DNA of 64,000 nt from Mayamaea pseudoterrestris. Lineage: Eukaryota. The notes below the pieces were generated by a model that worked only from the letters and a program-made list of their open reading frames with translations, was not told the origin of the DNA and ran no database searches. Below, piece by piece: positions 1-64,000 of this stretch (within the stretch, counting starts at the first letter, position 1; each line of letters starts with the position of its first letter). Where the stretch lies: the NCBI GenBank assembly GCA_027923505.1, contig BROI01000015.1, positions 1-64,000 on the forward strand. Reading direction: 5' to 3'. Made by a program: the position numbers and the translations under genes.

Positions 1-161
1 GTCTTGATGGTGGGAAGCAGGATGATGCTTAGTAAAGTAATCAGCAAGGTTTCCAGCTCCCTTGCTCCAATAGATTTGGAATTGCTTTTGGTCTACGCGG
101 TCGCGTAGCCAGTAGAAACGCATGTCAATAGCTTTGGAGCGTTTTTGTTTAACAGTGTCGT
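1..161 (-). mobile_element. RNase H C-terminus of copia element A, separated from the rest of pol by the 162-5436 insertion
   Basis: Minus strand reads DTVKQKRSKAIDMRFYWLRDRVDQKQFQIYWSK/GAGNLADYFTKHH (one 1-nt frameshift near 60). It continues ...TDNVTAAGIAN at 5437 in frame once the insertion and one TCGT copy are removed. Confidence 0.92.
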
Positions 162-264
162 TAGCAGGTTGCACACGAAAAACAGCAACCAGAGCGATAC
201 CTTTACTTGTCATAGTGCATGGTGCCTTGTATGCAGCATATAGTACACTAGCAGACGGAAAAGT

Positions 265-323
265 AGCAGCGTGTTTAGAGGTGATATAGCCGGTTATCCT
301 TGGTTCGATTCCGAGGTGCGCTA
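265..323 (+). ncRNA. tRNA-like element without a normal anticodon arm, copy in TRIM 5' LTR
   Basis: B box GGTTCGATTCC (302-312) in a T arm CTTGG-TTCGATT-CCGAG. Acceptor-like stem AGC(A)GCGT/GTGCGCT plus discriminator A323. D-loop-like TTAGAGG. TTTT at 325-328. Confidence 0.7.
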
Positions 324-734
324 CTTTTAACGGCATAGTGATACTACTTTCTGTTGCATACCTGCTATGGTAGCGTCCCTATCGAGAGATCTGGACTGAG
401 GCTGCTGGTTCGAGTTGCGATCGAATCAAGCGAAGAAAAAGCAAAAATTCACTGGTTGCACGGGTTTGTCACGAACGAACGATGGGGAGTCGCGGACCCT
501 GGGGAGTGCACAAAGATGCGCCGAGCCCGAAACGCCGCAGGAAAAACTGAAAAGTGACATTCCCCCGCGAGACGAAAATGCCAGCTGAAACGGAAGACGA
601 GTTAGCACTATGACGCGCAAAGCTAGGGGAGTAGCAGGTTGCACACGAAAAACAGCAACCAGAGCGATACCTTTACTTGTCATAGTGCATGGTGCCTTGT
701 ATGCAGCATATAGTACACTAGCAGACGGAAAAGT

Positions 735-793
735 AGCAGCGTGTTTAGAGGTGATATAGCCGGTTATCCTTGGTTCGATTCCGAGGTGCGCTA
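735..793 (+). ncRNA. tRNA-like element, identical copy in TRIM 3' LTR
   Basis: Identical to 265-323 at offset +470. Confidence 0.7.
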
Positions 794-837
794 CTTTTAA
801 CGGCATAGTGATACTACTTTCTGTTGCATACCTGCTA

Positions 838-3800
838 CTGTCGCATCTTTATAATTGCGCGGCAACCTTACGCCGAATTTGTAGCGTACGCCGTTTGCTT
901 TCGATTTTCGTTTCGCCGCTGTTACCATCTGTCGAAACTTCTTTCGCTTCCGAGTGTAATGCTCCAGCTGCTTCCATCCTGGCTTGTCGAGTAAGCCGTG
1001 CTTGAGTCCATACTCTGCGATCGTTATCGGATCGTCCTTCTTCATGATCGCGAGAGGCTCCCACGTCGTCGTTCCGTCAGTCCATTCGACGAGAACGTTA
1101 CTTGAACTTCCTTTGTATGTCGGATCGTTCGGTTTCAAATTAAGCTCGTGTCCGATTACCTTCGTGAATACCCACTGAGTCGCCGGATCGTTTCGTATAT
1201 CTTCGTCCATCTGTCGTTCGATTAAATCCGACAGTTCGTTGTAACTTATTAAGTCTTTCGCTGGCTCCTCTCCCATTTGGATTAGGAAACCTTTCGTCGT
1301 TTCGAGTAGCTCGTTATCGCGTACTTCGATATATTCGCATACAGTCGCTCGCATTTTCTGACCGTTTTCGTGTTCCCTTACGAACGTGCGTCCGATGAGT
1401 TCGCTTGGAGAGAACAGAGGGCATTTATTCCCTGATTCTTGCTCAGCCCTTCTGAAGAACTTCGCTGGTACGTTGGCGTGGTTCGCCATCGGAATTGTTT
1501 CGTCGTCGTTTCCTTCGTAGTTGTCGTGACTACTTTCTGTCACATGCGTGCTATGGTAGCGTCCTGTCGCGAGATCTGGAGTTTCAAAATTTCGCTCGCT
1601 TGCGCGTGTAGCTTCTTCAGAAATCTCCCCTCCAGACTCAGGGAAGGAAGGCAACTCTCGTGGTAACAAGTAGCTGCGCGAGACCACGTTGGAGCGCGGA
1701 ATCGCCTGAAGCGTGTCGTCCGTCAGAACGAGAAAAGTCATGTGCGGACCGCTATTCTCTGCGATGCCCACGAATCGGCCGTTGCCAGATCGTACCGCCG
1801 AGGGAAAGCTCCCCTGCGCCTCAAACGTGACCGGTTCCCACCACCTTGAAATGTAACAAAGGCAAATATCCGGCAGATTTCCGAACGCAACTTCCGTTGG
1901 CGTGCGCCATCCCAGCGATTTCGTCGCGAGGACGTTCAGTATCATGATTACGAATTTAATCAGCAAACCCAGCAATGGCCTGGCGAACCCGAATCTCGTT
2001 GGAGTGTTCTCCATCATTGGCTTAATGTGCGACGTGTGACGTTCGCATGGATTTTGTTCTGGATGACCCGGTTCTGTGGTCACTTGAGGAATATTGTACA
2101 TCCGACAGAGATCCCTCACAGCCTTGCCAGTCTCCGACTTGGCATTGTCGCTGAGCAGTCCGTTAGAGCGCCCACTTCGCGGATAAAATCCTCTTAACGC
2201 TGGCTTGACATTTCGCTCTCCGACTTCATCGGGTACGCGCGTGTAAAAACTTTCTCGTCCAACAAAGAGCTGCATCTTAGTAGCTCCCCATGCCCTAGAA
2301 TTCCATCATCCAAAGCTGGCGTGTCAGAGTGATGTCAGTCCGTGGCGAATAGTTCGGCAGACCGCTGAACGTTCGCGGCGGAAATCGTGATTTCGTGAGG
2401 TGTCGAATGGTAATCGCGGGTGTGCGCTGAGATGATACCATGCTTCCGTGTGACGTAAAGTCTGTTGAACGCGCTCAGTCGGGACCCATCCGGAGGTACG
2501 GCCGAAGAGCATTATAGTCCGGTTCCCTGCTTCGTAGCTTCCGCAAATTAACGCGTGAAAACTGAGCGCGCGTGTCGCACGCACCGATTGATCAGTACGT
2601 CAAGTTCGTCGCCAGTGCGTGTCGGCGTGTGACGATTGCGGTGCGTGATACCGTCATCATCGAATCGTTCGTCGAAAGATCCACAATCGTGATCTCGTTC
2701 GTCGAAATCGTCGTGCGCGTGCTCGACATCGTAAACAGTCGGGTCCCACGGCACGTCCGACGTCATGATGACAGTCGGATACTTATCCAAATCATCGAAC
2801 GTGGGTTTCGTCACGTCCACACCAGGCCATCGCCATGCAAAACGTAGCCCATTCGTTAAGTTGCGTGCGTCCGCCAAACATGGTCGTATCATGTCGGCAA
2901 TGTCCCTCACGCGCAATTGATTCGGGCAATTGAATCGTCGGTCTCGTCTCGCTTTAAAGCATACTGGTGACACAGAAGCAGAATGGTTTCGCCACTAAGG
3001 GTCTTTGCCAGTCCAGCTGCAGTGCCAATCTTGAGAGCTGGGACAATATGATCGTCAATACCAGTCACATCCACCTCGGCGTTCGTTTCCGAAACGACGA
3101 GCATGTCTCCTCCGCATAAGCCTCCGTTCGCGCCGCTGTCGATGAGCGCGCCTTCGTTGATCCGCTCGTAGTGTGCGCGATTGACGCGCATACGACGATG
3201 ACATGTTGAAGCTGAATGTACCTCGTCCGGTGTTATCAGTCGTCAACGATCCTGTCACTTGCTGAGTTGTAGTACTCGCATTGTTCGCTTGCAGAACCGA
3301 TCGTGCAGCCATTTGGACTGACATTCCACTATTGCCGGGCTGAATATTAATCGTGCCAGGAACGCTTGCGTGATCGTTCGCTACAGATTCCGTCGCGTGA
3401 CGCTCTTGATGCGCCGCGTTGACTTGCGTCTGCGTCGTAGCCGTGCCTCGTTGGTTGCGCGGTCGCCATCCGTTTTCGGGTGTCTTGGGCGCCGTCGCAC
3501 GCTTGTCCTTCAACTGCTTTCGCTGATCAAACTTCATCTCCAACCAGACTTCATCCTTCACGCTCGCGTGAGGTTTCTTCATGATCGCTGCAAATCGTTC
3601 CGCCGATAAGCCGCTTGGAGTCGCGCCGCCATTGCCGCCGCCGCCTCCTTTTCGTTCCACTAGACTGCGCTTGATTGATTGTGCGCTTAGTCTTCGTCGT
3701 CAATGGGTGTTTCTTGTCAGTATTGATGCAGCATTCTTCTAAGTGCTCGTACAACTGCGCGAAGTTGTCTTCTGAGTCGTGTTGGCCTATGTGTTTCTTG

Positions 3801-5436
3801 GGGCAATCATTCCGTCAAAACCTGCTAGTGATGCGCTGAATCCTGTGTGCTCGGAGAAAGGGTCGCGTAGCATGTCGTATCGTTGTAAACCTGTCAGAGC
3901 TTCTGCGTCCATTTCGAGCAGCCAGATGACTTTCTTGTAGAACAGTGCGAGAAATTCGATCGTCGGCCGTGACCACTTCTCGGTCAGCCGCATTCCCTGC
4001 AGTTCCGTTCGCGCGCGTTCCTTCTCGATGAGCAGTAGCGCCTTCTTCGTATCGCGTTCGCAATCGTTGGTAGACTTCGCGTCCGTCCATCGTCTTCTTG
4101 AACTGCTGTACTGCGAGTGATGCAGGACGGAGTTCGACAGTGCGTGAGAAAGATCCTGTATACAAACACATTCTTCTTTGCATACGCCTTCTGTTCTTTC
4201 GGTCCCTTTTCCTTCGGGTCATAATCGTCGTCAAAGACTTCGTGGAAGTCATGCAATGTAGCGATGACTTTCAACTCGGAAATCCACTGTTTCCACGAGG
4301 AATCCAGCTTCATTTCTTTACAATCCCTCGCCGAGAACTTGATAGACTTCGTAAATTGGTCTGAATACTTCTCGTCGTCTTCGTCGTCGCCGAGGTCCAG
4401 TATGGATCTCGGTGACTGCCGCATCTTCAAAAACACACTCGTCGGTGGCACCTTGTCGGCCGAGTCAGGCCTCGACTCGTTGCCTTCGTTCGTTAGCGTG
4501 GAGTCCGGATTCGTCCTTCTTGGATTCCGTTTCGCTTTCCTTCGCTGGAGGTTTCGCTCCGCTTCCGCTGCCCACGCTCGCAATGTTGCGCGCTTGGACT
4601 CGTTCCTTCGCTCGTGCTGTGACGAACGTCGCCAGCGTTTCGGTGGTCAGTTGCGACCATGTCTTGATGTCCGGCGACTCTTGCGCCAAATACCATTCGA
4701 TCGCGTTCGTGATCGTGCGTTGTTTCATCTTCGTTAGCGAGTGTTCGCTCGTTTCCTGCGTGACATTGTCGCCATCGTCAGTCGTCGTCGTTGTCGTCGT
4801 CGTGACGTTCCACTTCGTCGCGAAATCGTCGTACTCCATCTCGATCAGTTGCGTAAGCGATTCTACTCCGAGTTCGTCGAATAACTCCTTGAACTGAGGA
4901 TCTTGGAAAACGCCTACGTTCTCTTCGTAAACATGCGCAAACGCCGCGTCTTTCTGCGCGCGAGTTTCCGCCATCGTTGTCGTCGTGACAATGTTCTTGC
5001 TATCACCTGCGGAACTTTCCGGGCCAAGAACCAACGTGCGTCCACGTTACTTCGTAAATCAATAGTACTCTTCGTCGATAAAGTCTCTATGCCGAGGCAA
5101 TGAGTCTCAAGACAGTGTTAATCTTGTAACTTGTAAATCAAATCGTTGCACCTTTCGCTTGTAGCTGTCCTTGGATGGCCAATCCAAGCTTGCAGTTGCT
5201 ACAATACGAGAGACGAATAAATCGCTTTCTTAACTCTTCAAGCTTAGTAAGTCTGCTTGTTTCTACTCTATATCGCACTAGTTTCAGCAATATACTTGTT
5301 GAATCGCTTCGAAGCCGTCGCTGCCACGCATCACGCGATCGTGAGGCTGTGGTGAGCCGCGAGTGCCGCTGTGTCACCCTATCGGACATTCGGTGTGACT
5401 TGCCCGATTTTCGCTGTTTTCGTTCGCATCCTGCAA
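838..5436 (-). mobile_element. Copia-like element B (CoDi-like), frameshifted and 3'-truncated: 5' LTR, gag, protease, integrase; no RT, RNase H or 3' LTR
   Basis: Gag fragments from about 4973, protease ALIDSGANGGLCG (2907-3191), integrase LLSDNAKSE...TTEPGHPEQNPCER (797-2275). The ORF stops at YKFGVRLPRNYKDA where the TRIM begins. Protease-integrase order with no RT between them is copia-type. Confidence 0.88.
5190..5436 (-). repeat. Probable 5' LTR of element B (247 bp, termini TTGCAG...CTGCAA)
   Basis: 6-bp inverted termini. The outer end coincides with the break in element A pol and with the TCGT duplication. Only one copy is present, so the inner boundary is inferred. Confidence 0.7.
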
Positions 5437-8400
5437 TCGTTGGCAATGCCAGCGGCAGTGACGTTGTCAGTTTGTAGTGGTGTAGCTGGTTGAGGATGAC
5501 CCAATTCTTCTAGTAGATGACGAATGGGACAAGCTTCTTTGGCGTTGTGAAAGAGCGCACCAAGCTCCGCCTCGGCGGCACTAGAGAGGACTTCCTTCAT
5601 GATTTGACAGAGCACGTTGATGGCGCCGTTGTGGGGAGGAGGCTTGCTAGTAGGGCCAAGCGGAGACTCGGGCCAGCTGCTGAGGAAATGGAAACCACCA
5701 GCGCATGAGCGAGCCTTGGCGGCGGAGAGGTAGGAGGCATCGCTATGCTGCCACAAACACATTTCACTGGCAGTGAAGCGTACCACAGCATTGGGGTGCG
5801 AGGCGCAGTAATCGAGGACTTGGAGGACGGCGAGCATGGTTTTGTGAGTCGGGGCGGATTGTTTGGAGGCAATTTCGTTGAGCGCTTTGAGTAGTGTTGA
5901 ATCAACTGCGCGCGCGTAATAAAGAAGGACGCCCATTACTTCTTGTACTCGTGTAGCGTCAGCTTTATTGACAGTAGCAGTGTCGTCGGGCGCAGGAGCA
6001 AACTGTTGCTTGGCGCCGTAGACGGGCTTGAGCCAGGCGTGGGGCGCATGCTGGGGCTTTGTCGGCATTTGGTGTTGAAAGCGTTCGAGCGCCCGTTCAA
6101 TGTAGCCAGGCATGGAGATGTCACACGTGCCGTGCTTGTAGTCCCAGTCAATGGTGAGTCCACAGTAGCGAGCGCCAGTGAGATCCAGACTGACTTTGTA
6201 GGTGGCTTGGAGAGCAGCGAGCAAGTGATCCAGATCGGCCTTATCAGTGTATTTGATACCAAAATCGTCAACAACGAGCGAGAAGCAGATTGGTCGCGTT
6301 TCGTGCCGCCAGAAACCAGGCGTGAGCGGCGCGGGCGAGTAACCATGGGCGGCGAGGCGCTTGACGAGTAGGTCATGTGCCAGACGGCCAGCCTGCGGGA
6401 GACCGTACATGCCTTTGGAGATTTCAGTGTAGATGTAGCCGTTGTGCGCCTTGGAGTCAAGGTCGTAGAGCAAGCGGAAAGCGTCGGGAATGAGGTTGAG
6501 CGAGATGCGCATGTACTCCTTGGTGGCCATGGGCGTGTTCAGATAGAAGTCTTTGATGTCGATTGTAGCGAACCGCGCGCCAGGCGTAGAGATAACCGAG
6601 TTGAGGAGCACTTTAACGGTGGTCAAGTCGGCAGCTTTAGTAGCAGTGGCGCCAGGATAGTCGATGCGATCGCCGCCGACCGTGATGCGGACACGCCGAG
6701 GATTCTCCTTCTCGGGGCGCCAGGCGGAGACAATGCGGGCGTATGTAGCAACCTTATTGTCGGGTACGTCGCGATAGTGGATGAAACGGAGCGTATCGGT
6801 GCCTTTGATGTCGTTATAGCCTTGGCTGAGGCGCGCCAGCTCGTCAATCATGGAGGCTTCCCACTCGTTGCCTTCGCTGCACTCGAGCAGTTCGCGGATT
6901 TCAGCGACGCGACCAGTATCGGGATTGATGGCGCTGCCAAGATAGGCGAAACCAAGGCGGTTGCAAGTGGTTTCAATGTCAGTCCATTTGGCGACGCCAA
7001 GGTTGAACTCGCGAAGCGCCGTCATCGCCTTGCCTCTGGGGGTTGAGCGGACAAAGTCGGTAATGGGGCGCTGCGTCGGCTTGGTAGGAAAGATGGAGAG
7101 ACGGCTGGGACGCTTAGGATGAGGAGACAATGGGGAAGGACGTAGGAAACGGACTCGTTTAAGAGCAAGTTGTTCATTGCGGCGAGCTTGTTGGGGGGAA
7201 AGGGATGGCAACTCATCAGCGTGAGCGGAAGGCTCAGTGTGGAGCGGCGGGTCGGCGCGGGGTTTTTTGGTCTTGCGGCGGCGGCGGCGCGGTCCCGTGA
7301 CGTCATCATAGGTGACGGCAGGTGAGGTAGGCTCGTTAACGGACGGTGGCGCGGCGGGCGGGACGGCGGGCGTGGGGACTGGCGAAGGAGTTGGCGTTGG
7401 TGGCGAACTTGGTGAAGCCGCAGATGTCGTATCGGTGACACGAGTAGGTGCGCTTGCCGGAGAAGGGAGGGCCGCCGGAGAGGGGAGGGCATTGTCAGTC
7501 GGCACCCTCAGTTGTGGCGCAAACCCAGGCGGTGGAGCGACAGGCGGTGAGTTGTCCACCCTCAGAGGTGGCGCAGGGTTGGCAGCAGGTGGCTGATAGA
7601 GAGCGATGAGGTCGGCAAGAGCACGGACGCGACTGTCGGTAGTCGGTGCAAGGGCCGCTGGCGGATCGGTGGAGGCAATGGCGGTCTTGAGGTCTTCTAA
7701 GGCAGCATGAATGCGAGAGTCGGGCGTAGAGAGAGGCATTGGCAGTGCAGGAGGAGGCAGCCATGCGACTTGATGGCATGTCCGTTCGGCGTTCGTCTTC
7801 CAAATCCACACGCGATGGCCTCGATACGAGTCAAGAGCTGGACCGAGATACCAACCATCAAGGGCGCGGGGCTCAAAGGAGCCACGGTCTTCAGTAGGAA
7901 TATGAGCAAGAACACGGATGCCGATAGGGGCCAGAGGCGTGCGGTTGAGGTCGAAGAGTCCATGCACTAGCGTGTAGGCAGACAGCTTGGGATTGATGCG
8001 AGAGCCGCGGCACATATTGAGTGTGATTTCAGTCTGGGGAATGAGTTTATCCCACAAATGGAGAGGAAAAGCTTTGTCGACACTGCAAAGGATGGCAACA
8101 AAATGGTTTTCAAACGTGCCAATGGCTCGTTCCGCGAGGTTGCGGCGGTGCAATCCATGACCGACCAGCTGGAAATCTATCTTTTGGTCGTGCATGTAGT
8201 CTTTTAACAGCTGGGAGCATTCGTTATCAAGACGCTGGAGCTGGGGTTGGAGACCAGCGCGAGTGAGGCGTTTAAGAAGGGATTTGTAGGCCTCGAGAAT
8301 GCAGGTGGCGTTGCGATTTTTGAATGGTTCGAGCCAGATATAATTGCTGTCGTAATCATATAGAACCATGATGTATTGATTCCCGTTGAGCGAGGGATTA

Positions 8401-9248
8401 AACACTTTTCCAGTTTGATCAGTATAGATTTGACCAGTAGGCTTGAAAAAGGAGGCGTAGCAGTGGTGGCGCGTCGCAACGGTTCCTTCTTGGAGAGGAA
8501 AGAACACGTCGCTGTCGTCGTCGTCTGCGTCCACGTTTGTTGTTGTTGACTTGGTGGAGCGAATGCCTTGACGCAAAGCTTTCATGTGGCCTTTATGCAT
8601 GGCAATGGAGGCGGGCGGGTGCTTGCGGAGGTTGCTGGCGGTGAGGCCAGGAAAATGCGGGAGCAAGCCTTTGGAAAGGGCAGCCTCAAGGGTGCGGAGA
8701 CTGGGCGAGCCAAGGGAAGCATGATAGAACTTGAGGAGCTCAGGCAACTTGGGATCGCCAATGGTAGTAAGAGCGCTCTGGGGCAAAGGCGCAGGGAGCT
8801 CCATTTGCCAGAGGCCAGTGGCTGGACACCGAGCGCCACTCAGGACGAGCTCTTCTTTATAATGCACGAGGACTCGTTCCTTGTCAAGGGAAATGAGGCA
8901 GCCTGCATCACAAAGTGTGCCAAGGGAAAGTAGTGAGTGAGTTGATAAAGCAGGAACAATATGAGCTTTAGTGGCCGACTCGGGAAGGCCGGGGATGTTG
9001 AGCGTTGCCTCATGAGTGGAATGCATGAGGGTGCCGTTGGGAGTTTGAATTGCAAGTGGGGTTGTCGTAGCAATCTTGTTTAAGATGGGAGCGCTAACGG
9101 TGACAAAGTGGGCAGAGGCGCCACTGTCAGCTATGAGGGTAAAAGTAGGATTGGCGGGAGGACCAGTGATAGAAGATAACGAGAAACAAGTACTATAAGC
9201 ATGTGACATGGTGCTATAGGTGTTATCAATCACTGGCGTCCCTCCATC
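5437..9248 (-). CDS. Pol of copia element A (protease, integrase, RT, start of RNase H), interrupted at 5437
   Basis: IADSGASAHF protease; YTDQTG...RLDNE...NLAERAI integrase; IDIKDFYL, KGMYGLPQAG and LVVDDFG RT; HSDASY, SAAEAE and TDN RNase H motifs. Open frame begins right after the gag stop. Confidence 0.93.
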
Positions 9249-10376
9249 TCAGCTGCGAGGGTTGGCGGGATTGCGAGGACTCATCTCGGTAAGGGTGCCA
9301 CCCATGGTATTGTCAGCGGTCGCCGTGCTGACATGATTTGGACCAGGGTTTTGGCAAGTAGCGCTAGTGTGGCGGTAGTTGAGACCAAAGCCATGAGTGT
9401 GGCAATAGTGACGGGCGCGTGGTGAAGCGGTGGGCGCTGCCGCTGGCGTAGGCGTGATAGCTGGAGCAGGCGTGGTGGGTGTCGCAGGGGTGACACGAGT
9501 AGGTGCGGGCGTCACATCGCGAATGGCGGCCATTGCCTGCTGCAATTGGCGACGGAGGCGAGTTAACTCGGTGGTTTGTGCGATGTTGGCGTGATCCTGA
9601 TAGCCAGCTTGGCCAGCCGTGCGGTGCTCCAAGCGCTTGTCGTTGGCCTTGTTGAAACGGGACTGGAGATTCTCCATGGTGCGGTCCACCTCGTCGACAT
9701 CGCGGTCGTAGGCGGCGAGATCGGCGGCAAACACGCCACTGTTGTTGAGGACGAGGAGCGTGTCGTGGATCTGTTGTTCCGGGGGAATGGGCGTGCCGGC
9801 ATCTTCGGCAAAGTCGTTGATGTCGGTGATGCGACTCCAAATGCGCTCGATGGGATCGTTGGGATCCCATGGCGTGAGGAGACGAAGAACGTTGTCTTTG
9901 CGTTCCTGGTTGGAAACGCGTCCGTAGGCGGTGGTGAGATGCGTGAGGATCTGCAGCGTGGTGAGATTGGCGTAGATGGAACGACGGTTTCTGAGGACGG
10001 AATAGTAGTCTTCGTCGAGAGCAGCGAGTAGGCAAGCCTTGAGAGCAGTGTCGGCAACGAGCATGAGCTTGAAATCGTCAGATTTTTCCTTGTGAATGCG
10101 ATTGCGCTCAGTCAGTTGGTTTTGAGTAAGGCCAGCGACTTGAAGACCGAGCTCCTCGGGGCGAGCTGGGCGGTCAAAGGGAGCGTCTGGATCAGGGAAG
10201 CGTTCGAGGAGTTCGTCGTCCGTCATGCACAGAAAATCGTGGCCGTTGTCATCAGAACGGGCAGGAATCTTGCGAGCGTTGGCGCGGAGTTGAGCAGTGG
10301 CAATGGTAAGAGTAGAGTAAGTAGGCTTGCCTTCGATGATGGTCAAAGGATCGAGCGTAGGGAGCGTGATGTTCAT
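9249..10376 (-). CDS. Gag of copia element A
   Basis: Long ORF directly upstream of pol. First ATG gives MNITLP. C-terminal YCHTHG...HTSATC...H zinc-knuckle-like motif. Ends in a TGA in frame with pol. Confidence 0.85.
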   Translation of the reverse strand: MNITLPTLDPLTIIEGKPTYSTLTIATAQLRANARKIPARSDDNGHDFLCMTDDELLERFPDPDAPFDRPARPEELGLQVAGLTQNQLTERNRIHKEKSDDFKLMLVADTALKACLLAALDEDYYSVLRNRRSIYANLTTLQILTHLTTAYGRVSNQERKDNVLRLLTPWDPNDPIERIWSRITDINDFAEDAGTPIPPEQQIHDTLLVLNNSGVFAADLAAYDRDVDEVDRTMENLQSRFNKANDKRLEHRTAGQAGYQDHANIAQTTELTRLRRQLQQAMAAIRDVTPAPTRVTPATPTTPAPAITPTPAAAPTASPRARHYCHTHGFGLNYRHTSATCQNPGPNHVSTATADNTMGGTLTEMSPRNPANPRS

Positions 10377-10477
10377 CTTGGGATGGGAGGCACGGAGGAG
10401 GCGGCGGAGAAGGGTACGGAGGAGCTGGAGGATTCTGTGAGGAGCAATGGTAGCGGGTGGGTGAGATGTAACAATTC

Positions 10478-10660
10478 TGTTGAAGGGCCGCAAGGTACTA
10501 CAGCAGACACTCGAAGCAAACTAGTTCAATAACGTTGAATTGTTACATTATGAGCTGATGGCGGTAAGCGCCAGCAGACTCTTGCTAATCGAGTGGCTGA
10601 GAGCAAAGCGATGGAATGGATGGTGGACAGAATGGGATATTAATGAGTCATGGCGAGTGT
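10478..10660 (-). repeat. Probable 5' LTR (R-U5 part) of element A; outer boundary unresolved
   Basis: Ends ...CCCTTCAACA about 100 bp before the gag ATG. No matching TGTTG start is found before element C coding sequence takes over near 10690, so it is probably truncated. Confidence 0.55.
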
Positions 10661-10689
10661 CTTCTCCGCCTCGTAGCTTGCGACGCCTA

Positions 10690-13600
10690 CTGGCGCGTGA
10701 GCTGCGGCGCTGTGACCTCCTGAGAGGCGGGCCATCTGGCTCCCTTGTGGGCTCGGGAGTGGGACCGTCCGGGCTCCCTTCTTCGTTGGCCGCTGGGTCT
10801 ATTGGGTCGGGCGCGTCCGGTTGTTCTGGGACTCCTTGGGCCCCCGGTGTAGTGGACCCGGCCGGTCCGTCGGGCTCCTGGGGTTCAGCGGCTTCTTCGA
10901 ATGTGACCTGTGCCGGGGGACCGTTGAGGGTTTCGTTGCCTGGGTGCAGCGTCTCCTGTGGGGAGGCTCCCTTGTTGGCGGCCAGGAAGTGGCACTTGTC
11001 CTGCCAGTGTGAAGTTGGTAGGCAATCATTGAAGGACTTGCGCATGGTCTGAAAGCTTGGGTCAAAGTGTACGTGAAACTGTGGGGAGGCGAGGCCGGTT
11101 TCGAGTGACAGTACCAAGGCCACCGACCTGGCGTGGTGGGCTGAAGGGCCCAGGTATACCCCTACCCGCGCTCGGTCTACCCACTTGTCCTTGCTGGTCA
11201 CGTAGGTGTACACGGGGCACCCGAACGGGGAGTAGTGCTTGGGATTGAAGGAGGCAGGGGCCCCAGTGAAGGTCTCCACTGGTATGCTGTTGTCTTTGAG
11301 GCCTGGCGTGATGTTCTTGGTCTCATTGGCCAGTCTTAGCGCGTAAGGCCACAAGTTGGCATTCACCGCAGTGGGCCATCGGCGGGCGGCGTGGATCATC
11401 ATTGTTCTGGCTTGATCCTGTAGCTCCCTGATGTGTCGCTCGGCTATACCGTTCTGAAAGTGGGCATTGACGCCACAGAATGTGAGCACTTGGTTGGCTT
11501 GCGGTACGCCGTGCTTGCCAACTTGTCGGCAAACCTCCATTTCGGCTGCCGTAGTGTTGACTCCAACCGACGAGCGTACTCGACTGCCTTTAGTTTCTTC
11601 GCGGGTTTTGCAAGTGGATGAAGGAAAATCTGCTGAACTGGTCCACAAAGATAGTGGCGCACATGTAGCGGCGTTTAGTCGGTATGCCTCTCAGTTGGGC
11701 TATCAATCCTGGAGTATAGGAGACCAGTTGGTCAACCGAGACACATTCCCCAGGCCGGGTGGCCAGTACCTTGGAGTCCTCTAGCTGGGCTTGCGTAGGC
11801 TTGGTCCTCCATGGTCTCTTCGTGGCCTTGCCGTAGAGGCAGCTGGTGCACAGAGGCACTGGACACTTGGCTAATCGACTTGGGAGGATGCCCATGCGGG
11901 ACATTGCTTGTATTCACCTTGGGGACGCATGGTTGAGCTTATGGTGCCAGCGCAGGAATTCTGCCGAGGCATCTTGCGGTCTGGTGTCCTCCTCGTCCGG
12001 GCTAACCTGGTCTTGGATCGAGCCTCGTCCGGTCGGGCCGTCAAGCTGGAAATCCGTTGTCAGCGGCTGGGTGCGAGGCGGCTCGGCCGGAGTGACCGTG
12101 GGCGATGGGTGCCCGTCATCGGGCGGGGAGGATCCCATGTAGTCATTCCCCCCCCGGATGCCAGGCGGAAGACTGTGCTGGGAGGTCGTACGGGAGCACG
12201 GCCGCGGCGTAGCAGGTAGGATGCTCGTCGCTGACCGGTGGGATGGTGGCGAGAAAAGCGGAGTAGTTGGCAAAGCCGGGTGCCGAGTTGAGAATGCCCA
12301 CATTGGAGGCGGGATCCAGGGGCACCGTGCGTTGGCGTCGGCACTGATCCCAGTAGAGGACAATGCGATCCGAGTAGGTGAGTGAGTAGGTGCCATCCTT
12401 GTCCGGGTCGTGATCGTTGGCCAGTTGTGCCCAGTGCTGGGGGCTCAGGAGCCGACTGTGCGCTTTGGCGTCGTAGATCATTTTGGGGATGTCGATGGTG
12501 TAGGGGGCTCCCTCGTCGTCCTCAATGGTGTAGCGGCCATGACCCTGGGCGAGTGGGCTGCCAGGCGAGCCATGGATGCCGGTGAGGGTGTGCTGGATCG
12601 CCTTTGGTGGCGAGTAGAAGTCCGATAAGTGGCTGGTGATGCAATAAGATGCGCAATTGTCGACTCGAAGTTGGAGGGAGTCGGTATCAAAGCGGACTTT
12701 GCGTGAGGAGGAGCGGCCGGTGGGGCAGTGGGAGGCGAACGCTAGCCATGGTGACAAGCGTCCATCGGTGCGCGTGGTGGCCCATTCGACGAGTGTTGAC
12801 AGTGGTGTCCCACCGTTGTGTTGAGTAGGTGCGCGTGTCGTATCTGGAGGTGCGCGAGTGTGACTGTCCGCTGAATAGGTGAGGCGTAGTTGTGAATCTC
12901 CCTTGTTGACTGCGCTGGTAGGAGGTGAGAACGGCGTCGCCTTTGGGTTGCGATAAAGGTAGCTCTTATAGGCGTTGTACGCTCGCGCCCGTCGTATGAA
13001 GTCAACTGGGACGAAGGGAGCTTGACGTGTGTTGTAGCGCGTGGGTGTCTCCCTTTTAGGACGATGGCCGAGGTGTGCGTCGGCCGTGACGCTGATAGCC
13101 CAGCAGGCAATGTGATAGTAGCAGAGGCGACGGGCCCAAGTGCGTGACTTGCTGCGCCGAAGGTGGTAGCTGAATGGGTTGACGGACTTGCGCTTGCGTC
13201 GTTCGGCCTTGTAGGGAGGCCATGGCCATGGTAGACGGTGGAACCAGCTCAGCGCTCGGTCCCATAGTTGAAGCGGACTGGCCGAGGAAGGTTTGAAGGT
13301 GTGGCGCGAGTTGGTGCTGGCGCTCTGGTGCGGTGTAGCTGGTGAGTGGCAGATGAATCTCAGGGCGTTCAGGAGTTTACTCATCAGCCCGTAAAACATT
13401 AAGATAAAGTTCCACGGGCATCCCCATCAGCTGCTCTCGTCGCCGCTGTCCTGTTGGTAGATGGCCATTTGCGCTTGGAGCGTCGATGCTGGGGTGGCTG
13501 TGGCGGCCTCCGGTGTGGCGGCCTCGGGGGTCGCAATCTTGCCTTCCTTCTGTGCCTTGTGGCAGTCGGCCGCTGCGTGCTGGCCCCACTTGGCGTGGTG

Positions 13601-15226
13601 CGGGCACCAGGTCCAGTCCAGCTCCTTGCCCTTGGCGTTCTTGGCCTTCTTGTGGAGCTTTCCATCCGTTGGTGCGGAGTCTCCGTCCGTCCTTGACCCG
13701 GTCGGCCCTCGCGTGGCGCCTTTGCGCCGATCTCGCCTTGGCTTCCCTTTGCAGGGCTTCGTCCCTTGGTGGTCGTTCTTCTTTCGCCGTGACTCTTGGC
13801 GTTACCGATAGCGCGTCGAGTGCGGCTGCGGTAGTCATCCGTTTGCTTACGCGCGTCGCACCGTTGTCCACGGCGACGGTGGTCGCAGCAAGTTGGGTGT
13901 GGTCTGCCCCCGGTTCTGTAGATCCTGGTCAACCCTGCGCACGTGGTCGTGAAACTTCTCGATGTTGTAGTCAAAGACTTCCGCTAGCTTGGTTCCTGAG
14001 CAGTCCATGATCTCCTTGTGGAGGTTGAATATGGTGGCCTTGGAGTCGAGCACCGTCTTGGTAATGATAACCATGAGGAGGGCGATGCCCGAGGCAGTGA
14101 CCACGTCCGAAGCCATTCCTTTGAGCTTGTACTCGCTAGCCGACAGGCGGATGCGCGCCTTCATGTCTGGGTCCAGCGACTGGATAATGGTCGAAGCCAG
14201 TTGGTTGTCGGCCTGAGCTTGGCGCGTCTGGGTCCCAAGGAAGGACTTGGCGTACTCTTGGACCTTGGTCATGTTGAGCTTGCCGTACTCCGAAATGAGG
14301 TTGGCGGTAGTCAGGGTGGTCCCCTGTTCGCACTTGGTGAGCGGCACGTCGTAAACGTTCCAGTTGAACTGAGTTCCTTTGTCGTCCAGGTCGGCGAGAA
14401 ACCCTGAGAGCTCCTCCGACTTGCCAGAGTACTTCTTGTCGAGTCCCTTGGAGGATTCGATGAATACCTTCATGTTCTTGGCATCGCTAAAGTTCATTGG
14501 CTGGTTGGTCGCCAATGGCGTAAGCTGGTACGCACTGCTGCTGGGAGCGGCCACCGCTGGTGGAGCACCTTGCTGCGCGGTGGCAGCCAAGGCTTCAGCG
14601 ACTGCGGCTGCGATGGCGGCTTGGAGAGCAGCCTGGTTGGCTTCCTGGTCCTGGAGGCGACGCACTTCGGTGGCGGCGGCAGCGGCTTCGTTGGCTTGCT
14701 GCATGGCTGCAATGCGTGCAGTCATCTCGGCGATCTGGGCGGCGTGGGCGTCCATTGCTTGTTATGTTTGTTGCGGGTTGCGCAGAGGAAGCGTGTTGTT
14801 ATGGTAATTCAGTCGAGGTCAACTGAAGGGCTCGGTGGTTACTACTTGCAAGTAACTAGAAATCAAAGAAGGTTTGCTTCGTTTGGTAACTGTGAGTGTT
14901 TAGTGTTACTGCTATAATTTACTGCCTTTGCAGGCCGAGTCTCGCCGAGGTGCGGGCTTGCTTGGGCCTGCTATGTATGATAGCCAGTGAACTTGCCGTC
15001 TTGCGGGTAATTAGGGTGCTTTGGCGTTTGTAGCCATTATTAACTGGTGATTGAACAGATAGTTAGAGAGTAAGTCAGTTGGATGCTTCGCCATCCCCTT
15101 GCCAATGGCGAGGCCTGCATCGCCATGGTCAGTCTGTGGCGAGGCTGGTTTGTGTGGACCGTACCGAATCCCGCCGATCTGTCGATGTCGCATGGACATC
15201 CATCTATGTCGCATACACATCCAACA
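10690..15226 (-). mobile_element. Copia-like element C, frameshifted and truncated after integrase
   Basis: Gag 14755-13427 with WCPHHAKWGQHAAADC. Protease FDTDSLQLRVDNCASYCIT. Zinc-binding WHHKLNH...CTSC. Integrase VSVDQLVS...IFVDQFS...FQNGIAERHI. Ends near LRRSQR. Confidence 0.88.
14794..15226 (-). repeat. 5' LTR of element C (433 bp, TGTTG...CAACA)
   Basis: Canonical 5-bp inverted termini. Inner end lies 39 bp upstream of the gag ATG and is followed by a tRNA-complementary segment. Confidence 0.75.
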
Positions 15227-15299
15227 CCTCGGTGTAAGCTTGCATAATATATACAGGTGTGTACTGCCAACAGTCGTATGTGTGCATCGCCAAACAACT

Positions 15300-16150
15300 T
15301 GACACCATCATCTGTAGCTCCCAGTTTGTCTCTCAGCACCCAACTTAGCAGCTTGCCATCAAGTGTGCCATCAAGTGATCCAAGCACCAAGCCCGGTGAA
15401 TAATCTAGCGCAGGACCCAGTCTCCTTCCCGGTGCAGCATCAAGCTTGCCACCCTCTGTAGCTCCCAGTCTGTCTCTCAGCACCCAACCCAGCAGCTTGC
15501 CATCAAGTGTACCATCAAGTGATCCAAGCACCAAGCCCGGTGAATAATCTAGCGCAGGACCCAGTCTCCTTCCCGGTGCAGCATCAAGCTTGTCACCCTC
15601 TGTAGCTCCCAGTTTGTCTCTCAGCACCCAACCCAGCAGCTTGCCATCAAGTGTGCCATCAAGTGATCCAGGCACCAAGCCCACTGAATAATCTAGCGCA
15701 TGACCCAGTCTCCTTCCCAGCGCAGCATCAAGCTTGTCACCCTCTGTGGCTCCCAGTTTGTCTCCAGGCACTCAACCCGGCAGCGTGCCATCAAGTGTGC
15801 CGTCAAGTGATCCAAGTGCCAAGCCCAGTGTGTGACTCACTTAGTGCAGGGCCCAGTGTCCATCCTGCAGCAGCAATGTTGTGCCCCTCTGTGAGTTCCA
15901 GTTTGTCTCTCAGCACCCAACCCAACAGCTTGCCATCAAGTGTGCCATTCAGTGACCCAAGCGCCAAGCCCAGTGTGTCATCTAGCACAGGACCTCAACT
16001 CCTTCCCAGTGCAGCAACAAGCTTGTCCCCCACTGTGGATCCCACTTTCTTACCCAGCAGTCACCCTAGCAGCTTGCTATCAAGTGTGCCATCAATTGAT
16101 CTAAGCAGATTTTCCTCCAAACATTCACCCATGCAGCTTGCCATCAAGTC
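15300..16150 (+). repeat. Degenerate 144-bp tandem repeat (about 6 units) built from 12-bp subunits; decayed Pro/Ser-rich coding repeat
   Basis: TGTAGCTCCCAGT-type motif recurs at about 15313, 15457, 15601 and 15745. Plus strand gives PSSLPSSVPSSDPSTKP with an in-frame TAA in several units. Confidence 0.8.
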
Positions 16151-16389
16151 AGGTCTGACCCCAGTCCCTCGGTGCAATGCATCGCTACGTACGGTAGACA
16201 ATGAATGCCTCAATACCGCTCCGACGTGAAAGCTCAAGGCGCGCCGCTCCGCGCTCGATCATATCGCGTAATTCTAGATTCTTGACATGGCATGGAGCTC
16301 AACCTTTTGTTTCAATAAGAGAAGAGCATACTGTTTCGTTTTTGGATAAAGGAGCTTTGGGTTGATTGAGTCTATGCTGAGCGAGCTTC

Positions 16390-18072
16390 ATGTCGGACAC
16401 CATGTTGATATTACGAACGCTCCTGCAGGATCGGAACGAACGCGAGACGAATCCATTCATATCCATCAACCAAGCCAATGCCACGCTTCTTAATCAAGTT
16501 GACGCGCTGCAACAAAAGTGCGAAATAGCAGATCGAGAGCTGGTCGCCCTTCGTACACAACTATCTACTAATCCGTCCAAGGCTGGGAAGATGGCCGCGG
16601 CTGCTGCGCTCAGGAACGAGACACGACTTCACGAAAAATTGGAAAAATTGCAGGAGGAATGCAATGCGACACTAAAAATAGAAGCACAGGAGAAGGCGCT
16701 TGCACTTGAAACAGCTCATTTATTGGCCCAGCAAAAAGATTTGGTTGCAGCCCAGGAAATTCAGCTGCAGCAACAGCAAGCTGAACTCGAGCAAACGCAA
16801 AGGGCAGTAATACACTTGCAGGATCAAGTAAAAGAGGCACAACGAGCGACTCTGCTAGCGGTGAAACAGTACGATGGATTAAAGGTAACCATTCGTCAGC
16901 TGCAAAAAGAAAATGATTCGCTGCAAAAGGAAAATTATACGCTAGAGTTTCGACTCGTCGACGACAAGAGGTTACTTGGCGACGAACTCAACACGCTGAC
17001 GGAAACAATTGAGTCTTTAAAGCGAGAGGTTGACATGCTTAGGAGCTTAAAGGCGCAAGAAGAACAGCGAAGTAGAGGATCGTTTGGTGGCACAAATCCT
17101 GCACAGGCTGAGTCTAAGACCGCTCAGGACGACGGGCGTCAAATTGGGGATTTTGGAGTTATTGTACCGAATGAAATTAAGCTGAATATTTTCGCCCATG
17201 CGATGGAAGGAACTTGTTTGCGGTACGATACTTCCGGAATTGGACTGTTGGCAACATCGAGTAGTGATGCCACCGTCAAGGTTTTCGACGCCAACCTAGG
17301 ACATGTGCTGGCGACGTTACGCGGGTCACCAGGTAGTTCCATCATTAGTTGTGACCTATCGAACAATCTCGTTGTTGGTGCTGGGTCAGACAAAACTTGC
17401 CGTGTTTGGAACTTGAGAACGCAAAGAATGATACATCATTTAGTCGGGCATGCGCAAAAGGTTACTTGCGTGCGCTTGTTTAATGGCGACAAATCAGTTT
17501 TGACAGCATCCTCGGATCGCTCCCTCAAGGTTTGGGATATATCACTGAAAACATACAAGCAAACGGTTACTTTACGGCATAGTTCAACTTCAAACTGCGT
17601 TGACGTGGCTTCTGATTCCATGTCGGCCGTCAGCGGTCATTTAGACGGTGGGCTAAGGATCTGGAACTTGCATTCGGGCGAGCGAACGGCGGATATGCCA
17701 GGAGTACACGAAGCGGCTGTAACATCGGTGCGATTTCATCCTCTGGGCAATGGGCATATTCTCACTAACGCAGCAGACTCTTGTCTGAAGGTAGTGGATG
17801 TGCGGACGGGCATGGCTATCCAAACATTCCGGCACCTGGGGTTTCAAACTGTGCACAACTGGTCGAGCTCCGCATTTAGCCCAGACGGCAGATACGTCAT
17901 TGCTGGTTCCAACTCTACAGGAAACATTTACGTGTGGGATACGACAGATGGATCGTTAAAGAAAACTCTGGAGGGTCATACAGTGGGAGTCTGTGCAATT
18001 GATTGGGGCCGGGGATCGCAGCAACAAGTCGCATCAGTTGATCGGATGGGAATGTTGATTTTGTGGGCCTGA
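16390..18072 (+). CDS. ATG16: Autophagy protein ATG16 (ATG16L-type: coiled coil plus WD40 repeats)
   Basis: N-terminal LQDRNERE..PF helix, long coiled coil, then WD40 repeats (DKTCRVWN, HLVGHAQKV, DRSLKVWD, SAFSPDGRY). Confidence 0.85.
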   Translation: MSDTMLILRTLLQDRNERETNPFISINQANATLLNQVDALQQKCEIADRELVALRTQLSTNPSKAGKMAAAAALRNETRLHEKLEKLQEECNATLKIEAQEKALALETAHLLAQQKDLVAAQEIQLQQQQAELEQTQRAVIHLQDQVKEAQRATLLAVKQYDGLKVTIRQLQKENDSLQKENYTLEFRLVDDKRLLGDELNTLTETIESLKREVDMLRSLKAQEEQRSRGSFGGTNPAQAESKTAQDDGRQIGDFGVIVPNEIKLNIFAHAMEGTCLRYDTSGIGLLATSSSDATVKVFDANLGHVLATLRGSPGSSIISCDLSNNLVVGAGSDKTCRVWNLRTQRMIHHLVGHAQKVTCVRLFNGDKSVLTASSDRSLKVWDISLKTYKQTVTLRHSSTSNCVDVASDSMSAVSGHLDGGLRIWNLHSGERTADMPGVHEAAVTSVRFHPLGNGHILTNAADSCLKVVDVRTGMAIQTFRHLGFQTVHNWSSSAFSPDGRYVIAGSNSTGNIYVWDTTDGSLKKTLEGHTVGVCAIDWGRGSQQQVASVDRMGMLILWA

Positions 18073-18152
18073 AATAGCAATAGATTTATGTATAGCAGAT
18101 TGATATCCATATACTAGGCTGCAATGCCTTGTCGTTTAGTCCAGCACTCGCG

Positions 18153-19767
18153 TCACTTCTTCAACTTCCAAAAGAGATTTGGGTTGTACGCGGCATACAC
18201 TGAGATCAAAGCCTCACAAAGCTGCGCTTGAAAAGTGGTTAAAGGCAGATCATTTGGCGGACTTTGGAAGGGCCGCTCCAACTCTCGAGCTGTCTCGTGA
18301 AGACCCAGAAAGCAGCCGACTGTAAGAGTATTCATTAATGCTCCCAACCCCAAACTGGATGAGCGCAGCATATATTGTGTGAGACACGCAAGGAAGGCCA
18401 ATCAATAGCGACAGAACTCTAAATGACAAATGCACATACCTGGACACAAAACCACTAAAAAGTAAAGGGAGGACAAAGAGAATGACAATCGAAAAACAGG
18501 TTGCAATCTGTGCGTGTGGGTGGGGGAATGGCACGTAAGCAATTAGCCGACATTGGTTATATCCTTTCATTCCATCCGAGAGAAACTGGTAGATGCGCGT
18601 AAGGATGGGCGTGCCAACGTGACCTGTACTGCCCTTCAACGACTCTCGCGTGATAAATTCTTGTAGCCACATGGAGCATAGCGTTACCTTCGCGTACGGT
18701 CCTTGACACGATCGTAATGCCGCTATTTCATTGTCGCTCACTCCACCAAGGACGCCTAAAGGTCGAGCTGCATTGTAAAGCGTCCGCTTCTCCTGTGTCC
18801 GAGAAGTTCCCGTAATAAAATAAAATATAGACGACAGCGCATTTTGATCCCCGTATTCGCTTCGAATATCGCGGTTCAGGTAATCCGGATCGACTGGTGG
18901 CCAAGGCGAACCTGGAATATATTCAATGATGCGCATGTCCACGCCTTCCATGTTGGCACGCAAAGACTCAAGTGCCACTGCTCCCAAAAGGCTATATAAA
19001 TGCGCCAGTTCCTGCATAAACAGGGAAGGATATGGAATATTCTGCGATGTCATGGGTTCATGAGGTGTTTCAAGCGTTTCAATGCGGTCAGTCGCTGCAA
19101 ATCGTCGAAGAAATCTTAGTGGAATAGGTATCCGAGCTTTCGAAGCATCAGCACGAATTGAGCTTATGCTTTTTGTAAGTGACCCCTTAGGATGTGGTAC
19201 TGGCTCGCGCTTTGGCTCCTTGTACGACTTCTTCTTCGTCATGCTGTTATATAACTTCAGTTTGACATAGTTTTTCTTCCGCAGACCCGCTTCGAGTGAT
19301 TCGGCTTGGGCTAGCTTTGTCCCCTCCTCCAAAAGCTGCCACTTCTGTAGTCCTCCAACGATATCCTGTCGTCGCAAATGCGGATGCTTGCCAAAAGCTT
19401 TTGGCTGATTGACATAGTACTTTTGATTTTGGTATCCGAATGCGGCAAGCGCGAGTGCAGAATCGAGCCATTTGGAGAGCATCAAATGAATGCCAGTGGC
19501 TCCATCCCAATATCTACCGTACGCATAATTTAATCGAAACGTGAGCAAAAATGCCACAAAGCTAATCAATACCCCGATTACATAGGGGTGTTCGATGGGC
19601 GTGCATCCCGATGCACCCAGGTAAAGCGAGCACCACGGAATGGACATCTTGATCGCCACAAAAAACGAAGTGCTTAATAGAGTTGGAAAGAGAGATTTGT
19701 ACACGGCGCTACCATGCACTCTTAATAAGAGTCTCAAACCGAAAACGTCTCTCTCGTAGAGGATCAT
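18153..19767 (-). CDS. Bestrophin-family anion channel, 2 exons (intron 18355-18439)
   Basis: FLLTFRLNYAYGRYWDG, VPFPHPHAQ and ARELERPF..PPNDLP motifs. A GT-AG intron joins the two ORFs in frame. Confidence 0.88.
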
Positions 19768-19998
19768 GGTGGAAAAGTGGAAACGGATGTGTTGGAATTC
19801 TACTTTCGGGGTTGTCTCAGATTTTCAAATCGCAGTGGCACTAACTACTCAATCACACACAATAAATATGAAATGCCACTTCATTCATTCCTATGACTTC
19901 GCTCATCAAGCGCGCCATGACCATACGACACACGACGTTAACATCGTCACAGTCAGCACGCGAAGACACCAAATGTTTGCCAATCATAGACATGCATC

Positions 19999-21583
19999 AT
20001 GATTCGATATGAGGCGGGACCATTCGGTTTAAACGTTCTATGGCGCTTGCACGGATCAGCCGTATTCAAATCCATCGTTCCAGCCCTCGGCTCATCGGTT
20101 ATATATTTGCTCTTGTTTGAACTGACCAATGAAGAAAACGAGCTGCTCTTTCTCCATCCATATCCAATTGGGGCCTTAATTGCAGCACTTACCTTCCTGC
20201 TGTCTTATCGTGCAACGTTTGCTTACAACCGATATTGGGAAGCTTGCTCGGCAGTTTATTTGATGCATTCGAGATGGATGGATCTTGGCACGTCGCTAGC
20301 AGCCTTTCATTTGCAATCTTCCAAATACAAGGGTCGAAAGCCTCCGTCATTTGGTCATTACCCACATTTACGGGTCGTCGAGCGAGAACGTGAGCGACTT
20401 AATGAGCCGACTCTCGATGAACTAGAAGTGCAACTATTGGACGCGGAAAAGAAGCCATCGGAGACAATTCGCTCAAGAATCGGCAGGACATTCCGAAAGG
20501 CTAAGGAGCACGATATGGAGCACGGTGGGGCATTATATCCTTCTATGAAGGTTCCAATGGATATGAATGACTCATCGTCTTCGATTGATTTCGACACGGG
20601 TACGGTGAATAAGATTGAGACTCGAAATATTGGACCTAGCATTGATTTGAACACGGATGAGCCCGCCCTATTCCGTAAGTACAGCTTGCAGCTCATTGCA
20701 TTTTCAAACAAAGTACTCATTCCTAATACTCTCATTTCAATGATAATCAGTGGAGGAAGCAGCACATTTGTTGTCGCTCTTGTCGGCAGTAGCCTTGTCG
20801 ACCCTCCGAAACGACTTAGAGCATGCCGACTCGCCGCTTTGCACATTCTATCCAGGCCAGCCATTTCCCCATGTCGACCCCGACAACTATAATGCTGACG
20901 TTCGTAAAGGTTGGAAGAATGAGCGCCAGTCCGTTACGCTCGTCATGTACTTGCTTGGATTCTCTCGAAGTAAGGCATCGCGCACCTTGTATAATGCAGC
21001 CCGCCCATTGCGCGTCGTTGGAGGTGTGAGCGATGCCGAGGTGGCCTTGCTGCAAGCTGCTAGAGGACCAATGGCCAAGGTTGCTCTTGTCAGTATGTGG
21101 CTGCAGGAATTCATTACTCGAGAACATTTGTCGGGCAGCACTGGCAAAGTGGGTGCGCCAATCATTGGGCGACTGTTTCAATACATAAGCGACGGCATGT
21201 TAGGTTACAATATGGCTCGAAAGGTTGCATACATACCATTTCCCTTTGCACATGCCCAGATAACCAGTCTCTTTGTGTTGGTTGTTATTGGAGTCATGCC
21301 ATTATTAATGCTTTCTTTTGTCACCAACGAAATATTTGGCGCATTGCTCAACTTTGTGACGGTTTGTTGCTTTTGCGGTCTGGATTCCGTCGCTAAAGAA
21401 CTGGAAGACCCTTTCTTTAATCCACCGAATGATATTCCAGTCAACAATCTGCATGCTCAATTCAATGAAGCTATAATGACGATGTTCAGAGGATGGCATC
21501 CTGATGCGTACTGGAGGATTAAGCGTGAACCGGCAGGAGAGGGCGCGAATGGTTATGGACGTGATGGTGATGGCTGCGACTGA
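19999..21583 (+). CDS. Bestrophin-family anion channel paralog, 2 exons (intron 20675-20750)
   Basis: FLLSYRATFAYNRYWEA, IPFPFAHAQ and AKELEDPF..PPNDIP motifs. A GTAAGT...CAG intron restores the frame. Confidence 0.88.
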
Positions 21584-22353
21584 CTTTTTACATTGACGAA
21601 GAATGTAGATAAGCTTTAACGACTTTTGTCATGATGTTCTGATGAAGCGACGGACGTGGCAATATTTAAATAATGCGAGCGATATGAGTTTGCGAGTTTG
21701 TAGTTTGTAATATGTAATTTTCTTTGTAACTTCTTTTATCTCTTTAGAGCAACAAGTGCGACTTTGCTAGTAGCAGGTGTCATTGTCATGACTGGCATGA
21801 CCTCGTTGCGGAATGGTTCGACGAGTCCTTGGCGGATGAGGCCAGGCTAGCACGATTAAGCTCGTTTCGGCTTGTATATATTCGTTACAAAGACTCATTT
21901 GACTGCTTCTACAAGTCGAATTCTATGTTGTAAAACCTCTTTTGTCGAAACGGGATGGCGGATGGAGATGGAGCATGGAACAGTTTTCACCAGACCGTCC
22001 TACGGCGGCTTCATGAGACATTTCGAGAAAGATGAGACTCGGATAGTTAAGTCAAGTGTGGATATATAAGCGGAGCACACGACTTTGGCTAGCAACCGCT
22101 CTCGATTCTCGATTCTCGAAGGACAATCAGGACAATGATGATGATCAACCCGAGCAACGTGATGCGGAAAGTTGTGTAACTACGTTTGGCCGCCCGGCTC
22201 TCGAAACCGATCGCTCCGGTACTCAACCGGTACTAGATGTAGCAATGGACAGACGCAGCCAACGTGAACCGTCGACTCAAGGAAATCGAAACGCCATGCG
22301 CAATTCGTGGAGCAGGTGAGCCCTTGTTCGTCCTACGTAGTTCTAAAATAACC

Positions 22354-23523
22354 ATGGCGGTTTCTTCCGCCCTCGTCAACGTATCGGATGACGCCGAGGT
22401 CCGTTTAGTCGCTCTACTGGCAGAAGCCGCTCCCACCGACTTGATCAGCCCAGCGTTTGCGCAGGATTGTCAAGCATCCATCGAAGCGGGCAAGGCTGGA
22501 CCGTTGCTCGAAACGATCCTCAAAGACAAGGGCGCTGTGGCAGCATTGCTGGTTTTACAACCAAAATATGACGCTGTTTCGGCTTTATCTCTACTTGCAG
22601 CGCTAATGGAGCGGGAACGGCGATCGATTCATGATTTAGTGAACGCCTTGATGACGGCGGATTTACCGGACACAGCGGAGCGAAAAATGACGCTTCTATC
22701 AGTTCTGTACAATATGCGATCAAATGCAACGGAAAAGATACATCTTCTGCAACAAATGTATCAGCTAGCGGGTGAATCATGCCGTCGATTGCTGGAGGAA
22801 GATCAAGCTTTGGGGGCCATGTTGGCGGGTCGATCGACACCGACAATTGTTAGCATGCTGGACGATTGGAACATCACAGATCGTCGGGAACTATACAGAA
22901 CGATTGCAGACGTGACATGCGATGAAAGAAAACAAAAATTTCTCTTGCTATTGATTGAGTCTTATCCTGATGCGGGCGATGCAGCCAAGGAAGCTGCCAT
23001 TGGAGCTATTCGCGATCCTGTCTCTCTGTTTGTGCAGCAACGAACTTTACTATCACTTCCTGCAATTGAGACATTGAAGAAGAACAATGCACTTTTGTAT
23101 GGCTTACTGCAGGTGTTTCAAGAAGGGAACCTTTCCGACTACCAAGCATTTTTGAAAGCTCAAGGTGGTGAAACGACGATACTCTCGTCATTCGGGCTGA
23201 ACGCCGATGCGTGTATGCGCAACATGAGAATTCTGAGCTTATGCTCGCTCGCCTCCGAGTACGAGGAGATTCCTTACTCAAAGGTCGCAGAGACGCTTCA
23301 GCTGCCGTCCGATTTTGAAGTCGAGTCGTGGGTCATTGCAGCCATGTCGAGCGGGCTGTTGCAGGCAAAGATGGACCAGCTTCGACACATGGTCATGGTG
23401 GAGCGCTGCGTGGTTCGTCGGTTCAATTTGGAGCAATGGAAGGCTTTACAGAGACGGCTTGCTGACTTGAAGCAGAATATCGGTAGTGTCCTGCGAGGTT
23501 TGAAAGATGCCGATCCTGTCTAA
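22354..23523 (+). CDS. eIF3m: Translation initiation factor 3 subunit M (PCI domain)
   Basis: C-terminal MRILSLCSLA...EIPYSKVA...VESWVI...GLLQAKMDQ...RRFNLEQW is typical of the eIF3m PCI domain. Confidence 0.85.
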   Translation: MAVSSALVNVSDDAEVRLVALLAEAAPTDLISPAFAQDCQASIEAGKAGPLLETILKDKGAVAALLVLQPKYDAVSALSLLAALMERERRSIHDLVNALMTADLPDTAERKMTLLSVLYNMRSNATEKIHLLQQMYQLAGESCRRLLEEDQALGAMLAGRSTPTIVSMLDDWNITDRRELYRTIADVTCDERKQKFLLLLIESYPDAGDAAKEAAIGAIRDPVSLFVQQRTLLSLPAIETLKKNNALLYGLLQVFQEGNLSDYQAFLKAQGGETTILSSFGLNADACMRNMRILSLCSLASEYEEIPYSKVAETLQLPSDFEVESWVIAAMSSGLLQAKMDQLRHMVMVERCVVRRFNLEQWKALQRRLADLKQNIGSVLRGLKDADPV

Positions 23524-23646
23524 TTTACACGAGCGAATAGAGATCGAATTTGCATTTTGCTAAAGTAGGATTTGGCACAACAGATTTACTTGTAGTATAC
23601 AGCTATCTTCGATCGCTGGCAGCGCGATGGAATAAGGTGCCAACGT

Positions 23647-24864
23647 CTACCACCTTGACTCGCTGGTAAAACGAAATTTAGGGAAGCCAATGGAAAAGTC
23701 CGAAAAGAAACCCAGATCCACGTAAACGTCTGTAAAAAAGTGGCCGACTGGGAGAACCGTCAGAAGTACGAGTACTGTCCGCAATGGCATAGGCAAATTC
23801 TTCGCCATCCATCGAATTATAGGCGTGTCGCGGAGGAACTGCTCTAGGATGAGGACGACGGCGTTCCAAGTAAAGAAGATTAGATGAAGCCCATAAATTG
23901 GATTCTGATTGTTTCTGAATGTCATGACATGTATCAGATATTCGTGCAGTAAGCCACTAGCTGCAAAGCATGCCAGAGCCGCCACTGGTCTCGAGTATCC
24001 TTGTTTGCGTACAGGGATAAAGACGCCCCGCTTGAGCGCGCTCGAAACAACTACGTTCCATCGCTTCCCCCAGAAGTCACTCGGACTTGCGGACGCCGTC
24101 ATCGGTGAGTTATTAAGATCAAGAGTGCGGAGGCCACTGAGAAGGGAGGTGGCCAATCCAACGCCTAGTGATCCCACTTCAAGGCCCAAACTGGTCAGAT
24201 ATGCCATGAGAAAATTGTTGCAAATATTGCCGACACGAAAAACGTCTAACAATCCCGATTTCTCCGTTGAATCAAAATAACGATAATCTTTTGGGAGTAG
24301 CAGGCTATATAGCACTGATGCAAAGACAAAGCTCCGCATATACTTGAAGATTTGGCCAAAAATGTAGTCCGAGGAAATTGGTATCGTTGTCTCTAATTCC
24401 TTGTCAAATGCAAACTGAATGACAACGGAATAGTACCAGAGATACATGTTTTGACTCTTGGTAGCAAAGGCTGGACTACAATCGTGCATGGCTTCAATGC
24501 AGCGAAAGAATAGTAGTGTGACTCCAGCTGCCGATCCCATTCGGAGCGCCATATTCGTGAGTTGCAGAATGTCGATGAACAGATACGGCAAACAGACTAG
24601 AAGAGGACAAATGATTCCATACCCGAGAATGTATGAAGCTGTCGAACCTCTGCGCAGTACAATGTACTTGTAGACAATGAGACCGACGGCAACGTTCATG
24701 ATGGACTGCACCAAAATTAGCGCGACGAGCTGCTGCCACAATGAGGCGTGAAACCCGGCCGCAATGAGTGAGCCATAGTTGGGGACGGACAGGACGAGAT
24801 CAATGCGGTCTGGATCAGAATCTTCGAACCTTAAATCCCTCGGGCGTATCGCGGCGAGGGTCAT
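23647..24864 (-). CDS. Membrane-bound O-acyltransferase (wax synthase-like, MBOAT_2)
   Basis: Multiple hydrophobic helices; SPSDFWGKRWN and FAASGLLHEY motifs. Confidence 0.85.
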   Translation of the reverse strand: MTLAAIRPRDLRFEDSDPDRIDLVLSVPNYGSLIAAGFHASLWQQLVALILVQSIMNVAVGLIVYKYIVLRRGSTASYILGYGIICPLLVCLPYLFIDILQLTNMALRMGSAAGVTLLFFRCIEAMHDCSPAFATKSQNMYLWYYSVVIQFAFDKELETTIPISSDYIFGQIFKYMRSFVFASVLYSLLLPKDYRYFDSTEKSGLLDVFRVGNICNNFLMAYLTSLGLEVGSLGVGLATSLLSGLRTLDLNNSPMTASASPSDFWGKRWNVVVSSALKRGVFIPVRKQGYSRPVAALACFAASGLLHEYLIHVMTFRNNQNPIYGLHLIFFTWNAVVLILEQFLRDTPIIRWMAKNLPMPLRTVLVLLTVLPVGHFFTDVYVDLGFFSDFSIGFPKFRFTSESRW

Positions 24865-25133
24865 GGTGATGGAGGGTCGTCGTCTAGCGTTTATGCTGTA
24901 GTGCCAGAGAGAGGACAGCCATCAACACCATCATTTCGAAAATTGAGATGCCGATGGTGAGGAAGCCGCCCCGCGCGCAATGAGAAACGATACGACACAG
25001 TGAAAGCATCGGAGAAACCTCACAGTCGACCATGGACATTGAAATACCGGTACCGTCACTGGTCAACGCAGCCAGAAGTATAATCACTGCTCATTAGTGG
25101 ATAAGAAGCTACTGTCTTGCGAACCTTTCCGTA

Positions 25134-26267
25134 ATGTCTTATCGGAAACAAACTAATGAAGTGATCAATTTATGCTCAGATGATGAAGGCGACGACACGG
25201 CTGCCTCCTCACTTATTTCTAGCGTGCTCAAACACCAAGGGAAAGAGAAACGTGCGGATAAGGAGACAATCAACAACAAGCGCCGACGCGTATCGTCTGC
25301 AAAACCAGTGATATTTCTCATGCCAGACGATAAAGTTGAAACAACTGATCTCTCGCAGCTACTCCTCCAACATGCTCTGACGATGAACGACTCGGCAATC
25401 ATTTGCAACTCAGCTGCGCATCCATTGCAGCTGTATCACATCAGACAACAGGATCACTGGTCTTGTGGATTTCGTAACTTACAAATGACCTTGATTGGTA
25501 TTTTGTCCATACTGCCCGATGACCACGAATACTTCTACGACCGACCCAAACTGGACGGGGAATTAGTCAAAATACCTACGCTGCTTAATGTTCAGCACCT
25601 CATGGAGCAAGCTTGGCTGGATGGATGGGACAGGAATGGAGCGAAGCATTATCAAGGAATGTTGGCGCACAAAAAGGTATGGATTGGAGCCGTCGAAGTT
25701 GCCAGCGCAATGGGGTGTCTGCACATAGATGCCACCGTCGTTCAGTTCATACAATGTTCCGCCTCGCGAAGTCTACTCGGGCCATTCTGCTACAACTATT
25801 TTCGAAAGAGAGCCGGATGCAATATTTGTCTAAGCAGATCAAGTCGACAATGCGCTGTGGAGACGCTGCGGACAACCGAGTCGAGAGATGACCATTCAAT
25901 TGGGGTAGCTTGTTCGTGCTCCTGTTCAGTGCTGCCTTTGTATCTACAATGGGAAGGACACTCTGTGACAATAGTTGGAGTTGAGCTGAATCGCGAGATG
26001 CTCGTTTCGCATTTTATTGTTCTAGATCCAATGAAGTGCGGCCAAAGCTTTACCAAGAGTCTCCAGCAAGGACATTTCAACCCACTTCGAAAGCCGGTCG
26101 GGTCCCTGCTGCAGCGCAACTCACAGCTAATTGTATGCTCCACCAAAGTTATGACTAACGCGGAGCGTGAACTGATGAAGCAAACAAAAAACTGCATCAC
26201 GGCTGCCGAACGTGCAGTGGAACTGTCACATCGAACATCCAAGAAAGGGCGCGTGGTAGACTCATAA
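25134..26267 (+). CDS. ZUFSP/Mug105-like peptidase C78 (deubiquitinase-like)
   Basis: DHWSCGFRNLQM (catalytic Cys), KVWIGAVE, LYLQWEGHSVTIVG (His) and LDP (Asp). Confidence 0.82.
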   Translation: MSYRKQTNEVINLCSDDEGDDTAASSLISSVLKHQGKEKRADKETINNKRRRVSSAKPVIFLMPDDKVETTDLSQLLLQHALTMNDSAIICNSAAHPLQLYHIRQQDHWSCGFRNLQMTLIGILSILPDDHEYFYDRPKLDGELVKIPTLLNVQHLMEQAWLDGWDRNGAKHYQGMLAHKKVWIGAVEVASAMGCLHIDATVVQFIQCSASRSLLGPFCYNYFRKRAGCNICLSRSSRQCAVETLRTTESRDDHSIGVACSCSCSVLPLYLQWEGHSVTIVGVELNREMLVSHFIVLDPMKCGQSFTKSLQQGHFNPLRKPVGSLLQRNSQLIVCSTKVMTNAERELMKQTKNCITAAERAVELSHRTSKKGRVVDS

Positions 26268-26772
26268 TACAGCGATGAAAAATCATGGATGATTTGCTTA
26301 CGCATTTACTTTAATTTGGAAGCGGTCATTACGTTTTTAGTACCATATCGTCCTTACGGTATAAATCAATTCTACTGCAAATCAATCGCGCTGGCTCTCT
26401 ACAAACAGGCACTGTAGTTGACAGCCTCAAGCGGTACGCCCACCGGAGTCACGCTTTGGTCAGTGCCGGAGCGATTAAAATGGTCGGTCATGCCAAGTCA
26501 TAGTCATAGTGACCGGTCATTTCCGAGTTACTGCCGCCTCTCGATCGTCTTCATCGCCTCGTTGCGGCCTACGTTTCGACACACAACATCAAGACATTGT
26601 CCAACTTGCTTCTGCTCTCACAGTCCCTTGCTGTATCTGCATCACAAGTTTGCTACGCACGAGACGCTAGACACAAGAGAGTCGTCGTTTTGGAAATCAT
26701 ACTTGCTTTCCGATTCCGAAACCTCAGCTTCACAAACTTAACAAGACTCGTTTCAAGACATCGTTGGTAATC

Positions 26773-27120
26773 ATGAACAACCGATCGGGTGAACAGTTGC
26801 TTTCTCCTGCTGGTGGCGGTGCTCCTGCTGGAAAGAGATCGTCTGCTATCATGCAGCCTGGTGTCGGCATGGGAGCCATACTTGCCGGTTTGGATGACGA
26901 TGACTATGATTCGGAAGATGATGCTGGACCGCCTCCTGCCGCTGCCCCTCGCCCAGCCCCTGCGCAGGGAGCTGTGAACAACCATCGTCCGTACGTTGGA
27001 GGTTTTGCTGCTGCTGCTTTTGAAGCTGCTCGCGCCAGTGCTACCACTTCGGCCGCCAAGAAAGAGGACAAGAAGAAGAAGGCCAGCAGCAGCGGTCAAG
27101 GATCTCGACGACCTGCCTAA
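26773..27120 (+). CDS. Small hypothetical low-complexity protein
   Basis: ATG-started 115-aa ORF filling the gap between two genes; acidic, Pro/Ala and Lys tracts. Confidence 0.6.
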   Translation: MNNRSGEQLLSPAGGGAPAGKRSSAIMQPGVGMGAILAGLDDDDYDSEDDAGPPPAAAPRPAPAQGAVNNHRPYVGGFAAAAFEAARASATTSAAKKEDKKKKASSSGQGSRRPA

Positions 27121-27475
27121 GTGGCACGTAGTATATGGAACGAGGAACTGTGTGGACAGTAGGTTTTATAACGTGGTTTGCTTTGGCCTAATTTAAGTGA
27201 GACTTGGTTACTATGAGGATGATAGTTATCGAGTATGTTTATTAGTAGAGCGATGTTAAACATAACAGAATAGTCTTTGTAGCTGTGTGCGAGTAAGCAA
27301 AGCGCAAAGCGTCCATGTAGATCATTCATTAGTGAGTCTCGGAGTGACATGACAATAACCACCATCTCGACCGCATGGGCACTGCACAATCTGCACATGG
27401 ACGCTGGCGCGAGTATAGTTCGTTAAACCCTTAAATCATTGTATCGACGCATTGTGATTATTATTCATAGATGCC

Positions 27476-29242
27476 ATGACGACAATCAAGCGACAATCAG
27501 CCTCCCGCGATGGAAGTCCGCTGCGCATGCTCGCTCTCTTTCTTGTCCTATTCATGGTTGTACTCTACCTGGCACTTCCAAGCTCGTATGAGACGGTTGC
27601 CATGGAGAAAATGTTTCACGGTCAAAATTCCACCGGAGTTATACGCCAAGGTATCCGATCCGTTGTAGCCCTTCGCCGCGAGCAGTTGAGTCATGCACTC
27701 AAACACTTGACGGACGGCGGCGTGCCGCAACGATTGCGAACGTTGCGCGACAAACATCAAGTTGTAGGCGAGCGTCTTGGCGAAGTCAAGGCGGGCAAAG
27801 AGACAGTGGAAGAGATTTTACATGGAGCCGATATGTCGCACCATTTGTCTAGCAAACCGCCCATGACACTTGATGAAATTGTCAGTTACTTGGACCGGTG
27901 GATTCATTCCCTTCATGAGATTCTTGGTGAATACAAGACTGCTACTTTTGATCAAATTTGGCAAGCCTACCATGATCTGGCTGTCAAGACTCTCTTTCCT
28001 TGGGACCAGGATTACTTGAGCCGCATGCCTCCCCGTCGCGAGGACGGTAGTGTTTTCTTGTCGCTCGCCACGTATCGAGATGAGAATTGCTTCAACACAA
28101 TTTACAACGCATACGCAAAGGCCAAGCACCCAGAGAAGCTATTCGTTGGTCTGACGCAGCAAAACTGTCACAAAGACTGCAAATCTGGTGTACTGGCGAA
28201 CCTCAGTATGGTGATAGTTCCTCCAGACGATGACTGCTACGCCAAATTTTGCGAAACCGCGCTGGGGAAACCAATTTGCGTAAATAAGCAGGTCCGAGTA
28301 TTAAACATTGACGAGCCCGAGAGTCTAGGTCCGTATGCGGCGCGTTATTTTACTAGCAAAATGTGGTATGGCGAGGAATGGTTCATGCAAACGGATGCGC
28401 ATATGACATTTGCGACAGACTGGGATGCTATTTCTATCGAAATGCTTAAGAAGGCACCGTCGGATAAACCCGTCTTGAGCCACTATCCTCCTTCGCACCT
28501 CATTGATCTAGATAAACGAAAAACTACGGCAGCGAGTCGTCTCTGTGGCCCTGTCTTTGCGACTTCAGATCTCGAATCGCAAATCATTCGTCTCGAAGGC
28601 GCTGGCAATTTTGACAAGAAAAAGCTTCCTCAACCAGGCTTTGCGCCTTTTACTGCCGCTGGCTACTTCGTGGCTCATAGCCGATTCCTCTCTGAGGTTC
28701 CATTTGATCCCTTTCTTCCTTGGATTTTCATGGGCGAAGAAATTATCATGTCGTCTCGTTTGTGGACGGCAGGGTACGACATTTTCAGTCCGACGATGTC
28801 TGTTGTCGGGCACATGTATGTGCGACGCCACAAGCCCAAATTCTGGGAATCGGTGCACAGAGCATTTACCTTTGGAGGTAAACAATTTACTTGTTGTGAA
28901 TCAGGCGATTAAATTCAATATCTCACGCTGCACCATTCTCGTTTAGTCCACAACCCGCTTCAAAGCCTGGTTTTGGATCGCGTCAAGTACCAGCTGGGCT
29001 ATCCAGAGGCAGCAAAAGACTTTTTGAGGTATAAAAGTGTATTGACCGCGGTGGAAAAGTACTCGATGGGGACGGCTCGGCCATTGGCGGACTATTTGCA
29101 CATAGTGGGTCTCAACATGACGACTAAAGAAGTCGACGGAAACATGCGGTGGTGCGAAACTGGAGTGCCTCCGCCGGGCTTTGAACAATACAATCATTTG
29201 TACCCTGCTGCGAGCCTTGAGCGGGAAAGTATTATACAGTGA
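27476..29242 (+). CDS. GT60/Gnt1-like N-acetylglucosaminyltransferase, type II membrane, 2 exons (intron 28878-28946)
   Basis: N-terminal TM helix; VFLSLATYRD, GPYAARY, QTDAHMTF, LSHYPP and PFDPFLPWIFMGEE motifs. The intron joins exon 2 in frame. Confidence 0.85.
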
Positions 29243-29356
29243 TCACAGCAACCATATATCTGATAGAGTAGGTGTTTTATATGACGCATTAGTAAGGAAA
29301 AGTACGCAAACCTTTTTCTGAAAACCTTTAGCACAGCACTATTATCATAAATGGCT

Positions 29357-31441
29357 CTACATATCAGATACCTTCTTGGCGAGCTGCAATTTGCGTCGAT
29401 AAGTGCGCCACATTTTCTGTCGCCGCCGGTTTTGAATACCTTGATCGTCGTCATCTTCGACGAAAAGGGAGTCAGAGGTTGAACAATCGATGCTATTCCC
29501 GTCCACTGTGTTAGCATTGATCGACACTTCGTCAGATTCATCTTCTCCAAGCAGACCACTCCAAAACTCCTCTGCTACCACGTCGAATAAGTACGCGCAA
29601 TCATACCAGACCTCCTCCAAATTGGTTGCAATAGATGGACCGTCAGATCCTGACATTTTCTGGCGGATCTCCTCATCTTTCTGCTTCCAATAAGCAACAA
29701 CATGCACATGGGTAAGAGAAGCGTTCCGTGTCTCAACAATCTGGTTCCATAGGTTCAGAGAGCGCCTTACCTTGAACGTAAAGTATTGTTCCCGCTGGCC
29801 ATGTTCTGCATCGTCAATTGCCGAGTCATCCTCATAAACTCCAACAGCACCATCAATAACTTTTTTATCCTCGAATTCGATCTTTCGCGCCACTGACGAT
29901 TCATCAAACTGAAAGCGCACCGATCGTCCATCGTGCAAAGCCTTGCCTATCGCCAGGCCACGATGCATATTGCCTTCACTGCGGCAACGACTAATTGGCG
30001 AGGATTCATCATGCGACTCGACTCGTACAAAAGTTGCACTATCGACACTCGCGTGCTGATTGCTGAAAGACAAGCCATTCGTCTTTATATCTTCTGTACT
30101 TCCATCGTCACGCCACAACTTCCGGTCCGCAACAGACGACGATTCAAGTTCCTGAACACTGACAGGAGACTTTTGATAGTATTTGACGTCGAAGGGAGAC
30201 TCATTCTCGTCGTCAGGTGAATTTGGTGGATAATCGTGGTCTACTGTGATCAGGCTATTCTTCTCACTATCCAGCTTGTGGCCTCTTGGTTCAAACACTG
30301 GGCGACTCAACGAGTCCATCGTGGCCATGAGGCAATCCGAAACCGTGGACTTAGTGTCTGAAAGAGCTGGCGCTGTAGTAACCGCAATATCATATTCCGG
30401 CGCCACGAACATGTTAATAGCCGCGAGAATCTCGTGCATGGCCACATCCTCGCCCGACTTTGCCTGGATTGGAACGGAGGAAACTTTGGCTTTGGGGTAG
30501 TAATCATCTTCCGTTGGTAGAAACATGGGCGAGTCTTCGGGGTCGGGACGTTTAACGCTAATGTTACTCGAGGCATTGGCGGAGACACGACGAATGATAT
30601 GGACAACGTCAATGCCTTCATCCTTTGCGCCAGGCACGAGGTGCTCGGGTGGGTCTACCTCCGCATATTTATCGTTGTCGCATTTAAATAGATCTCGACG
30701 ATACTCAATGAAAGACTTACTCGGAAGCTTTTTGCGTGGTTTAACAAGCGAGTCGTCACGTTCAAGCATCTCGGGGGGACTGTTTGTGCTGGTAGTCACA
30801 GGAGCCGTCGCAGTTACCGGTAGTGAAGCTGCGGCTGTGTGCTCGGCCATGCGCCGCTTCATCTTTTCAGACATGAGTTTGCTTCGAAGGTCCTCCAGAA
30901 TTTCCATGTTTGAGGTGATGGGAGTGTACTCTTGAGTCGTGGCGAGATTAAAAGCTCTTGCGGGCGATGCTGACAAAGCCATGTTGTTATTCGCGTTGGT
31001 CGTAACTGCTGCAGCGTTTAAGGGGACGGCTGGGTCGTGCTTCACCCCAACATTCAATCCGCCTTCAATAAATACCGTTCCTTTTTCCCAAGGGACTTCC
31101 ACGGACGGATTGCAATAGTCTGCCTTAATTGAATCCACAACGTTTTGCTCACTATTAGCTGTTGGAGTGGCAGATTTTTCCACCGCCTCTCTGCTACGGC
31201 TACAATGGCTTTTGGTCAAAATCCGGACTTGGTTGATAGAATTATCCAGGTTCTCCGCAATGACGCTGCTTCCGGAGGTCTTTTTGTTTTCAGCGAACGC
31301 GTCAGATTCGATGCGGTTCATGAGTTTGACTCGTAAGGGTGGCCGAATTGGCTCGCGTTTTGTCGAACCATTCTCCGTCGAGCGTTTGCGCCAAAACAAA
31401 AATGGCGGCATTGACTTGCTGGAAAGGAGGAGGAGACTCAT
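29357..31441 (-). CDS. Hypothetical low-complexity protein (about 690 aa)
   Basis: Long uninterrupted ORF, Ser/Asp/Glu-rich, no recognisable domain. Confidence 0.7.
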   Translation of the reverse strand: MSLLLLSSKSMPPFLFWRKRSTENGSTKREPIRPPLRVKLMNRIESDAFAENKKTSGSSVIAENLDNSINQVRILTKSHCSRSREAVEKSATPTANSEQNVVDSIKADYCNPSVEVPWEKGTVFIEGGLNVGVKHDPAVPLNAAAVTTNANNNMALSASPARAFNLATTQEYTPITSNMEILEDLRSKLMSEKMKRRMAEHTAAASLPVTATAPVTTSTNSPPEMLERDDSLVKPRKKLPSKSFIEYRRDLFKCDNDKYAEVDPPEHLVPGAKDEGIDVVHIIRRVSANASSNISVKRPDPEDSPMFLPTEDDYYPKAKVSSVPIQAKSGEDVAMHEILAAINMFVAPEYDIAVTTAPALSDTKSTVSDCLMATMDSLSRPVFEPRGHKLDSEKNSLITVDHDYPPNSPDDENESPFDVKYYQKSPVSVQELESSSVADRKLWRDDGSTEDIKTNGLSFSNQHASVDSATFVRVESHDESSPISRCRSEGNMHRGLAIGKALHDGRSVRFQFDESSVARKIEFEDKKVIDGAVGVYEDDSAIDDAEHGQREQYFTFKVRRSLNLWNQIVETRNASLTHVHVVAYWKQKDEEIRQKMSGSDGPSIATNLEEVWYDCAYLFDVVAEEFWSGLLGEDESDEVSINANTVDGNSIDCSTSDSLFVEDDDDQGIQNRRRQKMWRTYRRKLQLAKKVSDM

Positions 31442-32026
31442 GCTTTTGTTCAATCGAAATACCGCTAGACTCTTTCGCAATTGCACTCTTGCGTTTTTGT
31501 AATTCCTTTGGCAGCGTGGGAAGCAGACACGCTAGGAAATCCGTCCGGTACGAGAATAACAAAGTGGATCATGGTCGACGTTTCAACAAACCGGTAGCCG
31601 GCTCGCGCGAAACTGTCCGTTCATGTCCGGCGCACTTTGCCATTCGACGATTTGAATTATGTGCTGCGGTTAGCTAGCGGAGCTTTATCTCAGTTTGGAA
31701 CGATACCAGTAGATGATGCAAAAATACTCGGTCGCCTTCCAACAGCAAAAAGGCAAACTTTGTGGAAGCTGGCTGATGGAGCGTCGTGCTGGGTTCATTC
31801 CCAATGGGAGCGATTTGCTCGCTCTTGGGAGGGCTTATATCAAATGACTCATCAGCCACGTCGGATTATCCCCAGCCATCCATTTTTCGGACTGGAAAGG
31901 ATCGGGAAATGACGAGTGCCAGAACGACAGTGTTGACAGCCATTCGCAACGCCGCTCGATCAACCATGCAGAATCGTCTGGTCTCGTCGTTAAAACCTGC
32001 CATCGTTGAACTGAACTAGCACCATC

Positions 32027-33199
32027 ATGTATAATGGCATCGGACTCTCTTCTTCCCGCGGGACTGCGACATCAGGTCATGTACAGAAAAGCAGGGGCCA
32101 CGTCAACAGTCAGCGACAACGCCGAACAATGGAACGCAACGCTCGAGACGGTCCGCAGCGGTCGCATAACATCGTTTCTTCGGCTGCAAGAGAACAAGGA
32201 AATTTGGAATTGCAGCTCCATGAAAGAAAGCGTCAACTGGAGAATCAGCTTCTGATTTTGCGAGAAGAGATGGAGGAAGAAGGACTTGTTGATGAAGAAA
32301 TTAAAACAACGATTCTGAAGCGTCGAGAGGAAGCTTATGATCAATGGAGGTTAGAGGAGAAACGAAATGCGGAGAAACGAAAAACAACTCAACATCAAGG
32401 TGCAGCTATGGAAAGTGTTGATGCAAGAAAATCAGCAACTCCGGTGAATACGGTCGCTTTGCAGGTGATGGGAAGACAGTCTCCTGCGCGAGCCTGTTTC
32501 AATTGTGGGGAAGGTGGCCATATCGCTCGCCAATGTCCGCATCCCCGACAGGAGCGATCGCAGCGCACCGCACAAACGCAGGTTTTAGATCTCTTATATA
32601 AGCAAGAGGAGAACCAAAAATTAGCGCGAGCACTAGGTATCCAACCGGACCAGCATCGGGAAGGTGTCGCCTTTGACAGAGATTTTCAAGAACTAAGACG
32701 ACTTGAGCGCAAAAAGGAACGAGAACAAATACTAAAAATGGAAGAAAAAGAAAACCAACGACAGCGCAAGCTGAAGAGGCGCGAAGCCAAGAAAACGAAA
32801 CCTGTAAAGAAACGACGATGCCGGTCTCCCAGTCCAAGCTCGAGCGACGTCTTGTCTCGGCCGTCCATCTCGTCTTCATCATCATCATCGTCGTCGTCAT
32901 CCTTCTCTTCCGCTTCTACTCATAAAAATTCGAGACGCAGTGGGAGGAGGCGTCGATACTATAGTTCGTCAAGCGCTGAATCAAGTTCATCGGGATCGTC
33001 TCGGAGTCATTCATGCAGCCCAACTGCCAGCGATCATTATCCTCCTACTCGTGGCCGAGATAAAACGATTGATGCATCAAAAAAAGGAAATTCTAGCAGC
33101 GCTCATTCAGTGTCTTCCTCTGGATCGTCTTCGTTCGAGTCCAGTGCTTCGCGGTCGCGCAGCCGATCGAGTCGCCTGTCGAATTTCAAGCGACGTTAA
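32027..33199 (+). CDS. CWC21: Cwc21/SRRM2-like splicing factor with CCHC knuckle and RS-rich tail
   Basis: Diagnostic start MYNGIGLSSSRGTATSGHVQ, HERKRQLE cwf21 motif, CFNCGEGGHIARQC and a Ser/Arg-rich C-terminus. Confidence 0.85.
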   Translation: MYNGIGLSSSRGTATSGHVQKSRGHVNSQRQRRTMERNARDGPQRSHNIVSSAAREQGNLELQLHERKRQLENQLLILREEMEEEGLVDEEIKTTILKRREEAYDQWRLEEKRNAEKRKTTQHQGAAMESVDARKSATPVNTVALQVMGRQSPARACFNCGEGGHIARQCPHPRQERSQRTAQTQVLDLLYKQEENQKLARALGIQPDQHREGVAFDRDFQELRRLERKKEREQILKMEEKENQRQRKLKRREAKKTKPVKKRRCRSPSPSSSDVLSRPSISSSSSSSSSSSFSSASTHKNSRRSGRRRRYYSSSSAESSSSGSSRSHSCSPTASDHYPPTRGRDKTIDASKKGNSSSAHSVSSSGSSSFESSASRSRSRSSRLSNFKRR

Positions 33200-33338
33200 A
33201 GACAATGCAATAACTAATGTTACGATGATTTATGTTATGCGTGCTTCTAATTCAATATTGACTACCGAAGTTTAATGATTAATCTATCGCACCTTTTAAC
33301 GGCCTTTGCAGCACATTGAATAACAATGTAGCAGAAAA

Positions 33339-34938
33339 CTAAATGCGAATCTGATACGATCCCGCCTTTGTAATGTATCGCACCCAGCGGTTTGTATGAT
33401 ATCCAGACTTGTCATAAACTCGCAAAAACCTGACATGAACGCCACTGGCGGTAAACATGGGTACCTGGAACTCAACGTTAATGGGCGGGCGTGTCCATGG
33501 CTTCGGGCGGACCGTGGGCATAAGATCAACGTCAGCGTTAATGATGCACTCCGCTTTTCCGGCGAAACGCTTTACGCGCCAAACAATTGCCTGTTGCTCC
33601 GGTTCATACTTGGCACGACCAAAGGTATTCTTAATCTTGGCCTTGGACGTATTTTTCGGCACTGGAATCTTTACGACAACGTGGGTAGCAAACAACTGAT
33701 CGGAAAAATTGGCAATAACCTTGACATTGATCGAGACCTTGGTCATATTTTGCTCCTCCTGCACAGCAGGAATGACGCGAAAAGGTAGCACAATATTTTC
33801 CGAGACTCGATAACGCATAAGCTCGTACTCGCCGTCAGGAGGAATAAAAGTAATTGTGCGGTCGGCATCAAATTTACCTAGCCGCACGCAACGATGAAAA
33901 ACGCAGTCACTGATTTCAACACCAGGCTTTCGGTCTTCCTTCTCCTTGTCAATGACAAGCTTGTCGTTCAAGCCAAACTTGCATTCGGGCATGCCAGTCA
34001 GTTTGGTGTTCATCTGCACAGCTCCGGTCACTTCATTGCGCAGAACGCTTCCGGTCGACGATAAAAGCAAGTTGACGCTTTCAAGCACATCAATGTATAC
34101 CTCATTCTTCTTGTGGCGAATCCCCTCGCGCCTCCAGTCAATTGCTCCAGTAATCTGGCTGGTCAGCTGGCTGGGTTCGGGTTCATCCTGCGGGCGGGTA
34201 TTGCCCAAGTTAATATAAAGGCGAAGGACATCCACAGATGTATTTTGCGGGTATCCGAAATCCATCGTCTCATCCATGAGCTCGTAAATAAGCGTCATGT
34301 TATTGCGCATGTGATTCTCGTCAAAGTCTTCGCCCAAGTAGGCCTTGAGTATCTTGATAAGTTGAAAGAGGTACTCAAAGACCAATGCGGGATTTACGTT
34401 GGCCCGAGTCAAAGCGACAAAGTACATGTTCAAATGACGAGTATAGAGAAAGGAGCAATTCTCTATGCGCTTGACTGGAGGTTCCGATCCAGTTTCCTTG
34501 GCGGCAACAACCTGAAGAATTATTACAGAAAGAAAGGATTGAGTTTGCAGCTGCGTTTAACGTATTTAGCTCACTTATTCAGCCCAATATGTTAATTTGT
34601 GTAAATGGGAAAATGGAATGCTAATAATAGGCAAGTGGCAAGGGGCTGCCCCGTCTCGTGCATCGGTTCGAAGGAGCAGCTTGCGAGAAAGGAACAATTC
34701 GCTACTTACTTGAAGTCGAAACGAGTCTGCGGCCGCACGTCCAACATCGTCTCTTTGTTATTATAAAAGAAGAAGAAAATGCATAAGATAACGGATGTCA
34801 CAAAGCAACGACAGGTTGATTGCTGCAATACAAAACTCTCGCTGAAGCAATCAGCGTCAAACAGAAAATGACCTACCTATACTGACGGGAGATCATAATG
34901 TCTCCCTTTTGATTTAGCACCATTATCATGGAAATCAT
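33339..34938 (-). CDS. AP2M1: AP-2 adaptor complex mu subunit, 3 exons (34938-34877, 34752-34710, 34511-33339)
   Basis: Spliced start MISMIMVLNQKGDIMISRQYRDDV; DFGYPQN, ITGAIDWRREGI, GMPECKFGLNDK, FIPPDGEYELM and WVRYITKAGSYQIR. Both GT-AG introns keep the frame. Confidence 0.92.
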
Positions 34939-35028
34939 TATGGCGTGCGTCGTCAATTGCTGCGACTAATTGTATCTGTAAGAAGGCTCGTTCTGTCTCG
35001 AGGCAACGTAATGCAGGCAGCAGCAGCA

Positions 35029-35392
35029 GTGAGCAACACGCTGGGATGCATGCGCTGATTTGGATCGCGCGCAGCGATGGATGGTCATTCGAGCTGGAAG
35101 GGGGTGTTCACCCCCACCGATCGCCGTGGGCCTTTGGTAGCTATCAATTGCAAGCCAGAGCATATAGCTGTGCAATAGTCCCGTAGCACATTAGACTTCC
35201 ATACCAGCAAAGCATGCAGTGAAACATTGCGACAACAGTCAGTAATAGTATTTACAATATTTATTACAATCACCCTACTCGCCATTGTGCCATGCCCCGC
35301 ATCCATGTGAGAAAAAAAGATGAGCATTTTACAACTACGATTCATCAACGTTCCTAATCCAAATGCCGACGCTTTTCTGTCCCTCCTCGTTG
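35029..35392. repeat. 364-bp duplicate of 44352-44715 (last codons of UTP20 plus downstream DNA)
   Basis: Colinear at offset 9323 with about 7 substitutions counted by eye. Confidence 0.95.
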
Positions 35393-36112
35393 AGCCGATC
35401 GTCGATGGATGCTGGACTGGCATGCCAGCGGTTGCAATGATCTTGGACGACAAGCCTTGGGACAACACAAGGTGATTTTCTGATACCACGAGCTCGCGGG
35501 AACATATACCATTGAAGCTGTGGCACCGGAGTTTGATCGTCTTTGCAAAAAGACGACGGCAGTATCGAGCAGTACTGCCAGTCCGAGGATTGCCGCTGTA
35601 ACAATTGCAGATCGCTTGGGATTGCTGCGCATCTTTCGCCTGAAATTGATCCGAAGGCTCTTGGCGATGGATACTCGCGGTGTAGACGGTTCCGTAGACT
35701 CCCTCAAAATCGTCATCGTCAAAAGCAGGTTGACATTCAAGCGATTTCTGATATCCAACCAAGTCTGCGATGCGGATGCATCGGCATTGTCATTGGACAC
35801 CAGATTTTTACCTGATGATGGGCTTTGGTGACCTTTTTACCTTTTTCTTGGCCGTCGGTATCAAAGCGGCGCGATTGTCCGCTTCTTTCTTTGCCCCTGG
35901 GGTATCGAATTCGACGTTTGTTGTGGCAGTGCACGTTTGGACATGTCTTTCAATACTGGCGGCCTTGCCGCCCCTCTCTTTGCTCCGTTTCTCCCTTGTC
36001 TAATCATCACTGGTATCTGGCTCAGTTTCGGCTTTTTGACGCCTGAGCAGACAGTTTTTTCAGGACCTTTTCCTTCTCGTCCTGGGGATGTCACTACCGG
36101 CTCGTCGTTCAT
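35393..36112 (-). pseudogene. Frameshifted 5' fragment of a membrane-anchored protein, possibly PhoX/DUF839-like, cut off at the duplication junction
   Basis: Overlapping short ORFs in different frames, a TM segment AIVTAAILGLAVLLDTAVVFL, then LVLSQGLSSKIIATAGMPV. The PhoX resemblance is from memory and weak. Confidence 0.35.
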
Positions 36113-37039
36113 CGTCGTCGTCGTCGCTGGGAGATGCTCTCTTCGTCACTCATTTCGGACTGCTGCATGTATCTACAAGCATTCACGCATTTTCTCTCCT
36201 GGTTTTCGAAACAGTGAGGGGAGAAAAAAGCCGCCACCCTTGGTCGAGTTGGCCGCTCCGTGATGGATTTGGCGATCACGATTCATATCAGCGGTGCGAC
36301 ATCAGTCGTGGTTTTATACCGCTCTGCGCACCTTCGACATCTCATCATCAACATTGCAGCCATCCTCAGCTGCGGTGCTTCGTGTAGCTACAGTAGGGCG
36401 GCGGTTTATGGTGTACAAAGTTTCAAATGGCGACGCAGCGATGCCCAATAAAGTGTTTAGGTTTGAGTTCAAACTTCAGTGTGGCTTAGGCTGCATCCAT
36501 GATTCAACGCGGCAAGCTGCTGGCTGCTTTGACCTACTCAGTGGTAGATGCCTTGATTTTGCCATTTTCGATTAAGCTCACGATACTCTTTTGAGAGACT
36601 TTTATCAGAACATGTGTTTTGCAAAGAGCTTTTTGTCGCCATGCTAGACGCGTTCGTGTCTCGTTGGCCGTGTGACAGGTGCTCGCTGAAAATTTGTGGC
36701 CAAAGCGGAAGGAGTGCGGTCATGGTGTCATGGCCGCGAACCGAGCCCATCGCTCATTTCCAACTCGCTGCACGTATGGCAGTTTTGTCGACCATTCCGG
36801 GATTAGGAAACGTTTCGTCTTCCGAGTCATTTGTATTGAATCAGGACGGAACGAAATTACTCTCATTGCAGCACTAATCTGCGTCGAACGAGCTGGGCAA
36901 TCGCGCAGCTCATCCTTCGCACGGATCAAGTATTTCCAGACAATACAATGGTGGACACCAATCAGACTCGTCACGGTCGAAGTGCCGCCATGATGATTGT
37001 AACTGTGGCGTCGGTGGGATTGCTTGTGCCATTACCATG

Positions 37040-38052
37040 AGCAGAATGTTTGACGACTCTTTTTCTCCCAGCTCAAATAATGCAAATCAAAAGAAGGTGC
37101 ATCTTGAAACTGAACGCCGAAACCTCATGCTTGCTTGGAATAGACCTTGATGTAAATGAATTGCACGACCTTGTAACGGTCAAAAGCGTTACAAGACGGA
37201 CGAACCTTCCATGGCGCCAAGCATTGCACGAACATCTCGCCCACCACTCAGCAGGAAACAAACGAAAGCGCCAACGAAACCGGCGAAAGAAGAGAGAAAT
37301 AACAGTTCATCCTCCATTGTTCCGACCCAGTCACTTGGTACGCAAGCCCCCACTTGGGTGTATTCGTACATGCGTGGGCCAGAGCCAACGGCGGAAATGA
37401 AACCGTGGCACCCACTCTGAATGCAACGAGCGAGCCTTCGCTGACGCCATCGCTAATCTTGACGACAGCACCTCCGACTGTTACACTTGGAACTGAGAAT
37501 ATCAACGACAAAAGAAACAGACAGCAAGTTATAAAAGATCAAGAGCAGTCCATCTCGTTCATGACTGAAGCGCCAACTTTTCAGTTGGCAACGGAAACTC
37601 CAACTATCGGCATCATTGGCACGCATCCTCCAACACTTACTCCCCGCAATATGCAGCCATCATCTGCTCCAAGTATATCGACAGCTGCTCCATCCTTTTT
37701 GTTCGACAACATGGAAGGAGTACCAACCACTACTCCCGTCAAGAGGCGCATGCGTAAAACCATTGCACCAACCGTTCGCATGCGCCGACGACGATCCAAA
37801 ACAGTGGAGCACCGACGCGCCGGGCATGCGACGGCGTCCACCAACGATTGCTCCACGCGACGCAAGCGGCGCGTTACGGCAGCACCAACGGCAAACGCAT
37901 TGACATTGGCACCGTCAAGTGCTGCACCGTCCGTCGTACCCGTTCCCACCCAGGAGCCAACGGTGCACATGTTTACCGACTTTTGGCCGACGCCGTCGCC
38001 ATTGATTGCGACGGAACTGCCGCAGTCGGAAGTGAATGGTAACAGAGATTGA
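37040..38052 (+). pseudogene. Pro/Thr-rich (xAPT repeat) surface-type protein, apparently frameshifted
   Basis: TKAPT, TVAPT, SEPS and TEAPT motifs are split across ORFs 37211-37420 and 37354-38052. Confidence 0.4.
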
Positions 38053-38287
38053 GCGCAGCCGTAGTGGTGGCAGGAAAAGAAAGTTTACATGGATGCTTGA
38101 AACAACATTTTGCGTGAGCAGTAAAAATCAATAAGATAAATAAATTTAATTGTGTATGGTTCGGTGCTTAAGCAAGACTACGAGTAGACTGACAGTTCCA
38201 GTTGCAAATAGAGGTTCACATGTGTTTCCTCGAAAGAAAGTATACTCAAGACCACATCCACCACCAGCAGCATTCTACCGGTAGCCT

Positions 38288-39238
38288 CTATGACAATTGC
38301 GAAAGTAGTTGATCCGCAGCTCGCTCCACGTTGTTGTTTGTCGCCTGCAGCGTGCGAACTACTTGATCTTGGTCAAAGCCCATCATGACGAGCTGCTCAA
38401 TGGCGGCTGGGTCTGCTTCACGACAACTGGTCGTGGCGGAGCTACTACTGGGCGAACCATTGGACGAGCATTAGCAGCCGCAGCATGATGATTCAAGACG
38501 TTTACTCCATTGGCTGCTGTGGAAATCAAGACGCGCGGTGGCGCTTGCACCTTTTGCAGCAGCAGCGTCGCGTGGCTGGCAAGCCCCATGACGTTTGGAA
38601 ACTGCAGTTGCAGCCTGCAAAACAAGCAGCAAGCCATCATTCCCCAATATAGCGGGTTGCAGTCCCTCACGGAACAATACTAGGCCAAAGAGATAAAAGA
38701 TTGACTTTTCCGATGCTTCCAAACCAAGAATGGAGAAGAAGCTTGGATATAGTCGCGGCGCGTAGCAGTAGTAGAGCCACAGGCAAGCTCCCAGCAGCGG
38801 ATACGGTCCGTCGTAACGCTTGCCTGGCATGACATTGACCGTCAGTAGCTCCAACAGTATCACGAGAGCATTGCAAAAGAGACATAGCCATATGAACCGC
38901 AAGCTTCCAAGCTCACGCTCATATCTTCGCCCAAACGTCCCCAGCAGTATACCTCCAAGTATGAGAGGACCCGGCGCTGAAAAGGTTAATTTACAAACCA
39001 TCAGGCGAAATATTATGGCAACTATGCTCGCCGTTGGTTCGTTGTTTTCGTAATATTCAAGTAAATGCCAAACGTTTCGCATCAGGTACAGCAGCAAGAC
39101 TTGGGCGAGGAGCAGTTTTGTCACTGGCGCGCCGTCAAACATTTTGAAACTAGAGCCTGCTGCTGCATGGTGACTGCGAGCGGCGGCAGCTGGAGGTACT
39201 GCTGGAGGTACCATGATGTTTTGAATAGGGCGGGGCAT
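38288..39238 (-). pseudogene. Rhomboid-like plus UBA protein (UBAC2/Dsc2-like), frameshifted
   Basis: FDGAPVTKLL...RRYERELGSLRF...GPYPLLGA membrane domain. The UBA domain DPAAIEQLVMMGFDQDQVVRTLQATNNNVERAADQLL lies in a different frame ending at 38288. Confidence 0.7.
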
Positions 39239-39254
39239 GTGACAATGTCATGGG

Positions 39255-42200
39255 TGTTGGATCTAGAATATATCTTGCGCGCCCTTGAAGCGACACTAAT
39301 GATTAAGCAGAACAGAGTCAATAAAACCACTTTACTTATTTTCTCCAAGAAGTGATCGTCCTCGATCCACTCCTTCGGTTGCCGCTTACCGCGCTTACTT
39401 AAATGTGACCGTCTTCGTGACGTCACCGCTGCCGCTTCGGTTTGGGTTCTCATCCATGCTCAACACACTCCTTTGGGCCGAGTAGTACTTACTGCTCGAG
39501 GCCAGATTCATAACCAGGTTGCGGAGCTTGCCAAACTGGGCTCCCTGCAATGGTTTCGTGAAGAAATCCGCGACCATGTCTCCGGTCGGACAATGCTCAA
39601 TGTTGACTTCACCAGCTGCCACGCGATCTTTCACAAAGAAGTACCGAACATTCATGTGTCGCGTGCGCTTTGTACTTGAGCTTCTGCCATTCTTTTCCAA
39701 CAGCATTGAACTCATATTGTCTTGATACAATTTCGTGTCTTTGACCCCGAAACCTTGCGCCTTCAGAAAATATCCTGTCCACAGCAACTGCGGTAGCACA
39801 TCATGAACTCCCACAACTTCGCTCTCCGTCGAGCTTCTTGTTACCAACTTCTGTTTAGCCGACGTACTGTACACTGATCCTTGGCCAAGTGTCATTGTTC
39901 CACCAGTGTGACCCTTCATGTCTGGGTGCACCGCGTACGACGCATCCACCCACCACTGGACTATCCCGGACTGGTCCGCCTTCAGCGTCAACACCATGTC
40001 CACGCTTCCGCGTAAATATTTAATCACTCTTGCAGCCTTCTTATAGTCGTCTTCGTCAGGCTGCTGCAGCCTCGTGCTCAAGAAAGAAATCGCTGTGCGA
40101 ATATCCGGTCGCGCTCGCTGACTCAGATACAGACACTGCATCACAATCGTCACAAAAATCTGCTTCTTCGCTTCGCTCAACATGACAGGATTTTCCGATA
40201 TCTGAAACAAGTGACTGGCTGCCGGAGTAGCTGCCGTTCCATCCATGTCGTCTGGCGCATGATGCAGGATGTTCTTCACATAGTCAACCATGTTGATTGC
40301 TACTTCTCCAGGCTTAGTATAGTCCAATACCATGCCGAGGTAGTCGTGCACTTTTCCGCGTGACTTATTCATTGGAGTCTCCTTGCCAAACTCCTCATCC
40401 ATCTGCGCGATGAACTCATCCACTACGCTCACGTCGACGTGCGAAATCTTCAAATCGTCCACGTGCCATCCCACGGTGATTTGCTTCCCATTGACAATCT
40501 TGTTGCACACACACGGATCGTACGGGTTCTTCTCGAAGCCCCACTCAAGCAATTTTGCGGACAACTTCTCCCAGAATAGTCGCGCTGCTCGAAGCGTACC
40601 ATAAAGCGCCATGAGTAATTCAACATACATGACTTTCTCGCCATTCTCCATTGTGACGCAAGGCTCGTACATCTCGCGATCAATTTCCAACAGTAGCTCC
40701 ACCATCTTCCCAGTGAAACGAACGTGCACCAACTCATCCATTTCCGCTTGCATGAAAGCACCCGGTACATCAACCACAGCAACCTCGCGCCCTTCCATAG
40801 CGTCAATGATAGCTGTCAGAAAGATGGCCTCTGTCGCTATCGTTGGAGATGCTGCGTCTTCCTTTGCAGTGTATGCTCGTTGCTTGCGTCCATCCGCGCA
40901 TCCGCGTCCCTTCACAGTCCCGCATCTCTTGCGCTTGAGAAACATCAAATACGCCAGAGCGTCCTTGCGCTGCTGCGGAGTCAGAGTGCATTGGGGGACT
41001 GCCTTCATGACGTGCCTGTCGTGTAGCTGCTGCATTTCCTTGCGCACTGCCTCCACTCCAGCATCGCCAAAAGCCTTTAAACCTTGTCGCATATTCATCT
41101 GTGCCGTGACGAGTGGCTCCGACACTTCCTCTGCAGCGTCGAGCGTGAACAAATGAGCGAACGAGCGAGGTTTGCGCGCACGCAGGCCATACCGACCAGT
41201 GCGTGGGCCATAGCGCGCATCGAAATCCTCTTCGTCTGCAGCAGCTGGCACTCCTTCAATTTCGCCTTCATCGGGCACTCCTTCAATTTCGCCATCATCC
41301 ACGGCTGGCGCGTCGTCAAGTTCGCCGTCAATGGCCTCACCATCCTCGTCGTTCGGCACTCCTTCGATTGCGCCGTCAGCACCATCGTCGTCGTCGTCGT
41401 CGTCATAATCAGAGTCATCATCATCCTCGGCGTCATCTTCGTGCCACATGACTGGCTCAGCAGCCTCCGCAACACGGTGGCGGTCCATGAACACGATGCC
41501 CGGATTGGCCTTCTGTTGACGAGCGAGACGATGCACGCGCTCAATGACATCATCAGGCATGGGCAAAGGCGTAGCGTGCCCACGATTCAGAACTTTGCCC
41601 GAAGACAAACTGAGGAAATAAAACCCACCCTGCACATTACCAGTCGGGCGCAGAGCCAGCGCACCGATCGTGCGCGCCTGCATGTCATTGCTGTGCGACT
41701 CATGCGTTTGCACATACTGACCAAATTCATACTTGCAATGCCGATTAAAGTCAACTGTCTGACCAGTCACAATAGTGCGTGGACTGAGATCCTTCGAAAT
41801 GCCACGCTCGTTCGGAAACGCATTCAACCAAAACACGGCAGACTTCGTCATTTCGATAACCAAGCGTGCCGGCACGTGCTTAAATGGCAACGTGTTGTAT
41901 GTCGCGCGCACCCGTTCTTTCACGACACGGATAAAACGTTCAATTTCGCCAACGTGTTCATCCTCAGATGTCGCATTGAGCGCCACTCCGAGATCAGCCA
42001 ACGCGCCAAGCATTGGAGCGAACTCCCCATCCATCAGAGCCGCGACGACACGGAACCCACCGCGTGCGTAAATCTTCAACACAGACTCGATTGCCTTCAA
42101 CATAACCGGAAGCGTACGGTTTTGAATCACCTCAACCGTAGCAAAACGAATGCTGCGGGAGAACGTCACCAACATAGGGACTTTGTTGATATACATGATG

Positions 42201-44351
42201 TCAGCACAAAGAGTAACGTCTCGATAGCGACTCATGATAGCCGGTGGAAGCTGCTCAACAATCGCAGGCTTCACCAGATGCGACGCGCGACGCGTCGTCT
42301 TTCCTTTTAACGAGCCAACATCTGGTCCAAAGATGTGCTCAGCAGCCAGGATGTCGGCCTTCGTCACAGGACAGTTCGGCAACTGATTGCTAGTAACGAT
42401 GCGCAGGTAATCCTTGAGGCTTGGCCGTCCAATTTTGATTTGCAGTTCCCTAGCTCTAACAGCGCGTAAATAGTCATCATTGGTGTAGTTAGTACGGTTA
42501 TCGTCTACCGTAGTCAACATCGCCACTCCATCCTTGACATCGCTGCGCTTGCCCTTCGAAAAGCTCTCGCAAACATACAGCCCAGAGTCAGTCTCGACAA
42601 ACTCTCGCTGCTTACCATCCGGCTTCTCCACAACGAACATTGGACGATCCACGCCGTGCATGAGATACTCCACGGTAAACTTCTTGCGGACTTGCGCCAA
42701 ACTCAAAATGTTCGCCAGTCCCTGCGGATACCACCACACCGGACCATAGCCCTCCAGGTCGCCCATCATGTTCGTCCTTACTGTACCAGCGTTGCACTTG
42801 ATCACCATCCACGTTGGCACCGGGCGAATGTTCGTCAGCATCTTGGCGTTGCAGAACAGATCCACTGTCGACTGATTGTCCAAGAGCACAGCCTTCTTCG
42901 AGATGTTCACCTTCGGCGGCTGCGCGAACATGTATCCGACCTCATCGTCGTCATCGCTTTCTTCCTCGCTACCCAGCGTGAAGTGCTGCGCCCCACTAGC
43001 CTCTGCAGCCGGCGCACTCTCCGTAGACTCCGTTCTCGTAGGACAGTCTCGCTGCACATGACCAACCTGTTGACAGGTCCAGCATCTGGGAGGGTCACGC
43101 GCTGTACCAGTCGTGTGAAACGCCACGCCCTCGTTCGTTGGCAACGTGGCTTCTCCATCCGCATGCTCACGACGCTGCATGATGTTGTATGCATCGTGGA
43201 TCGTCAACGGGAAGTTGTCGTGCCCGTCGAGGTAGCAGTTGCGCAAGTGCTTGCAATACCCAGCGTATTCGCCCGTTGCGCCACGCACGAAAAGCATCGC
43301 AAGCTCGAGCTCTTCGGCGGCCTTGATATCCTCCTTGTTCGCCTTGTTACGATTGTCATCCTTGGCAATGTTCAACGCCACAATCTCGTTGTGCATCGTG
43401 ACGCCAACCGCCTTCGCCACGTCTGCCAGCGTGACCATGCTTTCGTAATATTTCTGCAGGCTTTCGCGCGCTCCTTGAGTACGTCCGAACAACTCAGCTT
43501 GAATGTCCACGACTTGATCCACAAGTTTGCAGCGCCCTTCGTACGTATGCGAGATCTCCTTGATAATCGCCAGCAACTTAATTCCGTCCGTGTCCTCCTC
43601 GGCGTCTCGGAACTTGGCGTGCGACTTGACACGATCCTTCATACGCTCCGTGCATTGTCCATGCAACACGGCGTAGAGACCAGCGAGGAAGTCGGAGTAT
43701 ACACGCACGCGCTCGACATGCTCTTTCTTGTCGGCCTTGTATTCCTCGAGCATTATGGACCAGTCCGAGTCCGTCGTGTCGGCATCCTTCGTTGGACGTG
43801 CAGGCTCGTCAGGAATCTCCAGTTCCACGTTGCGCATGCCCTTGAGCAGCTCCTTGGTATATTTCTTGTAGGAGCGCCCGACGAAAGTGATGATCTCGTT
43901 CGTCGTACGGATGAATCCATCGGGATCGCGCGAACCGTTATAGTCGTAGATGAATCCAGCGAGCGTCGGCTCGCTTCCTTGGAAATTTCCACTCGGCGCA
44001 CGACTCGGTCCGTTGAGTCTGTTACCATTGCCTTGATTCCCGGAACGATTCCCAGCACGATTCCCACGACGATAATGACGGTTGCGTCGGTTTCCTTCGC
44101 TTGCTGGCGGAGCGGGAGGTGCACCTCCACCGCTCGACGCCGCTCCTGTCGTCGGAGTATTGCTCGTCGAAGACATGTCTTTTCACTCGCTTCTTGGAGA
44201 AAATGTTGGATCTAGAATATATCTTGCGCGCCCTTGAAGCGACACTAATGATTAAGCAGAACAGAGTCAATAAAACCACTTTACTTAAATGTGACCGTCT
44301 TCGTGACGTCACCGCTGCCGCTTCGGTTTGGGTTCTCATCCATGCTCAACA
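39255..44351 (-). mobile_element. Full-length Ty1/copia element D with LTRs 44204-44351 (5') and 39255-39465 (3')
   Basis: LTRs TGTTG...CAACA, identical except for a 63-bp indel. Purine tract AAAGGAG just before the 3' LTR. Palindrome GTGACGTCAC in U3 (39417-39426). Flanks ATGGG and GTGAG do not match, so there is no TSD. Confidence 0.96.
39395..44176 (-). CDS. Intact single Gag-Pol polyprotein of element D (1593 aa)
   Basis: CWTCQQVGHVQRDC knuckle, LLDNQST protease, ADIMY...DGEF...EIER integrase, VDVPGAF/ALYG/WHVDD RT and VDASYA...STESE...QDN...ADFFTKPL RNase H, in copia order. Confidence 0.96.
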   Translation of the reverse strand: MSSTSNTPTTGAASSGGGAPPAPPASEGNRRNRHYRRGNRAGNRSGNQGNGNRLNGPSRAPSGNFQGSEPTLAGFIYDYNGSRDPDGFIRTTNEIITFVGRSYKKYTKELLKGMRNVELEIPDEPARPTKDADTTDSDWSIMLEEYKADKKEHVERVRVYSDFLAGLYAVLHGQCTERMKDRVKSHAKFRDAEEDTDGIKLLAIIKEISHTYEGRCKLVDQVVDIQAELFGRTQGARESLQKYYESMVTLADVAKAVGVTMHNEIVALNIAKDDNRNKANKEDIKAAEELELAMLFVRGATGEYAGYCKHLRNCYLDGHDNFPLTIHDAYNIMQRREHADGEATLPTNEGVAFHTTGTARDPPRCWTCQQVGHVQRDCPTRTESTESAPAAEASGAQHFTLGSEEESDDDDEVGYMFAQPPKVNISKKAVLLDNQSTVDLFCNAKMLTNIRPVPTWMVIKCNAGTVRTNMMGDLEGYGPVWWYPQGLANILSLAQVRKKFTVEYLMHGVDRPMFVVEKPDGKQREFVETDSGLYVCESFSKGKRSDVKDGVAMLTTVDDNRTNYTNDDYLRAVRARELQIKIGRPSLKDYLRIVTSNQLPNCPVTKADILAAEHIFGPDVGSLKGKTTRRASHLVKPAIVEQLPPAIMSRYRDVTLCADIMYINKVPMLVTFSRSIRFATVEVIQNRTLPVMLKAIESVLKIYARGGFRVVAALMDGEFAPMLGALADLGVALNATSEDEHVGEIERFIRVVKERVRATYNTLPFKHVPARLVIEMTKSAVFWLNAFPNERGISKDLSPRTIVTGQTVDFNRHCKYEFGQYVQTHESHSNDMQARTIGALALRPTGNVQGGFYFLSLSSGKVLNRGHATPLPMPDDVIERVHRLARQQKANPGIVFMDRHRVAEAAEPVMWHEDDAEDDDDSDYDDDDDDDGADGAIEGVPNDEDGEAIDGELDDAPAVDDGEIEGVPDEGEIEGVPAAADEEDFDARYGPRTGRYGLRARKPRSFAHLFTLDAAEEVSEPLVTAQMNMRQGLKAFGDAGVEAVRKEMQQLHDRHVMKAVPQCTLTPQQRKDALAYLMFLKRKRCGTVKGRGCADGRKQRAYTAKEDAASPTIATEAIFLTAIIDAMEGREVAVVDVPGAFMQAEMDELVHVRFTGKMVELLLEIDREMYEPCVTMENGEKVMYVELLMALYGTLRAARLFWEKLSAKLLEWGFEKNPYDPCVCNKIVNGKQITVGWHVDDLKISHVDVSVVDEFIAQMDEEFGKETPMNKSRGKVHDYLGMVLDYTKPGEVAINMVDYVKNILHHAPDDMDGTAATPAASHLFQISENPVMLSEAKKQIFVTIVMQCLYLSQRARPDIRTAISFLSTRLQQPDEDDYKKAARVIKYLRGSVDMVLTLKADQSGIVQWWVDASYAVHPDMKGHTGGTMTLGQGSVYSTSAKQKLVTRSSTESEVVGVHDVLPQLLWTGYFLKAQGFGVKDTKLYQDNMSSMLLEKNGRSSSTKRTRHMNVRYFFVKDRVAAGEVNIEHCPTGDMVADFFTKPLQGAQFGKLRNLVMNLASSSKYYSAQRSVLSMDENPNRSGSGDVTKTVTFK

Positions 44352-44676
44352 GTGAGCAACACGCTGGGATGCATGCGCTGATTTGGATCGAGCGCAGCGA
44401 TGGATGGTCATTCGAGCTGGAAGGGGGTGTTCACCCCCACTGATCGCCGTGGGCCTTTGGTAGCTATCAATTGCAAGCCAGAGCATATAGCTGTGCAATA
44501 GTCCCGTAGCACATTAGACTTCCATACCAGCAAAGCATGCAGTGAAACATTGCGACAACAGTCAGTAATAGTATTTACAATATTTATTATAATCACCCTA
44601 CTCGCCATTGTGCCATGCCCCGCATCCATGTGAGAAAAAAAGACGAGCATTTTACAACTACGATTCATCAAAGTTC

Positions 44677-47600
44677 CTAATTTAAATGCCGACGCTTTTC
44701 TGTCCCTCCTCGTTGGGTTCTTCTTTCGTCCACCCGTCGCTTGTGTCGCTGCTTTTCGCGCTCGTGCTTTTGAATCTTGCGCTTTGCTGACGCTTCTGGA
44801 TCTACAATAGCTTCAGTTTTTATTTCAAGCTTGCGCTGATCCTTCTTCTCCTGAAACCTAGTCTTAACTGCACCATACGCCACAACAAACTTATCATTCG
44901 TGTCGAATTGCTGCTCCAGCATGACGAGAATATCCTTGGCAAGTCTCGATTCCTCAGTTGCCGCATCCCCAAGGGGACGCTCATTTTGTTGTACTAAATG
45001 AGGAAGGTCGAGCACATTGCGCGTCTCCAATTCGGACCGGTGCAAAGGTTCGATAATCAATGGCAAATCACCCTCGATTATGTCCGGACAACAAGTTGCA
45101 AAAGAAGCAAAACACATGTATACGGCCTTGCGGCGCTTGGATCCCTTGTTCTTCGCGCTTTGTGATAACCGCTTCAGCACCATGGATGCTCCGTCACTAG
45201 AATTTTTAGAATTGCCGACAATGAGACTAGGACATCGATGAATGGCCTGGAGAACCCAGGTGAGCGATTTGGCCAGATCAGTTGATAAGTCGTCGTCGTA
45301 TTCATCCTCGTCCAGACTGGCCAAGCGACATAGGCCTCTCGCAAGTTCCTCCAGCGATCCTGGATGTTTGGCGACAAATGAAATGCTGCTCATCTTGTCA
45401 GCGACGAGCTCGTTAATGACAAACAAGTTAAGATACTTTGCCAATAGCCGACACGCTGAACGCCGCACCCATGGGTGTTTAGACCAAAGAGCACGTGACG
45501 TGCCAACCCAAAGATTGCTTCTCGGGACAATTATGTCGTTCAGTCCTTCATAGAGCTTGTCCAGATCGAGCAGCGAGAAATAGACTAGCTCCCAGTCTGA
45601 TGAAGGATTGTGCAGGATCGAGTCCATTACACAAAGCATCCTATCAAGCTCTCCCTGCCGACGCAAAAAATCTGAGCATGATTCTACGAACAATCCAAAC
45701 AGCTGCAACGCTGTGCGCACGAGAGTCTCTTGACCGCTAGACCATCGCAAAACGTATTCATAGCAAAGTTGCAGCGATTTTTGAGCGAGTCGGCCCAGCA
45801 ATGATCTGATGCAGCTCGCAACCGCATTTCGACACTCTTCGGACAAATCATTTGCCAGTTGCAACGTCAGCGGTAGAAAGAAGAGCTGAAGATGATGATC
45901 TAAAAGCTCCAGCGGCAATCGCTTAATCACTGTCGATAGCAATTGGATTGCTGAAAGGCGCCCATCTGCGTACTCGTATTTAATGTTTAAGACGGCCTGC
46001 TTCAGGTGCTGCTCAATCCTTTCCGTCGACATGGGATATGTAAGCAGAAAATTGATAAACGTTGTGGTGCTTTGTTCACGAAGTGATGGCTTGTGGCTTT
46101 TCGCCGTTTGTTGCAGAAGAGTTTCCATCAGATCGTAAAATTCTGATGAAGCAAAGCGACGCGACATTATCGCCTTTAACAGGCGAAAAGCAGGGTTGTA
46201 ATTATCGGAATCAACGATGGAAGCTCGAACAAAGGAAAGTAGTAATTCCATCTGTGCATTATCTAAAAGCTGATGACTTGTAGTAGCGGCATCGCTTCCG
46301 TCTAAGCCTCTCTTTCGTTCAAAATCTAGCAAATATGCCAACATTTTATAACAGGACTGAGCAGTTTCGTTGTTCTGGTTGCGTGCAGACCCAGATAATG
46401 TCAGTAATTGAACAGCCTTTGATGACAAGGAGGTGGCGTAGACCTCGAATGATGGAAGGTCAAAGCTAAGAAGTAAGCACAAAGTTTTTAAGGCAAGAAA
46501 CACCACCTCTAAATCGCTGCATGTGCAGACACAGGCTGTGAGGATTGGAACAAAGACATCAAGCTTAACCAAATCCACCTGTTCAGACCGAACCTGCTTC
46601 ACAGCAGAATGCAACAACTGCAAGCCGAAAAGGACAGCACTAACACTTGCAGGGTTGTTTATTGATAGCGCACTACTGTCCACCAATCGCAAATGTCGAT
46701 TTGCGCCCGTGAGCGTCGGTGCGCTGCAACCGTCCTGCACAGTAGCAAGGTTTCTTTCCGACAACCTTTTGGCCAGTCGCGCTTCATTTGCAGTCGAAGA
46801 AAATCCTGAGACAGACGGCCGCCATTCAGCGACGCTGAGTTGGCGTGAGCAAGAATGTACCATGGTCGCATTGGCTAGGCTCCCGCTAACGTGAAGCGGC
46901 GTGCAAGCATCGTCATCGCTCTCCAATCCGGCAATAAGATAAAGTGACGACGTGACAGCTTCGACCGAATGTCGCCTTATGAAGGGTTCTATCGTAGCAT
47001 GCACAAATGCAAGGGCCTCGTCGCTTCCAAGACTCGAGTTCCGTGATAGACCAGTGACGATGCGCGTCAGGCACTCTTTGATCCTCCTGATCAAGCCGGC
47101 GCTGATTGTCGGATTTTTCAGCCGCTCCAAAAAAGGAATAACAATGACATGAACAGTACTTTTCTCTCCAGTCGATGGCTTAAACAAAATTAAGCTTGAA
47201 ATAATTTCAAGCGAGTGGTAGCTTTTCGATCCAGCTGCTTCTTTCACGTAGCGAACCTGGTTGCCTTCTGCATCTTTTCGCTCTTGTGCATCACCAAAGA
47301 TGTCCTGTTGTATCAGATCTATCATTCCTGGGACTGCATTGTCAAATCCAATCTCAGCTTCTTCATTTACTCCCAGGTCAGGAACTGTATATGATAGAGA
47401 AAGCTCCAGCAAAATGGAATGAATTGTTGCAGCTCGCACGTGCAGCTGATAGCCCTCCTTCAAAGTAACGGCAAGCTCTCTAATGATATCTGCGAGAAAC
47501 GTTATATCAAGTGACACTGTCATGTGTGCGAGAGTTGTTCGAGCTAGGTCCCTAACATTCGAATCTCGGTTCTTAAGCATGCCGCATATAACTGTTAGCA

Positions 47601-50600
47601 AGCGCGGCAGTTTTCCGATCAGATACATTCTGGGAAATTGTTGGAAGAGCTTAAGCATCGCTAGCACTATAGGCGGTCGTAGTGTTTTGATAGTCTCGCC
47701 TTTGCGATCAGTTTTCTCCTTGACTAGCAAGCCTTCAAGTTTTGGAATAAATCGCTTTTCGAGTGCCCTCCACACTACGCCGTCCGATCCATTCCCCAAA
47801 GCCACTTGAAAATGGAAGCCATCGAGAATACTGCAAATCAGCGCCACAAGAAAACGTTCCTGTTCCACATGGCGATGGAACTGGTTGATTGTGGTTCCAA
47901 GTAATGTGCTGTATTTGCTCCAAGTCAGCAAGCGACACAATGCGCCGACCGTCGCAATCGCTTCAGTCGCGAGGTTCTCCTCCGTTTTCGTCTTGCTTTC
48001 GTAGACGGCATGGGTTGCGACGGGAATAAGAATACTTGAAATTGTTTGCGGAAAGAAGGTCTCAGTCGCATTCGAGCTCGTGGCAAGATTTTGGCGCAAG
48101 CGTTGGAGTGCCCTCGCTCTGCGGTGTATCTGCACATGGGTGATGTTTAAAAAAAAGTCCAAGTCGGGCGCATCGTCTCGTATGAGCTTTGCAAGATCGC
48201 TATGCAAGTGTGGGGAGTCGAATCCCGCTGACTGTGCCATTCGGCAAACTTCAGCAAGAAGAAGTATGTAAAACCGCCGAATCGATTCGTCTTTGATTGT
48301 TATGCCATTACGGATGAAGGCAGCAATCGTACCTTCTAGACATTTTAGCCAAAGCGTAGCACTTTCGTTGCTGGATTGAGCCTCGCGCCCGGCGGCAAAA
48401 ACAAGTGCTTTTAGAGCCTTAAAAGCTCCACGAGATACAACACCGTCATCGTCGAACAAGAAACGGAAACAAGTCGTGATCACGGGCTGGAGTGCGACCG
48501 GGTCAATTGCTTCACTGCTTCTCGAAAGCTTTATCCAAAGAAAGCCTGAAGTTTCGCCAAGTCTGCCCAAAGTTGCCACCACTTTGTCAATGTCTAATTC
48601 ATCTATTCGAACAGAGTGAAGGGACCATAGACTTAAAGTAATATCTGTTGACGTGACAGCGAAATGGAGCGAGGAAGAAGAAAGGATGCTTAAGACAGAC
48701 GCCATAGCTCGATAAATGTGTTTCGCCAAATTTCTCGGCTTCTTCTTCTCCGGTCCAAGTAATATCGATATTCGGTTAAATAAGCGTAAAGCTGCTTCTG
48801 TGCCCAGTTTCGGCGAGAGTGCCTGCAGTATGCCCAATGTATTTAAAAGGTCGTTCTCGGTCAGCCTACCAGATTCCAAAAACGGAACAAGCAAATCAGA
48901 TAGTGCCGCGTTGTCGTCTTCAGCCGTCAAACGCGAGATGGAGTTTCCTACAAGCGCGCTGATCCGACACAGAATAGCCAACTCCTGTCGCCATGTCGAT
49001 GCTTCGCTAGCATTGTTGACTGTTGCTTGCTTTAATGCCCAAGGCGTAACCCCGGCATCAAAGTGTTTCAACCGTGACTGAAATTGGTTTAAGATAAGAG
49101 GCACATGGGGTCGAACTAATGCGCTACCAGAGTCATCGTCGGTGCAATGTACCAAAATATTGTCGATGAACGCTAAAGCTGCCTCAACGACAGATGCGCC
49201 ACTTCGTTCCCCAATGCATCGAACAACAGATGTGATAGCCGCATCATTGCTTTTAATCAAGTAAAACAATCGTGGATAAACAGATATTGTCTTCAATAGC
49301 TGGAGGACCGCTGGTACCTGAGTGGAATTTACCGCCGATATCGGTAATTGGTTAATAGAGTTTCCCAGAGCATCCCAAAGCCGCGCTTGATATTCACGAA
49401 AGTCAATCGTACTATTAAATTTCGCAAATATCTCGGAAAAACGTCGAAAGCAGAGCGTGCGAATTAAACCATCACGACTGTCGTCCGTGGTTAGAAACTC
49501 CACAGTGAAGTTTTCGTCGGGTGTCCTCAACTCGAACCTTTTAACAAGGGCAACAAGGATCGTCATAAATGCAGGCACAAAGTGAGAAACGCGATGACCA
49601 AGCTGTGCGATCAATGCTTCCAGCATGTGCAGAAATCCTTGATGCACGCTAGGCGAGACATGGGCGAAGCTTTCAGCCGTTCCACACACCAAAGCGCCTA
49701 TAATTTCGTCTCTCAGTGTCGCATCCTGTGCCTCCAGGATTTTTACTTCAACGTTAAGTGGGACATATGCGCGAAGGCACAAGTATACGAAAGGATATAG
49801 TTCATTATCATCCACGCAGAAAGACGTAAGGAAGGACAAAACGGCATGTCGCATAGTACACGGCGATTGCTTCGATGATTTACCCGCCGGTCTCGCCGAA
49901 AGCCTGCCAAATAAGATTCTCGAAAGAATTGGTATGACGTTGCCGCGATGATGCGAAAAATTTGAGTCTTCTTCGGCTATAGATTTCATTTGCAAAAGAG
50001 AATCGCGGAGCTGGTCCTTCTCGAACAATTTCAACAGGCCATGTTCGTACCCTGACAGATAATCAAACTTATAGCGTAACAAGCACGTCAACGCCAAACG
50101 CCCGACCAAATTATCCGGATGAGTGAGTAGCGATTTGTAGATTGTATCTGACATTCCATGAGACTGAAGATGGCTCACATTCTTGACACTTGCGAGCGCT
50201 CTTAAAACTGAGACAAGCCTCCGATACACCGCTCCCTTATCCACCGCCAAACCTTCCCAACCTCTGCAGAACAGAGTTTGCACTGCTCAGTAAAATGCTG
50301 TGCGCGCACGTCACATCGATGGAAGCTGTATCGACTTACCTTCCACAGGCGACCAGATCGTATATTTTGAGCTCCCTAGCATCCGGATCAACCCTCGACC
50401 CAGCGAAATATTGCTCCTGTATGAAGCGAAGGATACAGGGTACGATGACACTAGCGTGTTGAGTAAGTAGTTCAGGACCATTCTCGATGATTTTCCATAG
50501 CCACTCAAGTACAGTAGCCTCATCCACCGCATCGTGCTTCGACACGATACCGGCCACATGACATGACGCAAAATCTCTTTTGAAAAGACTGTGCGCATGA

Positions 50601-53437
50601 ACATCGGTGGTTTCCCAAGAAAGACATTTGCTACAGTAATTATTAACATTACACAGTGTTGTTGCTTCGCACGAAAGGTCTTCATCGGGAAAAGACTGAC
50701 GGAGAGGGCGTTCCATCAACGACTGAATACTTTTGAAGATCGGGGGCCATGTACATTTCACATGACCCTTGGCTAACTCGCCGATAGCCTGGACAATAGC
50801 AGGCCAAACAGGAGCAAATTTGACATGCAAAAGACCAACCAAATGATTTGCAGCAGCTTCGGCGTAATAGATCGGCAGTCGTCTCCCGCGCCCAAGAACG
50901 CCGACACGAGATATTTGAGATATCAATTGCCTTTCATGCTCAAATGAGACTGGACACGATTCAATGGCGAGAAGCAAAGAGAGCATGCCAAAAGTGCTAA
51001 TCGCTGCTAATGACACGTTTGCCTTGGGTATACGTTGGCCGTCGCGGGGCTCGTCGTCCAAATCTCCGGCCAAATCAAGGTCGGCATAGTCAACAGCCAT
51101 TGTTCTCAAAGGAAAGCTGGACAATATCTCGAGCGTGTGCAGCCGGAAAAAATGCTTGCGGCTGCGTAAGTTCGGTATCAAATCATCAAATGCCCGTTCA
51201 AAATCAACATTCAAACGCAAATGAAGCTGCTGGAGCACGTGGACATACGCGGCAACGCTTTTTACTGTCCAAAGCGCACTGGGACTAGCCACAAGGTGGT
51301 CACGTGCTAGCGGCATTATCTCTTCCACAACTTTCTGCACAAGCTTGTCTTTGGTAACGCCTTCCAACTGAAACGCTGCAAGGCACGACAACGACTCAAG
51401 CGCAAGCGAAAATGTGAGTGACACTTTTCGCTTTGCGTCGATATCGTTGATTGCAGTTGATGAAGCAGTAACCTTCATGACCGCCACAATACCCTTTGCC
51501 ACCTGTTCGAACATCATCGTGGCTCTTCGTTCGTCAGCCGTAGTCGCGGCAATGAAAGCGAGGCACTGCACAGCTATACCTGCACTAGCGACCTTTTCGG
51601 TCGTCCAATCATCTCCTCCGGTTAAAAGCAATAAGTTATGCAACAATTTCTCTCGATCTGTTTCATTTACAAGGCAATGTCTTGCAAGGTGTAGATCGAA
51701 TAGCGCGTCAGTTCCGCCAACATCGATTGCGCGATCCCGTGCTCCAACCACGGCGAACAGGAGAGGCAAGGTCGAGTCACCCACTTCAAAATCTGACGCA
51801 GCTGCGACAGATAAAAGCGCTGAACCGACAGTTTTCATGGCAACTTCTACAGGCAAATGTGCCATCAAGTCTAGTGCAACTGACAAGGCATGTGCGCCGG
51901 CGTTTTCATCAGTATCCTTACTTCCGACACCAATGCATGTTTTTATAAGATTACAGATCCTGCTGTTCATTCGTCCAGTGAATTCCTTCTGTTCTGGTGC
52001 ACGCTTCCATACTAGCGAAAGGAGATCCAAAACCGATTCTTGTTGCTTCAAAGATAACTGATCAAAAATGCTCACAAATAAAAGCTGATCAAGTAGTTCT
52101 ACCGTTTCGAGTAACAACTCGTGGCGCGAGCAAAGTTTACCAATTAAGCGTAATAGACCCACGAAGCCTTGGCCAACTAACCGTCCCTCAGACGAGATTA
52201 CCGTCTTAACTGGTTTACACATCACACGGAAGACCGCTGCAATATTTTGTGCATCTAACGACCGCGTCAATCGGTTCACAAACGCCTCTCCAACATTAAT
52301 CAACAGTTCATAGCCACCATTCAATTCATCTTGACAGCTCACAGCCTCTTCTACAGCCTTGATTACAACAATGCCCTTAGAGTGCAAGCGTCGCTGAACA
52401 CCACGAGCAACTTCAAAAAGGAAGGTTGCGATTCCATCGATTGCATCAGACTGCAACCGACGAGCAGCAGAAGAATCGCCTGCACTGTTCCGCGCCAATG
52501 CTTTCAAGAGTCGTTTCAAATGACGCTTTCTCGCCGATTCGGAAAGCTTGCGCACGAGTGGAGCAAATGTTTCGGCTCCGAGACGTCGCACCACATCGCG
52601 CCGACTCGCAAGGACCAAGCCGTAATACTCGCGAATCGGCTCCAAGCATGGCTCTTCGCCACCGGCCTTCTCCGCTAGCAGGGCTTCCGCATCGTATCGA
52701 AATAGGTAGGACACTGTACGGAATGCAGCTTCAACAAAGCATACATCCAGTGGCATTTGCTGCTTGCTATTTTCATGTGCCGGCGGGTGCAAAAGATCGC
52801 TCAAGATGCGCGGAATAATCGTCTGGTGCATAAAGGGATGTATCTCATGACGCAAATCGCGCGCCAAGACAGCCACGAGATGCAGAATGTCAATTGTTGC
52901 GTAGTTGACAACGTAGCGAGCCCGCTTCGAGTCTGCCAGTAAGTCCGTTTCGCCAATATTTGATTTGGTTTCTGGACCAGTCGCCGGCGATAGCATGTAA
53001 GCCATCAAAAGGTGTATAATCTTGTCAGCATGGTGGATAATCTCGGGAAGACTCCGTACTAAATGCCATACTTCGCGATGGAAGCTTCCAAAAATAAGAG
53101 ATGCGTTCCTGTCAAGCGCAATGTCGAGCTCGCTGGCAAAGTTTGACTTGTTGGTTTCGACATCGGAATCACTATCGTCTTGGTCCGATAAAATCGCCGT
53201 ATCTTCCGCCTCCTTTTGTTCCTTAGACTTCCGTTGTCTTTGTTTCTTCTTCGGTCGTGGATTATGCACTTGCTCCTCTCGAGTGGCGGCGCTTGTTCCA
53301 ATACCGACGCGTCGACCCTGAAAGGTGCGGTACGTGTCAGCGGACGTGAGCTTTGATCGCTTACGGCTCGATGCGAAGGTCAAACGCTTCGTCGAACGTT
53401 CGTCCGTGTTGACTGACTTAATATGATGCGAGTTCAT
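44677..53437 (-). CDS. UTP20: Small-subunit processome component UTP20 (about 2890 aa), 2 exons (intron 50264-50339)
   Basis: Very large HEAT-repeat protein; VRSLPEIIHH, LARDLRHE, DFFLNITHVQIHRRARAL, LKEGYQLHV and YEYADGRLSA motifs; basic C-terminus. A phase-2 GTAAGT...TGCAG intron joins the two ORFs. Confidence 0.92.
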
Positions 53438-53761
53438 GGTATAATGCTGTAGCTATGGTAGAAATGGAGCAGCTTTTGGATGATGCGCCACGAGAAAGAA
53501 AAAAGGAAACCGGGCGCGACGAATGGTGATGAGTGGACGTCATTTGAAAGTCGTACCGGTTCCATAATGACGTCTGACCCACGTTTCAATCAGTCAAGGG
53601 TGTAGAAAATCGACGCGCTTCGTCGCCTCTTCAAGCCAACAAGATTCGGCCGCCATCAACTCTCATCAAGGCCGACGCTGTATCAATCGTACAGCGAGGA
53701 GTCGACCACCTGCTAGTACACTGTCATTTTGTCATAAGCAAGCAAGTCGAGTCTCGCCATC

Positions 53762-54679
53762 ATGCTTTCACTTCGACTCGTATTCCTTTACGTGCTTGGT
53801 CTACTGCTAGTACCAGATTCCTACGCTCTTGCCTTTGCTAGCACCCTCTTTCAGGAACGACCTACGCTTCAACAGAAAGCTCCGTCCAAATCAGACGGAG
53901 TCGATATTGAGCTGCCAGATTTTGAGGAACTTTTCTCACGAATGGAAGCAGTTTCGCCTTTGCTGAGAAATGTTATTAACCGAAAAAACGGTGGTTTTGC
54001 TACCGTCGAAGATGCGACTGATCTGCCGTGGAGGAGGGTTGAGTCGCACAAGACAGGTTCACAGTCAGTACGATCGATTGACCGAATCGACAATTTCCAG
54101 GGACATCCAGCACCATTGCTTCGAGTACGAGCAACGATTCAAGGACCGTGTGTCGGTCAGGCAATGACTAACTTTATCATGGATTGCGATGAACGAAAGA
54201 AATGGGACGACCAAATTGATCAAGTTTACGAGATTTATCCGATCAACGACTTGGACTATGCCAACATGGCAATGGGATATGGCAAGTTTGGCGAATGCAG
54301 TCGGCTTGGTGTCGGTTACTGCAAAACCAAGCCGAATCTTGGCGTTGATTCTCGGGAGCAGCTGACGCTTTGTGGATGCCAAGACTTTCTCGATGGCGCT
54401 TGCATTATCTGGGGCGTTGAGCTAGAAGCATGGCACGACTATATGTTTCCTCCTACGGAGCGGCACACGCGAGCCAAGTCGCGCTTGTTCAGTACGACCA
54501 TGCAGCCGACCGGTAAAGATTCTTTTGACGTTGAATACATTTTGCAGCTTGAAATTGGTGGCAAGATTCCCCAATGGATATCTACTCCCTTGGTAGTCAA
54601 GTCGATCAAACAAATGTTTCAGCATGCGTCAAACGTTTACGGCGGGGATGATATCCATAAGTACCTCGAGAAAGAGTAG
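53762..54679 (+). CDS. START/SRPBCC lipid-binding domain protein, probably plastid-targeted
   Basis: Signal peptide ending ALA-F, ERKKWDDQI and LQLEIGGKIPQWI START-type motifs. Confidence 0.75.
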   Translation: MLSLRLVFLYVLGLLLVPDSYALAFASTLFQERPTLQQKAPSKSDGVDIELPDFEELFSRMEAVSPLLRNVINRKNGGFATVEDATDLPWRRVESHKTGSQSVRSIDRIDNFQGHPAPLLRVRATIQGPCVGQAMTNFIMDCDERKKWDDQIDQVYEIYPINDLDYANMAMGYGKFGECSRLGVGYCKTKPNLGVDSREQLTLCGCQDFLDGACIIWGVELEAWHDYMFPPTERHTRAKSRLFSTTMQPTGKDSFDVEYILQLEIGGKIPQWISTPLVVKSIKQMFQHASNVYGGDDIHKYLEKE

Positions 54680-54779
54680 TCGACAGATCGGTAGCAGCGA
54701 GGGAAGTAGTTTGATGTAACTGCGTATAGATTAGATTAAAATTGCATGGAAAACGGATTGTATTGATGAAAGAAATAAT

Positions 54780-55523
54780 TTATATCTCCTTGCTGTTTAT
54801 CACCTCGTCTTCCTCGCTCACTGAGGATGTAGTCGCCAGCACAAGTACCACCTTTGGTGCATGCACTACAGCATCCACAAAGCGTTTAACAACATCCTTG
54901 CATGTTTCCACAATATTGAAACTAAACTGGTACAATATTGACCCGTCGCGCTTCGGCTTTAACATAATCGTCGAAAAATTCCGATTCCGATTCTTGGGAG
55001 GAACAGGATCAATCGAAACAGACTCGGCGAACGGCCACCTAGAATCTTCCGATACAATATCCATCTCGTCCAACGATAGAGCATAGAGGGGTGATGGGGC
55101 ATCCTGCTCTAAGTACACTAGACAAATTCCATCCTTGAGGACTATGTACTTCTTCACTTCGCCATATGGAATGGAACGACGGTCACGCGGCAAGCACGGC
55201 AGCCGTATGTTTAAAAAACTCCTTTTCATCCCACGATTAAGCTGCAAAACTCCCGCATAGGACTCAAAAACAATTCCCGTCTTTCTTAATGCCTTGACAC
55301 AGACGGGGGGCAATGCCGACGTCAGTGATTTCTTGGTATAGTCAATCAAACACAAGGATGCTGCTTCCATCGGCGTCGCTGGAGCGGCAACAGCGGCCTC
55401 ACATGCAGGTGCAGCGTGTGCAATTGCCGATTCTACTTTTTGGGCAGGCTCGGCAACGGCTGGTTCAGTTATGGGAGCTGGAGGAGCCAAGTTCATTATA
55501 TTTATTTGCATAGACAGCAGCAT
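54780..55523 (-). CDS. Hypothetical protein, possible PH-like domain
   Basis: 247-aa ORF; KKYIVLKDGICLVY...SPLYALSL resembles PH beta strands. Start codon uncertain. Confidence 0.55.
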   Translation of the reverse strand: MLLSMQINIMNLAPPAPITEPAVAEPAQKVESAIAHAAPACEAAVAAPATPMEAASLCLIDYTKKSLTSALPPVCVKALRKTGIVFESYAGVLQLNRGMKRSFLNIRLPCLPRDRRSIPYGEVKKYIVLKDGICLVYLEQDAPSPLYALSLDEMDIVSEDSRWPFAESVSIDPVPPKNRNRNFSTIMLKPKRDGSILYQFSFNIVETCKDVVKRFVDAVVHAPKVVLVLATTSSVSEEDEVINSKEI

Positions 55524-55701
55524 AATGGTGGCGCGCGACGGACTCGATCGTCGCTTGTTTTTGGTCGATGCGCAATCGTGTAAAGACTAAAGTACCGCTA
55601 GGACTAGAGGATTTTTGATGCACGCCTTCCTGCATGCTCGTACTTTTCTGGAAACCATCGAAGATCCATCAATCGAATTTACTACCAGTAGCAGCAGTAT
55701 C

Positions 55702-56892
55702 ATGGATCTCCAAGCTCTCATCCTTTCCATTAATACAGGAATTCAAAACAAGGATTATGACTCGATTCGATCCATTTTTTCGAGTTTCGGTGGCCAGCAG
55801 CGACGCGGTAGCGTCGGTCAAGGCGAGCAGCGATCCTTATCAGCTCATTTTATCCAGGCGGCAGTCGCATCCCCGACCTTCCTTCCCGATGCATTCGATC
55901 ACATTGAAGATGTCATTATTAAGGCTCTTGGTCATCTACCTGTTACGGTCGAGAATGCTGCTGACAATCAACTCCGTCAGAAGCTTTTCGAGCACAAGAT
56001 CAATCATCCAACTAACACGGATTACGCTGGAGCTGCACGCATTATCGCGGAACTTCGCATGGATGACGACAACAATAGTGTCTACTACATTTCGCCTGCG
56101 GATAAGATGAACGTCTTTGTCAAGATTGCCGAATGCTTTCTTAACGAGGACGAGACAGAGCAGGCAGATGCCGCAGTCACCAAGGCCGGCTCTGTTGTGC
56201 AGCGGGTCGACGCAAGCAACAACAAGGCTCTTTTGCTTCGCTACAAGTCTACATACGCGCGTGTCTTGGACGCGAACCGCAAGTTTATGCAGGCGGCGCA
56301 GCGATACCATGAGTTAAGCGAAGCTTTTGATTTGGTGGACGCGGAGAGTTTGTTGCAAATGCTTGGGCGAGCCGTCACGTGCGCGATCCTTGCTCCTAGC
56401 GGTCCGCAGCGACAGCGAATCTTAGCACACATTTACAAAGATGCTCGTCTCGACCAGTTGGATAGCATCCAAGGAATGGAGAGTCATTCGCAAATTATGA
56501 AGAAGATGTACATGCATCAAATCTTGCAGCCTCAAGAATTGGTAAAGTTTGAATCTTCCTTGGCTGATCATCAAAAGGCAGTCATGGGCGACGGACTGAC
56601 CATAATGGAACGCGGCGTTATTGAGCACAATATGGTTGCCGTCGCCAACTTGTATCAATCCATATACATCACGGAACTGGCGCGCATCTTGGGAGTGCCG
56701 CCGGAAAAGGCGGAAATGACTGCTGCCAGTATGATAATGGATGGATCATTGCGAGGCAGCATTAATCAAGTCGAAGGTTTGCTGAATTTTGAAGAGGAGG
56801 AAGAGGAGGAAGTTATTTTAGATCGATCGATCTCGAGCTTCTGCATTGAGCTCAACAATGTCACGGACGCCATCAAGGCGTCGGCCATGTAG
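55702..56892 (+). CDS. CSN4: COP9 signalosome subunit 4
   Basis: YARVLDANRKFMQAAQRYHELS, CAILAPSGPQRQRILA and GLTIMERGVIEHN, followed by a PCI domain. Confidence 0.93.
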   Translation: MDLQALILSINTGIQNKDYDSIRSIFSSFGGQQRRGSVGQGEQRSLSAHFIQAAVASPTFLPDAFDHIEDVIIKALGHLPVTVENAADNQLRQKLFEHKINHPTNTDYAGAARIIAELRMDDDNNSVYYISPADKMNVFVKIAECFLNEDETEQADAAVTKAGSVVQRVDASNNKALLLRYKSTYARVLDANRKFMQAAQRYHELSEAFDLVDAESLLQMLGRAVTCAILAPSGPQRQRILAHIYKDARLDQLDSIQGMESHSQIMKKMYMHQILQPQELVKFESSLADHQKAVMGDGLTIMERGVIEHNMVAVANLYQSIYITELARILGVPPEKAEMTAASMIMDGSLRGSINQVEGLLNFEEEEEEEVILDRSISSFCIELNNVTDAIKASAM

Positions 56893-56990
56893 TACATACT
56901 ATAGTATGATAACGCCCCCAGGAAAACTAATAATCAGTATGGTATAACTCGTAGTGTCAAAGCACACAGTAGCTAGCAGGATGGTAAATT

Positions 56991-58403
56991 TTACAGCCAT
57001 CCGTCAAACGATGAATCTTGACTGCGTCGTTGCCATTTTATCGCATTCAATGTGCTTGCGATGCCAATGAACGAAACAGCAGCAACAAGGTCTGGCTCGA
57101 AAGGTACAGGCAGCCATGTCTCCCCATATTTGATAGCATATGAAGCAAATGCACACCCAAGAAACAGTTTTAGTAAAAAAGTGTAGAGACTTCCGAATGC
57201 TGCCACTCCTTCGAGCATGGGCGTGATTCTTGAAACGAAAGCGACAGTTTCGCTTGATGGGGCTTCAATCCTTGGTGTTGCCGGCAGAGGCTCTTCATCT
57301 TCTTCCTTCATTGTAAACCGTAAGGTGGGCTCCCATCCATTGGATTTGGCAATTCTCCAGGCGGCAAATGCTGCCGTCGTATTACCCAAACAGGTCAAGA
57401 GCGCCTGCAGCGGCACCAAGACTGGAAGTTGATTGTAGAAAAAATGATAGGTACAGGCTGTAAGGCCCGATGAATGAAGCGGCAATAGGCCCCATACAAG
57501 TCCTTTCCATTTTGTATTGCGAGTTGACTCGCTCCACAACCAGCAGTAGTCCATAATGGCCAAGAATTCGACGAGACTGGAAATGTGAATGATCCAGCAT
57601 CCAACCGAGAGCGCATTGATAGGTTGAGACCGGCCTTCCAACAAATTTGATAGAGACACGGGCAAGTCCAAAAATCCTCCAAGGTAGAGATCATGAACCG
57701 ACATGTCCGCGAATGCAGCAGGAATAACGGCAGTTACCCCAGCTGCCGCCGTCCAAATTGCCATGAGCCAGGTCATGGGCGCGTAATTCGTCATGCTCGA
57801 GGGTAATTGACGCGACTCATTATCTTCAATAAGGTCGTCATCATGCGGTAGTAATGGTGTCGCAGCAAGTGCTTGTCTAAATGCCACAACGGTGACCAGA
57901 TTTGTTCCAGTCAACAAGCTTTCGGCGCTCGCGTGCAACCAATCGCAATCAGCGAGAGAAACGCCGTACCAAACCTTGGCGGCAATGGCTGCAGGAATCG
58001 TCAAAAAGACGAAGAGTAGCAATGCAACGAACCCTACCGTCACACCTTTTGGTGTCTTGTTTTCTTTGCAATTCAAAAAGTAAAGAAAGGCGACGTAGGG
58101 AAATAACGAGAGTCCAAAGAATGGGCCAGCCAAAGCTTCCGCCGATCCATAATCCATCAAGCTCAATCGGGAAAGAATATCTGAGTCGTCAGCTAGCAAA
58201 TCATTTGTCAACAAGTTTAAACTGTCATGTGATTGCAGGATTGAAATGGCCGAGGAACCGAAATGTGCGAATTGTGGTGGAAGGACGCTCCTCGTCGAAA
58301 TCGGATTCGCATCGAATGAACGACGTCGTGACGGGAGAAATGCCGCCAATGTCGTGCATTGAAATGCAAATAAACACAAGAAGAAACAACTATTTGTCTT
58401 CAT
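56991..58403 (-). CDS. DUF3593 plus DUF2499 (Ycf49-like) membrane protein, probably plastid-targeted
   Basis: Signal peptide ending LAA-F; FGLSLFPYVAFLYFL...LADCDWLHASAESLL and NALSVGCWIIHISSLVEF...ACTYHFFYN...LQALLTCLGN. Confidence 0.8.
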   Translation of the reverse strand: MKTNSCFFLCLFAFQCTTLAAFLPSRRRSFDANPISTRSVLPPQFAHFGSSAISILQSHDSLNLLTNDLLADDSDILSRLSLMDYGSAEALAGPFFGLSLFPYVAFLYFLNCKENKTPKGVTVGFVALLLFVFLTIPAAIAAKVWYGVSLADCDWLHASAESLLTGTNLVTVVAFRQALAATPLLPHDDDLIEDNESRQLPSSMTNYAPMTWLMAIWTAAAGVTAVIPAAFADMSVHDLYLGGFLDLPVSLSNLLEGRSQPINALSVGCWIIHISSLVEFLAIMDYCWLWSESTRNTKWKGLVWGLLPLHSSGLTACTYHFFYNQLPVLVPLQALLTCLGNTTAAFAAWRIAKSNGWEPTLRFTMKEEDEEPLPATPRIEAPSSETVAFVSRITPMLEGVAAFGSLYTFLLKLFLGCAFASYAIKYGETWLPVPFEPDLVAAVSFIGIASTLNAIKWQRRSQDSSFDGWL

Positions 58404-58802
58404 AGTTGCCAGTGAGGCAGCTTGGAGGTCCCGCCGCACAATTATAAGTTTGATATCGGTAAAAGATTTAAGTCCAAGTAGTGGAAATGGATTTATCGCT
58501 TCATCATCGGCGAGGTGCGTAGAGTCGGACCGGTAGTCTTTAACTCACTGTACGACGTACTGTACAATATACTATGATACGCGTACCTGTACGTATATCA
58601 TCTGGTTGCTTGCTACCGCTTTATAACTAATCGTGGCGCTACAGTACCGATATACCTGGCGTTGACAAGGCTTCAAGAAAGGTCCTGGTGTTTAACATAG
58701 AAAGTGTCGCTGCAAGTTGTACCTGTGGGACTAACTAAACTGCCAAAACAACGCGCAGAAGCTATTATCTGTTCTATTTCAGAGTCCTAGACAGCATCGT
58801 GT

Positions 58803-59769
58803 TTATTCGGTGAGCCCATCAACGATATGTGTATTTTCTAATTCTACTAATTTGCCAATACTCTCCAATAAAATCTGTCTCGCCAAAAGGAGGTTGAAGC
58901 TCATTCGCTTCTTTGCCATCGACGATACTGCATAGGACAAGGCCCTAGAGGTGCGCAACGGCAAGTTGCCATCCGTCTCAGTTATAGCCTTCGTTTGTCT
59001 TTTAGTAACCTTTTTGTTGGACGGGGCGGAGGCTGTTGTATAATTATCTACACCGACGTAACGCCGATGAAACACGTAGCCAACTGTTTCATTGTCGTCG
59101 CTGGCAATATCCACGCCAACCGAAGGCAACGTACGTTTGTGTCGCTTTCTTGCTCGCGAAACACCCTTTAAATTCTTAGTTCCTTCTGCCAACGACTCGT
59201 CCAAAAATCGATCGAATGGTGTGTACAGCTGGCCGGCCCACCGCAAGGTGAGATGATCTGGAAAGCGTCCTCCACAAAGTAAACATCGATCAGGATTGTA
59301 GAGGCAGGATGGATACAGCAGTTGTAGTAACGAACCTGGTTCGATTCGTACGAACTTAAAAGGAAAGTGAAAACACTAGAGGGTAAGTGAATAAGGATGC
59401 GAAAAGATTCAGCAGAACAAGAAGATTCATTTCATTCGTTATTGTCGTTATCTTCCTCAAGCTCACCTTTGTGCCTCCTTTCCCTTCGTAAATACAATCT
59501 CTCATCAGATGTCGACACCACTTTTGAAAAAGCGCTGAAGGAGCATCCCATAGGTAAACATTACACGCCACTCGTCGATGGAATGAGGAGGTAGGGTGGG
59601 TGCCGATCTGTGCCATTGTATCGTCGCTGCCTGCCGCTGAATGAGTAGATCTTTGTCGTCTCACACCATCTTTAATATTCAAGACCGTTAATTTAGAGGC
59701 TTCCGTCGCCATAACTAAGGACATGAATGCTGCTACGAGTGGAGCAGCAATTCGCAGAAGCTGTCTCAT
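58803..59769 (-). CDS. Hypothetical protein with signal peptide, 2 exons (intron 59355-59466)
   Basis: Donor AG/GTGAG and acceptor TTTTAAG join ORFs 59356-59769 and 58803-59246 into one open frame of about 284 aa. Confidence 0.55.
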
Positions 59770-59942
59770 AATCTAGAACTTGATGGTTGACATGGATCGA
59801 GACTCGAGACGAACAGTAAAAATGAGTCGAGAAAGTGGAGGAAACGGATGTCGCAGCGAAACCAAAGGTAACGATGCGACGGCAAAAAACCAGGGTAGTC
59901 GTACATAGCGCAGCCTAAATATATCGATGTTGACATATTCTT

Positions 59943-60784
59943 TGTTATTTGGGCACTTGCATGGCTTGATATATAAGCATTTGATTGTCATGGCATCTTC
60001 TGGCTGAGACTGGTGAGAAACATTGCAGTCTATTGAGACACCAGCCCGGCATACCATCTTGTAGCGCAGCCTGACTAATGATGCTGGCACCATTCTTGTG
60101 TAATTTGGGCACATACATGGCTTGGCGTATGGGCCACTTGAATGTCAAGACATCTGCAGGCCAAGACTGGTTACAAATTCTTACCAGTCAAGCATTGCAG
60201 TCTACTGAGACTCCAGCCAGGCACATCATCTTGTAGTGCAGGCTGGAAATGATGCTGGCAAGATTCTGGTGTATTTTATGGGCATACATGGCTTGATATA
60301 TCTGAATTTAAATGTCAAGGGATCTATGGGCTGAGACTGGTGAGAACTTCTCACCAGTCACATTACAGCCTACTGAGATGCCAACAGGGCATACAATCTT
60401 GTAGCACAGCCTGAATAATGATGTTGGCACCATCCTTGTGTGATTTTGGGTGTATATGTGGCATGTTATATGGGCAATTAAATGGCAAGGCAACTGCAGG
60501 CTGAGACTGGCAAGAAGTTCTCACCAGCCCCATTGCAGTCTACGGAGACAGTAGCCATGCACATATCATCTTGTAGTGCAGCCTAAATCATGATGGTGGC
60601 ACCTTCCTTGTGTGATTTGATTGTATAAATGACATGATTTAGGGACAATTGAATGTCAAGGCAACTGCAAGCAGAGACTGGTGAGAAGTTCTCACAAGTC
60701 ACATTGCAGTCTACTGAGACACCAGCCAAGCATACCATCTTGTAGTGCAGCCTGAAAAATGTTGTTGACACTATTTGGTGTAAT
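59943..60784 (-). repeat. About 5 degenerate copies of the 169-bp satellite in reverse orientation
   Basis: Reverse-complement motifs CCATCTTGTAGYGCAGCCTG and GGCTGAGACTGG recur about every 170 bp. Confidence 0.9.
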
Positions 60785-63700
60785 GTATTTGGTAACAACT
60801 TGTCACCAGTCTCAGCTCGCAGATGTTGTGACACTCAAACGCCCCTACAGCAAGCCCTGTAGGTGCCCAAAATATACCAGAATGGTGCTAACATCATTAC
60901 TCAGGCAGCACTACAAGATGGTAGGCTTGACTGGTGTCTCAGGGGTTGGCAATGTATTTGGTGACAACTTGTCATTAGTCCCAGCCCCCAGATGCCGTGA
61001 CATTCAAATGCCCATACAGCAAGCCCTGTAGTTGCCCAAAATCACACCAGAATGGTGCCAACATCATTATTCAGGCTGCGCTACAAGATGGTAGGCTTGG
61101 CTGGTGTCTCAGGGGATGGCAATGTATTTGGTGACAACTTGTCACCAATCTCAGCCTGCAAATGCCGTGACATTCAAACGCACCTACAGCAAGCCCTGTA
61201 GGTGCCCTAATTACACCAGAATGGTGCCAACATCATTATTCAGGCTGCGCTACAAGATGGTAGGCTTGGCGGGTGTCTCAGGGAATGGCAAGGTATTTGG
61301 TGACAACTTGTCACCAGTCTCAGCCAACAGATGCCGTGACATTCAAACGCCCCTACAGCAGGCCCTGTAGGTGCCCAAATTACACCAGAATGGTGCCAAC
61401 ATCATTATTCAGGCTACGCTACAAGATGGTATGCCTGGCTGGTGTCTCAGGGGTTGGCAATGTATTTAGTAAAAACTTGTCACCAGTCTCAGCCAACAGA
61501 TGCCGTGACATTCAAACGCACCTACAGCAAGCCCTGTAGGTGCCCACATAACACCAGAATGGTGCCAACATCATTATTCAGGCTGCGCTACAAGATGGTA
61601 GGCTTGGCTGGTGTCTCAGGGGATGGCAATGTATTTGGTGACAACTTGTCACCAATCTCAGCCTGCAAATGCCGTGACATTCAAACGCACCTACAGCAAG
61701 CCCTGTAGGTGCCCTAATTACACCAGAATAGTGCCAACATCATTATTCAGGCTGCGCTACAAGATGGTAGGCTTGGCGGGTGTCTCAGGGAATGGCAAGG
61801 TATTTGGTGACAACTTGTCACCAGTCTCAGCCAACAGATGCCGTGACATTCAAACGCCCCTACAGCAGGCCCTGTAGGTGCCCAAATTACACCAGAATGG
61901 TGCCAACATCATTATTCAGGCTACGCTGCAAGATGGTATGCCTGGCTGGTGTCTCAGGGGTTGGCAATGTATTTGGTAAAAACTTGTCACCAGTCTCAGC
62001 CAACAGATGCCGTGACATTCAAACGCACCTACAGCAAGCCCTGTAGGTTCCCACATAACACCAGAATAATGCCAACATCATTATTCAGGCTGCGCGACAA
62101 GATGGTGGGCTTAGCTGTTGTCTCAGGGAATGGCAATGTATTTGGTAAAAACTTGTCACCAGTCTCAGCCAACAGATGCCGTGACATTCAAACGCACCTA
62201 CAGCAAGCCCTGTAGGTGCCCAAATAACACCAAAAATGGTGGCAACATCATTATTTAGGCTGCGCTACAAGATGTTAGGCTAAGTTGCTGTCTCAGGGGA
62301 TGGCAATGTATTTGGTGACAACTTGTCACCAGTCTCAGCCAACAGATGCCATGACATTCAAATGCACCTACAGCAAGCCCTTTAGGTGCCCAAATTACAA
62401 CAGAAATGGTAACAGCATCATTATTCAGGCTGCACTACAAGATGGTAGGCTTGGCTGGTGTTTCAGGGAATGCCAATGTAATTGGTGACAACTTGTCACC
62501 AGTCTCAGCCAACAGATGCCATGACATTTAAATGCACCTACAGCAAGCCTTGAAGGTGCCCACATTACACCAAAATGGTGCCAACATCATTATTCTGGCT
62601 GCGCTACAAGATGGTAGGCTTGGTGGGTGTCTCAGGGAATAACAATGTATTTGGTGACATCTTGTCACCAGTCTCAGCCTGCAGATGCCGTGACATTCAA
62701 ACGCACCTACAGTAGGCCAAGTATATACCCAAATCACACCAGAAATGGTGCCAGCATCATTATTCAGGCTGCGCTACAAGATGGTAGGCTTGGTGGGTGT
62801 CTCAGGGGATGGCAATGTAATTGGTTACAACTTGTCACCAGTCTCAGCCAACAGATGCCGTGACATTCAATCACACCTACAGCAAGCCCTGCAGGTGCCC
62901 ACATTACACCAGAATGGTGCCAACATCATTATTTTTAAGGCTGCGCTACAAGATGGTGGGCTTAGCTGTTGTCTCAGGAAATGGCAATGTATTTGGTGAC
63001 AACTTGTCACTAATCTCAGCCTGCGGATGCTGTGACATTCAAACGCACCTACAGTAGGCCAAGTTTATACCTAAATTACACCAGAAATGGTGGCAACATC
63101 ATTATTTAGGCTGCGCTACAAGATGGTAGGCTTAGCTGTTGTCTCAGTGAATGGCAATGTATATGGTGACAACTTGTCACCAATCTCAGCCTGCGGATGC
63201 CGTGACATTCAAACACACCTACAGAAGGCCATGTATATACCCACATTGCACCAGAATGGTGCCAACATCATTATTCAGGCTGCGCTACAAGATGGTAGGC
63301 TTAGCTGTTGTCTCAGAGAATGGCAATGTATTTGGTGACAACTTGTCACCAGTCTCAGCCCCCAGATGCTGTGACATTCAAACGCCCCTACAGCAAGCCC
63401 TGTAAGTGCCCAAATTACACCAGAATGGTGCCAACATCATTATTCAGGCTGCGCTACAAGATGGTAGGCTTGGCTGGTGTCTCAGGGGATGGCAATGTAT
63501 TTGGTGACAACTTGTCACCAGTCTCAGCCTGCAAATGCCATGACATTCAAACGCACCTACAGCAAGCCCTGTAGGTGCCCAAATAACACCAGAATGGTGC
63601 CAACATCATTATTCAGGCTGCGCTACAAGATGGTAGGCTTGGCTGGTGTCTCAGGGGATGGCAATGTATTTGGTGACAACTTGTCACCAATCTCAGCCAG

Positions 63701-64000
63701 CAGATGCTGTGACATTCAAACGCCCCTACAGCAAGCCCTGTAGGTGCCCAAATTACACCAGAATGGTGCCAACATCATTATTCAGGCTGCGCTACAAGAT
63801 GGTAGGCTTGGCTGGTGTCTCAGGGGTTGGCAATGTATTTGGTGACAACTTGTCACCAGTCTCAGCCCGCAGATGCCGTGACATTCAAACGCCCCTACAG
63901 CAGGCCCTGTAGGTGCCCAAATTACACCAGAATGGTGCCAACATCATTATTCAGGCTGCGCTACAAGATGGTATGCCTGGCTGGTGTCTCAGGGGTTGGC
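60782..64000 (+). repeat. 169-bp tandem satellite array (about 19 monomers, runs off the window end)
   Basis: Same motifs every 169 bp (e.g. ORF starts 61104, 61273, 61442, 61611, 61780, 61949); no unique spacers. Confidence 0.97.

Follow-up and report, generated by a model that had tools for sequence, protein, structure and literature searches.

A miniature LTR element with a tRNA-derived relic in each LTR in the diatom Mayamaea pseudoterrestris

Among the described TRIMs, the Helenus families ('TRIMp3') come closest to the element reported here. They carry tRNA-derived sequence in their LTRs, possess a PBS (primer-binding site) as well as a polypurine tract (PPT), and measure 311-1263 bp (Kojima 2024, PMC10886601). 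Their Pol III boxes are given as TRGCY...YGG (box A) and GGTTC (box B), fungal families are linked to Copia elements and to 5-bp target-site duplications, and the hosts in Table 1 of that paper are fungi, animals and Selaginella, with no diatom in that table (Kojima 2024, PMC10886601). The same paper proposes multiple independent origins of Helenus, with SINE insertion into an LTR as the route, and describes the Pol III promoter function as lacking experimental validation. Cassandra, a TRIM of plants, carries 5S rRNA in its LTRs (Kojima 2024, PMC10886601; PMC7215508). In all six Helenus LTR consensi of Puccinia graminis that were checked by eye in the sequence data file of that paper, TTTT stands just past the tRNA-like part and is followed by a short tail. 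Several internal parts of fungal Helenus consensi start with TGGTAGCG or TGGTAGCA and end in a G-rich tract.

The window analysed in the current work, a whole stretch of 64,000 nucleotides (64 kb) from contig BROI01000015.1, belongs to a raphid pennate diatom, and the named relatives of one host gene are all diatoms. Close to its beginning lies an element of 676 bp (162-837), which consists of two LTRs of 206 bp and an internal part of 264 bp (Table 1). As stated in the original prediction, the LTRs are identical (206/206) and accompanied by a PBS and a PPT. The PBS, TGGTAGCGTCCC, and the purine tract, AAAGCTAGGGGAG, each lie directly at their LTR. Inverted 8-bp termini, TAGCAGGT...ACCTGCTA, can be read on each LTR, and the LTR ends are TA...TA rather than the usual TG...CA. 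No gag or pol coding capacity was found in 162-837. The claim that the element contains no ORF holds in this sense, but not for the antisense strand, where an ATG ORF of 126 aa is located at 426-806; its 140-aa stop-to-stop form had no match in a Pfam search. The element has these features of a TRIM: short LTRs, a short internal part, a PBS, a PPT and no gag or pol. The view that it is a small LTR element which codes for no protein and bears a piece of tRNA derivation in both LTRs is supported, and the complete identity of the LTRs fits the recent movement that had been proposed.

The tRNA-derived piece was recognized by ARAGORN at 98% of the default threshold, as an 83-nt cloverleaf that includes an anticodon arm and whose variable arm is long. 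At 95% of the threshold, the two LTR units are the sole matches in the window; in a background of 60 Markov sequences of 64 kb (3.84 Mb), 0 matches were obtained at 100%, 1 at 97% and 6 at 95%. No tRNA was found in the window at the default threshold. Rfam scans of the element gave no tRNA match at the gathering score or at E<=10 (97 nt), and no 5S rRNA match; weak matches to sno_ncR3, mir-728 and RMST_1 (E 0.17-1.9) lie far under their gathering scores and are due to chance. Box B, GGTTCGATTCC, was predicted to be canonical and is a perfect consensus within the T arm; it has only two matches in the 64-kb window, both within the LTRs, against 0.13 expected. Box A, TAGCAGACGG, is located 7 nt past the start of an acceptor stem paired at 6/7 positions and 53 nt ahead of box B, and its form TAGCA..CGG departs from TRGCY...YGG once, with A for Y. 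The anticodon arm is decayed and its loop has 8 nt. Of the 25 pairs drawn in the cloverleaf, 22 are standard (6 of them G-U) and 3 are mismatches, and its energy is +1.8 kcal/mol against -17.2 for the MFE fold. Because of these mismatches, G-U pairs, loop size and energy, the tRNA ancestry is argued from the register of the motifs and not from a strong model score. These features, together with the negative ARAGORN (default) and Rfam results, are not those of a functional tRNA gene, and the piece is no longer a working tRNA.

The internal arrangement of the unit differs from the one first described, a 59-nt tRNA mimic without an anticodon arm. The 59-nt string is present in each LTR, where none would be expected by chance. 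In the ARAGORN cloverleaf, however, the supposed bulged acceptor stem consists of the 3' strand of the D stem and the 5' strand of the anticodon stem, the "D-loop-like" AGAGG falls in the anticodon loop, and the mini-hairpin ATAG-CCGG-TTAT, thought to stand in place of the anticodon arm, is the variable arm. On this modelled fold, the unit is probably better parsed as an 83-nt class-II-like cloverleaf relic.

Table 1. Coordinates of the element, its tRNA-derived units and its flanks in the 64-kb window
Feature	Positions	Strand	Remarks
Left flank, Copia-type pol C-terminal end (...SKAIDMRFYWLRDRV...NLADYFTK...)	1..159	-	Runs off the window
TGTCG, left copy of possible 5-bp target-site duplication	156..160		T161 between TGTCG and LTR; ambiguous
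5' LTR, 206 bp	162..367	+	Termini TAGCAGGT...ACCTGCTA; 100% identity with 632-837
tRNA-derived relic in 5' LTR, 83-nt cloverleaf, long variable arm	242..324	+	ARAGORN at 98% of default threshold
Cloverleaf parts, 5' LTR unit: acceptor stem	242-248/316-322		
Cloverleaf parts, 5' LTR unit: D arm	251-267		
Cloverleaf parts, 5' LTR unit: anticodon arm	268-285		
Cloverleaf parts, 5' LTR unit: variable arm	286-297		
Cloverleaf parts, 5' LTR unit: T arm	299-315		
Cloverleaf parts, 5' LTR unit: discriminator	A323		
Box A-like TAGCAGACGG	249..258, copy 719-728	+	tRNA position 8, ARAGORN cloverleaf register
Box B / T loop GGTTCGATTCC	302..312, copy 772-782	+	
TTTT, candidate Pol III terminator and R/U5 border	325..328, copy 795-798	+	
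Primer-binding site TGGTAGCGTCCC	368..379	+	Directly adjoins 5' LTR end
Internal region from PBS to purine tract, no gag/pol	380..618	+	
Polypurine-like tract AAAGCTAGGGGAG	619..631	+	Adjoins 3' LTR; purines 11/13
3' LTR, 206 bp	632..837	+	100% identity with 162-367
tRNA-derived relic in 3' LTR, copy of the 242-324 unit	712..794	+	ARAGORN at 98% of default threshold
TGTCG, right copy of possible duplication	839..843		C838 between LTR and TGTCG; ambiguous
Right flank, copy of another Copia family	842..3993	-	Residues 1-1057 of a 1602-aa polyprotein; cut off just before RT domain
53-nt patch, 87% identity with U5 end, PBS and next 16 nt of the element	1529..1580	+	Antisense within Copia pol ORF

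Considered jointly, these observations make it reasonably probable that 162-837 is a non-autonomous TRIM of Helenus type, with a decayed class-II-like tRNA sequence in each LTR, mobilised by Copia and transcribed by Pol III. RNA polymerase III would be recruited by the A and B boxes and would start in the 5' LTR at about position 242. The majority of transcripts would end at the TTTT of 325-328, leaving an RNA of ~85 nt, and a fraction would pass this weak T4 and end at the TTTT of 795-798 in the 3' LTR, giving a template of ~557 nt. The terminal redundancy R of this template would be the tRNA-like segment, U3 would correspond to 162-241 and U5 to 329-367. Copying would take place in trans by a reverse transcriptase and integrase of Copia type. 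A Copia helper is suggested because the PBS, beginning with TGGTAGCG, belongs to a type that is used in fungal Helenus families with a link to Copia, and because the pol-bearing LTR elements examined in the window, both flanks included, are all Copia-type.

Alternatively, the element may be an ordinary Pol II TRIM, in which an LTR once picked up part of a tRNA gene, or else a SINE derived from tRNA, and the tRNA-like piece is now a decaying passenger without a role in transcription. A passenger of this kind could account for the badly decayed cloverleaf with its positive energy, the absence of an Rfam tRNA match and the imperfect box A, and SINE insertion into an LTR is the origin proposed by Kojima 2024 (PMC10886601). 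Moreover, 27 putative TRIM/LARD entries are annotated in Phaeodactylum with their tRNA content not stated. We nevertheless regard this explanation as unlikely: box B is a perfect consensus, box A lies in the correct register and spacing, and the sole T4 of each LTR is placed 2 nt past the unit, as in the Helenus consensi checked.

The T-run requires separate consideration. On the + strand of the element, runs of T4 or longer occur only at 325-328 and 795-798, and runs of A4 or longer occur 9 times. As predicted, TTTT follows the tRNA-like unit in each LTR; it starts 2 nt past the discriminator position and is followed by a 39-nt tail to the LTR end. From the density of T4+ runs in the window (3.4 per kb), about 1.6 would be predicted for 329-794, and their absence from that interval, examined as possible support for Pol III transcription, is not significant, as 52% of shuffles likewise have none. 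It had also been proposed that a further pairing extends the stem. AAAAGTAGC (259-267) is indeed complementary to GCTACTTTT (320-328), and the MFE fold contains a 12-bp stem with one bulge (259-271/317-328) that encloses the T arm. Its stability, by contrast, is that of chance: 250-345 has an MFE of -23.3, its shuffles average -23.08 (z = -0.08), 83/200 shuffles fold equally well, and a second shuffle test gave z = -1.0, with no excess over shuffles. Fold stability was rejected as support for the extended stem on these two values.

In the original prediction, the T-run was taken as an argument for a discrete small RNA or processing signal over a read-through Pol III promoter. On this view, the main product of every LTR would be a tRNA-mimic RNA of about 60-85 nt, ended at TTTT or cut by RNase P/Z, with its own function in the manner of mascRNA. 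The position of TTTT 2 nt after the discriminator, the intact T arm and the 12-bp stem around it are compatible with such an RNA, and under the Pol III model, too, a by-product that stops at the first TTTT would be expected. Even so, a functional small RNA appears improbable to us, as the fold does not exceed shuffles in stability, the cloverleaf needed for recognition by RNase P/Z is unfavourable, and T>A changes at 325 and 327 remove T4 in the one diverged copy seen. The T-run itself is not distinctive, because the six Helenus LTR consensi checked also have TTTT; it is common to LTRs that are read as promoters and does not discriminate between the two.

With at most one mismatch, the PBS 12-mer occurs in the window only at 368 and 1554, against 0.13 expected; its 8-mer occurs 5 times against 1.28 expected, and only the sites at 368 and 1554 are akin to the element. 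In the element, the U5 end GCTA is followed by the PBS and then by a box TGGTAGCGTCC.T.TCG.GAGATCTGGA. The site at 1554 belongs to the 1529-1580 patch, which was considered as the site where a partner on the + strand has its PBS and the end of its 5' LTR; this was rejected, because the patch lies inside a minus-strand pol ORF of 502 aa and the peptide is also present in a 1602-aa relative (P0124). The PBS would pair with the 3' end of the initiator tRNA.

The complement of the PBS also agrees at 8/10 bases with the 3' end of the tRNA-like unit that the element itself carries. If the ~85-nt Pol III product were cut back to A323 and CCA were added, TGGTAGCGTCCC could pair with the resulting 3' end, ...GGUGCGCUACCA, at 11/12 positions (an unbroken series of 8 Watson-Crick pairs, a G-U, a mismatch and two G-C). 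In another form of self-priming, the 3' stretch of the unit would pair with the PBS inside one RNA molecule, in a fold-back like that of Tf1. By either route, a non-autonomous element would carry its own primer. Tf1 is reportedly a self-priming LTR element, with the first 11 nt of the transcript as primer and a perfect match. The likeness is a stretch of the element's own RNA complementary to its PBS; in the diatom element, however, the match is 6 genomic bases (8 with CCA) at the 3' end of the tRNA-like unit. Complementarity of this own-primer kind was sought in Helenus by Kojima 2024 (PMC10886601) and not found. That the LTR-borne unit doubles as the primer for reverse transcription is, in our view, very improbable.

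The surroundings of the element are composed of Copia sequences. The left flank (1-159) matches the pol C-terminus of P0003, the window's other Copia element (tblastn E = 3.8e-5), and has no match to P0124. On the right side, the match of public contigs of the intact Copia family ends at 841. By sequence comparison, the two flanks are fragments of two different Copia families. In the search for a helper within the window, P0001 and the two other Copia polyproteins were not significantly similar, and in the Copia element at 35-44.7 kb, LTR ends and a PBS were sought and could not be placed. The 5-mers directly beside the LTRs differ (GTCGT and CTGTC), and the copies of TGTCG stand one base away from the LTR edge at either end.

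Further copies of the LTR were observed in public contigs. In run X3, a 68-nt contig joins the LTR start exactly to a different upstream sequence. In run X1, two diverged LTR pieces have other flanks, with 14 differences over 242-368 and 4 over 221-260. In four runs, the LTR and internal part close on themselves in a cycle of 470 nt, as seen in 500-nt contigs that lead from 837 back into the PBS and in a joint 631->162 in X5. Among the contigs listed, none spans 161/162 or 837/838, and parts of 1-160 and 641-840 are uncovered in some runs, which does not count as a finding. Of the 8 runs listed, none is an RNA run. Pattern scans gave 0 matches for the LTR in metagenome_contigs, viral_contigs and genome_contigs, and 0 for the U5-PBS in metagenome_contigs. 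A tandem array would also yield the 470-nt cycle, and the flanks come from unrelated Copia families. That the locus is not mobile, with an LTR-internal-LTR order imitated by 470 bp duplicated locally in tandem (1.44 units) or by an assembly that was joined across a repeat, is nonetheless hardly credible: the PBS and purine tract coincide with the borders of the repeat, whose termini are inverted, in X3 the start of the LTR is joined without offset to another upstream flank, X1 contains diverged LTR fragments from elsewhere, and for both Helenus and Cassandra tandem arrays have been reported.

The reading of 162-837 as a Copia-mobilised TRIM with a Pol III unit can be placed among several known systems. 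tRNA-derived SINEs (SINE2) are non-autonomous retroelements copied by the LINE machinery. Their internal Pol III promoter consists of the A and B boxes of a decayed tRNA head, as proposed for the diatom element, but they have none of its LTRs, PBS and PPT. mascRNA is a stable cloverleaf in a longer transcript, recognised by RNase P/Z. The likeness would be a small fold of tRNA type within a larger RNA, but the cloverleaf of the diatom element is unfavourable (+1.8 kcal/mol).

Cassandra is similar to the proposed reading in having TRIM LTRs with a promoter and terminator derived from a Pol III gene, in its transcription from the unit of the 5' LTR to that of the 3' LTR, and in its known tandem arrays. 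It differs in its 5S rRNA, type 1 promoter and restriction to plants, in contrast to the tRNA-derived piece and putative type 2 promoter of the diatom element. Ajax had been named in the original prediction as a tRNA-bearing element. It is likewise a TRIM with an LTR segment derived from a small RNA, but the segment is a 5S rRNA fragment and Ajax is known from two nemerteans; the tRNA-bearing TRIMs are Helenus (Kojima 2024, PMC10886601). The Rfam scans detected in the diatom element no 5S rRNA of the kind that marks Cassandra and Ajax.

The agreement with Helenus is the most extensive. The diatom element has two short LTRs, a PBS and a PPT, no coding capacity, and a length of 676 bp within the range of 311-1263 bp. 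Its LTRs contain tRNA-derived sequence, an assignment weakened by the missing Rfam tRNA match, with box A (one departure) and box B in a unit toward the 3' part, followed by TTTT and a short tail. The PBS start TGGTAGCG is common to several fungal families, and Copia elements are the likely helpers in both. The differences are the host, a diatom; the LTR ends, TA...TA and not TG...CA; the tRNA-like unit, which has a long variable arm and shows stronger decay; the target-site duplication, which is not clean in the diatom copy; and the resemblance of the PBS complement to the element's own tRNA-like 3' end, seen in the diatom element only. Four strings from the diatom element had 0 occurrences in the sequence data file of Kojima 2024 (PMC10886601), so common descent with the Helenus families described there is not supported (0/4). 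Missing sequence kinship does not bar Helenus as a structural class, because that paper proposes multiple independent origins. Literature searches, with subscription journals outside their coverage, found no tRNA-bearing TRIM in diatoms.

If confirmed genome-wide, the element would be the first TRIM with tRNA sequence (Helenus/TRIMp3 type) from a stramenopile. A class with members in fungi, animals and one lycophyte would gain an independent origin, and the idea that LTR elements have repeatedly captured Pol III promoters would be supported. In compact diatom genomes, LTRs that bear tRNA sequence can also give rise to spurious or borderline tRNA predictions and to scattered binding sites of Pol III and TFIIIC. 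One question applies to the element as well as to the Helenus consensi checked, that of a T4 directly after the promoter unit as against a full-length template, and the present host is culturable with a genome of ~30 Mb. The layout itself is already known as Helenus from the fungi, animals and one plant covered in that work, and the diatom element extends this known kind to a new group of organisms.

The segment at 162-837 is built like a terminal-repeat retrotransposon in miniature (TRIM). By sequence comparison its two LTRs, 162-367 and 632-837, are identical at 206 of 206 bp, as had been claimed in the original prediction, and each carries an 8-bp inverted terminal repeat, starting with TAGCAGGT and ending with ACCTGCTA. 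The PBS and the purine tract noted earlier were also found, each adjoining a repeat; with at most one mismatch, the PBS 12-mer occurs in the window only at 368 and 1554, against 0.13 expected. The LTR ends are TA...TA, which is unusual compared with TG...CA. The element had been described as having no ORF. This holds for gag/pol coding, of which none was found in 162-837, but the antisense strand contains one sizeable frame, the only one in the element, a 126-aa ATG ORF at 426-806; no Pfam match was obtained for its 140-aa stop-to-stop form.

Parts of the element and other features of the window
Feature	Position	Strand	Description
PBS	starts 368, directly after 5' repeat	+	TGGTAGCGTCCC; sequence reading
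Purine tract	last base 631, directly before 3' repeat	+	AAAGCTAGGGGAG; 11/13 purines
Acceptor stem	242-248 / 316-322		AGTACAC / GTGCGCT; 6/7 pairs
tRNA positions 8-9			TA
D arm	251-267
Anticodon stem	268-272 / 281-285		8-nt loop GTTTAGAG
Variable arm	286-297		ATAG-CCGG-TTAT; 4-bp stem
T arm	299-315		CTTGG-TTCGATT-CCGAG
Discriminator	323		A
Third Copia-type ORF	5379-9248	-	1289 aa; RVT_2 and SH3_retrovirus matched weakly
Raised G+C	6001-14000		G+C 0.55-0.61; GC skew strongly positive (+0.19 to +0.28); differs from rest of window
Short tandem array	15289-16119		144-bp period; ~5 units
LTR element	35024-44715	-	9.7 kb; 369-bp LTRs 97.8% identical; 1595-aa Copia-type ORF (39395-44182, RVT_2); ~4 kb from ORF stop to 3' LTR
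Tandem array	60249-64000		169-170 bp period; at least 17 units, 60-100% identity to reference unit; runs off right end of window

The 59-nt string that had been named as a tRNA mimic is present in both LTRs, and GGTTCGATTCC is confined to them within the 64 kb (0.13 expected). ARAGORN with default settings called no tRNA. Rfam scans returned no tRNA match either, whether at the gathering score or with E<=10 applied to stretches of 801 and 97 bases. With lowered ARAGORN thresholds, a match appeared at 98% of default (none at 99%); at 95% the two LTR matches were the only ones in the window, and at 90% a single further match was added (37145-37239, minus strand). Random sequences from a first-order Markov model (60, each of 64 kb) gave 0 matches at 100%, 1 at 97%, 6 at 95%, and 57 at 90% of default; thus, a chance match of such quality within a given 206-bp LTR is very unlikely.

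The ARAGORN cloverleaf covers 83 nt (242-324). Standard pairs account for 22 of the 25 drawn, 6 of them G-U, and the cloverleaf energy is +1.8 kcal/mol, compared with an MFE of -17.2 for the identical 83 nt. At the box A location, TAGCAGACGG (249-258) agrees with TRGC-NN-A-N-GG, and 53 nt separate box A from the start of box B, a spacing expected of tRNAs with a long variable arm. Rather than an anticodon-less mimic, this is a class-II-like unit of full length that has decayed, a tRNA relic and not a working tRNA. What was previously read as a bulged acceptor stem is made up, in this cloverleaf, of the D stem's 3' strand, position 26, and the anticodon stem's 5' strand; the D-loop-like AGAGG falls in the anticodon loop, and the mini-hairpin thought to replace the anticodon arm is the variable arm.

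An extension of the stem had also been proposed. The pairing of AAAAGTAGC(A)GCG (259-271) with TGCGCTACTTTT (317-328) is real (-21.7 kcal/mol for 256-332), but its stability against dinucleotide shuffles is ordinary, with z = -0.08 for 250-345 and z = -1.0 for 242-400. The TTTT reported after the module is present: T4+ runs on the + strand of the element occur only at 325-328 and 795-798, each two bases past a unit, and A4+ runs number nine. On its own, the lack of T4+ between 329 and 794 carries no significance, as 52% of shuffles lack such runs too.

Evidence for other copies comes wholly from Logan contigs of four coded sequencing runs. The element closes on itself in a 500-nt contig of X1 (349-837, then TGGTAGCGTCC), in equivalent 500-nt contigs of X3 and X4, and in a contig of X5 with the joint 631 to 162. 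Such contigs are expected for identical LTRs if the assembler drops the flanks; tandem arrays fit too. In a 68-nt contig of X3, 161-191 is preceded by another upstream sequence than in the window, and two low-depth contigs of X1 contain LTR pieces that have diverged and are flanked differently, 221-260 (4 differences) and 242-368 (14 differences). Among the 9 differences listed for the longer piece, G>A or C>T accounts for 6. The T loop retains a purine after G307A, C312T still allows a G-U pair, G316A disrupts the acceptor pair with C248, and in this single fragment T4 is lost through T325A and T327A. In X5 contigs, long runs of A replace or border the internal A-rich stretch at 426-447, with loose ends at 436 and 447, suggesting that the A-tract length varies between copies or strains.

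A glycosyltransferase gene at 27458-28912 has named relatives in diatoms only, including Phaeodactylum (66%), Cylindrotheca, Nitzschia, Epithemia, Seminavis, Cyclotella, and Thalassiosira; the available part of the M. pseudoterrestris genome paper describes the repeats as mainly Ty1-Copia. To the right of the element, the minus-strand ORF P0001 (838-2305) is 92% identical, in fully identical blocks, to residues 576-1057 of P0124, a 1602-aa Copia-type polyprotein named as from Mayamaea pseudoterrestris. Residues 1-1057 of P0124 map by tblastn to 3993-842; the right flank is therefore a Copia copy truncated just ahead of the RT domain. Over 842-2491 (-), identity to P0124 is lost and then regained in three short blocks, which look like paired frameshifts or gene-model differences. 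A 53-nt patch at 1529-1580 (+), 87% identical to the U5 end, PBS, and next 16 nt of the element, lies antisense within the pol ORF of this copy, and its 1529-1553 portion likewise ends in ...GCTA ahead of its PBS. Its peptide ETPDLATGRYHSTHVTESS is also found in P0124, so the patch is part of that Copia family and no local insertion. The left flank (159-1, minus strand) codes DTVKQKRSKAIDMRFYWLRDRV...NLADYFTK and matches the equivalent part of P0003, the other Copia element of the window, at E = 3.8e-5; it is a Copia pol C-terminus. It showed no match to P0124 and belongs to a different Copia family. The end of the third Copia-type ORF (...TDNVTAAGIAND...) resembles sequence upstream of 159 in relatives of this flank.

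The 5-mers abutting the LTRs are unlike (GTCGT at 157-161, CTGTC at 838-842), and TGTCG is found at 156-160 and 839-843, one base beyond each LTR edge (T161, C838). For the Copia family of the right flank in its intact form, contigs from four runs agree fully with the window across the 360 nt of 841-1200, none of the runs showing a difference; left of 841 they go on as ...GAGAGCTT, coding KALDEINGNT as in P0124. Sequences related to the left flank but diverged from it match until 159 and thereafter read ATTGGCG.... Insertion of the element into an existing ...CAG-TGTCG-CATC... between the two Copia fragments, leaving a TSD of 5 bp plus an additional base at either end, needs zero substitutions, but must have hit exactly a pre-existing junction. 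The alternative is recombination between two element copies, one per Copia element; TGTCG would then be repeated by chance, with a substitution at 840 where the flank is otherwise identical. Thirdly, the assembly may have been joined through the repeat.

Beyond these parts, Helenus and Cassandra serve as models for a proposed mechanism. Pol III would start near 242 in the 5' LTR, directed by boxes A and B, and most transcripts would be halted by the T4 at 325-328, giving an RNA of ~85 nt. Read-through RNA would end at 795-798 and be terminally redundant for the tRNA-like segment (R), with 162-241 as U3 and 329-367 as U5. The PBS would be primed by a host tRNA with the 3' end ...GGGACGCUACCA; A1:U72 and TGGTAGCG presumably indicate the initiator tRNA. 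RT and IN would be supplied in trans by Copia. The PBS complement minus its last two bases (GGGACGCTAC) agrees with the 3' end of the unit (GGTGCGCTAC, 315-324) at 8 of 10 positions, the best match in the whole LTR; 5.9% of shuffled LTRs contain an 8/10 match somewhere, and the coincidence at 315-324 is positional and was noticed post hoc. Kojima 2024 (PMC10886601) looked for such complementarity in Helenus and did not find it.

In that paper, Helenus is the name for TRIMs with tRNA-derived LTR sequence and Ajax for those with a 5S rRNA fragment; the original prediction, which called tRNA-bearing elements Ajax, had swapped the two. Helenus elements are described there as 311-1263 bp long with PBS and PPT. 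In fungi they are associated with Copia helpers and have TSDs of 5 bp; in animals the associated helpers are Gypsy elements and the TSDs measure 4 bp. The tRNA-like part is a putative Pol III promoter, unvalidated by the paper's own account. The Helenus box A pattern there is TRGCY...YGG, whereas the present element has A in place of Y after TRGC. The element has no sequence in common with those families, four of its strings being absent (0 occurrences) from the data file of the paper. Diatoms and other stramenopiles are missing from the hosts in Table 1, and a literature search found no report of a tRNA-bearing TRIM from diatoms; the Phaeodactylum annotation includes putative TRIM/LARD elements as such (27 entries). 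Judged by Table 1 and this search, the tRNA-bearing TRIM class is new for diatoms. In all six P. graminis Helenus LTR consensi compared by eye in part 1 of the sequence file (PMC10886601), TTTT lies within ~15 nt past the box-B arm, and from there a short tail leads to the end of the LTR; several Helenus internal parts in part 1 start with TGGTAGCG/TGGTAGCA and have a G-rich tract at the end. The element has the same layout, and thus the T-run is no distinguishing mark. The original observation was largely real and its interpretation half right. Structurally, the element belongs to the class described in 2024 as Helenus.

What the first reader, a model, noticed from the sequence alone, without database searches (positions are those of the whole stretch)
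10466..10553. Tf1-like self-priming signature in copia element A
Seen: directly after the LTR end (...CTTCAACA, 10478) the sense strand reads GAATTGTTACAT (10477-10466). This is the exact reverse complement of ATGTAACAATTC inside the LTR (10548-10537). An inner stem TATTGAA/TTCAACA (6 of 7) is possible, and TCATA (10553-10549) immediately precedes the complementary segment. Known: fission yeast Tf1 and related Ty3/gypsy elements prime from the first ~11 nt of their own mRNA annealed to the PBS; TCAHW is a proposed diatom initiator-like motif. Inference: tRNA-independent self-priming in a Ty1/copia lineage, which I do not know to be established.
Basis: partly seen in the sequence, partly recalled or inferred. 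Interest (0 to 1): 0.8.

Follow-up and report, generated by a model that had tools for sequence, protein, structure and literature searches.

The report
Self-priming signature in diatom copia retrotransposons
A diatom copia-type jumping gene carries, just after its left repeat, 12 bases that pair exactly with 12 bases inside that repeat, and its relatives keep the pairing with different letters, which suggests these elements start copying themselves with their own RNA rather than a host tRNA.

Summary
ATGTAACAATTC (10548-10537, minus strand) is the reverse complement of GAATTGTTACAT (10477-10466), and TCATA directly precedes it. Alone it is weak: 19.5% of 200 shuffled windows hold a 12-bp inverted repeat of this kind. 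No second LTR copy lies in the window, because the element's pol is split by a 5.28-kb nested insertion and its 3' end runs off the left edge.

The strength comes from relatives. All 6 related contigs that hold the LTR-leader junction carry an 8-15 bp stem at the same place with different sequence. In register, 80 of 84 cells are Watson-Crick, against 14-30 of 84 when slid. A second, distant copia lineage shows the same feature: element B in this window, whose LTR end is verified, and two relatives. A TCAHW initiator-like motif puts the predicted start 0-3 nt before the LTR arm in 7 of 10 elements.

Best reading, about 0.7: Tf1-like self-priming. The transcription start and host tRNAs could not be tested. 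Self-priming has already been predicted for plant TAR copia elements, so this is a new member of a known kind.

The parts
10537..10548 (-). Arm 1: LTR-internal 12-mer ATGTAACAATTC, the candidate self-primer at the 5' end of R
   Evidence: It is the exact reverse complement of 10477-10466. It pairs in the MFE fold. Homologous arms with different sequence occur in all 6 related loci that hold the junction.
10466..10477 (-). Arm 2: candidate primer-binding site GAATTGTTACAT, starting at the first base after the inferred LTR end
   Evidence: It does not begin with TGG. The seven family members carry seven different 12-mers at this place, with a mean of 4.5 of 12 identical positions.
10549..10553 (-). 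TCATA, which matches the proposed diatom initiator-like motif TCAH+1W; the predicted +1 is T10550, 2 nt before arm 1
   Evidence: the motif is taken from PMC4686930. The transcription start was not measured.
10478..10536 (-). 59-nt loop, the rest of the inferred R-U5, ending in TTCAACA (LTR terminus)
   Evidence: The TTCAACA-type end is shared with L002 and resembles L001 and L003. The LTR end itself is proven only in lineage B.
10478..10650 (-). 5' LTR of element A. The 3' end is inferred and the 5' boundary is unresolved; candidates are 10629 (TGTCC), 10650 (TGACTC, where G+C drops) and 10705 (where contigs of runs X1 and X2 stop matching)
   Evidence: No second copy is in the window.
9249..10376 (-). 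gag of element A (ATG 10376-10374), ending in an in-frame TGA at 9251-9249
   Evidence: It is 31% identical to the gag of L001.
5440..9248 (-). pol of element A (protease, integrase, reverse transcriptase, most of RNase H), in the same frame as gag
   Evidence: There are 497 homologues at E<=1e-20, several named Ty1/copia-type reverse transcriptase of diatoms.
160..5439 (.). Nested insertion of a high-copy 5.28-kb repeat that splits the pol of element A
   Evidence: Contigs of 3 of the 4 runs laid join 159 to 5440. Summed contig depth over the insertion is about 10-50 times that over element A. No Pfam or Rfam match was found.
7..159 (-). Continuation of the pol C-terminus of element A (KAIDMRFYW...ADYFTKHH); the rest, including the 3' LTR, lies beyond the left edge of the window
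39255..44351 (-). Copia element B: 5' LTR 44351-44204, 3' LTR 39465-39255, and a single 1593-aa gag-pol ORF
44190..44203 (-). Element B candidate primer-binding site TTTTCTCCAAGAAG, starting at the first base after the verified 5' LTR end ...CCAACA
39339..39352 (-). Element B arm 1 CTTCTTGGAGAAAA, directly preceded by TCA. It lies in a 63-nt segment that is present in the 3' LTR only

Best explanation
Element A is a diatom Ty1/copia retrotransposon that most likely primes its own reverse transcription in the manner of Tf1.

Proposed mechanism, all steps inferred:
1. Transcription starts at or just before 10548, at the TCAH+1W-like TCATA.
2. The first roughly 12-14 nt of the RNA fold back over a 59-nt R-U5 loop and pair with the 12 nt that begin at the first base after the LTR.
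3. The element's RNase H cuts after the paired segment.
4. The freed 3'-OH, at C10537 opposite G10477, is extended into U5. This explains why the primer-binding site abuts the LTR end.
5. Because plus-strand strong-stop DNA copies the primer, the two arms are renewed as exact complements in every cycle.

What is shown: the complementarity, its placement, its conservation through wholesale sequence change in two copia lineages, and an initiator-like motif beside the primer arm.

This particular copy is dead. Its pol is split by a nested insertion.
For: 1. The two 12-mers pair exactly, and the second arm starts at the first base after ...TTCAACA.
2. In family A, pol proteins are 38-59% identical to that of element A. 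All 6 related loci that hold the junction (L001 with two copies, L002, L003, L006, L017, L019) have a perfect stem of 12, 12, 9, 15, 12 and 8 bp at the same place, with 30-54 nt loops.
3. In register, 80 of 84 cells are Watson-Crick, against 14-30 of 84 when the partner is slid by 1-3. All 12 positions show 2-3 different pair types.
4. In 4 of those 6 loci the stem is the single longest inverted repeat of the locus.
5. In lineage B the RT is about 22% identical to A. The LTR end of element B is proven by its LTR pair, and the 14 nt after it are complementary to an LTR segment. L044 and L043 have 15-bp stems at the same place.
6. None of the 10 candidate primer-binding sites starts with TGG, and they differ from one another. 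A shared tRNA primer would keep them alike.
7. TCAHW has its predicted +1 at 0-3 nt before arm 1 in 6 of 9 elements (binomial P about 2e-8 if the elements were independent, which relatives are not). L043 also has offset 0. All 3 lineage-B elements have offset 0.
8. The element meets the published operational criterion for a self-primer: at least 10 bp complementary to a region starting 0-5 bp after the 5' LTR (PMC6317226).
Against: The transcription start is unmeasured, because no RNA run was listed. In family A the predicted +1 lies 2-5 nt or more before the arm, not at its first base as in Tf1. L017 has no TCAHW at all.

Host tRNAs could not be compared.

In family A the LTR end is inferred, not proven. 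All related contigs are cyclic or tandem-type assemblies, and the 3' LTR of element A is off the window. The LTR 5' boundary of element A is unresolved, and no TG start sits at the contig break at 10705.

The stems of L003 (9 bp, tied with two others) and L019 (8 bp, tied with one other) are not significant on their own.

The 5' LTR of element B lacks the primer arm.

In five more distant copia contigs (L023, L046-L049) I found no LTR-end-adjacent stem, or could not place the LTR end.

The 12-bp repeat alone occurs in 19.5% of shuffled windows.
Confidence: 0.7

Rival explanations
1. The stem is a conserved RNA structure of the 5' leader with another role, such as packaging, dimerisation, translation control or RNA stability. 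Reverse transcription would then be primed by something else.
For: The stem is conserved and is predicted to fold. No priming step was observed. Fungal GalEa copia elements carry a conserved hairpin at the place of the primer-binding site whose role is unknown (PMC5445492, passages read).
Against: A generic hairpin has no reason to start exactly at the LTR end (0 or -1 nt) in all 10 elements. Nor has it reason to end abruptly at 12 bp without G-U pairs in 4 of the 7 family-A elements. No other conserved segment or TGG-initiated segment follows the LTR that could serve as a primer-binding site.
Confidence: 0.15
2. This is self-priming of a different geometry. Arm 1 lies upstream of the transcription start, in U3, so it is absent from the RNA 5' end. 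The copy in the 3' LTR part of the RNA, or a second RNA, pairs with the primer-binding site.
For: The transcription start is untested. In L003 and L019 the initiator-like motif lies 5 and 9 nt before the arm, and L017 has none. In element B only the 3' LTR holds the arm.
Against: TCAHW has its +1 at 0-3 nt before the arm in 7 of 10 elements. This reading has no precedent that I found in the passages I read.
Confidence: 0.08
3. The two arms are a DNA-level feature: terminal inverted repeats of a very short (about 80 bp) LTR, read as TGTAACAATTC...GAATTGTTACA.
For: Both arms can be read as TG...CA ends in the window and in L001.
Against: In the relatives a polypurine run GAGGGTG followed by TGT(T/A) lies 88-245 nt before arm 1. 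It is conserved as the peptide GEGVL in 55 of 120 homologues. The k=141 cyclic contig L003 starts exactly at that TGTTG. In element B the proven LTR ends before arm 2.
Confidence: 0.03
4. The repeat is a chance inverted repeat.
For: 19.5% of shuffled windows have a 12-bp repeat of this kind.
Against: The stem recurs at the homologous place in all 6 related loci and in 3 of 3 testable elements of lineage B.
Confidence: 0.01

Closest known systems
Tf1/Tf2 of Schizosaccharomyces pombe (Ty3/gypsy, Tf1/sushi group), where self-priming is shown experimentally
   Same: A segment at the start of the transcript is complementary to the primer-binding site just after the 5' LTR. It is short, 11 nt in Tf1 and 12 nt here. 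No tRNA-type primer-binding site is present (review PMC7175516, passages read).
   Different: This element belongs to another superfamily: integrase lies before RT, and the RT is of RVT_2 type. The predicted start is 2 nt before the arm rather than at its first base. The RNase H cut and the U5-IR-type inner stem are not shown here. The intervening R-U5 is only 30-59 nt in family A.
Plant Ty1/copia TAR lineage (Houba, Osr-1), where self-priming is predicted
   Same: These are copia elements for which an LTR segment of at least 10 bp complementary to the region 0-5 bp after the 5' LTR was taken as a self-primer (PMC6317226, passages read). Element A meets that criterion.
   Different: The host is a diatom, not a plant. 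Relationship to TAR was not tested. Here the pairing is backed by covariation in two lineages and by an adjacent initiator-like motif.
Tj1 of Schizosaccharomyces japonicus
   Same: A self-primer in the 5' LTR is proposed from complementarity to the primer-binding site, and a stop codon separates gag from pol (PMC4600332, passages read).
   Different: Tj1 was described in that paper alongside the Ty3/gypsy elements Tf1 and Tf2, and its host is a fungus.
Conserved hairpin site of fungal GalEa copia elements
   Same: These are copia elements without a tRNA-type primer-binding site, with a conserved hairpin at its place (PMC5445492, passages read).
   Different: The GalEa site is a local palindrome. 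Its authors found no complement of it in the LTR. Here the partner lies in the LTR, 30-97 nt upstream.
CoDi groups of diatom Ty1/copia elements (Maumus et al. 2009)
   Same: They are diatom copia elements with short LTRs (153-844 bp), TG/CA ends, and one or no stop between gag and pol (PMC2806351, passages read).
   Different: The main text says nothing about primer-binding sites or priming. I could not open its Additional file 1, which lists structural features. I did not assign A or B to a CoDi group.

Membership tests
Self-priming (Tf1-type) LTR retrotransposons, as a mechanistic class | The primer-binding site directly after the 5' LTR is complementary to a segment inside the 5' LTR | tested here: met
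   12 of 12 bases pair, starting 0 nt after the inferred LTR end. In element B 14 of 14 bases pair after a proven LTR end.
Self-priming (Tf1-type) LTR retrotransposons, as a mechanistic class | The complementary segment is the very 5' end of the element's mRNA | not testable with these tools
   No RNA run was listed. There is only indirect support: TCAHW with its +1 at 0-3 nt before the arm in 7 of 10 elements.
Self-priming (Tf1-type) LTR retrotransposons, as a mechanistic class | RNase H cuts the RNA duplex to free the primer, and the primer is found on minus-strand strong-stop DNA | not testable with these tools
   This needs a biochemical assay.
Self-priming (Tf1-type) LTR retrotransposons, as a mechanistic class | Complementarity is kept by compensatory change among relatives | tested here: met
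   80 of 84 cells are Watson-Crick, against 14-30 of 84 when slid, with 2-3 pair types at all 12 positions. Lineage B shows three different stems of 14-15 bp.
Self-priming (Tf1-type) LTR retrotransposons, as a mechanistic class | No host tRNA matches the primer-binding site | tested here: inconclusive
   None of the 10 candidate sites starts with TGG, and they differ from one another. No host tRNA set was available.
Tf1/sushi clade of Ty3/gypsy | Gypsy domain order (RT-RNase H before integrase) and gypsy-type RT | tested here: not met
   The integrase SH3-like domain (residues 434-481) lies before RVT_2 (residues 867-1053). Homologues are named Ty1/copia-type.
Ty1/copia (Pseudoviridae) | RVT_2-type reverse transcriptase with integrase upstream of it | tested here: met
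   RVT_2 scores 26.2 bits, below Pfam's 31.6 cut-off. However, 497 homologues reach E<=1e-20, many carry PF07727, and some are named Ty1/copia-type.
Ty1/copia (Pseudoviridae) | Two long terminal repeats flanking the element | tested here: inconclusive
   Only the 5' side lies in the window; the 3' end runs off the left edge. Element B has both LTRs.
Plant TAR-lineage copia (predicted self-primers) | At least 10 bp in the 5' LTR complementary to a region starting 0-5 bp after the LTR (criterion of PMC6317226) | tested here: met
   12 bp at offset 0.
Plant TAR-lineage copia (predicted self-primers) | Phylogenetic placement inside the TAR clade | not tested
   No TAR reference sequences were at hand.

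The most novel reading that the evidence does not exclude
Self-priming is the usual way, not an oddity, by which diatom Ty1/copia elements start reverse transcription. At least two lineages whose RTs are only about 22% identical compress the initiator, a 12-15 nt primer, R and U5 into 45-115 nt at the end of the LTR. Under this reading the 63-nt deletion in the 5' LTR of element B, whose 3' edge can be placed exactly at the predicted RNase H cut after the primer arm, is a footprint of that mechanism.
Probability: 0.4. Interest if true: 0.6.

Novelty: new member of a known kind. Interest (0 to 1): 0.5.

Why it matters
Copia and gypsy elements and retroviruses are nearly always described as tRNA-primed. 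Self-priming has been shown experimentally only for Tf1-type gypsy elements, and for copia it has only been predicted, in one plant lineage.

Diatom genomes are rich in stress-activated copia elements, yet the papers I could search say nothing about how these elements prime. A conserved, co-varying primer and primer-binding-site pair beside an initiator-like motif gives a directly testable model. It also gives a simple rule for annotating LTR ends and transcript starts in diatom elements. Finally, it is a second, independent copia case for the idea that hairpin priming is old or arises repeatedly.

Tried and rejected
- **Whole genome of the window:** none is held.
- **LTR pair of element A in the window:** none found. 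The weak ATTCAAC...AACTAGT likeness after the pol stop lies inside the nested insertion and scores no better than shuffles.
- **Viral contig scans** with pol of A, with alignment A2, and with B: no relatives.
- **Loci that do not hold the junction:** L004 and L005 lack it. L007 is a bacterial contig with a short chimeric end. L045 holds only the last 91 nt of an LTR, so arm 1 cannot be seen.
- **More distant copia contigs:** L023, L046, L047, L048 and L049 show no stem placed at an identifiable LTR end. L048 has a 10-bp repeat of unclear position.
- **Sequencing runs:** no RNA holder was listed among 7 runs. The 4 runs that were laid are contigs only, so they show no starts or ends of molecules.
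- **MAFFT alignment of the hairpin regions:** it did not keep the arms in register. I therefore counted pairs by script from the loop outwards.
- **Structure and family searches:** pol of A and the upstream ORF found nothing useful among solved structures. Rfam on 1-15000 found nothing. Pfam on the ORFs of the nested insertion found nothing.
- **Earlier findings of this scan:** three look-ups returned nothing.
not in the fold and not conserved.

Full report
**What is in the sequence**

On the minus strand the window reads ...CAGCTCATA ATGTAACAATTC (10548-10537), then 59 nt ending in CCCTTCAACA (10478), then GAATTGTTACAT (10477-10466) CTCACC.... The two 12-mers are exact reverse complements, and each occurs once in the window. 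This is the longest perfect inverted repeat with a 20-100 nt loop in the 64 kb; 8 such repeats reach 10 bp or more. It forms in the minimum-free-energy fold (z = -2.11; 9 of 200 shuffles fold as well). By itself it proves little, because 19.5% of 200 block-shuffled windows contain at least one such 12-bp repeat.

**The element**

Downstream on the minus strand lie a gag ORF (ATG at 10376-10374, ORF to 9249) and a pol ORF (9233-5379) in the same frame, separated by one TGA.

- pol carries an integrase SH3-like domain before an RVT_2 reverse transcriptase. Both Pfam scores are below the gathering cut-off.
- It has 497 homologues at E<=1e-20. Many carry PF07727, and some are named Ty1/copia-type reverse transcriptase of the diatoms Fragilaria crotonensis, Fistulifera solaris and Cylindrotheca closterium.

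No second LTR copy exists in the window, and the reason is structural.

- Homology to the family stops near 5440 and resumes at 159 down to 7, with the conserved KAIDMRFYW...ADYFTKHH end of RNase H.
- Contigs of 3 of the 4 public runs laid join 159 directly to 5440.
- So 160-5439 is a nested insertion. Its summed contig depth is roughly 10-50 times that of element A.
- The 3' LTR of element A lies beyond the left edge of the window.

The 5' boundary of the 5' LTR is unresolved. Contigs of runs X1 and X2 stop matching at 10706, but no TG start sits there. TG starts at 10650 and 10629 are alternatives. The upstream ORF (11648-10548) has only a weak integrase-like hit. It probably belongs to an older element.

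**Relatives of element A**

One metagenome contig (L001) and contigs filed under bacterial MAGs that are plainly eukaryotic retrotransposon DNA encode pol proteins 38-59% identical to that of element A.

Six loci hold the stretch between the end of pol and gag: L001 (two copies), L002, L003, L006, L017 and L019. Three other loci (L004, L005, L007) do not reach it and were left out. All six show the same layout:

1. A polypurine run GAGGGTG.
2. TGT(T/A), the LTR start.
3. 88-245 nt of U3.
4. A CA-containing motif, mostly TCATA(A).
5. Arm 1.
6. A 30-54 nt loop that ends in TTCAACA, TTTAACA, TTCAATA or similar.
7. Arm 2, starting directly at that end.
8. The leader and the gag ATG.

The perfect stems are 12, 12, 9, 15, 12 and 8 bp, and their sequences are all different. 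Counted from the loop outwards over 12 positions in 7 elements, 80 of 84 cells are Watson-Crick. When the partner is slid by 1-3 positions the count is 14-30 of 84. Every position shows 2-3 pair types. The seven candidate primer-binding sites share on average 4.5 of 12 positions.

In L001, L002, L006 and L017 the stem is the single longest inverted repeat of the locus. In L003 it ties with two others at 9 bp, and in L019 with one other at 8 bp, so those two are not significant alone.

The LTR start is supported in three ways. The sequence PPT plus TGTTG is conserved and appears as the peptide GEGVL in 55 of 120 homologues. The cyclic k=141 contig L003 begins exactly at TGTTG. Element B has the same layout.

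**A second lineage**

Element B in this window (39255-44351, minus strand) has an RT only about 22% identical to that of A and a real LTR pair.

- Both of its LTRs end in ...GATCCAACA. After the 5' copy comes TTTTCTCCAAGAAG (44203-44190).
- The exact 14-nt complement lies in the LTR at 39352-39339, directly preceded by TCA.
- It sits in a 63-nt segment flanked by TAAGTAA repeats. That segment is present only in the 3' LTR.
- Two relatives of B (33-63% identical) have 15-bp stems at the same place, again directly preceded by TCA: L044 and L043.
- L045 holds too little LTR to test.
- In five more distant copia contigs I found no such stem or could not place the LTR end.

**Transcription start**

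Kadono et al. 2015 proposed TCAH+1W as a diatom initiator-like motif (PMC4686930, passages read). Its predicted +1 lies 0-3 nt before arm 1 in 6 of 9 elements. The motif frequency in the window is 0.0064 per position. L043 also has offset 0. The exceptions are L003 (offset 5), L019 (offset 9) and L017 (no motif). No RNA data could be obtained, so the start remains inferred.

**Mechanism**

The geometry is what Tf1-type self-priming requires. [quoted passage not shown]

- Here the 3' end of arm 1 faces the first base after the LTR, so extension would copy U5 at once.
- The stems stop abruptly at 12 bp in 4 of the 7 family-A elements, and no G-U pair extends them. This fits arms that are recopied from each other every cycle better than a fold kept only by selection. 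That point is inference.
- Ten different candidate primer-binding sites, none starting with TGG, argue against a shared tRNA primer. The host tRNA set could not be checked.

**Comparison and novelty**

The element is not a member of the Tf1/sushi gypsy clade, but it appears to work like one. Self-priming has been proposed for the plant copia families Houba and Osr-1 and predicted for the TAR lineage, using a criterion that element A meets (PMC6317226).

For diatoms I found no statement on priming.

- Three literature searches found none.
- The main text of Maumus et al. 2009 has no relevant mention of PBS, tRNA or priming.
- Two later diatom transposon papers mention none either.
- Additional file 1 of Maumus et al. 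could not be opened and may list such features.

I therefore rate this a new member of a known kind, with good comparative support and no experimental support.

Noticed in passing
window 9249-9251; L001 1977-1979; L002 5269-5271; L003 1372-1374; L006 2089-2091: In 5 of 5 family-A members examined, gag and pol are in the same frame and are separated by a single TGA. A conserved purine-rich GAGGG(A/G)(C/A)GCC-like motif follows 3-8 nt later. This looks like programmed stop-codon readthrough. The motif also resembles the 3' polypurine tract GAGGGTG.
   Followed up: partly
window 160-5439: A 5.28-kb repeat is nested in the pol of element A. Contigs of 3 of the 4 runs laid skip it, about 5 bases fit either side of the joint, and its summed contig depth is roughly 10-50 times that of element A. 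It has 470-bp tandem repeats at 162-852 and several minus-strand ORFs, including one of 492 aa, with no Pfam or Rfam match. Its identity is unknown.
   Followed up: partly
window 39339-39401 versus 44281-44287: The 5' LTR of element B lacks 63 nt that the otherwise identical 3' LTR has. The segment is flanked by TAAGTAA direct repeats and holds the primer arm and the TCA motif. One placement of the deletion ends exactly after the primer arm. RT slippage during plus-strand strong-stop synthesis would explain a deletion in the 5' LTR only; this is inference.
   Followed up: partly
L001 213-377; L003 5312-5452; window 39395-39465: The pol reading frame runs on into U3 of the LTR, and the polypurine tract plus LTR start is read as the conserved peptide GEGVL (55 of 120 homologues, with a median of 29 residues after it).
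   Followed up: partly
window 10548-14755, minus strand: Three long ORFs lie upstream of element A (366, 418 and 302 aa). They have no Pfam family apart from a weak integrase SH3-like hit in the first, and a 22.7% likeness to the integrase region of the L001 pol (E = 0.34). They are probably an older, decayed copia-like element into which A inserted.
   Followed up: partly
window 15289-16119: A tandem array of 144-nt units, at least 5 copies at 79-100% identity.
   Followed up: no
L002-L006, L017, L019, L043-L049: Contigs filed under bacterial or cyanobacterial MAG titles are diatom-type copia retrotransposons. Several are cyclic k=141 assemblies with 141-nt terminal overlaps. This points to eukaryotic contamination of those bins.
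   Followed up: partly

Follow-up and report, generated by a model that had tools for sequence, protein, structure and literature searches.

The closest described counterparts of the site reported here belong to Hemivirus-type elements, namely Drosophila copia, yeast Ty5 and the '1/2 tRNA-Met' elements Osser, Bryco and Gymco-II of plants, which likewise combine a Ty1/copia organisation with use of the initiator tRNA-Met. In these elements, as at the site in the window (the whole 64,000-nt stretch of Mayamaea pseudoterrestris DNA that was analysed), pairing is with an internal part of the tRNA, so that a 5' fragment with a new 3' end would act as the primer. In Hemivirus-type elements the tRNA is cut in the stem or the loop of the anticodon arm, with which their site pairs, whereas the site in the window pairs with nucleotides 10-24, some 15 nt nearer the 5' end of the tRNA. 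The half-tRNA primer is about 39-40 nt long, against about 23 nt for the primer implied by the window site, and the references behind half-tRNA priming are said to be those of Kikuchi in 1986 and Ke in 1999. The window site therefore has the complementarity to the inside of a tRNA that characterises half-tRNA priming, but its complementarity does not fall on the anticodon stem-loop.

Other known systems share single features with this site. Ty1 and Ty3 also use the initiator tRNA-Met, and, in the available parts of their descriptions, the element RNA additionally pairs with the D arm (Ty3) or through extra boxes (Ty1). In those elements, as far as the same parts go, the D-arm contact is accessory and the native CCA end primes, whereas here there is no 3'-end site and the D-arm duplex lies at the U5 border. 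Self-priming in Tf1 and Tf2 is likewise non-canonical and needs an RNA cut to provide a 3'-OH, but the primer there is the element's own 5' end, and the window site has no such complement. In its available text, Neumann et al. (2019) distinguishes three primer types for LTR retrotransposons, with half-tRNAs only where the cut is in the anticodon stem and with the D arm not among them. The available part of Donnart et al. (2017) describes a hairpin site in the fungal GalEa elements, which is unlike the window site, and Maumus 2009 (PMC2806351) says nothing about tRNA or primer sites. A D-arm primer site was not found described in the full-text literature searched, which consisted of main texts from a library with few subscription journals; to this extent the initial annotation, which did not recognise this priming mode as one already described, was right. 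The D-arm site would be new, while priming by an internal tRNA fragment as such was already known.

On the plus strand, positions 14780-14793 of the window read GCGCAGAGGAAGCG and continue with TGTTGT at 14794-14799. On the minus strand ...CCATAACAACA leads into CGCTTCCTCTGCGC (14793-14780), which is followed by AACCCGCAACAAACATAACAAGCA and then by the ATG of gag (Table 1); the bases directly 3' of CGCTTCCTCTGCGC are AACCCGC... and the leader beyond the site reads AACCCGCAA. The exact motif, with its 13 fixed bases, occurs a single time on the two strands of the 64-kb window, for which simple arithmetic gives about 0.002 exact matches. ARAGORN found no tRNA gene in the 64-kb window, and an Rfam search of positions 14000-16500 returned nothing relevant at or near the site.

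Table 1. Features of the site-bearing fragment and of its surroundings in the window.
Feature	Position	Strand	Remarks
Candidate primer-binding site CGCTTCCTCTGCGC	14780..14793	-	Complementary to nt 10-24 (D-arm) of initiator tRNA-Met
Leader, 24 nt, from site to gag ATG	14756..14779	-	Starts AA; second A conserved in relatives
Putative 5' LTR	14794..15271	-	3' end ...ACAACA at 14794 placed from relatives; 5' start is a guess
gag ORF, 302 codons from ATG at 14755	13850..14755	-	Homology to gag of relative L160
Protease-region homology	12221..12715	-	tblastn with L160 pol aa 149-313; frame broken relative to gag
Integrase homology, two tblastn segments	10974..12078	-	48-53% identity to L160
Low-complexity integrase tail and truncation point	10551..10973	-	No RT or RNase H of the same lineage beyond
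Second, different copia element	5382-10550	-	Abuts the fragment; gag ATG near 10376
144-bp tandem repeat	15295-16150		Adjoins the putative LTR
LTR pair	35024-35392 / 44347-44715		369 bp, 97.8% identical, spanning an element of ~9.7 kb
Tandem array	59906-64000		Unit of ~169 bp, both orientations, copies 74-94% alike

The site corresponds to nucleotides 10-24 of an initiator tRNA-Met (iMet) of eukaryote type and agrees at 13 of 14 bases with the human as well as the yeast molecule; the sole mismatch is the base opposite a variable nucleotide of the D-loop, which is C and U in human and yeast iMet. An antisense oligonucleotide to human tRNA-Met(i) runs ...CAGCA-CGCTTCCGCTGCGC-CACTCTGCT, with CA on both sides of CGCTTCCGCTGCGC, a further human probe agrees with it, and a probe for yeast tRNAi-Met runs ...GCG-CGCTTCCACTGCGC-CACGG. 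Human elongator tRNA-Met differs at these bases (CGCTACCTACTGCGC). A scan of viral contigs with a 16-mer, in which the base opposite the D-loop position was left free, gave 121 matches, 47 of them inside predicted tRNA genes and none at a locus with a retroelement; in these genes the motif starts at tRNA nucleotide 10. Re-reading of the sequence thus upholds the D-arm complement that the initial annotation had seen at 14780-14793, and its identification as the iMet D-arm agrees with the human and yeast probes and with the tRNA-Met(CAT) genes among these matches.

Among the distinct environmental iMet-like tRNA genes, 34 of 39 carry a GATCGAAAC T-loop. The D-loop nucleotide that pairs with the variable base of the site is A in 19 of the 39, G in 14, T in four and C in two, and it is to the 19 that the window site is identical at all 14 bases (16 of 16 if the final CA of the LTR is included). 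No published iMet with A or G at this position was found in the literature searched. For the host's own tRNA-iMet, A would be predicted. The 16-nt duplex has a computed energy of -32.6 kcal/mol.

A different small RNA with the same 14-16 bases, for example a piece of a pre-tRNA or the transcript of a tRNA-iMet-like module, might take the place of iMet as primer, as sequence alone cannot separate sources that share an identical D-arm, and the 47 tRNA genes that contain the 16-mer include a tRNA-Pro. The other 46, however, are all tRNA-Met(CAT), and the site is kept across very divergent elements (see below), presumably in many hosts. Such conservation fits a universal molecule like iMet better than an RNA confined to one lineage, and I regard a primer of other origin as unlikely.

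The window copy itself is dead: of a Ty1/copia element of M. pseudoterrestris it retains a 5' fragment (LTR?-PBS-gag-PR-IN). Frameshifts interrupt it, RT/RNase H and a 3' LTR are missing, and a different copia element adjoins it; as far as they are preserved, the domains of the fragment follow the copia order of gag, PR and IN. Its gag is 100% identical to a hypothetical protein of M. pseudoterrestris, the sole match in the protein search (near lengths); with the gag of L160, one of the relatives introduced below, it shares 23% identity (E 1e-11). Fragment and neighbour had been taken as one element ('element C') in the initial annotation, which has to be corrected: a truncated 5' fragment is joined to a different copia whose integrase shares 20% identity with its own, and the RVT_2 match in the window belongs to this neighbour, the site-bearing fragment having lost its RT. 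The neighbour has a PR-IN-RT-RH frame at 9248-5382 that is cut inside RNase H near 5430. Two 11-nt segments upstream of its gag form a perfect inverted pair, TGTAACAATTC lying at about 10548 and GAATTGTTACA at about 10478; next comes ...CCCGCTACCA, which resembles a tRNA 3' end in sense orientation.

No second copy of 14701-17000 occurs anywhere in the window, so that the window copy is truncated and its LTR end cannot be fixed from the window. Thus, of the proposal that ACAACA is the LTR end directly before the site, the order of the sequence stood, and the boundary is backed by the relatives and not by a second LTR copy in the window. The 5' start of the putative LTR has two guessed options, TGTTGG at about 15271 or at about 15225. 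In contigs from public runs, depth is about 163 over the internal part of the fragment, about 390 over 14196-14797 and 600-970 over 14765-15217. The contigs of two runs stop at 14797, which fits a repeat border nearby but not to the base: with 31-mers, a stop there would put the fork near 14767 and not at 14793/4, which counts against an exact boundary.

The same runs gave some further observations. At 13709-13885, in the gag tail, contigs of runs X1 and X2 carry 262 other letters instead of the 177 bases of the window; the stretch is of low complexity, and the cause is a difference between strains or else a problem of assembly. The gag stretch 14384-14639 is present with one difference, at a depth of 3, in run X6, which belongs to the same study and is labelled as another organism; this reflects library carry-over or a shared element. 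The summed contig depth of the 144-bp repeat is about 10,000-46,000, compared with about 160 for single-copy sequence, which makes this repeat a major satellite of the genome.

The integrase piece of the window has 3969 relatives in a representative library. Relatives were picked by integrase similarity only, regardless of the site, and an alignment of 30 of them, used as the query, retrieved 78 metagenome loci of 37-63% identity; viral contigs searched with the gag and with the integrase alignment gave no loci. Judged by their sequence, the relatives are plain Ty1/copia elements with a gag related to that of the window. RVT_2 is found in L160 (E 5e-39) and L184 (E 1e-36), and L160 is laid out as gag_pre-integrs (385-433), the integrase match (about 554-733) and RVT_2 (932-1170). 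ARAGORN, run on 40 of the 78 loci, found no tRNA gene in them.

Conservation of the PBS had been named in the initial annotation as a check on its reading, and in these integrase-chosen relatives the site is indeed conserved: CGCTTCC-(1 or 2 bases)-CTGCG is present on the coding strand of 46 of the 78 loci and on the other strand of none (0/78). A search at fixed length that allowed one substitution accounts for 44 of these loci, to which L183 and L186 add a variant with one extra base. The integrase match is preceded by the site at a distance of 2.5-3.5 kb, except in circularly permuted contigs (the element being about 6 kb), where the site is found about 3 kb downstream of the match. At 36 of the 46 loci a long frame follows within 900 nt; its start lies 16-695 nt beyond the site, and at 30 of these loci no more than 180 nt beyond it. 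None of the 32 loci without the site spans the junction, and they were counted neither for nor against it: 31 have less than 2533 nt, the smallest distance observed, on the upstream side of the match, and the sequence of L160 starts 39 nt ahead of its own gag ATG. Many contigs of 6.0-6.9 kb (e.g. L123, L126, L153 and L176) are circularly permuted or tandem forms of one element with a single LTR in mid-contig, with a repeat period of 5990 in L153 and 6640 in L176; these are probably cases in which the assembly collapsed two LTRs.

These counts bear on whether the site is a chance resemblance in decayed sequence. When up to two mismatches are allowed, the motif occurs three times in the window compared with 2.18 times expected from shuffled sequence, which is not unusual, and at this tolerance chance would do. 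The exact match, however, is unique in the window and stands in the right place and on the right strand, and the contrast between strands among the relatives is complete. A unique exact match together with strand-specific conservation contradicts chance, to which I assign a negligible probability.

The relatives also show where the LTR ends. LTR pairs are present in L148, L192, L153, L161 and L194. In L148 and L192 the second LTR copy is 100% identical to the first and ends in ...ATCACA before unrelated DNA, and the first copy is followed by the site; in L153 (second copy 81% identical) and L161 (82%) the other copy again ends in ...CA before unrelated DNA. It follows from these four loci that the base preceding the site is the last of the LTR; wherever a second LTR copy defines the end, the site lies directly at it, as had been proposed for the window. 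In L194 the second LTR copy is followed at 7334-7345 by CGCTTCATCT, which repeats part of the primer site, before unrelated DNA begins, and the boundary is blurred there. In the 38 rows of the conservation profile described below, the base before the site is always A and the one preceding it is C in 32 rows and T in six, a pattern with which ...AACA/CGCTTCC in the window agrees.

It might be argued that the 14-mer is conserved as a signal of another kind, be it an accessory tRNA contact, a packaging or dimerisation site or the target of a tRNA fragment, and that priming takes place elsewhere. For Ty3, contacts with the tRNA D arm beyond the priming duplex are described, as are extended ones for Ty1, and the site ends in a GCGC palindrome. 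Yet in four relatives the LTR ends one base before the site, where the 3' end of a primer must sit, no tRNA 3'-end complement adjoins an LTR, and an anticodon-arm complement is absent from the 78 loci. TGGTA(G/T)C, the complement of the tRNA 3' end, occurs in four of the 78 loci, in each case inside coding DNA and never at the LTR; GGTTATG(A/G)GC, taken as the anticodon-arm complement, occurs in 0 of 78; and from 150 nt before to 400 nt after the site, complements of the T-loop were found in 0 of 47 cases as a 9-mer and in three of 47 as a 7-mer. An accessory contact of the Ty1/Ty3 type does not explain a duplex that coincides with the U5 border and has no further site in its vicinity, and a role apart from priming seems to me distinctly improbable.

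Two further modes of priming can be set against the same junction. Classical priming from a tRNA 3' end is rejected, as the sequence after the LTR starts with CGCTTCC and not with TGG.... In self-priming of the Tf1 kind, the site would pair with the 5' end of the element's own transcript, but no inverted complement of the site exists in the 1.8 kb upstream of it in the window, the coding strand of the relatives carries such a complement in 0 of 78 loci, and a self-primer need not equal a tRNA. Contradicted in the window and in the relatives alike, self-priming is very improbable. The reading that remains preferred is priming at the site by a fragment of iMet.

The pattern of variation within the site is informative in its own right. 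The conservation profile comprises 37 representative contexts and the window (38 rows), drawn from 40 distinct contexts, a representative being retained when more than 12 of its 64 positions differed. From -1 to +12 every position but +7 (T in 31 rows, C in seven) is invariant, and +13 is C in 31 of the 38 rows, while the flanks carry less than 0.4 bit at most positions. The invariance of the motif is in part by construction, as sites with more than one mismatch were not collected; its sharp edges and the strand asymmetry are not products of construction. The variable base of the site is the one opposite the variable D-loop nucleotide of the initiator tRNA, and its two forms, T and C, are the complements of A and G, the bases seen most often at that position in the 39 tRNA genes; L183 and L186 have CT here. 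The integrase tree has 69 rows, namely the window and the 68 loci left after 10 with short or interrupted matches had been dropped; the site is found throughout it, and the C form requires at least six changes for eight rows, sometimes between sister lineages. Such a pattern would be expected if the site were recopied from the primer and if hosts differed in their D-loop base.

Beyond the site, +14 is unconstrained (A in 21 rows, T in nine, C in five and G in three), and +15 is A in 32 of 38 rows. In 11 of 41 distinct contexts the site is followed by x-AAGT, and in two by AAGT without x; AAGT at that offset is found in 12 loci, compared with 0-4 at other offsets. It is possible that pairing resumes with U8 and part of the acceptor stem past an unpairable base, which would fit the pattern at +14 and +15. 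In known initiator tRNAs, G9 is m1G.

The presence of the same site in 46 distant relatives suggests that copying in these elements starts from an unusually short piece of initiator tRNA. I consider it fairly probable that 14793-14780 is the minus-strand PBS of a diatom-type Ty1/copia lineage, at which pairing with the iMet D-arm would allow a 5' fragment of about 23 nt to prime. Under this proposal the site would pair with the D-stem and D-loop (nucleotides 10-24) of the host's initiator tRNA-Met, and reverse transcription would start from a 3'-OH at about G24. As the U5/PBS border marks the 3' end of the primer, and the last LTR base directly precedes the site, a primer terminus at about G24 is expected; the final CA of the LTR could in addition pair with U25 and G26, so that G24, U25 or G26 may be the end. 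The primer would thus be a 5' piece of tRNA-iMet of about 23-25 nt, cut in the D-stem, and a cut before annealing would fit as well as one after it. To my knowledge, a D-stem cut that yields a usable 3'-OH has been described for no retroelement. The piece itself would be like tRF-5b, the name of this class of fragment in the available parts of tRNA-fragment surveys; for diatoms, the available text of Rogato 2014 gives tRNA fragments mainly of 19-20 and 30-33 nt and contains nothing on iMet.

Each cycle would, in addition, copy the site anew from the primer, and this would account for the restriction of variation to the D-loop position. That a tRNA or a fragment of it is the primer, where it would be cut, and that the site would be rewritten per cycle I infer from the site, which is conserved, is identical with iMet D-arms and, in relatives, stands at the end of the LTR. 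The short 5' tRNA-iMet fragment that the initial annotation had put forward as the primer thereby gains support, since conservation, the position of the LTR end, the place of the variable base and the failure of the rival modes all point towards it.

A wider version of this proposal is that LTR retroelements have a fourth kind of minus-strand primer, a 5' fragment of the initiator tRNA of about 23 nt, cut in the D-stem, and that an entire, deeply branching clade of diatom-type copia elements uses it. The site would be rewritten from the host tRNA each cycle and so report the host's D-loop base, and its far border would be set by the modified G9, with an unconstrained or skipped base opposite nucleotide 9, A opposite U8 and, in some lineages, AAGT opposite nucleotides 5-8. 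I give this wider version an even chance of being correct.

Since the window copy is a dead fragment, the value of the finding lies in the family. Textbooks and surveys name three ways in which LTR retroelements start DNA synthesis, namely self-priming and priming by a whole tRNA or by a half-tRNA whose cut lies in the anticodon stem, and a D-arm site would add a further cut site in the same tRNA. Standard PBS finders seek tRNA 3' ends and would report such elements as having no PBS; annotators would gain a marker of 14 bases with which to locate the 5' LTR end in a large copia clade, and the variable base may act as a host tag for such elements in metagenomes. If the proposal is true, retrotransposition in diatoms would be linked to the making of short 5' tRNA fragments.

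Follow-up and report, generated by a model that had tools for sequence, protein, structure and literature searches.

Results

Element D and its coding capacity

The window analysed here, a stretch of 64,000 nt of Mayamaea pseudoterrestris DNA, carries element D, a retrotransposon of approximately 5.1 kb whose sense strand is the minus strand. The element has a single gag-pol frame, short long terminal repeats (LTRs) and TG...CA ends. Its main features are:

44204..44351, minus strand: 5' LTR of D, short form, 148 nt, TGTTG...CAACA (direct repeats, exact repeats, sequence)
39255..39465, minus strand: 3' LTR of D, long form, 211 nt (direct and exact repeats, sequence)
39395..44176, minus strand: gag-pol frame of D, 1593 aa, with its stop codon 71 nt inside the 3' LTR
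39466..39474, minus strand: polypurine-like tract AAAGGAGTG, adjoining the start of the 3' LTR (sequence)

The 3' LTR would be divided into U3 at 39465-39353 (113 nt) and R-U5 at 39352-39255 (98 nt). Pfam detects in the polyprotein a zinc knuckle (zf-CCHC, residues 364-379, E=4e-5) and a copia-type reverse transcriptase (RVT_2, residues 1084-1307, E=3e-16), the latter followed by only about 286 aa. These two domains, together with the LTR ends TGTTG...CAACA, are Ty1/copia traits. Integrase, protease and RNase H domains gave no Pfam match, even at E up to 5; approximately 700 aa separate the zinc knuckle from the reverse transcriptase, and residues 560-900 yielded no integrase match by Pfam or by PDB sequence search. 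Residues 1000-1560 are 100% identical to an NCBI protein named for Mayamaea pseudoterrestris, and more than 1000 related proteins are present in public data. The tract AAAGGAGTG and the LTR start TGTTG are translated as the conserved R-S-V-L of the polyprotein, R1569, S1570, V1571 and L1572 being nearly invariant, and GGAGTG/TGTTG is found in 17 relatives.

The locus is rearranged. Because the 5-nt flanks differ (CTCAC upstream vs CCCAT downstream), D has no target-site duplication. No tRNA genes were found in the 64-kb window, and an Rfam search of 38900-44800 returned no family at gathering score, the sub-threshold snoRNA-like match reaching 18.8 bits vs 45.

The 3' LTR contains a complement of the sequence that follows the 5' LTR

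On the minus strand the last bases of the 5' LTR of D are TCCAACA, up to 44204, and TTTTCTCCAAGAAG (44203-44190) comes next. The 3' LTR contains CTTCTTGGAGAAAA at 39352-39339, a perfect complement of 44203-44190 over 14 nt. The features involved are:

44190..44204, minus strand: arm2, at the primer-binding-site position, consisting of the LTR-terminal A and TTTTCTCCAAGAAG (sequence, inverted repeat)
39338..39352, minus strand: arm1, the putative self-primer CTTCTTGGAGAAAAT, +1 to +15 of the inferred transcript, perfect complement of 44204-44190
39351..39355, minus strand: TCACT, matching TCAH(+1)W with C 39352 as +1 (sequence)
39354..39367, minus strand: inverted repeat GATCG-AGGA-CGATC, immediately preceding the putative start (by eye)

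The initial annotation of this DNA had reported the exact reverse complementarity of 44203-44190 and 39352-39339, its start at C 39352 of TCACT (39355-39351) and an extended match of 16/17, and all three hold. The perfect run lengthens to 15 nt once the LTR-terminal A (44204) and T 39338 are counted. Likewise, the extended match becomes 17/18 when the terminal A is included, as in the 18-nt arms (39338-39355 and 44187-44204, 94% complementarity) returned by an inverted-repeat search. The gap from arm2 to the gag ATG is only 13 nt, which leaves D no space for another primer site. Within the 64-kb window the 14-mer, with at most one mismatch allowed, occurs at these two places only; 0.05 matches are expected per dinucleotide shuffle, and two or more were found in 0 of 100 shuffles. 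The minimum-free-energy fold of D retains the arm1/arm2 duplex. Small inverted repeats similar to that upstream of the putative start are seen, by eye and without statistics, at the equivalent place in several relatives.

The window copy lacks arm1 in its 5' LTR

The two LTRs of D are 100% identical across 84 + 71 nt, the direct repeats on either side of the break overlapping by 7 nt in the 5' LTR. Their sole difference, overlooked in the initial annotation, is a segment carried by the 3' LTR only:

39339..39401, minus strand: 63-nt segment of the 3' LTR only, with the 7-nt direct repeat TAAGTAA at its bounds (placement ambiguous by 7 nt)

Within the segment lie TCACT, the inverted repeat and the putative self-primer stretch, which is therefore missing from the 5' LTR of the window copy. 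Read by eye, the segment outside the 14-15 nt arm is no copy of the leader complement. Because the putative start site and the primer are missing from its 5' LTR, the place where a Tf1-type geometry requires them, this copy cannot be called intact with respect to the proposed mechanism and is unable to show it in cis; D had been described as an intact element, a description that these losses and the missing target-site duplication contradict. We find that the window copy is defective for a self-priming cycle, a 63-nt deletion between TAAGTAA repeats having removed start site and primer. One end of the deletion coincides exactly with the 3' end of the primer stretch. Template switching during plus-strand strong-stop synthesis is one possible origin of the deletion; replication slippage and recombination between copies are others.

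Collapsed contigs from sequencing runs X1 and X3 have the long LTR form, with no differences, yet they are no proof of long 5' LTRs in other copies of D, because the shared 84 nt exceed the assembler word length. Contigs of runs X2 and X5 do not distinguish long from short LTRs. The X5 contigs, among the pieces listed, end at 44287 and begin at 39327, and this may reflect a branch between the two LTR forms. Depth in X2 is approximately 1100-1200 within D vs 35-44 in the flanks, which suggests many copies, depth not being a copy number.

Arms covary among relatives of D

Seventy-eight loci related to D were retrieved, and the LTR/gag junction is covered in 37 of them: in 23 the sequence is collapsed from a direct repeat, and the other 14 offer only a gag-start anchor. 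These 37 are metagenome relatives with 33-67% amino-acid identity. Perfect Watson-Crick arms of 13-18 nt, formed by an LTR-internal stretch and the stretch at the LTR end ...CAAC/A, are present in 29/37. In a control of 480 mononucleotide shuffles the longest arm was 12 nt, a length reached in 4/480. In one further locus (L014) 13/15 positions are paired, with two U.G pairs. The remaining 7/37 show no signature, and a relaxed search allowing up to 3 mismatches also found nothing in them; for three of the seven (L007, L050, L077) 700 nt of upstream sequence are covered.

The signature is present in 30 sequences, 29 relatives and D, and these have 27 distinct arm1 sequences. All four Watson-Crick pair types are seen at arm positions 2-12 and 14, and three types at positions 1 and 13, counts that are partly circular because the search for perfect runs partly selected perfect arms. 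The compensatory-change analysis that the initial annotation had proposed as a check is thus strongly positive, and its view that chance is unlikely is borne out by shuffles and relatives alike. Chance complementarity was considered as an explanation and is ruled out by the shuffles, the arms of the relatives and the edge-motif statistics given below.

Arm2 starts at the terminal A of CAACA in 25/30 sequences and directly after CAACA in 4/30; the primer-site position starts with TGG in 0/30. In L011, L024 and L058 arm2 stops 1-2 nt before the gag ATG. Three loci have two copies of arm1 (L020, L058, L070), and in each it is found in both the 5' and the 3' LTR. Minimum-free-energy folds retain the duplex in 29/30, and single-sequence folds of many loci place a small hairpin 2 nt after arm1, which may be a counterpart of the U5-IR stem-loop that accompanies the primer duplex in Tf1-type elements. 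No metagenome contig starts at arm1, as transcripts would.

The 5' edge of arm1 is regular as well. An initiator-like motif, TCAH(+1)W, is described for diatoms in PMC4686930. TCA stands at the arm1 edge in 20/30 sequences and CA in 25/30 (binomial 7e-21 and 5e-16 vs background), leaving 5/30 edges without CA. After the edge A, the +1 base is C or T in 24/25 and the +2 base is A or T in 25/25, edge sequences that fit the diatom motif and would be consistent with a start at this point. The distance from the edge A to the last base of arm1 is 15 nt in 20/25, 14 nt in 3 and 16 nt in 2.

A shorter signature in a second copia-type element

A second element of the window, on the same strand, carries a related arrangement:

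10466..10548, minus strand: self-priming-like signature of the second copia-type element, upstream of a gag-like frame at 9249-10493

Its arm1, ATGTAACAATTC (10548-10537), and arm2, GAATTGTTACAT (10477-10466), are 12 nt long and are separated by a 59-nt loop that ends in CAACA (10482-10478). RVT_2 is found in the downstream frame 5379-9233. The element at 5379-10548 is probably the one named element A in the initial annotation. Self-BLAST, a repeat search, short-word BLAST and exact 13-mers revealed no LTR pair for it (5379-10493), and between D and this element there is no detectable protein similarity at E=1e-3. By a rough estimate, 64 kb should contain about one 12-nt pair whose loop measures 30-300 nt, and the observed pair is meaningful only through its place, after CAACA and just upstream of the gag-like frame. 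The claim that two copia families share the architecture stands in part: an unrelated element does have a 12-nt version after CAACA, but the searches found no LTR pair for it, and about one such 12-nt pair per 64 kb would arise by chance.

Discussion

A candidate self-priming cycle

In element D and its relatives we observe complementary arms in a defined position, covariation between them, an edge motif, a constant length of 15 nt and no tRNA-type site. D belongs to a large clade of diatom Ty1/copia elements that very likely use Tf1-like self-priming. The start site, the cut and the priming itself we infer from sequence. In the proposed cycle RNA polymerase II would begin transcription within the LTR, at the initiator-like TCA; for D this is TCA/C, with +1 at 39352 of the long LTR. 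The first ~15 nt of the RNA would fold back across an R-U5 loop of 45-158 nt, and the folded-back 5' end would pair with the LTR-terminal A and the next ~14 nt, at the primer-binding-site position. The element's RNase H would then cut at the 3' end of the paired stretch, and the freed 3'-OH would prime minus-strand strong-stop DNA. Plus-strand strong-stop synthesis would copy the RNA primer back into the primer-binding site, and arms rewritten in this way would therefore stay perfectly complementary while their sequence drifts between families. The initial annotation had recognized this as Tf1-type geometry, and rightly so: the LTR-internal partner of the primer-binding-site position begins at an initiator-like TCA.

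Could the pairing serve another purpose? The best surviving alternative, which we nevertheless regard as improbable, is that the LTR/primer-site duplex serves as a conserved structural element of the RNA, such as a 5' panhandle or a CYC5/CYC3-like cyclisation element, and that another primer is used. Such pairing could act in packaging, dimerisation or control of reverse transcription. Ty1, a member of the copia superfamily, requires long-range pairing between a neighbour of the primer site and the 3' region of the RNA, according to PMC3592414. The sole arm1 of the window copy lies in the 3' LTR, an arrangement compatible with 5'-3' pairing, and retention of the duplex in 29/30 folds is predicted by any structural role too. 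However, there is no other primer site: arm2 starts at or directly after the LTR end in 29/30, stops 1-2 nt before the gag ATG in L011, L024 and L058, and TGG starts the site in 0/30. Moreover, the runs are uninterrupted Watson-Crick pairs without G.U in 29 loci and D, as expected if each cycle copies the site from the primer and less expected of a stem with a structural role alone, and a purely structural stem has no obvious reason to measure a fixed 15 nt from an initiator-like motif.

The match in D might instead be a by-product of the 63-nt insertion or deletion, for example through aberrant reverse transcription or gene conversion, and play no part in priming. The arm does sit in a segment of one LTR only, the LTRs being otherwise identical, and the locus is rearranged, with no target-site duplication. 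Against this, the long LTR is the form found in collapsed contigs of two other runs, relatives have the arm at the equivalent place of the LTR (in both LTRs where two are present), and the segment beyond the 14-15 nt arm is no copy of the leader complement. We therefore consider a by-product very improbable.

Least probable of all, and barely worth entertaining, is priming by a host RNA (the 3' end of a tRNA, an internal half of one, as Drosophila copia uses, or a different small RNA) with the LTR match incidental: tRNA or half-tRNA priming is described as the rule in Ty1/copia (PMC6317226, PMC3592414), but a host tRNA primer would conserve its site, and so the 27 different primer sites in 30 sequences, none of them starting with TGG, count against it, as do the perfect complement that each site has ~50-160 nt upstream in the same LTR, the lack of a tRNA gene in the window and the lack of an Rfam family at gathering score in 38900-44800.

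Comparison with known systems

The self-priming cycle favoured here resembles that of Tf1/Tf2 of Schizosaccharomyces pombe, members of the Tf1/sushi group of Ty3/gypsy, in which, likewise, the site after the 5' LTR complements an LTR stretch, in D at the presumed transcript start. In Tf1 the pairing with the primer-binding site involves the first 11 nt, and the RNase H cut falls between nt 11 and nt 12 (PMC7175516). As in Tf1, the D clade has no tRNA-type site and a hairpin-rich R-U5 loop between the arms, and the primer would be expected to come from an RNase H cut at the end of the duplex. Unlike Tf1/sushi, D has a copia-type reverse transcriptase (RVT_2) near the C-terminus, and the gypsy order RT-RH-INT is not found. 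The arm of the D clade is ~15 nt long (13-18) vs 11 nt in Tf1, and its duplex, unlike that of Tf1, usually takes in the LTR-terminal A (25/30). Tf1 has been tested at the bench, whereas the D clade is known here from its sequences alone.

The initial annotation held that self-priming is described for Ty3/gypsy elements. This is correct for Tf1 but incomplete: in plants, the Ty1/copia families Houba and Osr-1 have been put forward as self-primers, and the prediction extends to all of the TAR lineage (PMC6317226). There a self-primer is recognized operationally by complementarity of 10 bp or more with the 5' LTR, the complementary stretch beginning 0-5 bp beyond the LTR. D has 14 nt from +1 after the LTR, or 15 with the terminal A, and in the window copy the arm lies in the 3' LTR only, not in the 5' LTR of the same copy. 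The TAR elements Houba and Osr-1 are Ty1/copia elements with the same operational signature as D (PMC6317226); unlike D, they have land plants as hosts. Self-priming in Ty1/copia was already predicted for plant TAR, and the diatom clade would add to a known mechanism.

Two further copia systems bear comparison. Fungal GalEa elements, like D, lack a tRNA-type primer site and have at the primer-site position a Conserved Hairpin Site that includes the final A of the 5' LTR (PMC5445492). The GalEa site is a local palindrome and hairpin downstream of the LTR, for which that paper reports no LTR complement, whereas the site of D is not palindromic and its partner lies inside the LTR. CYC5/CYC3 of Ty1 resembles D in a perfect long-range pairing in which sequence adjoining the LTR end takes part, yet in Ty1 the tRNA-iMet primer site is kept and the pairing lies beside it (PMC3592414), while in D the paired stretch occupies the primer-site position itself.

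Closer to the host, the CoDi copia elements, seven groups specific to diatoms (Maumus et al. 2009), start from 5182 bp, with LTRs from 153 bp (PMC2806351). In general features, the only ones compared, they are like D: they live in diatoms and have one gag-pol frame and short LTRs with TG...CA ends. The main text of that paper is silent on primer sites. A literature search covering the main text of openly available papers found no description of self-priming in diatom copia elements.

Implications

A bolder reading, which we put forward tentatively and think possible but doubtful, is that self-priming from the first ~15 nt is the obligatory mode of a large, old stramenopile Ty1/copia clade. The signature at 10466-10548 in an unrelated element would then mean that self-priming is repeated or ancestral in the copia superfamily and no peculiarity of Tf1/sushi. 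Rewriting in each cycle would explain why the primer site varies more than any other part of the element and is also matched more perfectly than any other. Likewise, the 63-nt deletion would be the footprint of a strand transfer mis-aligned on TAAGTAA and would mark the RNase H cut site in vivo.

If D and its relatives do prime themselves, a major class of diatom transposons would replicate without a host tRNA primer, and an abundant clade of algal copia elements would join, as self-primers, the gypsy elements of fission yeast and vertebrates and the plant copia lineage for which this mode is predicted. Such priming in diatoms would also bear on a long-standing view, discussed in PMC3601003, in which tRNA priming came after hairpin or self priming. 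The rule would be simple, TCA, then ~15 nt that are the complement of the LTR-terminal A and the next 14 nt, and would predict transcription starts and RNase H cut sites. In a study of Cyclotella cryptica only LTR candidates with a tRNA-type primer site were kept (PMC7466962), and annotation pipelines that require such a site may drop self-priming elements. Finally, silencing based on tRNA fragments would be inapplicable to the self-priming elements of diatoms.

A primer-like complementarity in element D

Element D, a Ty1/copia-type LTR retrotransposon copy on the minus strand (about 39255-44351), is laid out as follows.

44351-44204, minus strand: 5' LTR, 148 nt, starting with TGTTG and ending with CAACA
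39465-39255, minus strand: 3' LTR, 211 nt, starting with TGTTG and ending with CAACA
44176-39395, minus strand: single frame of 1593 aa; domains: zinc knuckle, reverse transcriptase of the copia type (RVT_2)

Across residues 1000-1560 the protein matches, at 100% identity, an NCBI protein entry that bears the name of Mayamaea pseudoterrestris, a pennate diatom. The stop codon lies 71 nt into the 3' LTR. The last conserved residues of the polyprotein, R-S-V-L, are nearly invariant, and their codons, AGGAGTG followed by TGTTG, are the polypurine-like tract (39466-39474) and the LTR start (39465); GGAGTG-TGTTG, which also occurs in 17 relatives, is cis element and coding motif at once, with the reading frame terminating within the LTR. 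In the acidic repeat region (41242-41430), contigs from runs X1, X2 and X5 carry about 54 unaligned letters at 41395-41406 and a 12-nt stretch that aligns twice, which suggests that the Asp/Glu-rich tract is longer in most copies of D than in the window copy.

As the initial annotation stated, the 14 nt that follow the 5' LTR (44203-44190, arm2) are the exact complement of 39352-39339 (arm1) within D, and TCACT does lie at 39355-39351. The perfect run comprises 15 nt when the LTR-terminal A is included, and the repeat search extends it to 17/18 with one mismatch. The 14-mer does not occur again in the window, the expectation being 0.05 per shuffle at no more than one mismatch.

Covariation of the arms among relatives

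D was aligned with 19 homologues, and this alignment served to search metagenome contigs. The scan returned 603 pattern matches, 592 of them encoding a relative, and from the 80 best came 78 loci, whose identity in the best segment is 33-67%. In 27 of the 78 a direct repeat recurs at a distance of more than 2.5 kb, and 23 of these could be read across the junction, from the end of pol via the LTR to the start of gag; 14 further loci offered the gag start and upstream sequence, giving 37 loci for analysis, the remaining 41 being without this region. Arm1 inside the LTR and arm2 at the LTR end are perfectly Watson-Crick complementary over 13-18 nt in 29 of the 37, with a loop of 45-158 nt; in each of the 29 the original contig runs through both arms without a break, so the pair does not depend on any joining. 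L014 is an older copy (LTRs 92.9% alike), and its arms match at 13/15 with two U.G pairs. The signature is absent from seven loci, three with 700 nt of upstream sequence (L007, L050, L077) and four with less than 230 nt (L022, L027, L039, L046). Across 480 shuffled junction sequences no arm exceeded 12 nt, a length reached in 4.

The initial annotation had proposed compensatory change in relatives as a check, and the outcome is clearly positive. D and the 29 loci together hold 27 different arm1 sequences with pairing kept; all four Watson-Crick pair types occur at positions 2-12 and 14, and three at positions 1 and 13. The three loci with two copies of arm1 (L020, L058, L070) carry it in both the 5' and the 3' LTR; the normal architecture therefore includes arm1 in the 5' LTR, unlike D of the window.

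Two relatives, L006 and L060, contain direct repeats (3788 nt at a period of 5210 nt and 2598 nt at a period of 6029 nt), which suggest tandem element arrays with shared LTRs, or assembled circular forms; many other contigs consist of a single LTR and the internal part in circular permutation. P0084, a partial protein related to the D polyprotein at 71% identity, is listed by NCBI under the metagenome-assembled genome of a Nitrososphaerota archaeon; it is probably a fragment of a eukaryotic retrotransposon that was binned wrongly.

Priming or a mere stem

Complementary arms could form a stem without serving as primer and primer site, yet several regularities among the 30 sequences point to priming. 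The first base of arm2 is the terminal A of CAACA in 25/30 and the base directly after CAACA in 4/30; in L011, L024 and L058 only 1-2 nt separate its end from the gag ATG (13 nt in D). No primer site starting with TGG occurs among the 30, and no other primer site fits between LTR and gag. At its 5' edge, arm1 is preceded by TCA in 20/30 and by CA in 25/30, or starts at their A; the background per position is 0.021 for TCA (binomial 7e-21) and 0.078 for CA (binomial 5e-16). Aligned on the edge A, the consensus reads G-C-T-C-A-[C/T]-[A/T], with C/T at +1 in 24/25 and A/T at +2 in 25/25. By sequence it corresponds to TCAH(+1)W, an initiator-like motif that has been proposed in diatoms (PMC4686930).

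From the edge A to the last base of arm1 there are 15 nt in 20/25, 14 in 3 and 16 in 2. The arms of D and the 29 loci are uninterrupted Watson-Crick without G.U, a decayed copy being the sole exception; this purity fits a site recopied from an RNA primer in each cycle, as in Tf1, an argument that is partly circular, as the search sought perfect runs. Single-sequence folds keep the duplex in 29/30 and often place a small hairpin two bases past arm1. Tf1 reportedly requires a U5-IR-like stem-loop, to go by a 1998 title of Lin and Levin, and the predicted hairpin in D and its relatives recalls it. Taken together, position, edge, length, purity, folding and presence in both LTRs point to priming over a mere stem.

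Under self-priming, transcription would start directly after TCA, and the first 15 or so nt of the RNA would pair with the LTR-terminal A and about 14 nt beyond it. RNase H would cut at the duplex end, leaving a 3'-OH to prime minus-strand strong-stop DNA over U5 and R, a span of 98 nt in D and 70-175 nt in relatives. After the first transfer the primer stretch would be recopied from the 3' R, and plus-strand strong-stop DNA would copy the RNA primer and so rewrite the primer site.

A deletion in the 5' LTR of D

The two LTRs of D are identical over 84 + 71 nt and differ by a 63-nt segment present only in the 3' LTR, flanked by the 7-nt repeat TAAGTAA. Because this segment contains both the TCACT motif and the entire primer-like stretch, the 5' LTR, required start point of a Tf1-like transcript, has neither. 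Nor does D have a target-site duplication (flanks CTCAC vs CCCAT). The element had been called intact; the window copy is in fact defective for the proposed mechanism. In runs X1 and X3, D assembles as a collapsed, circularly permuted contig that leads from the primer site (44203) into 39255 and then the long LTR with zero differences, which shows that the long LTR form is at least as frequent as the short one in these runs; since the 84 nt common to both forms exceed the assembler's word, these contigs are no proof of long 5' LTRs in other copies of D, a point on which the relatives speak more plainly.

How did the deletion arise? It joins the two TAAGTAA repeats, the downstream of which starts at the last base of arm1. 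One possibility is that plus-strand strong-stop synthesis switched template from one repeat to the other, which would yield exactly a short 5' and a long 3' LTR. A short and a long copy may instead have recombined, which would account for the absent target-site duplication as well, and replication slippage after integration is a further possible origin. The deletion endpoint coincides with the predicted cut site; if such deletions fell at random within an LTR of 211 nt, an estimated one in about 25 would do so, and the coincidence is suggestive of mis-aligned strand transfer, no more.

The second element, the locus and other repeats

When the whole window was scanned for perfectly complementary arms (12 nt or longer, loop 30-300 nt), a single pair emerged, in the other copia-type element (5379-10548). 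The pair (arm1 10548-10537, arm2 10477-10466, minus strand), whose arm2 directly follows TCAACA, lies just upstream of a gag-like frame with an RVT_2 frame (5379-9233) after it. Repeat and similarity searches found no LTR pair for this element, and it has no detectable protein similarity to D. By a rough estimate about one such 12-nt pair is expected in 64 kb, so only its position counts; the claim that a second copia family shares the architecture agrees with a pair placed after TCAACA, although by itself the pair is weak evidence.

The insertion site of D is a rearranged locus. The 369 nt upstream of D belong to a UTP20 gene, as its 3' end and trailer, and have a second copy at 97.8% identity; of these duplicates (35024-35392 and 44347-44715), one adjoins the 5' LTR of D within 2 nt. 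On a 30-kb contig of run X2 the UTP20 side is joined straight to sequence below 35024 and D is absent; the window haplotype therefore holds about 9.3 kb extra, namely D, 3.9 kb and the duplicate. An 18-nt inverted repeat (16/18) at 39230-39247 and 44606-44623, on either side of D outside the LTRs, may be due to chance.

Elsewhere in the window a tandem array (60697-64000) of at least 17 copies, 60-99% alike with a period of 169-170 nt, runs to the window end, related repeats at 170-nt spacing beginning near 59943. A 144-nt tandem repeat in four copies, 77-95% alike, occupies 15306-16119 and overlaps the frame 15040-15771. Near the window start, a 206-nt direct repeat (162-367 and 632-837) is 100% identical at 470-nt spacing.

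Discussion

Self-priming has precedents. The RNA of Tf1 uses its first 11 nt to pair with the primer site, and the RNase H cut falls between nt 11 and 12 (PMC7175516); the Tf1/sushi group is Ty3/gypsy, whereas D lies outside it by its RVT_2. Among plant Ty1/copia elements, self-priming has been put forward for the families Houba and Osr-1 and predicted for the TAR lineage as a whole (PMC6317226). An operational test for self-primers in that work asks for LTR complementarity of at least 10 bp starting 0-5 bp past the LTR, and D and its relatives show complementarity of this length and position. The fungal copia elements called GalEa lack an LTR complement, and a local hairpin takes the place of the primer site (PMC5445492), whereas the partner of arm2 in D and its relatives lies within the LTR. 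In Ty1, CYC5/CYC3 cyclisation stands next to a normal tRNA site (PMC3592414). The main text on CoDi, the diatom copia elements, does not discuss primer sites (Maumus et al. 2009, PMC2806351).

A literature search, with most subscription journals outside its coverage, found no account of diatom copia elements that prime themselves. Mechanisms of this kind are already known; in these elements self-priming appears to be unreported. For D, the complementarity described initially is confirmed, and the window copy is itself defective for the proposed mechanism. Judged from sequence comparison, the self-priming proposed for the clade of D is well supported.
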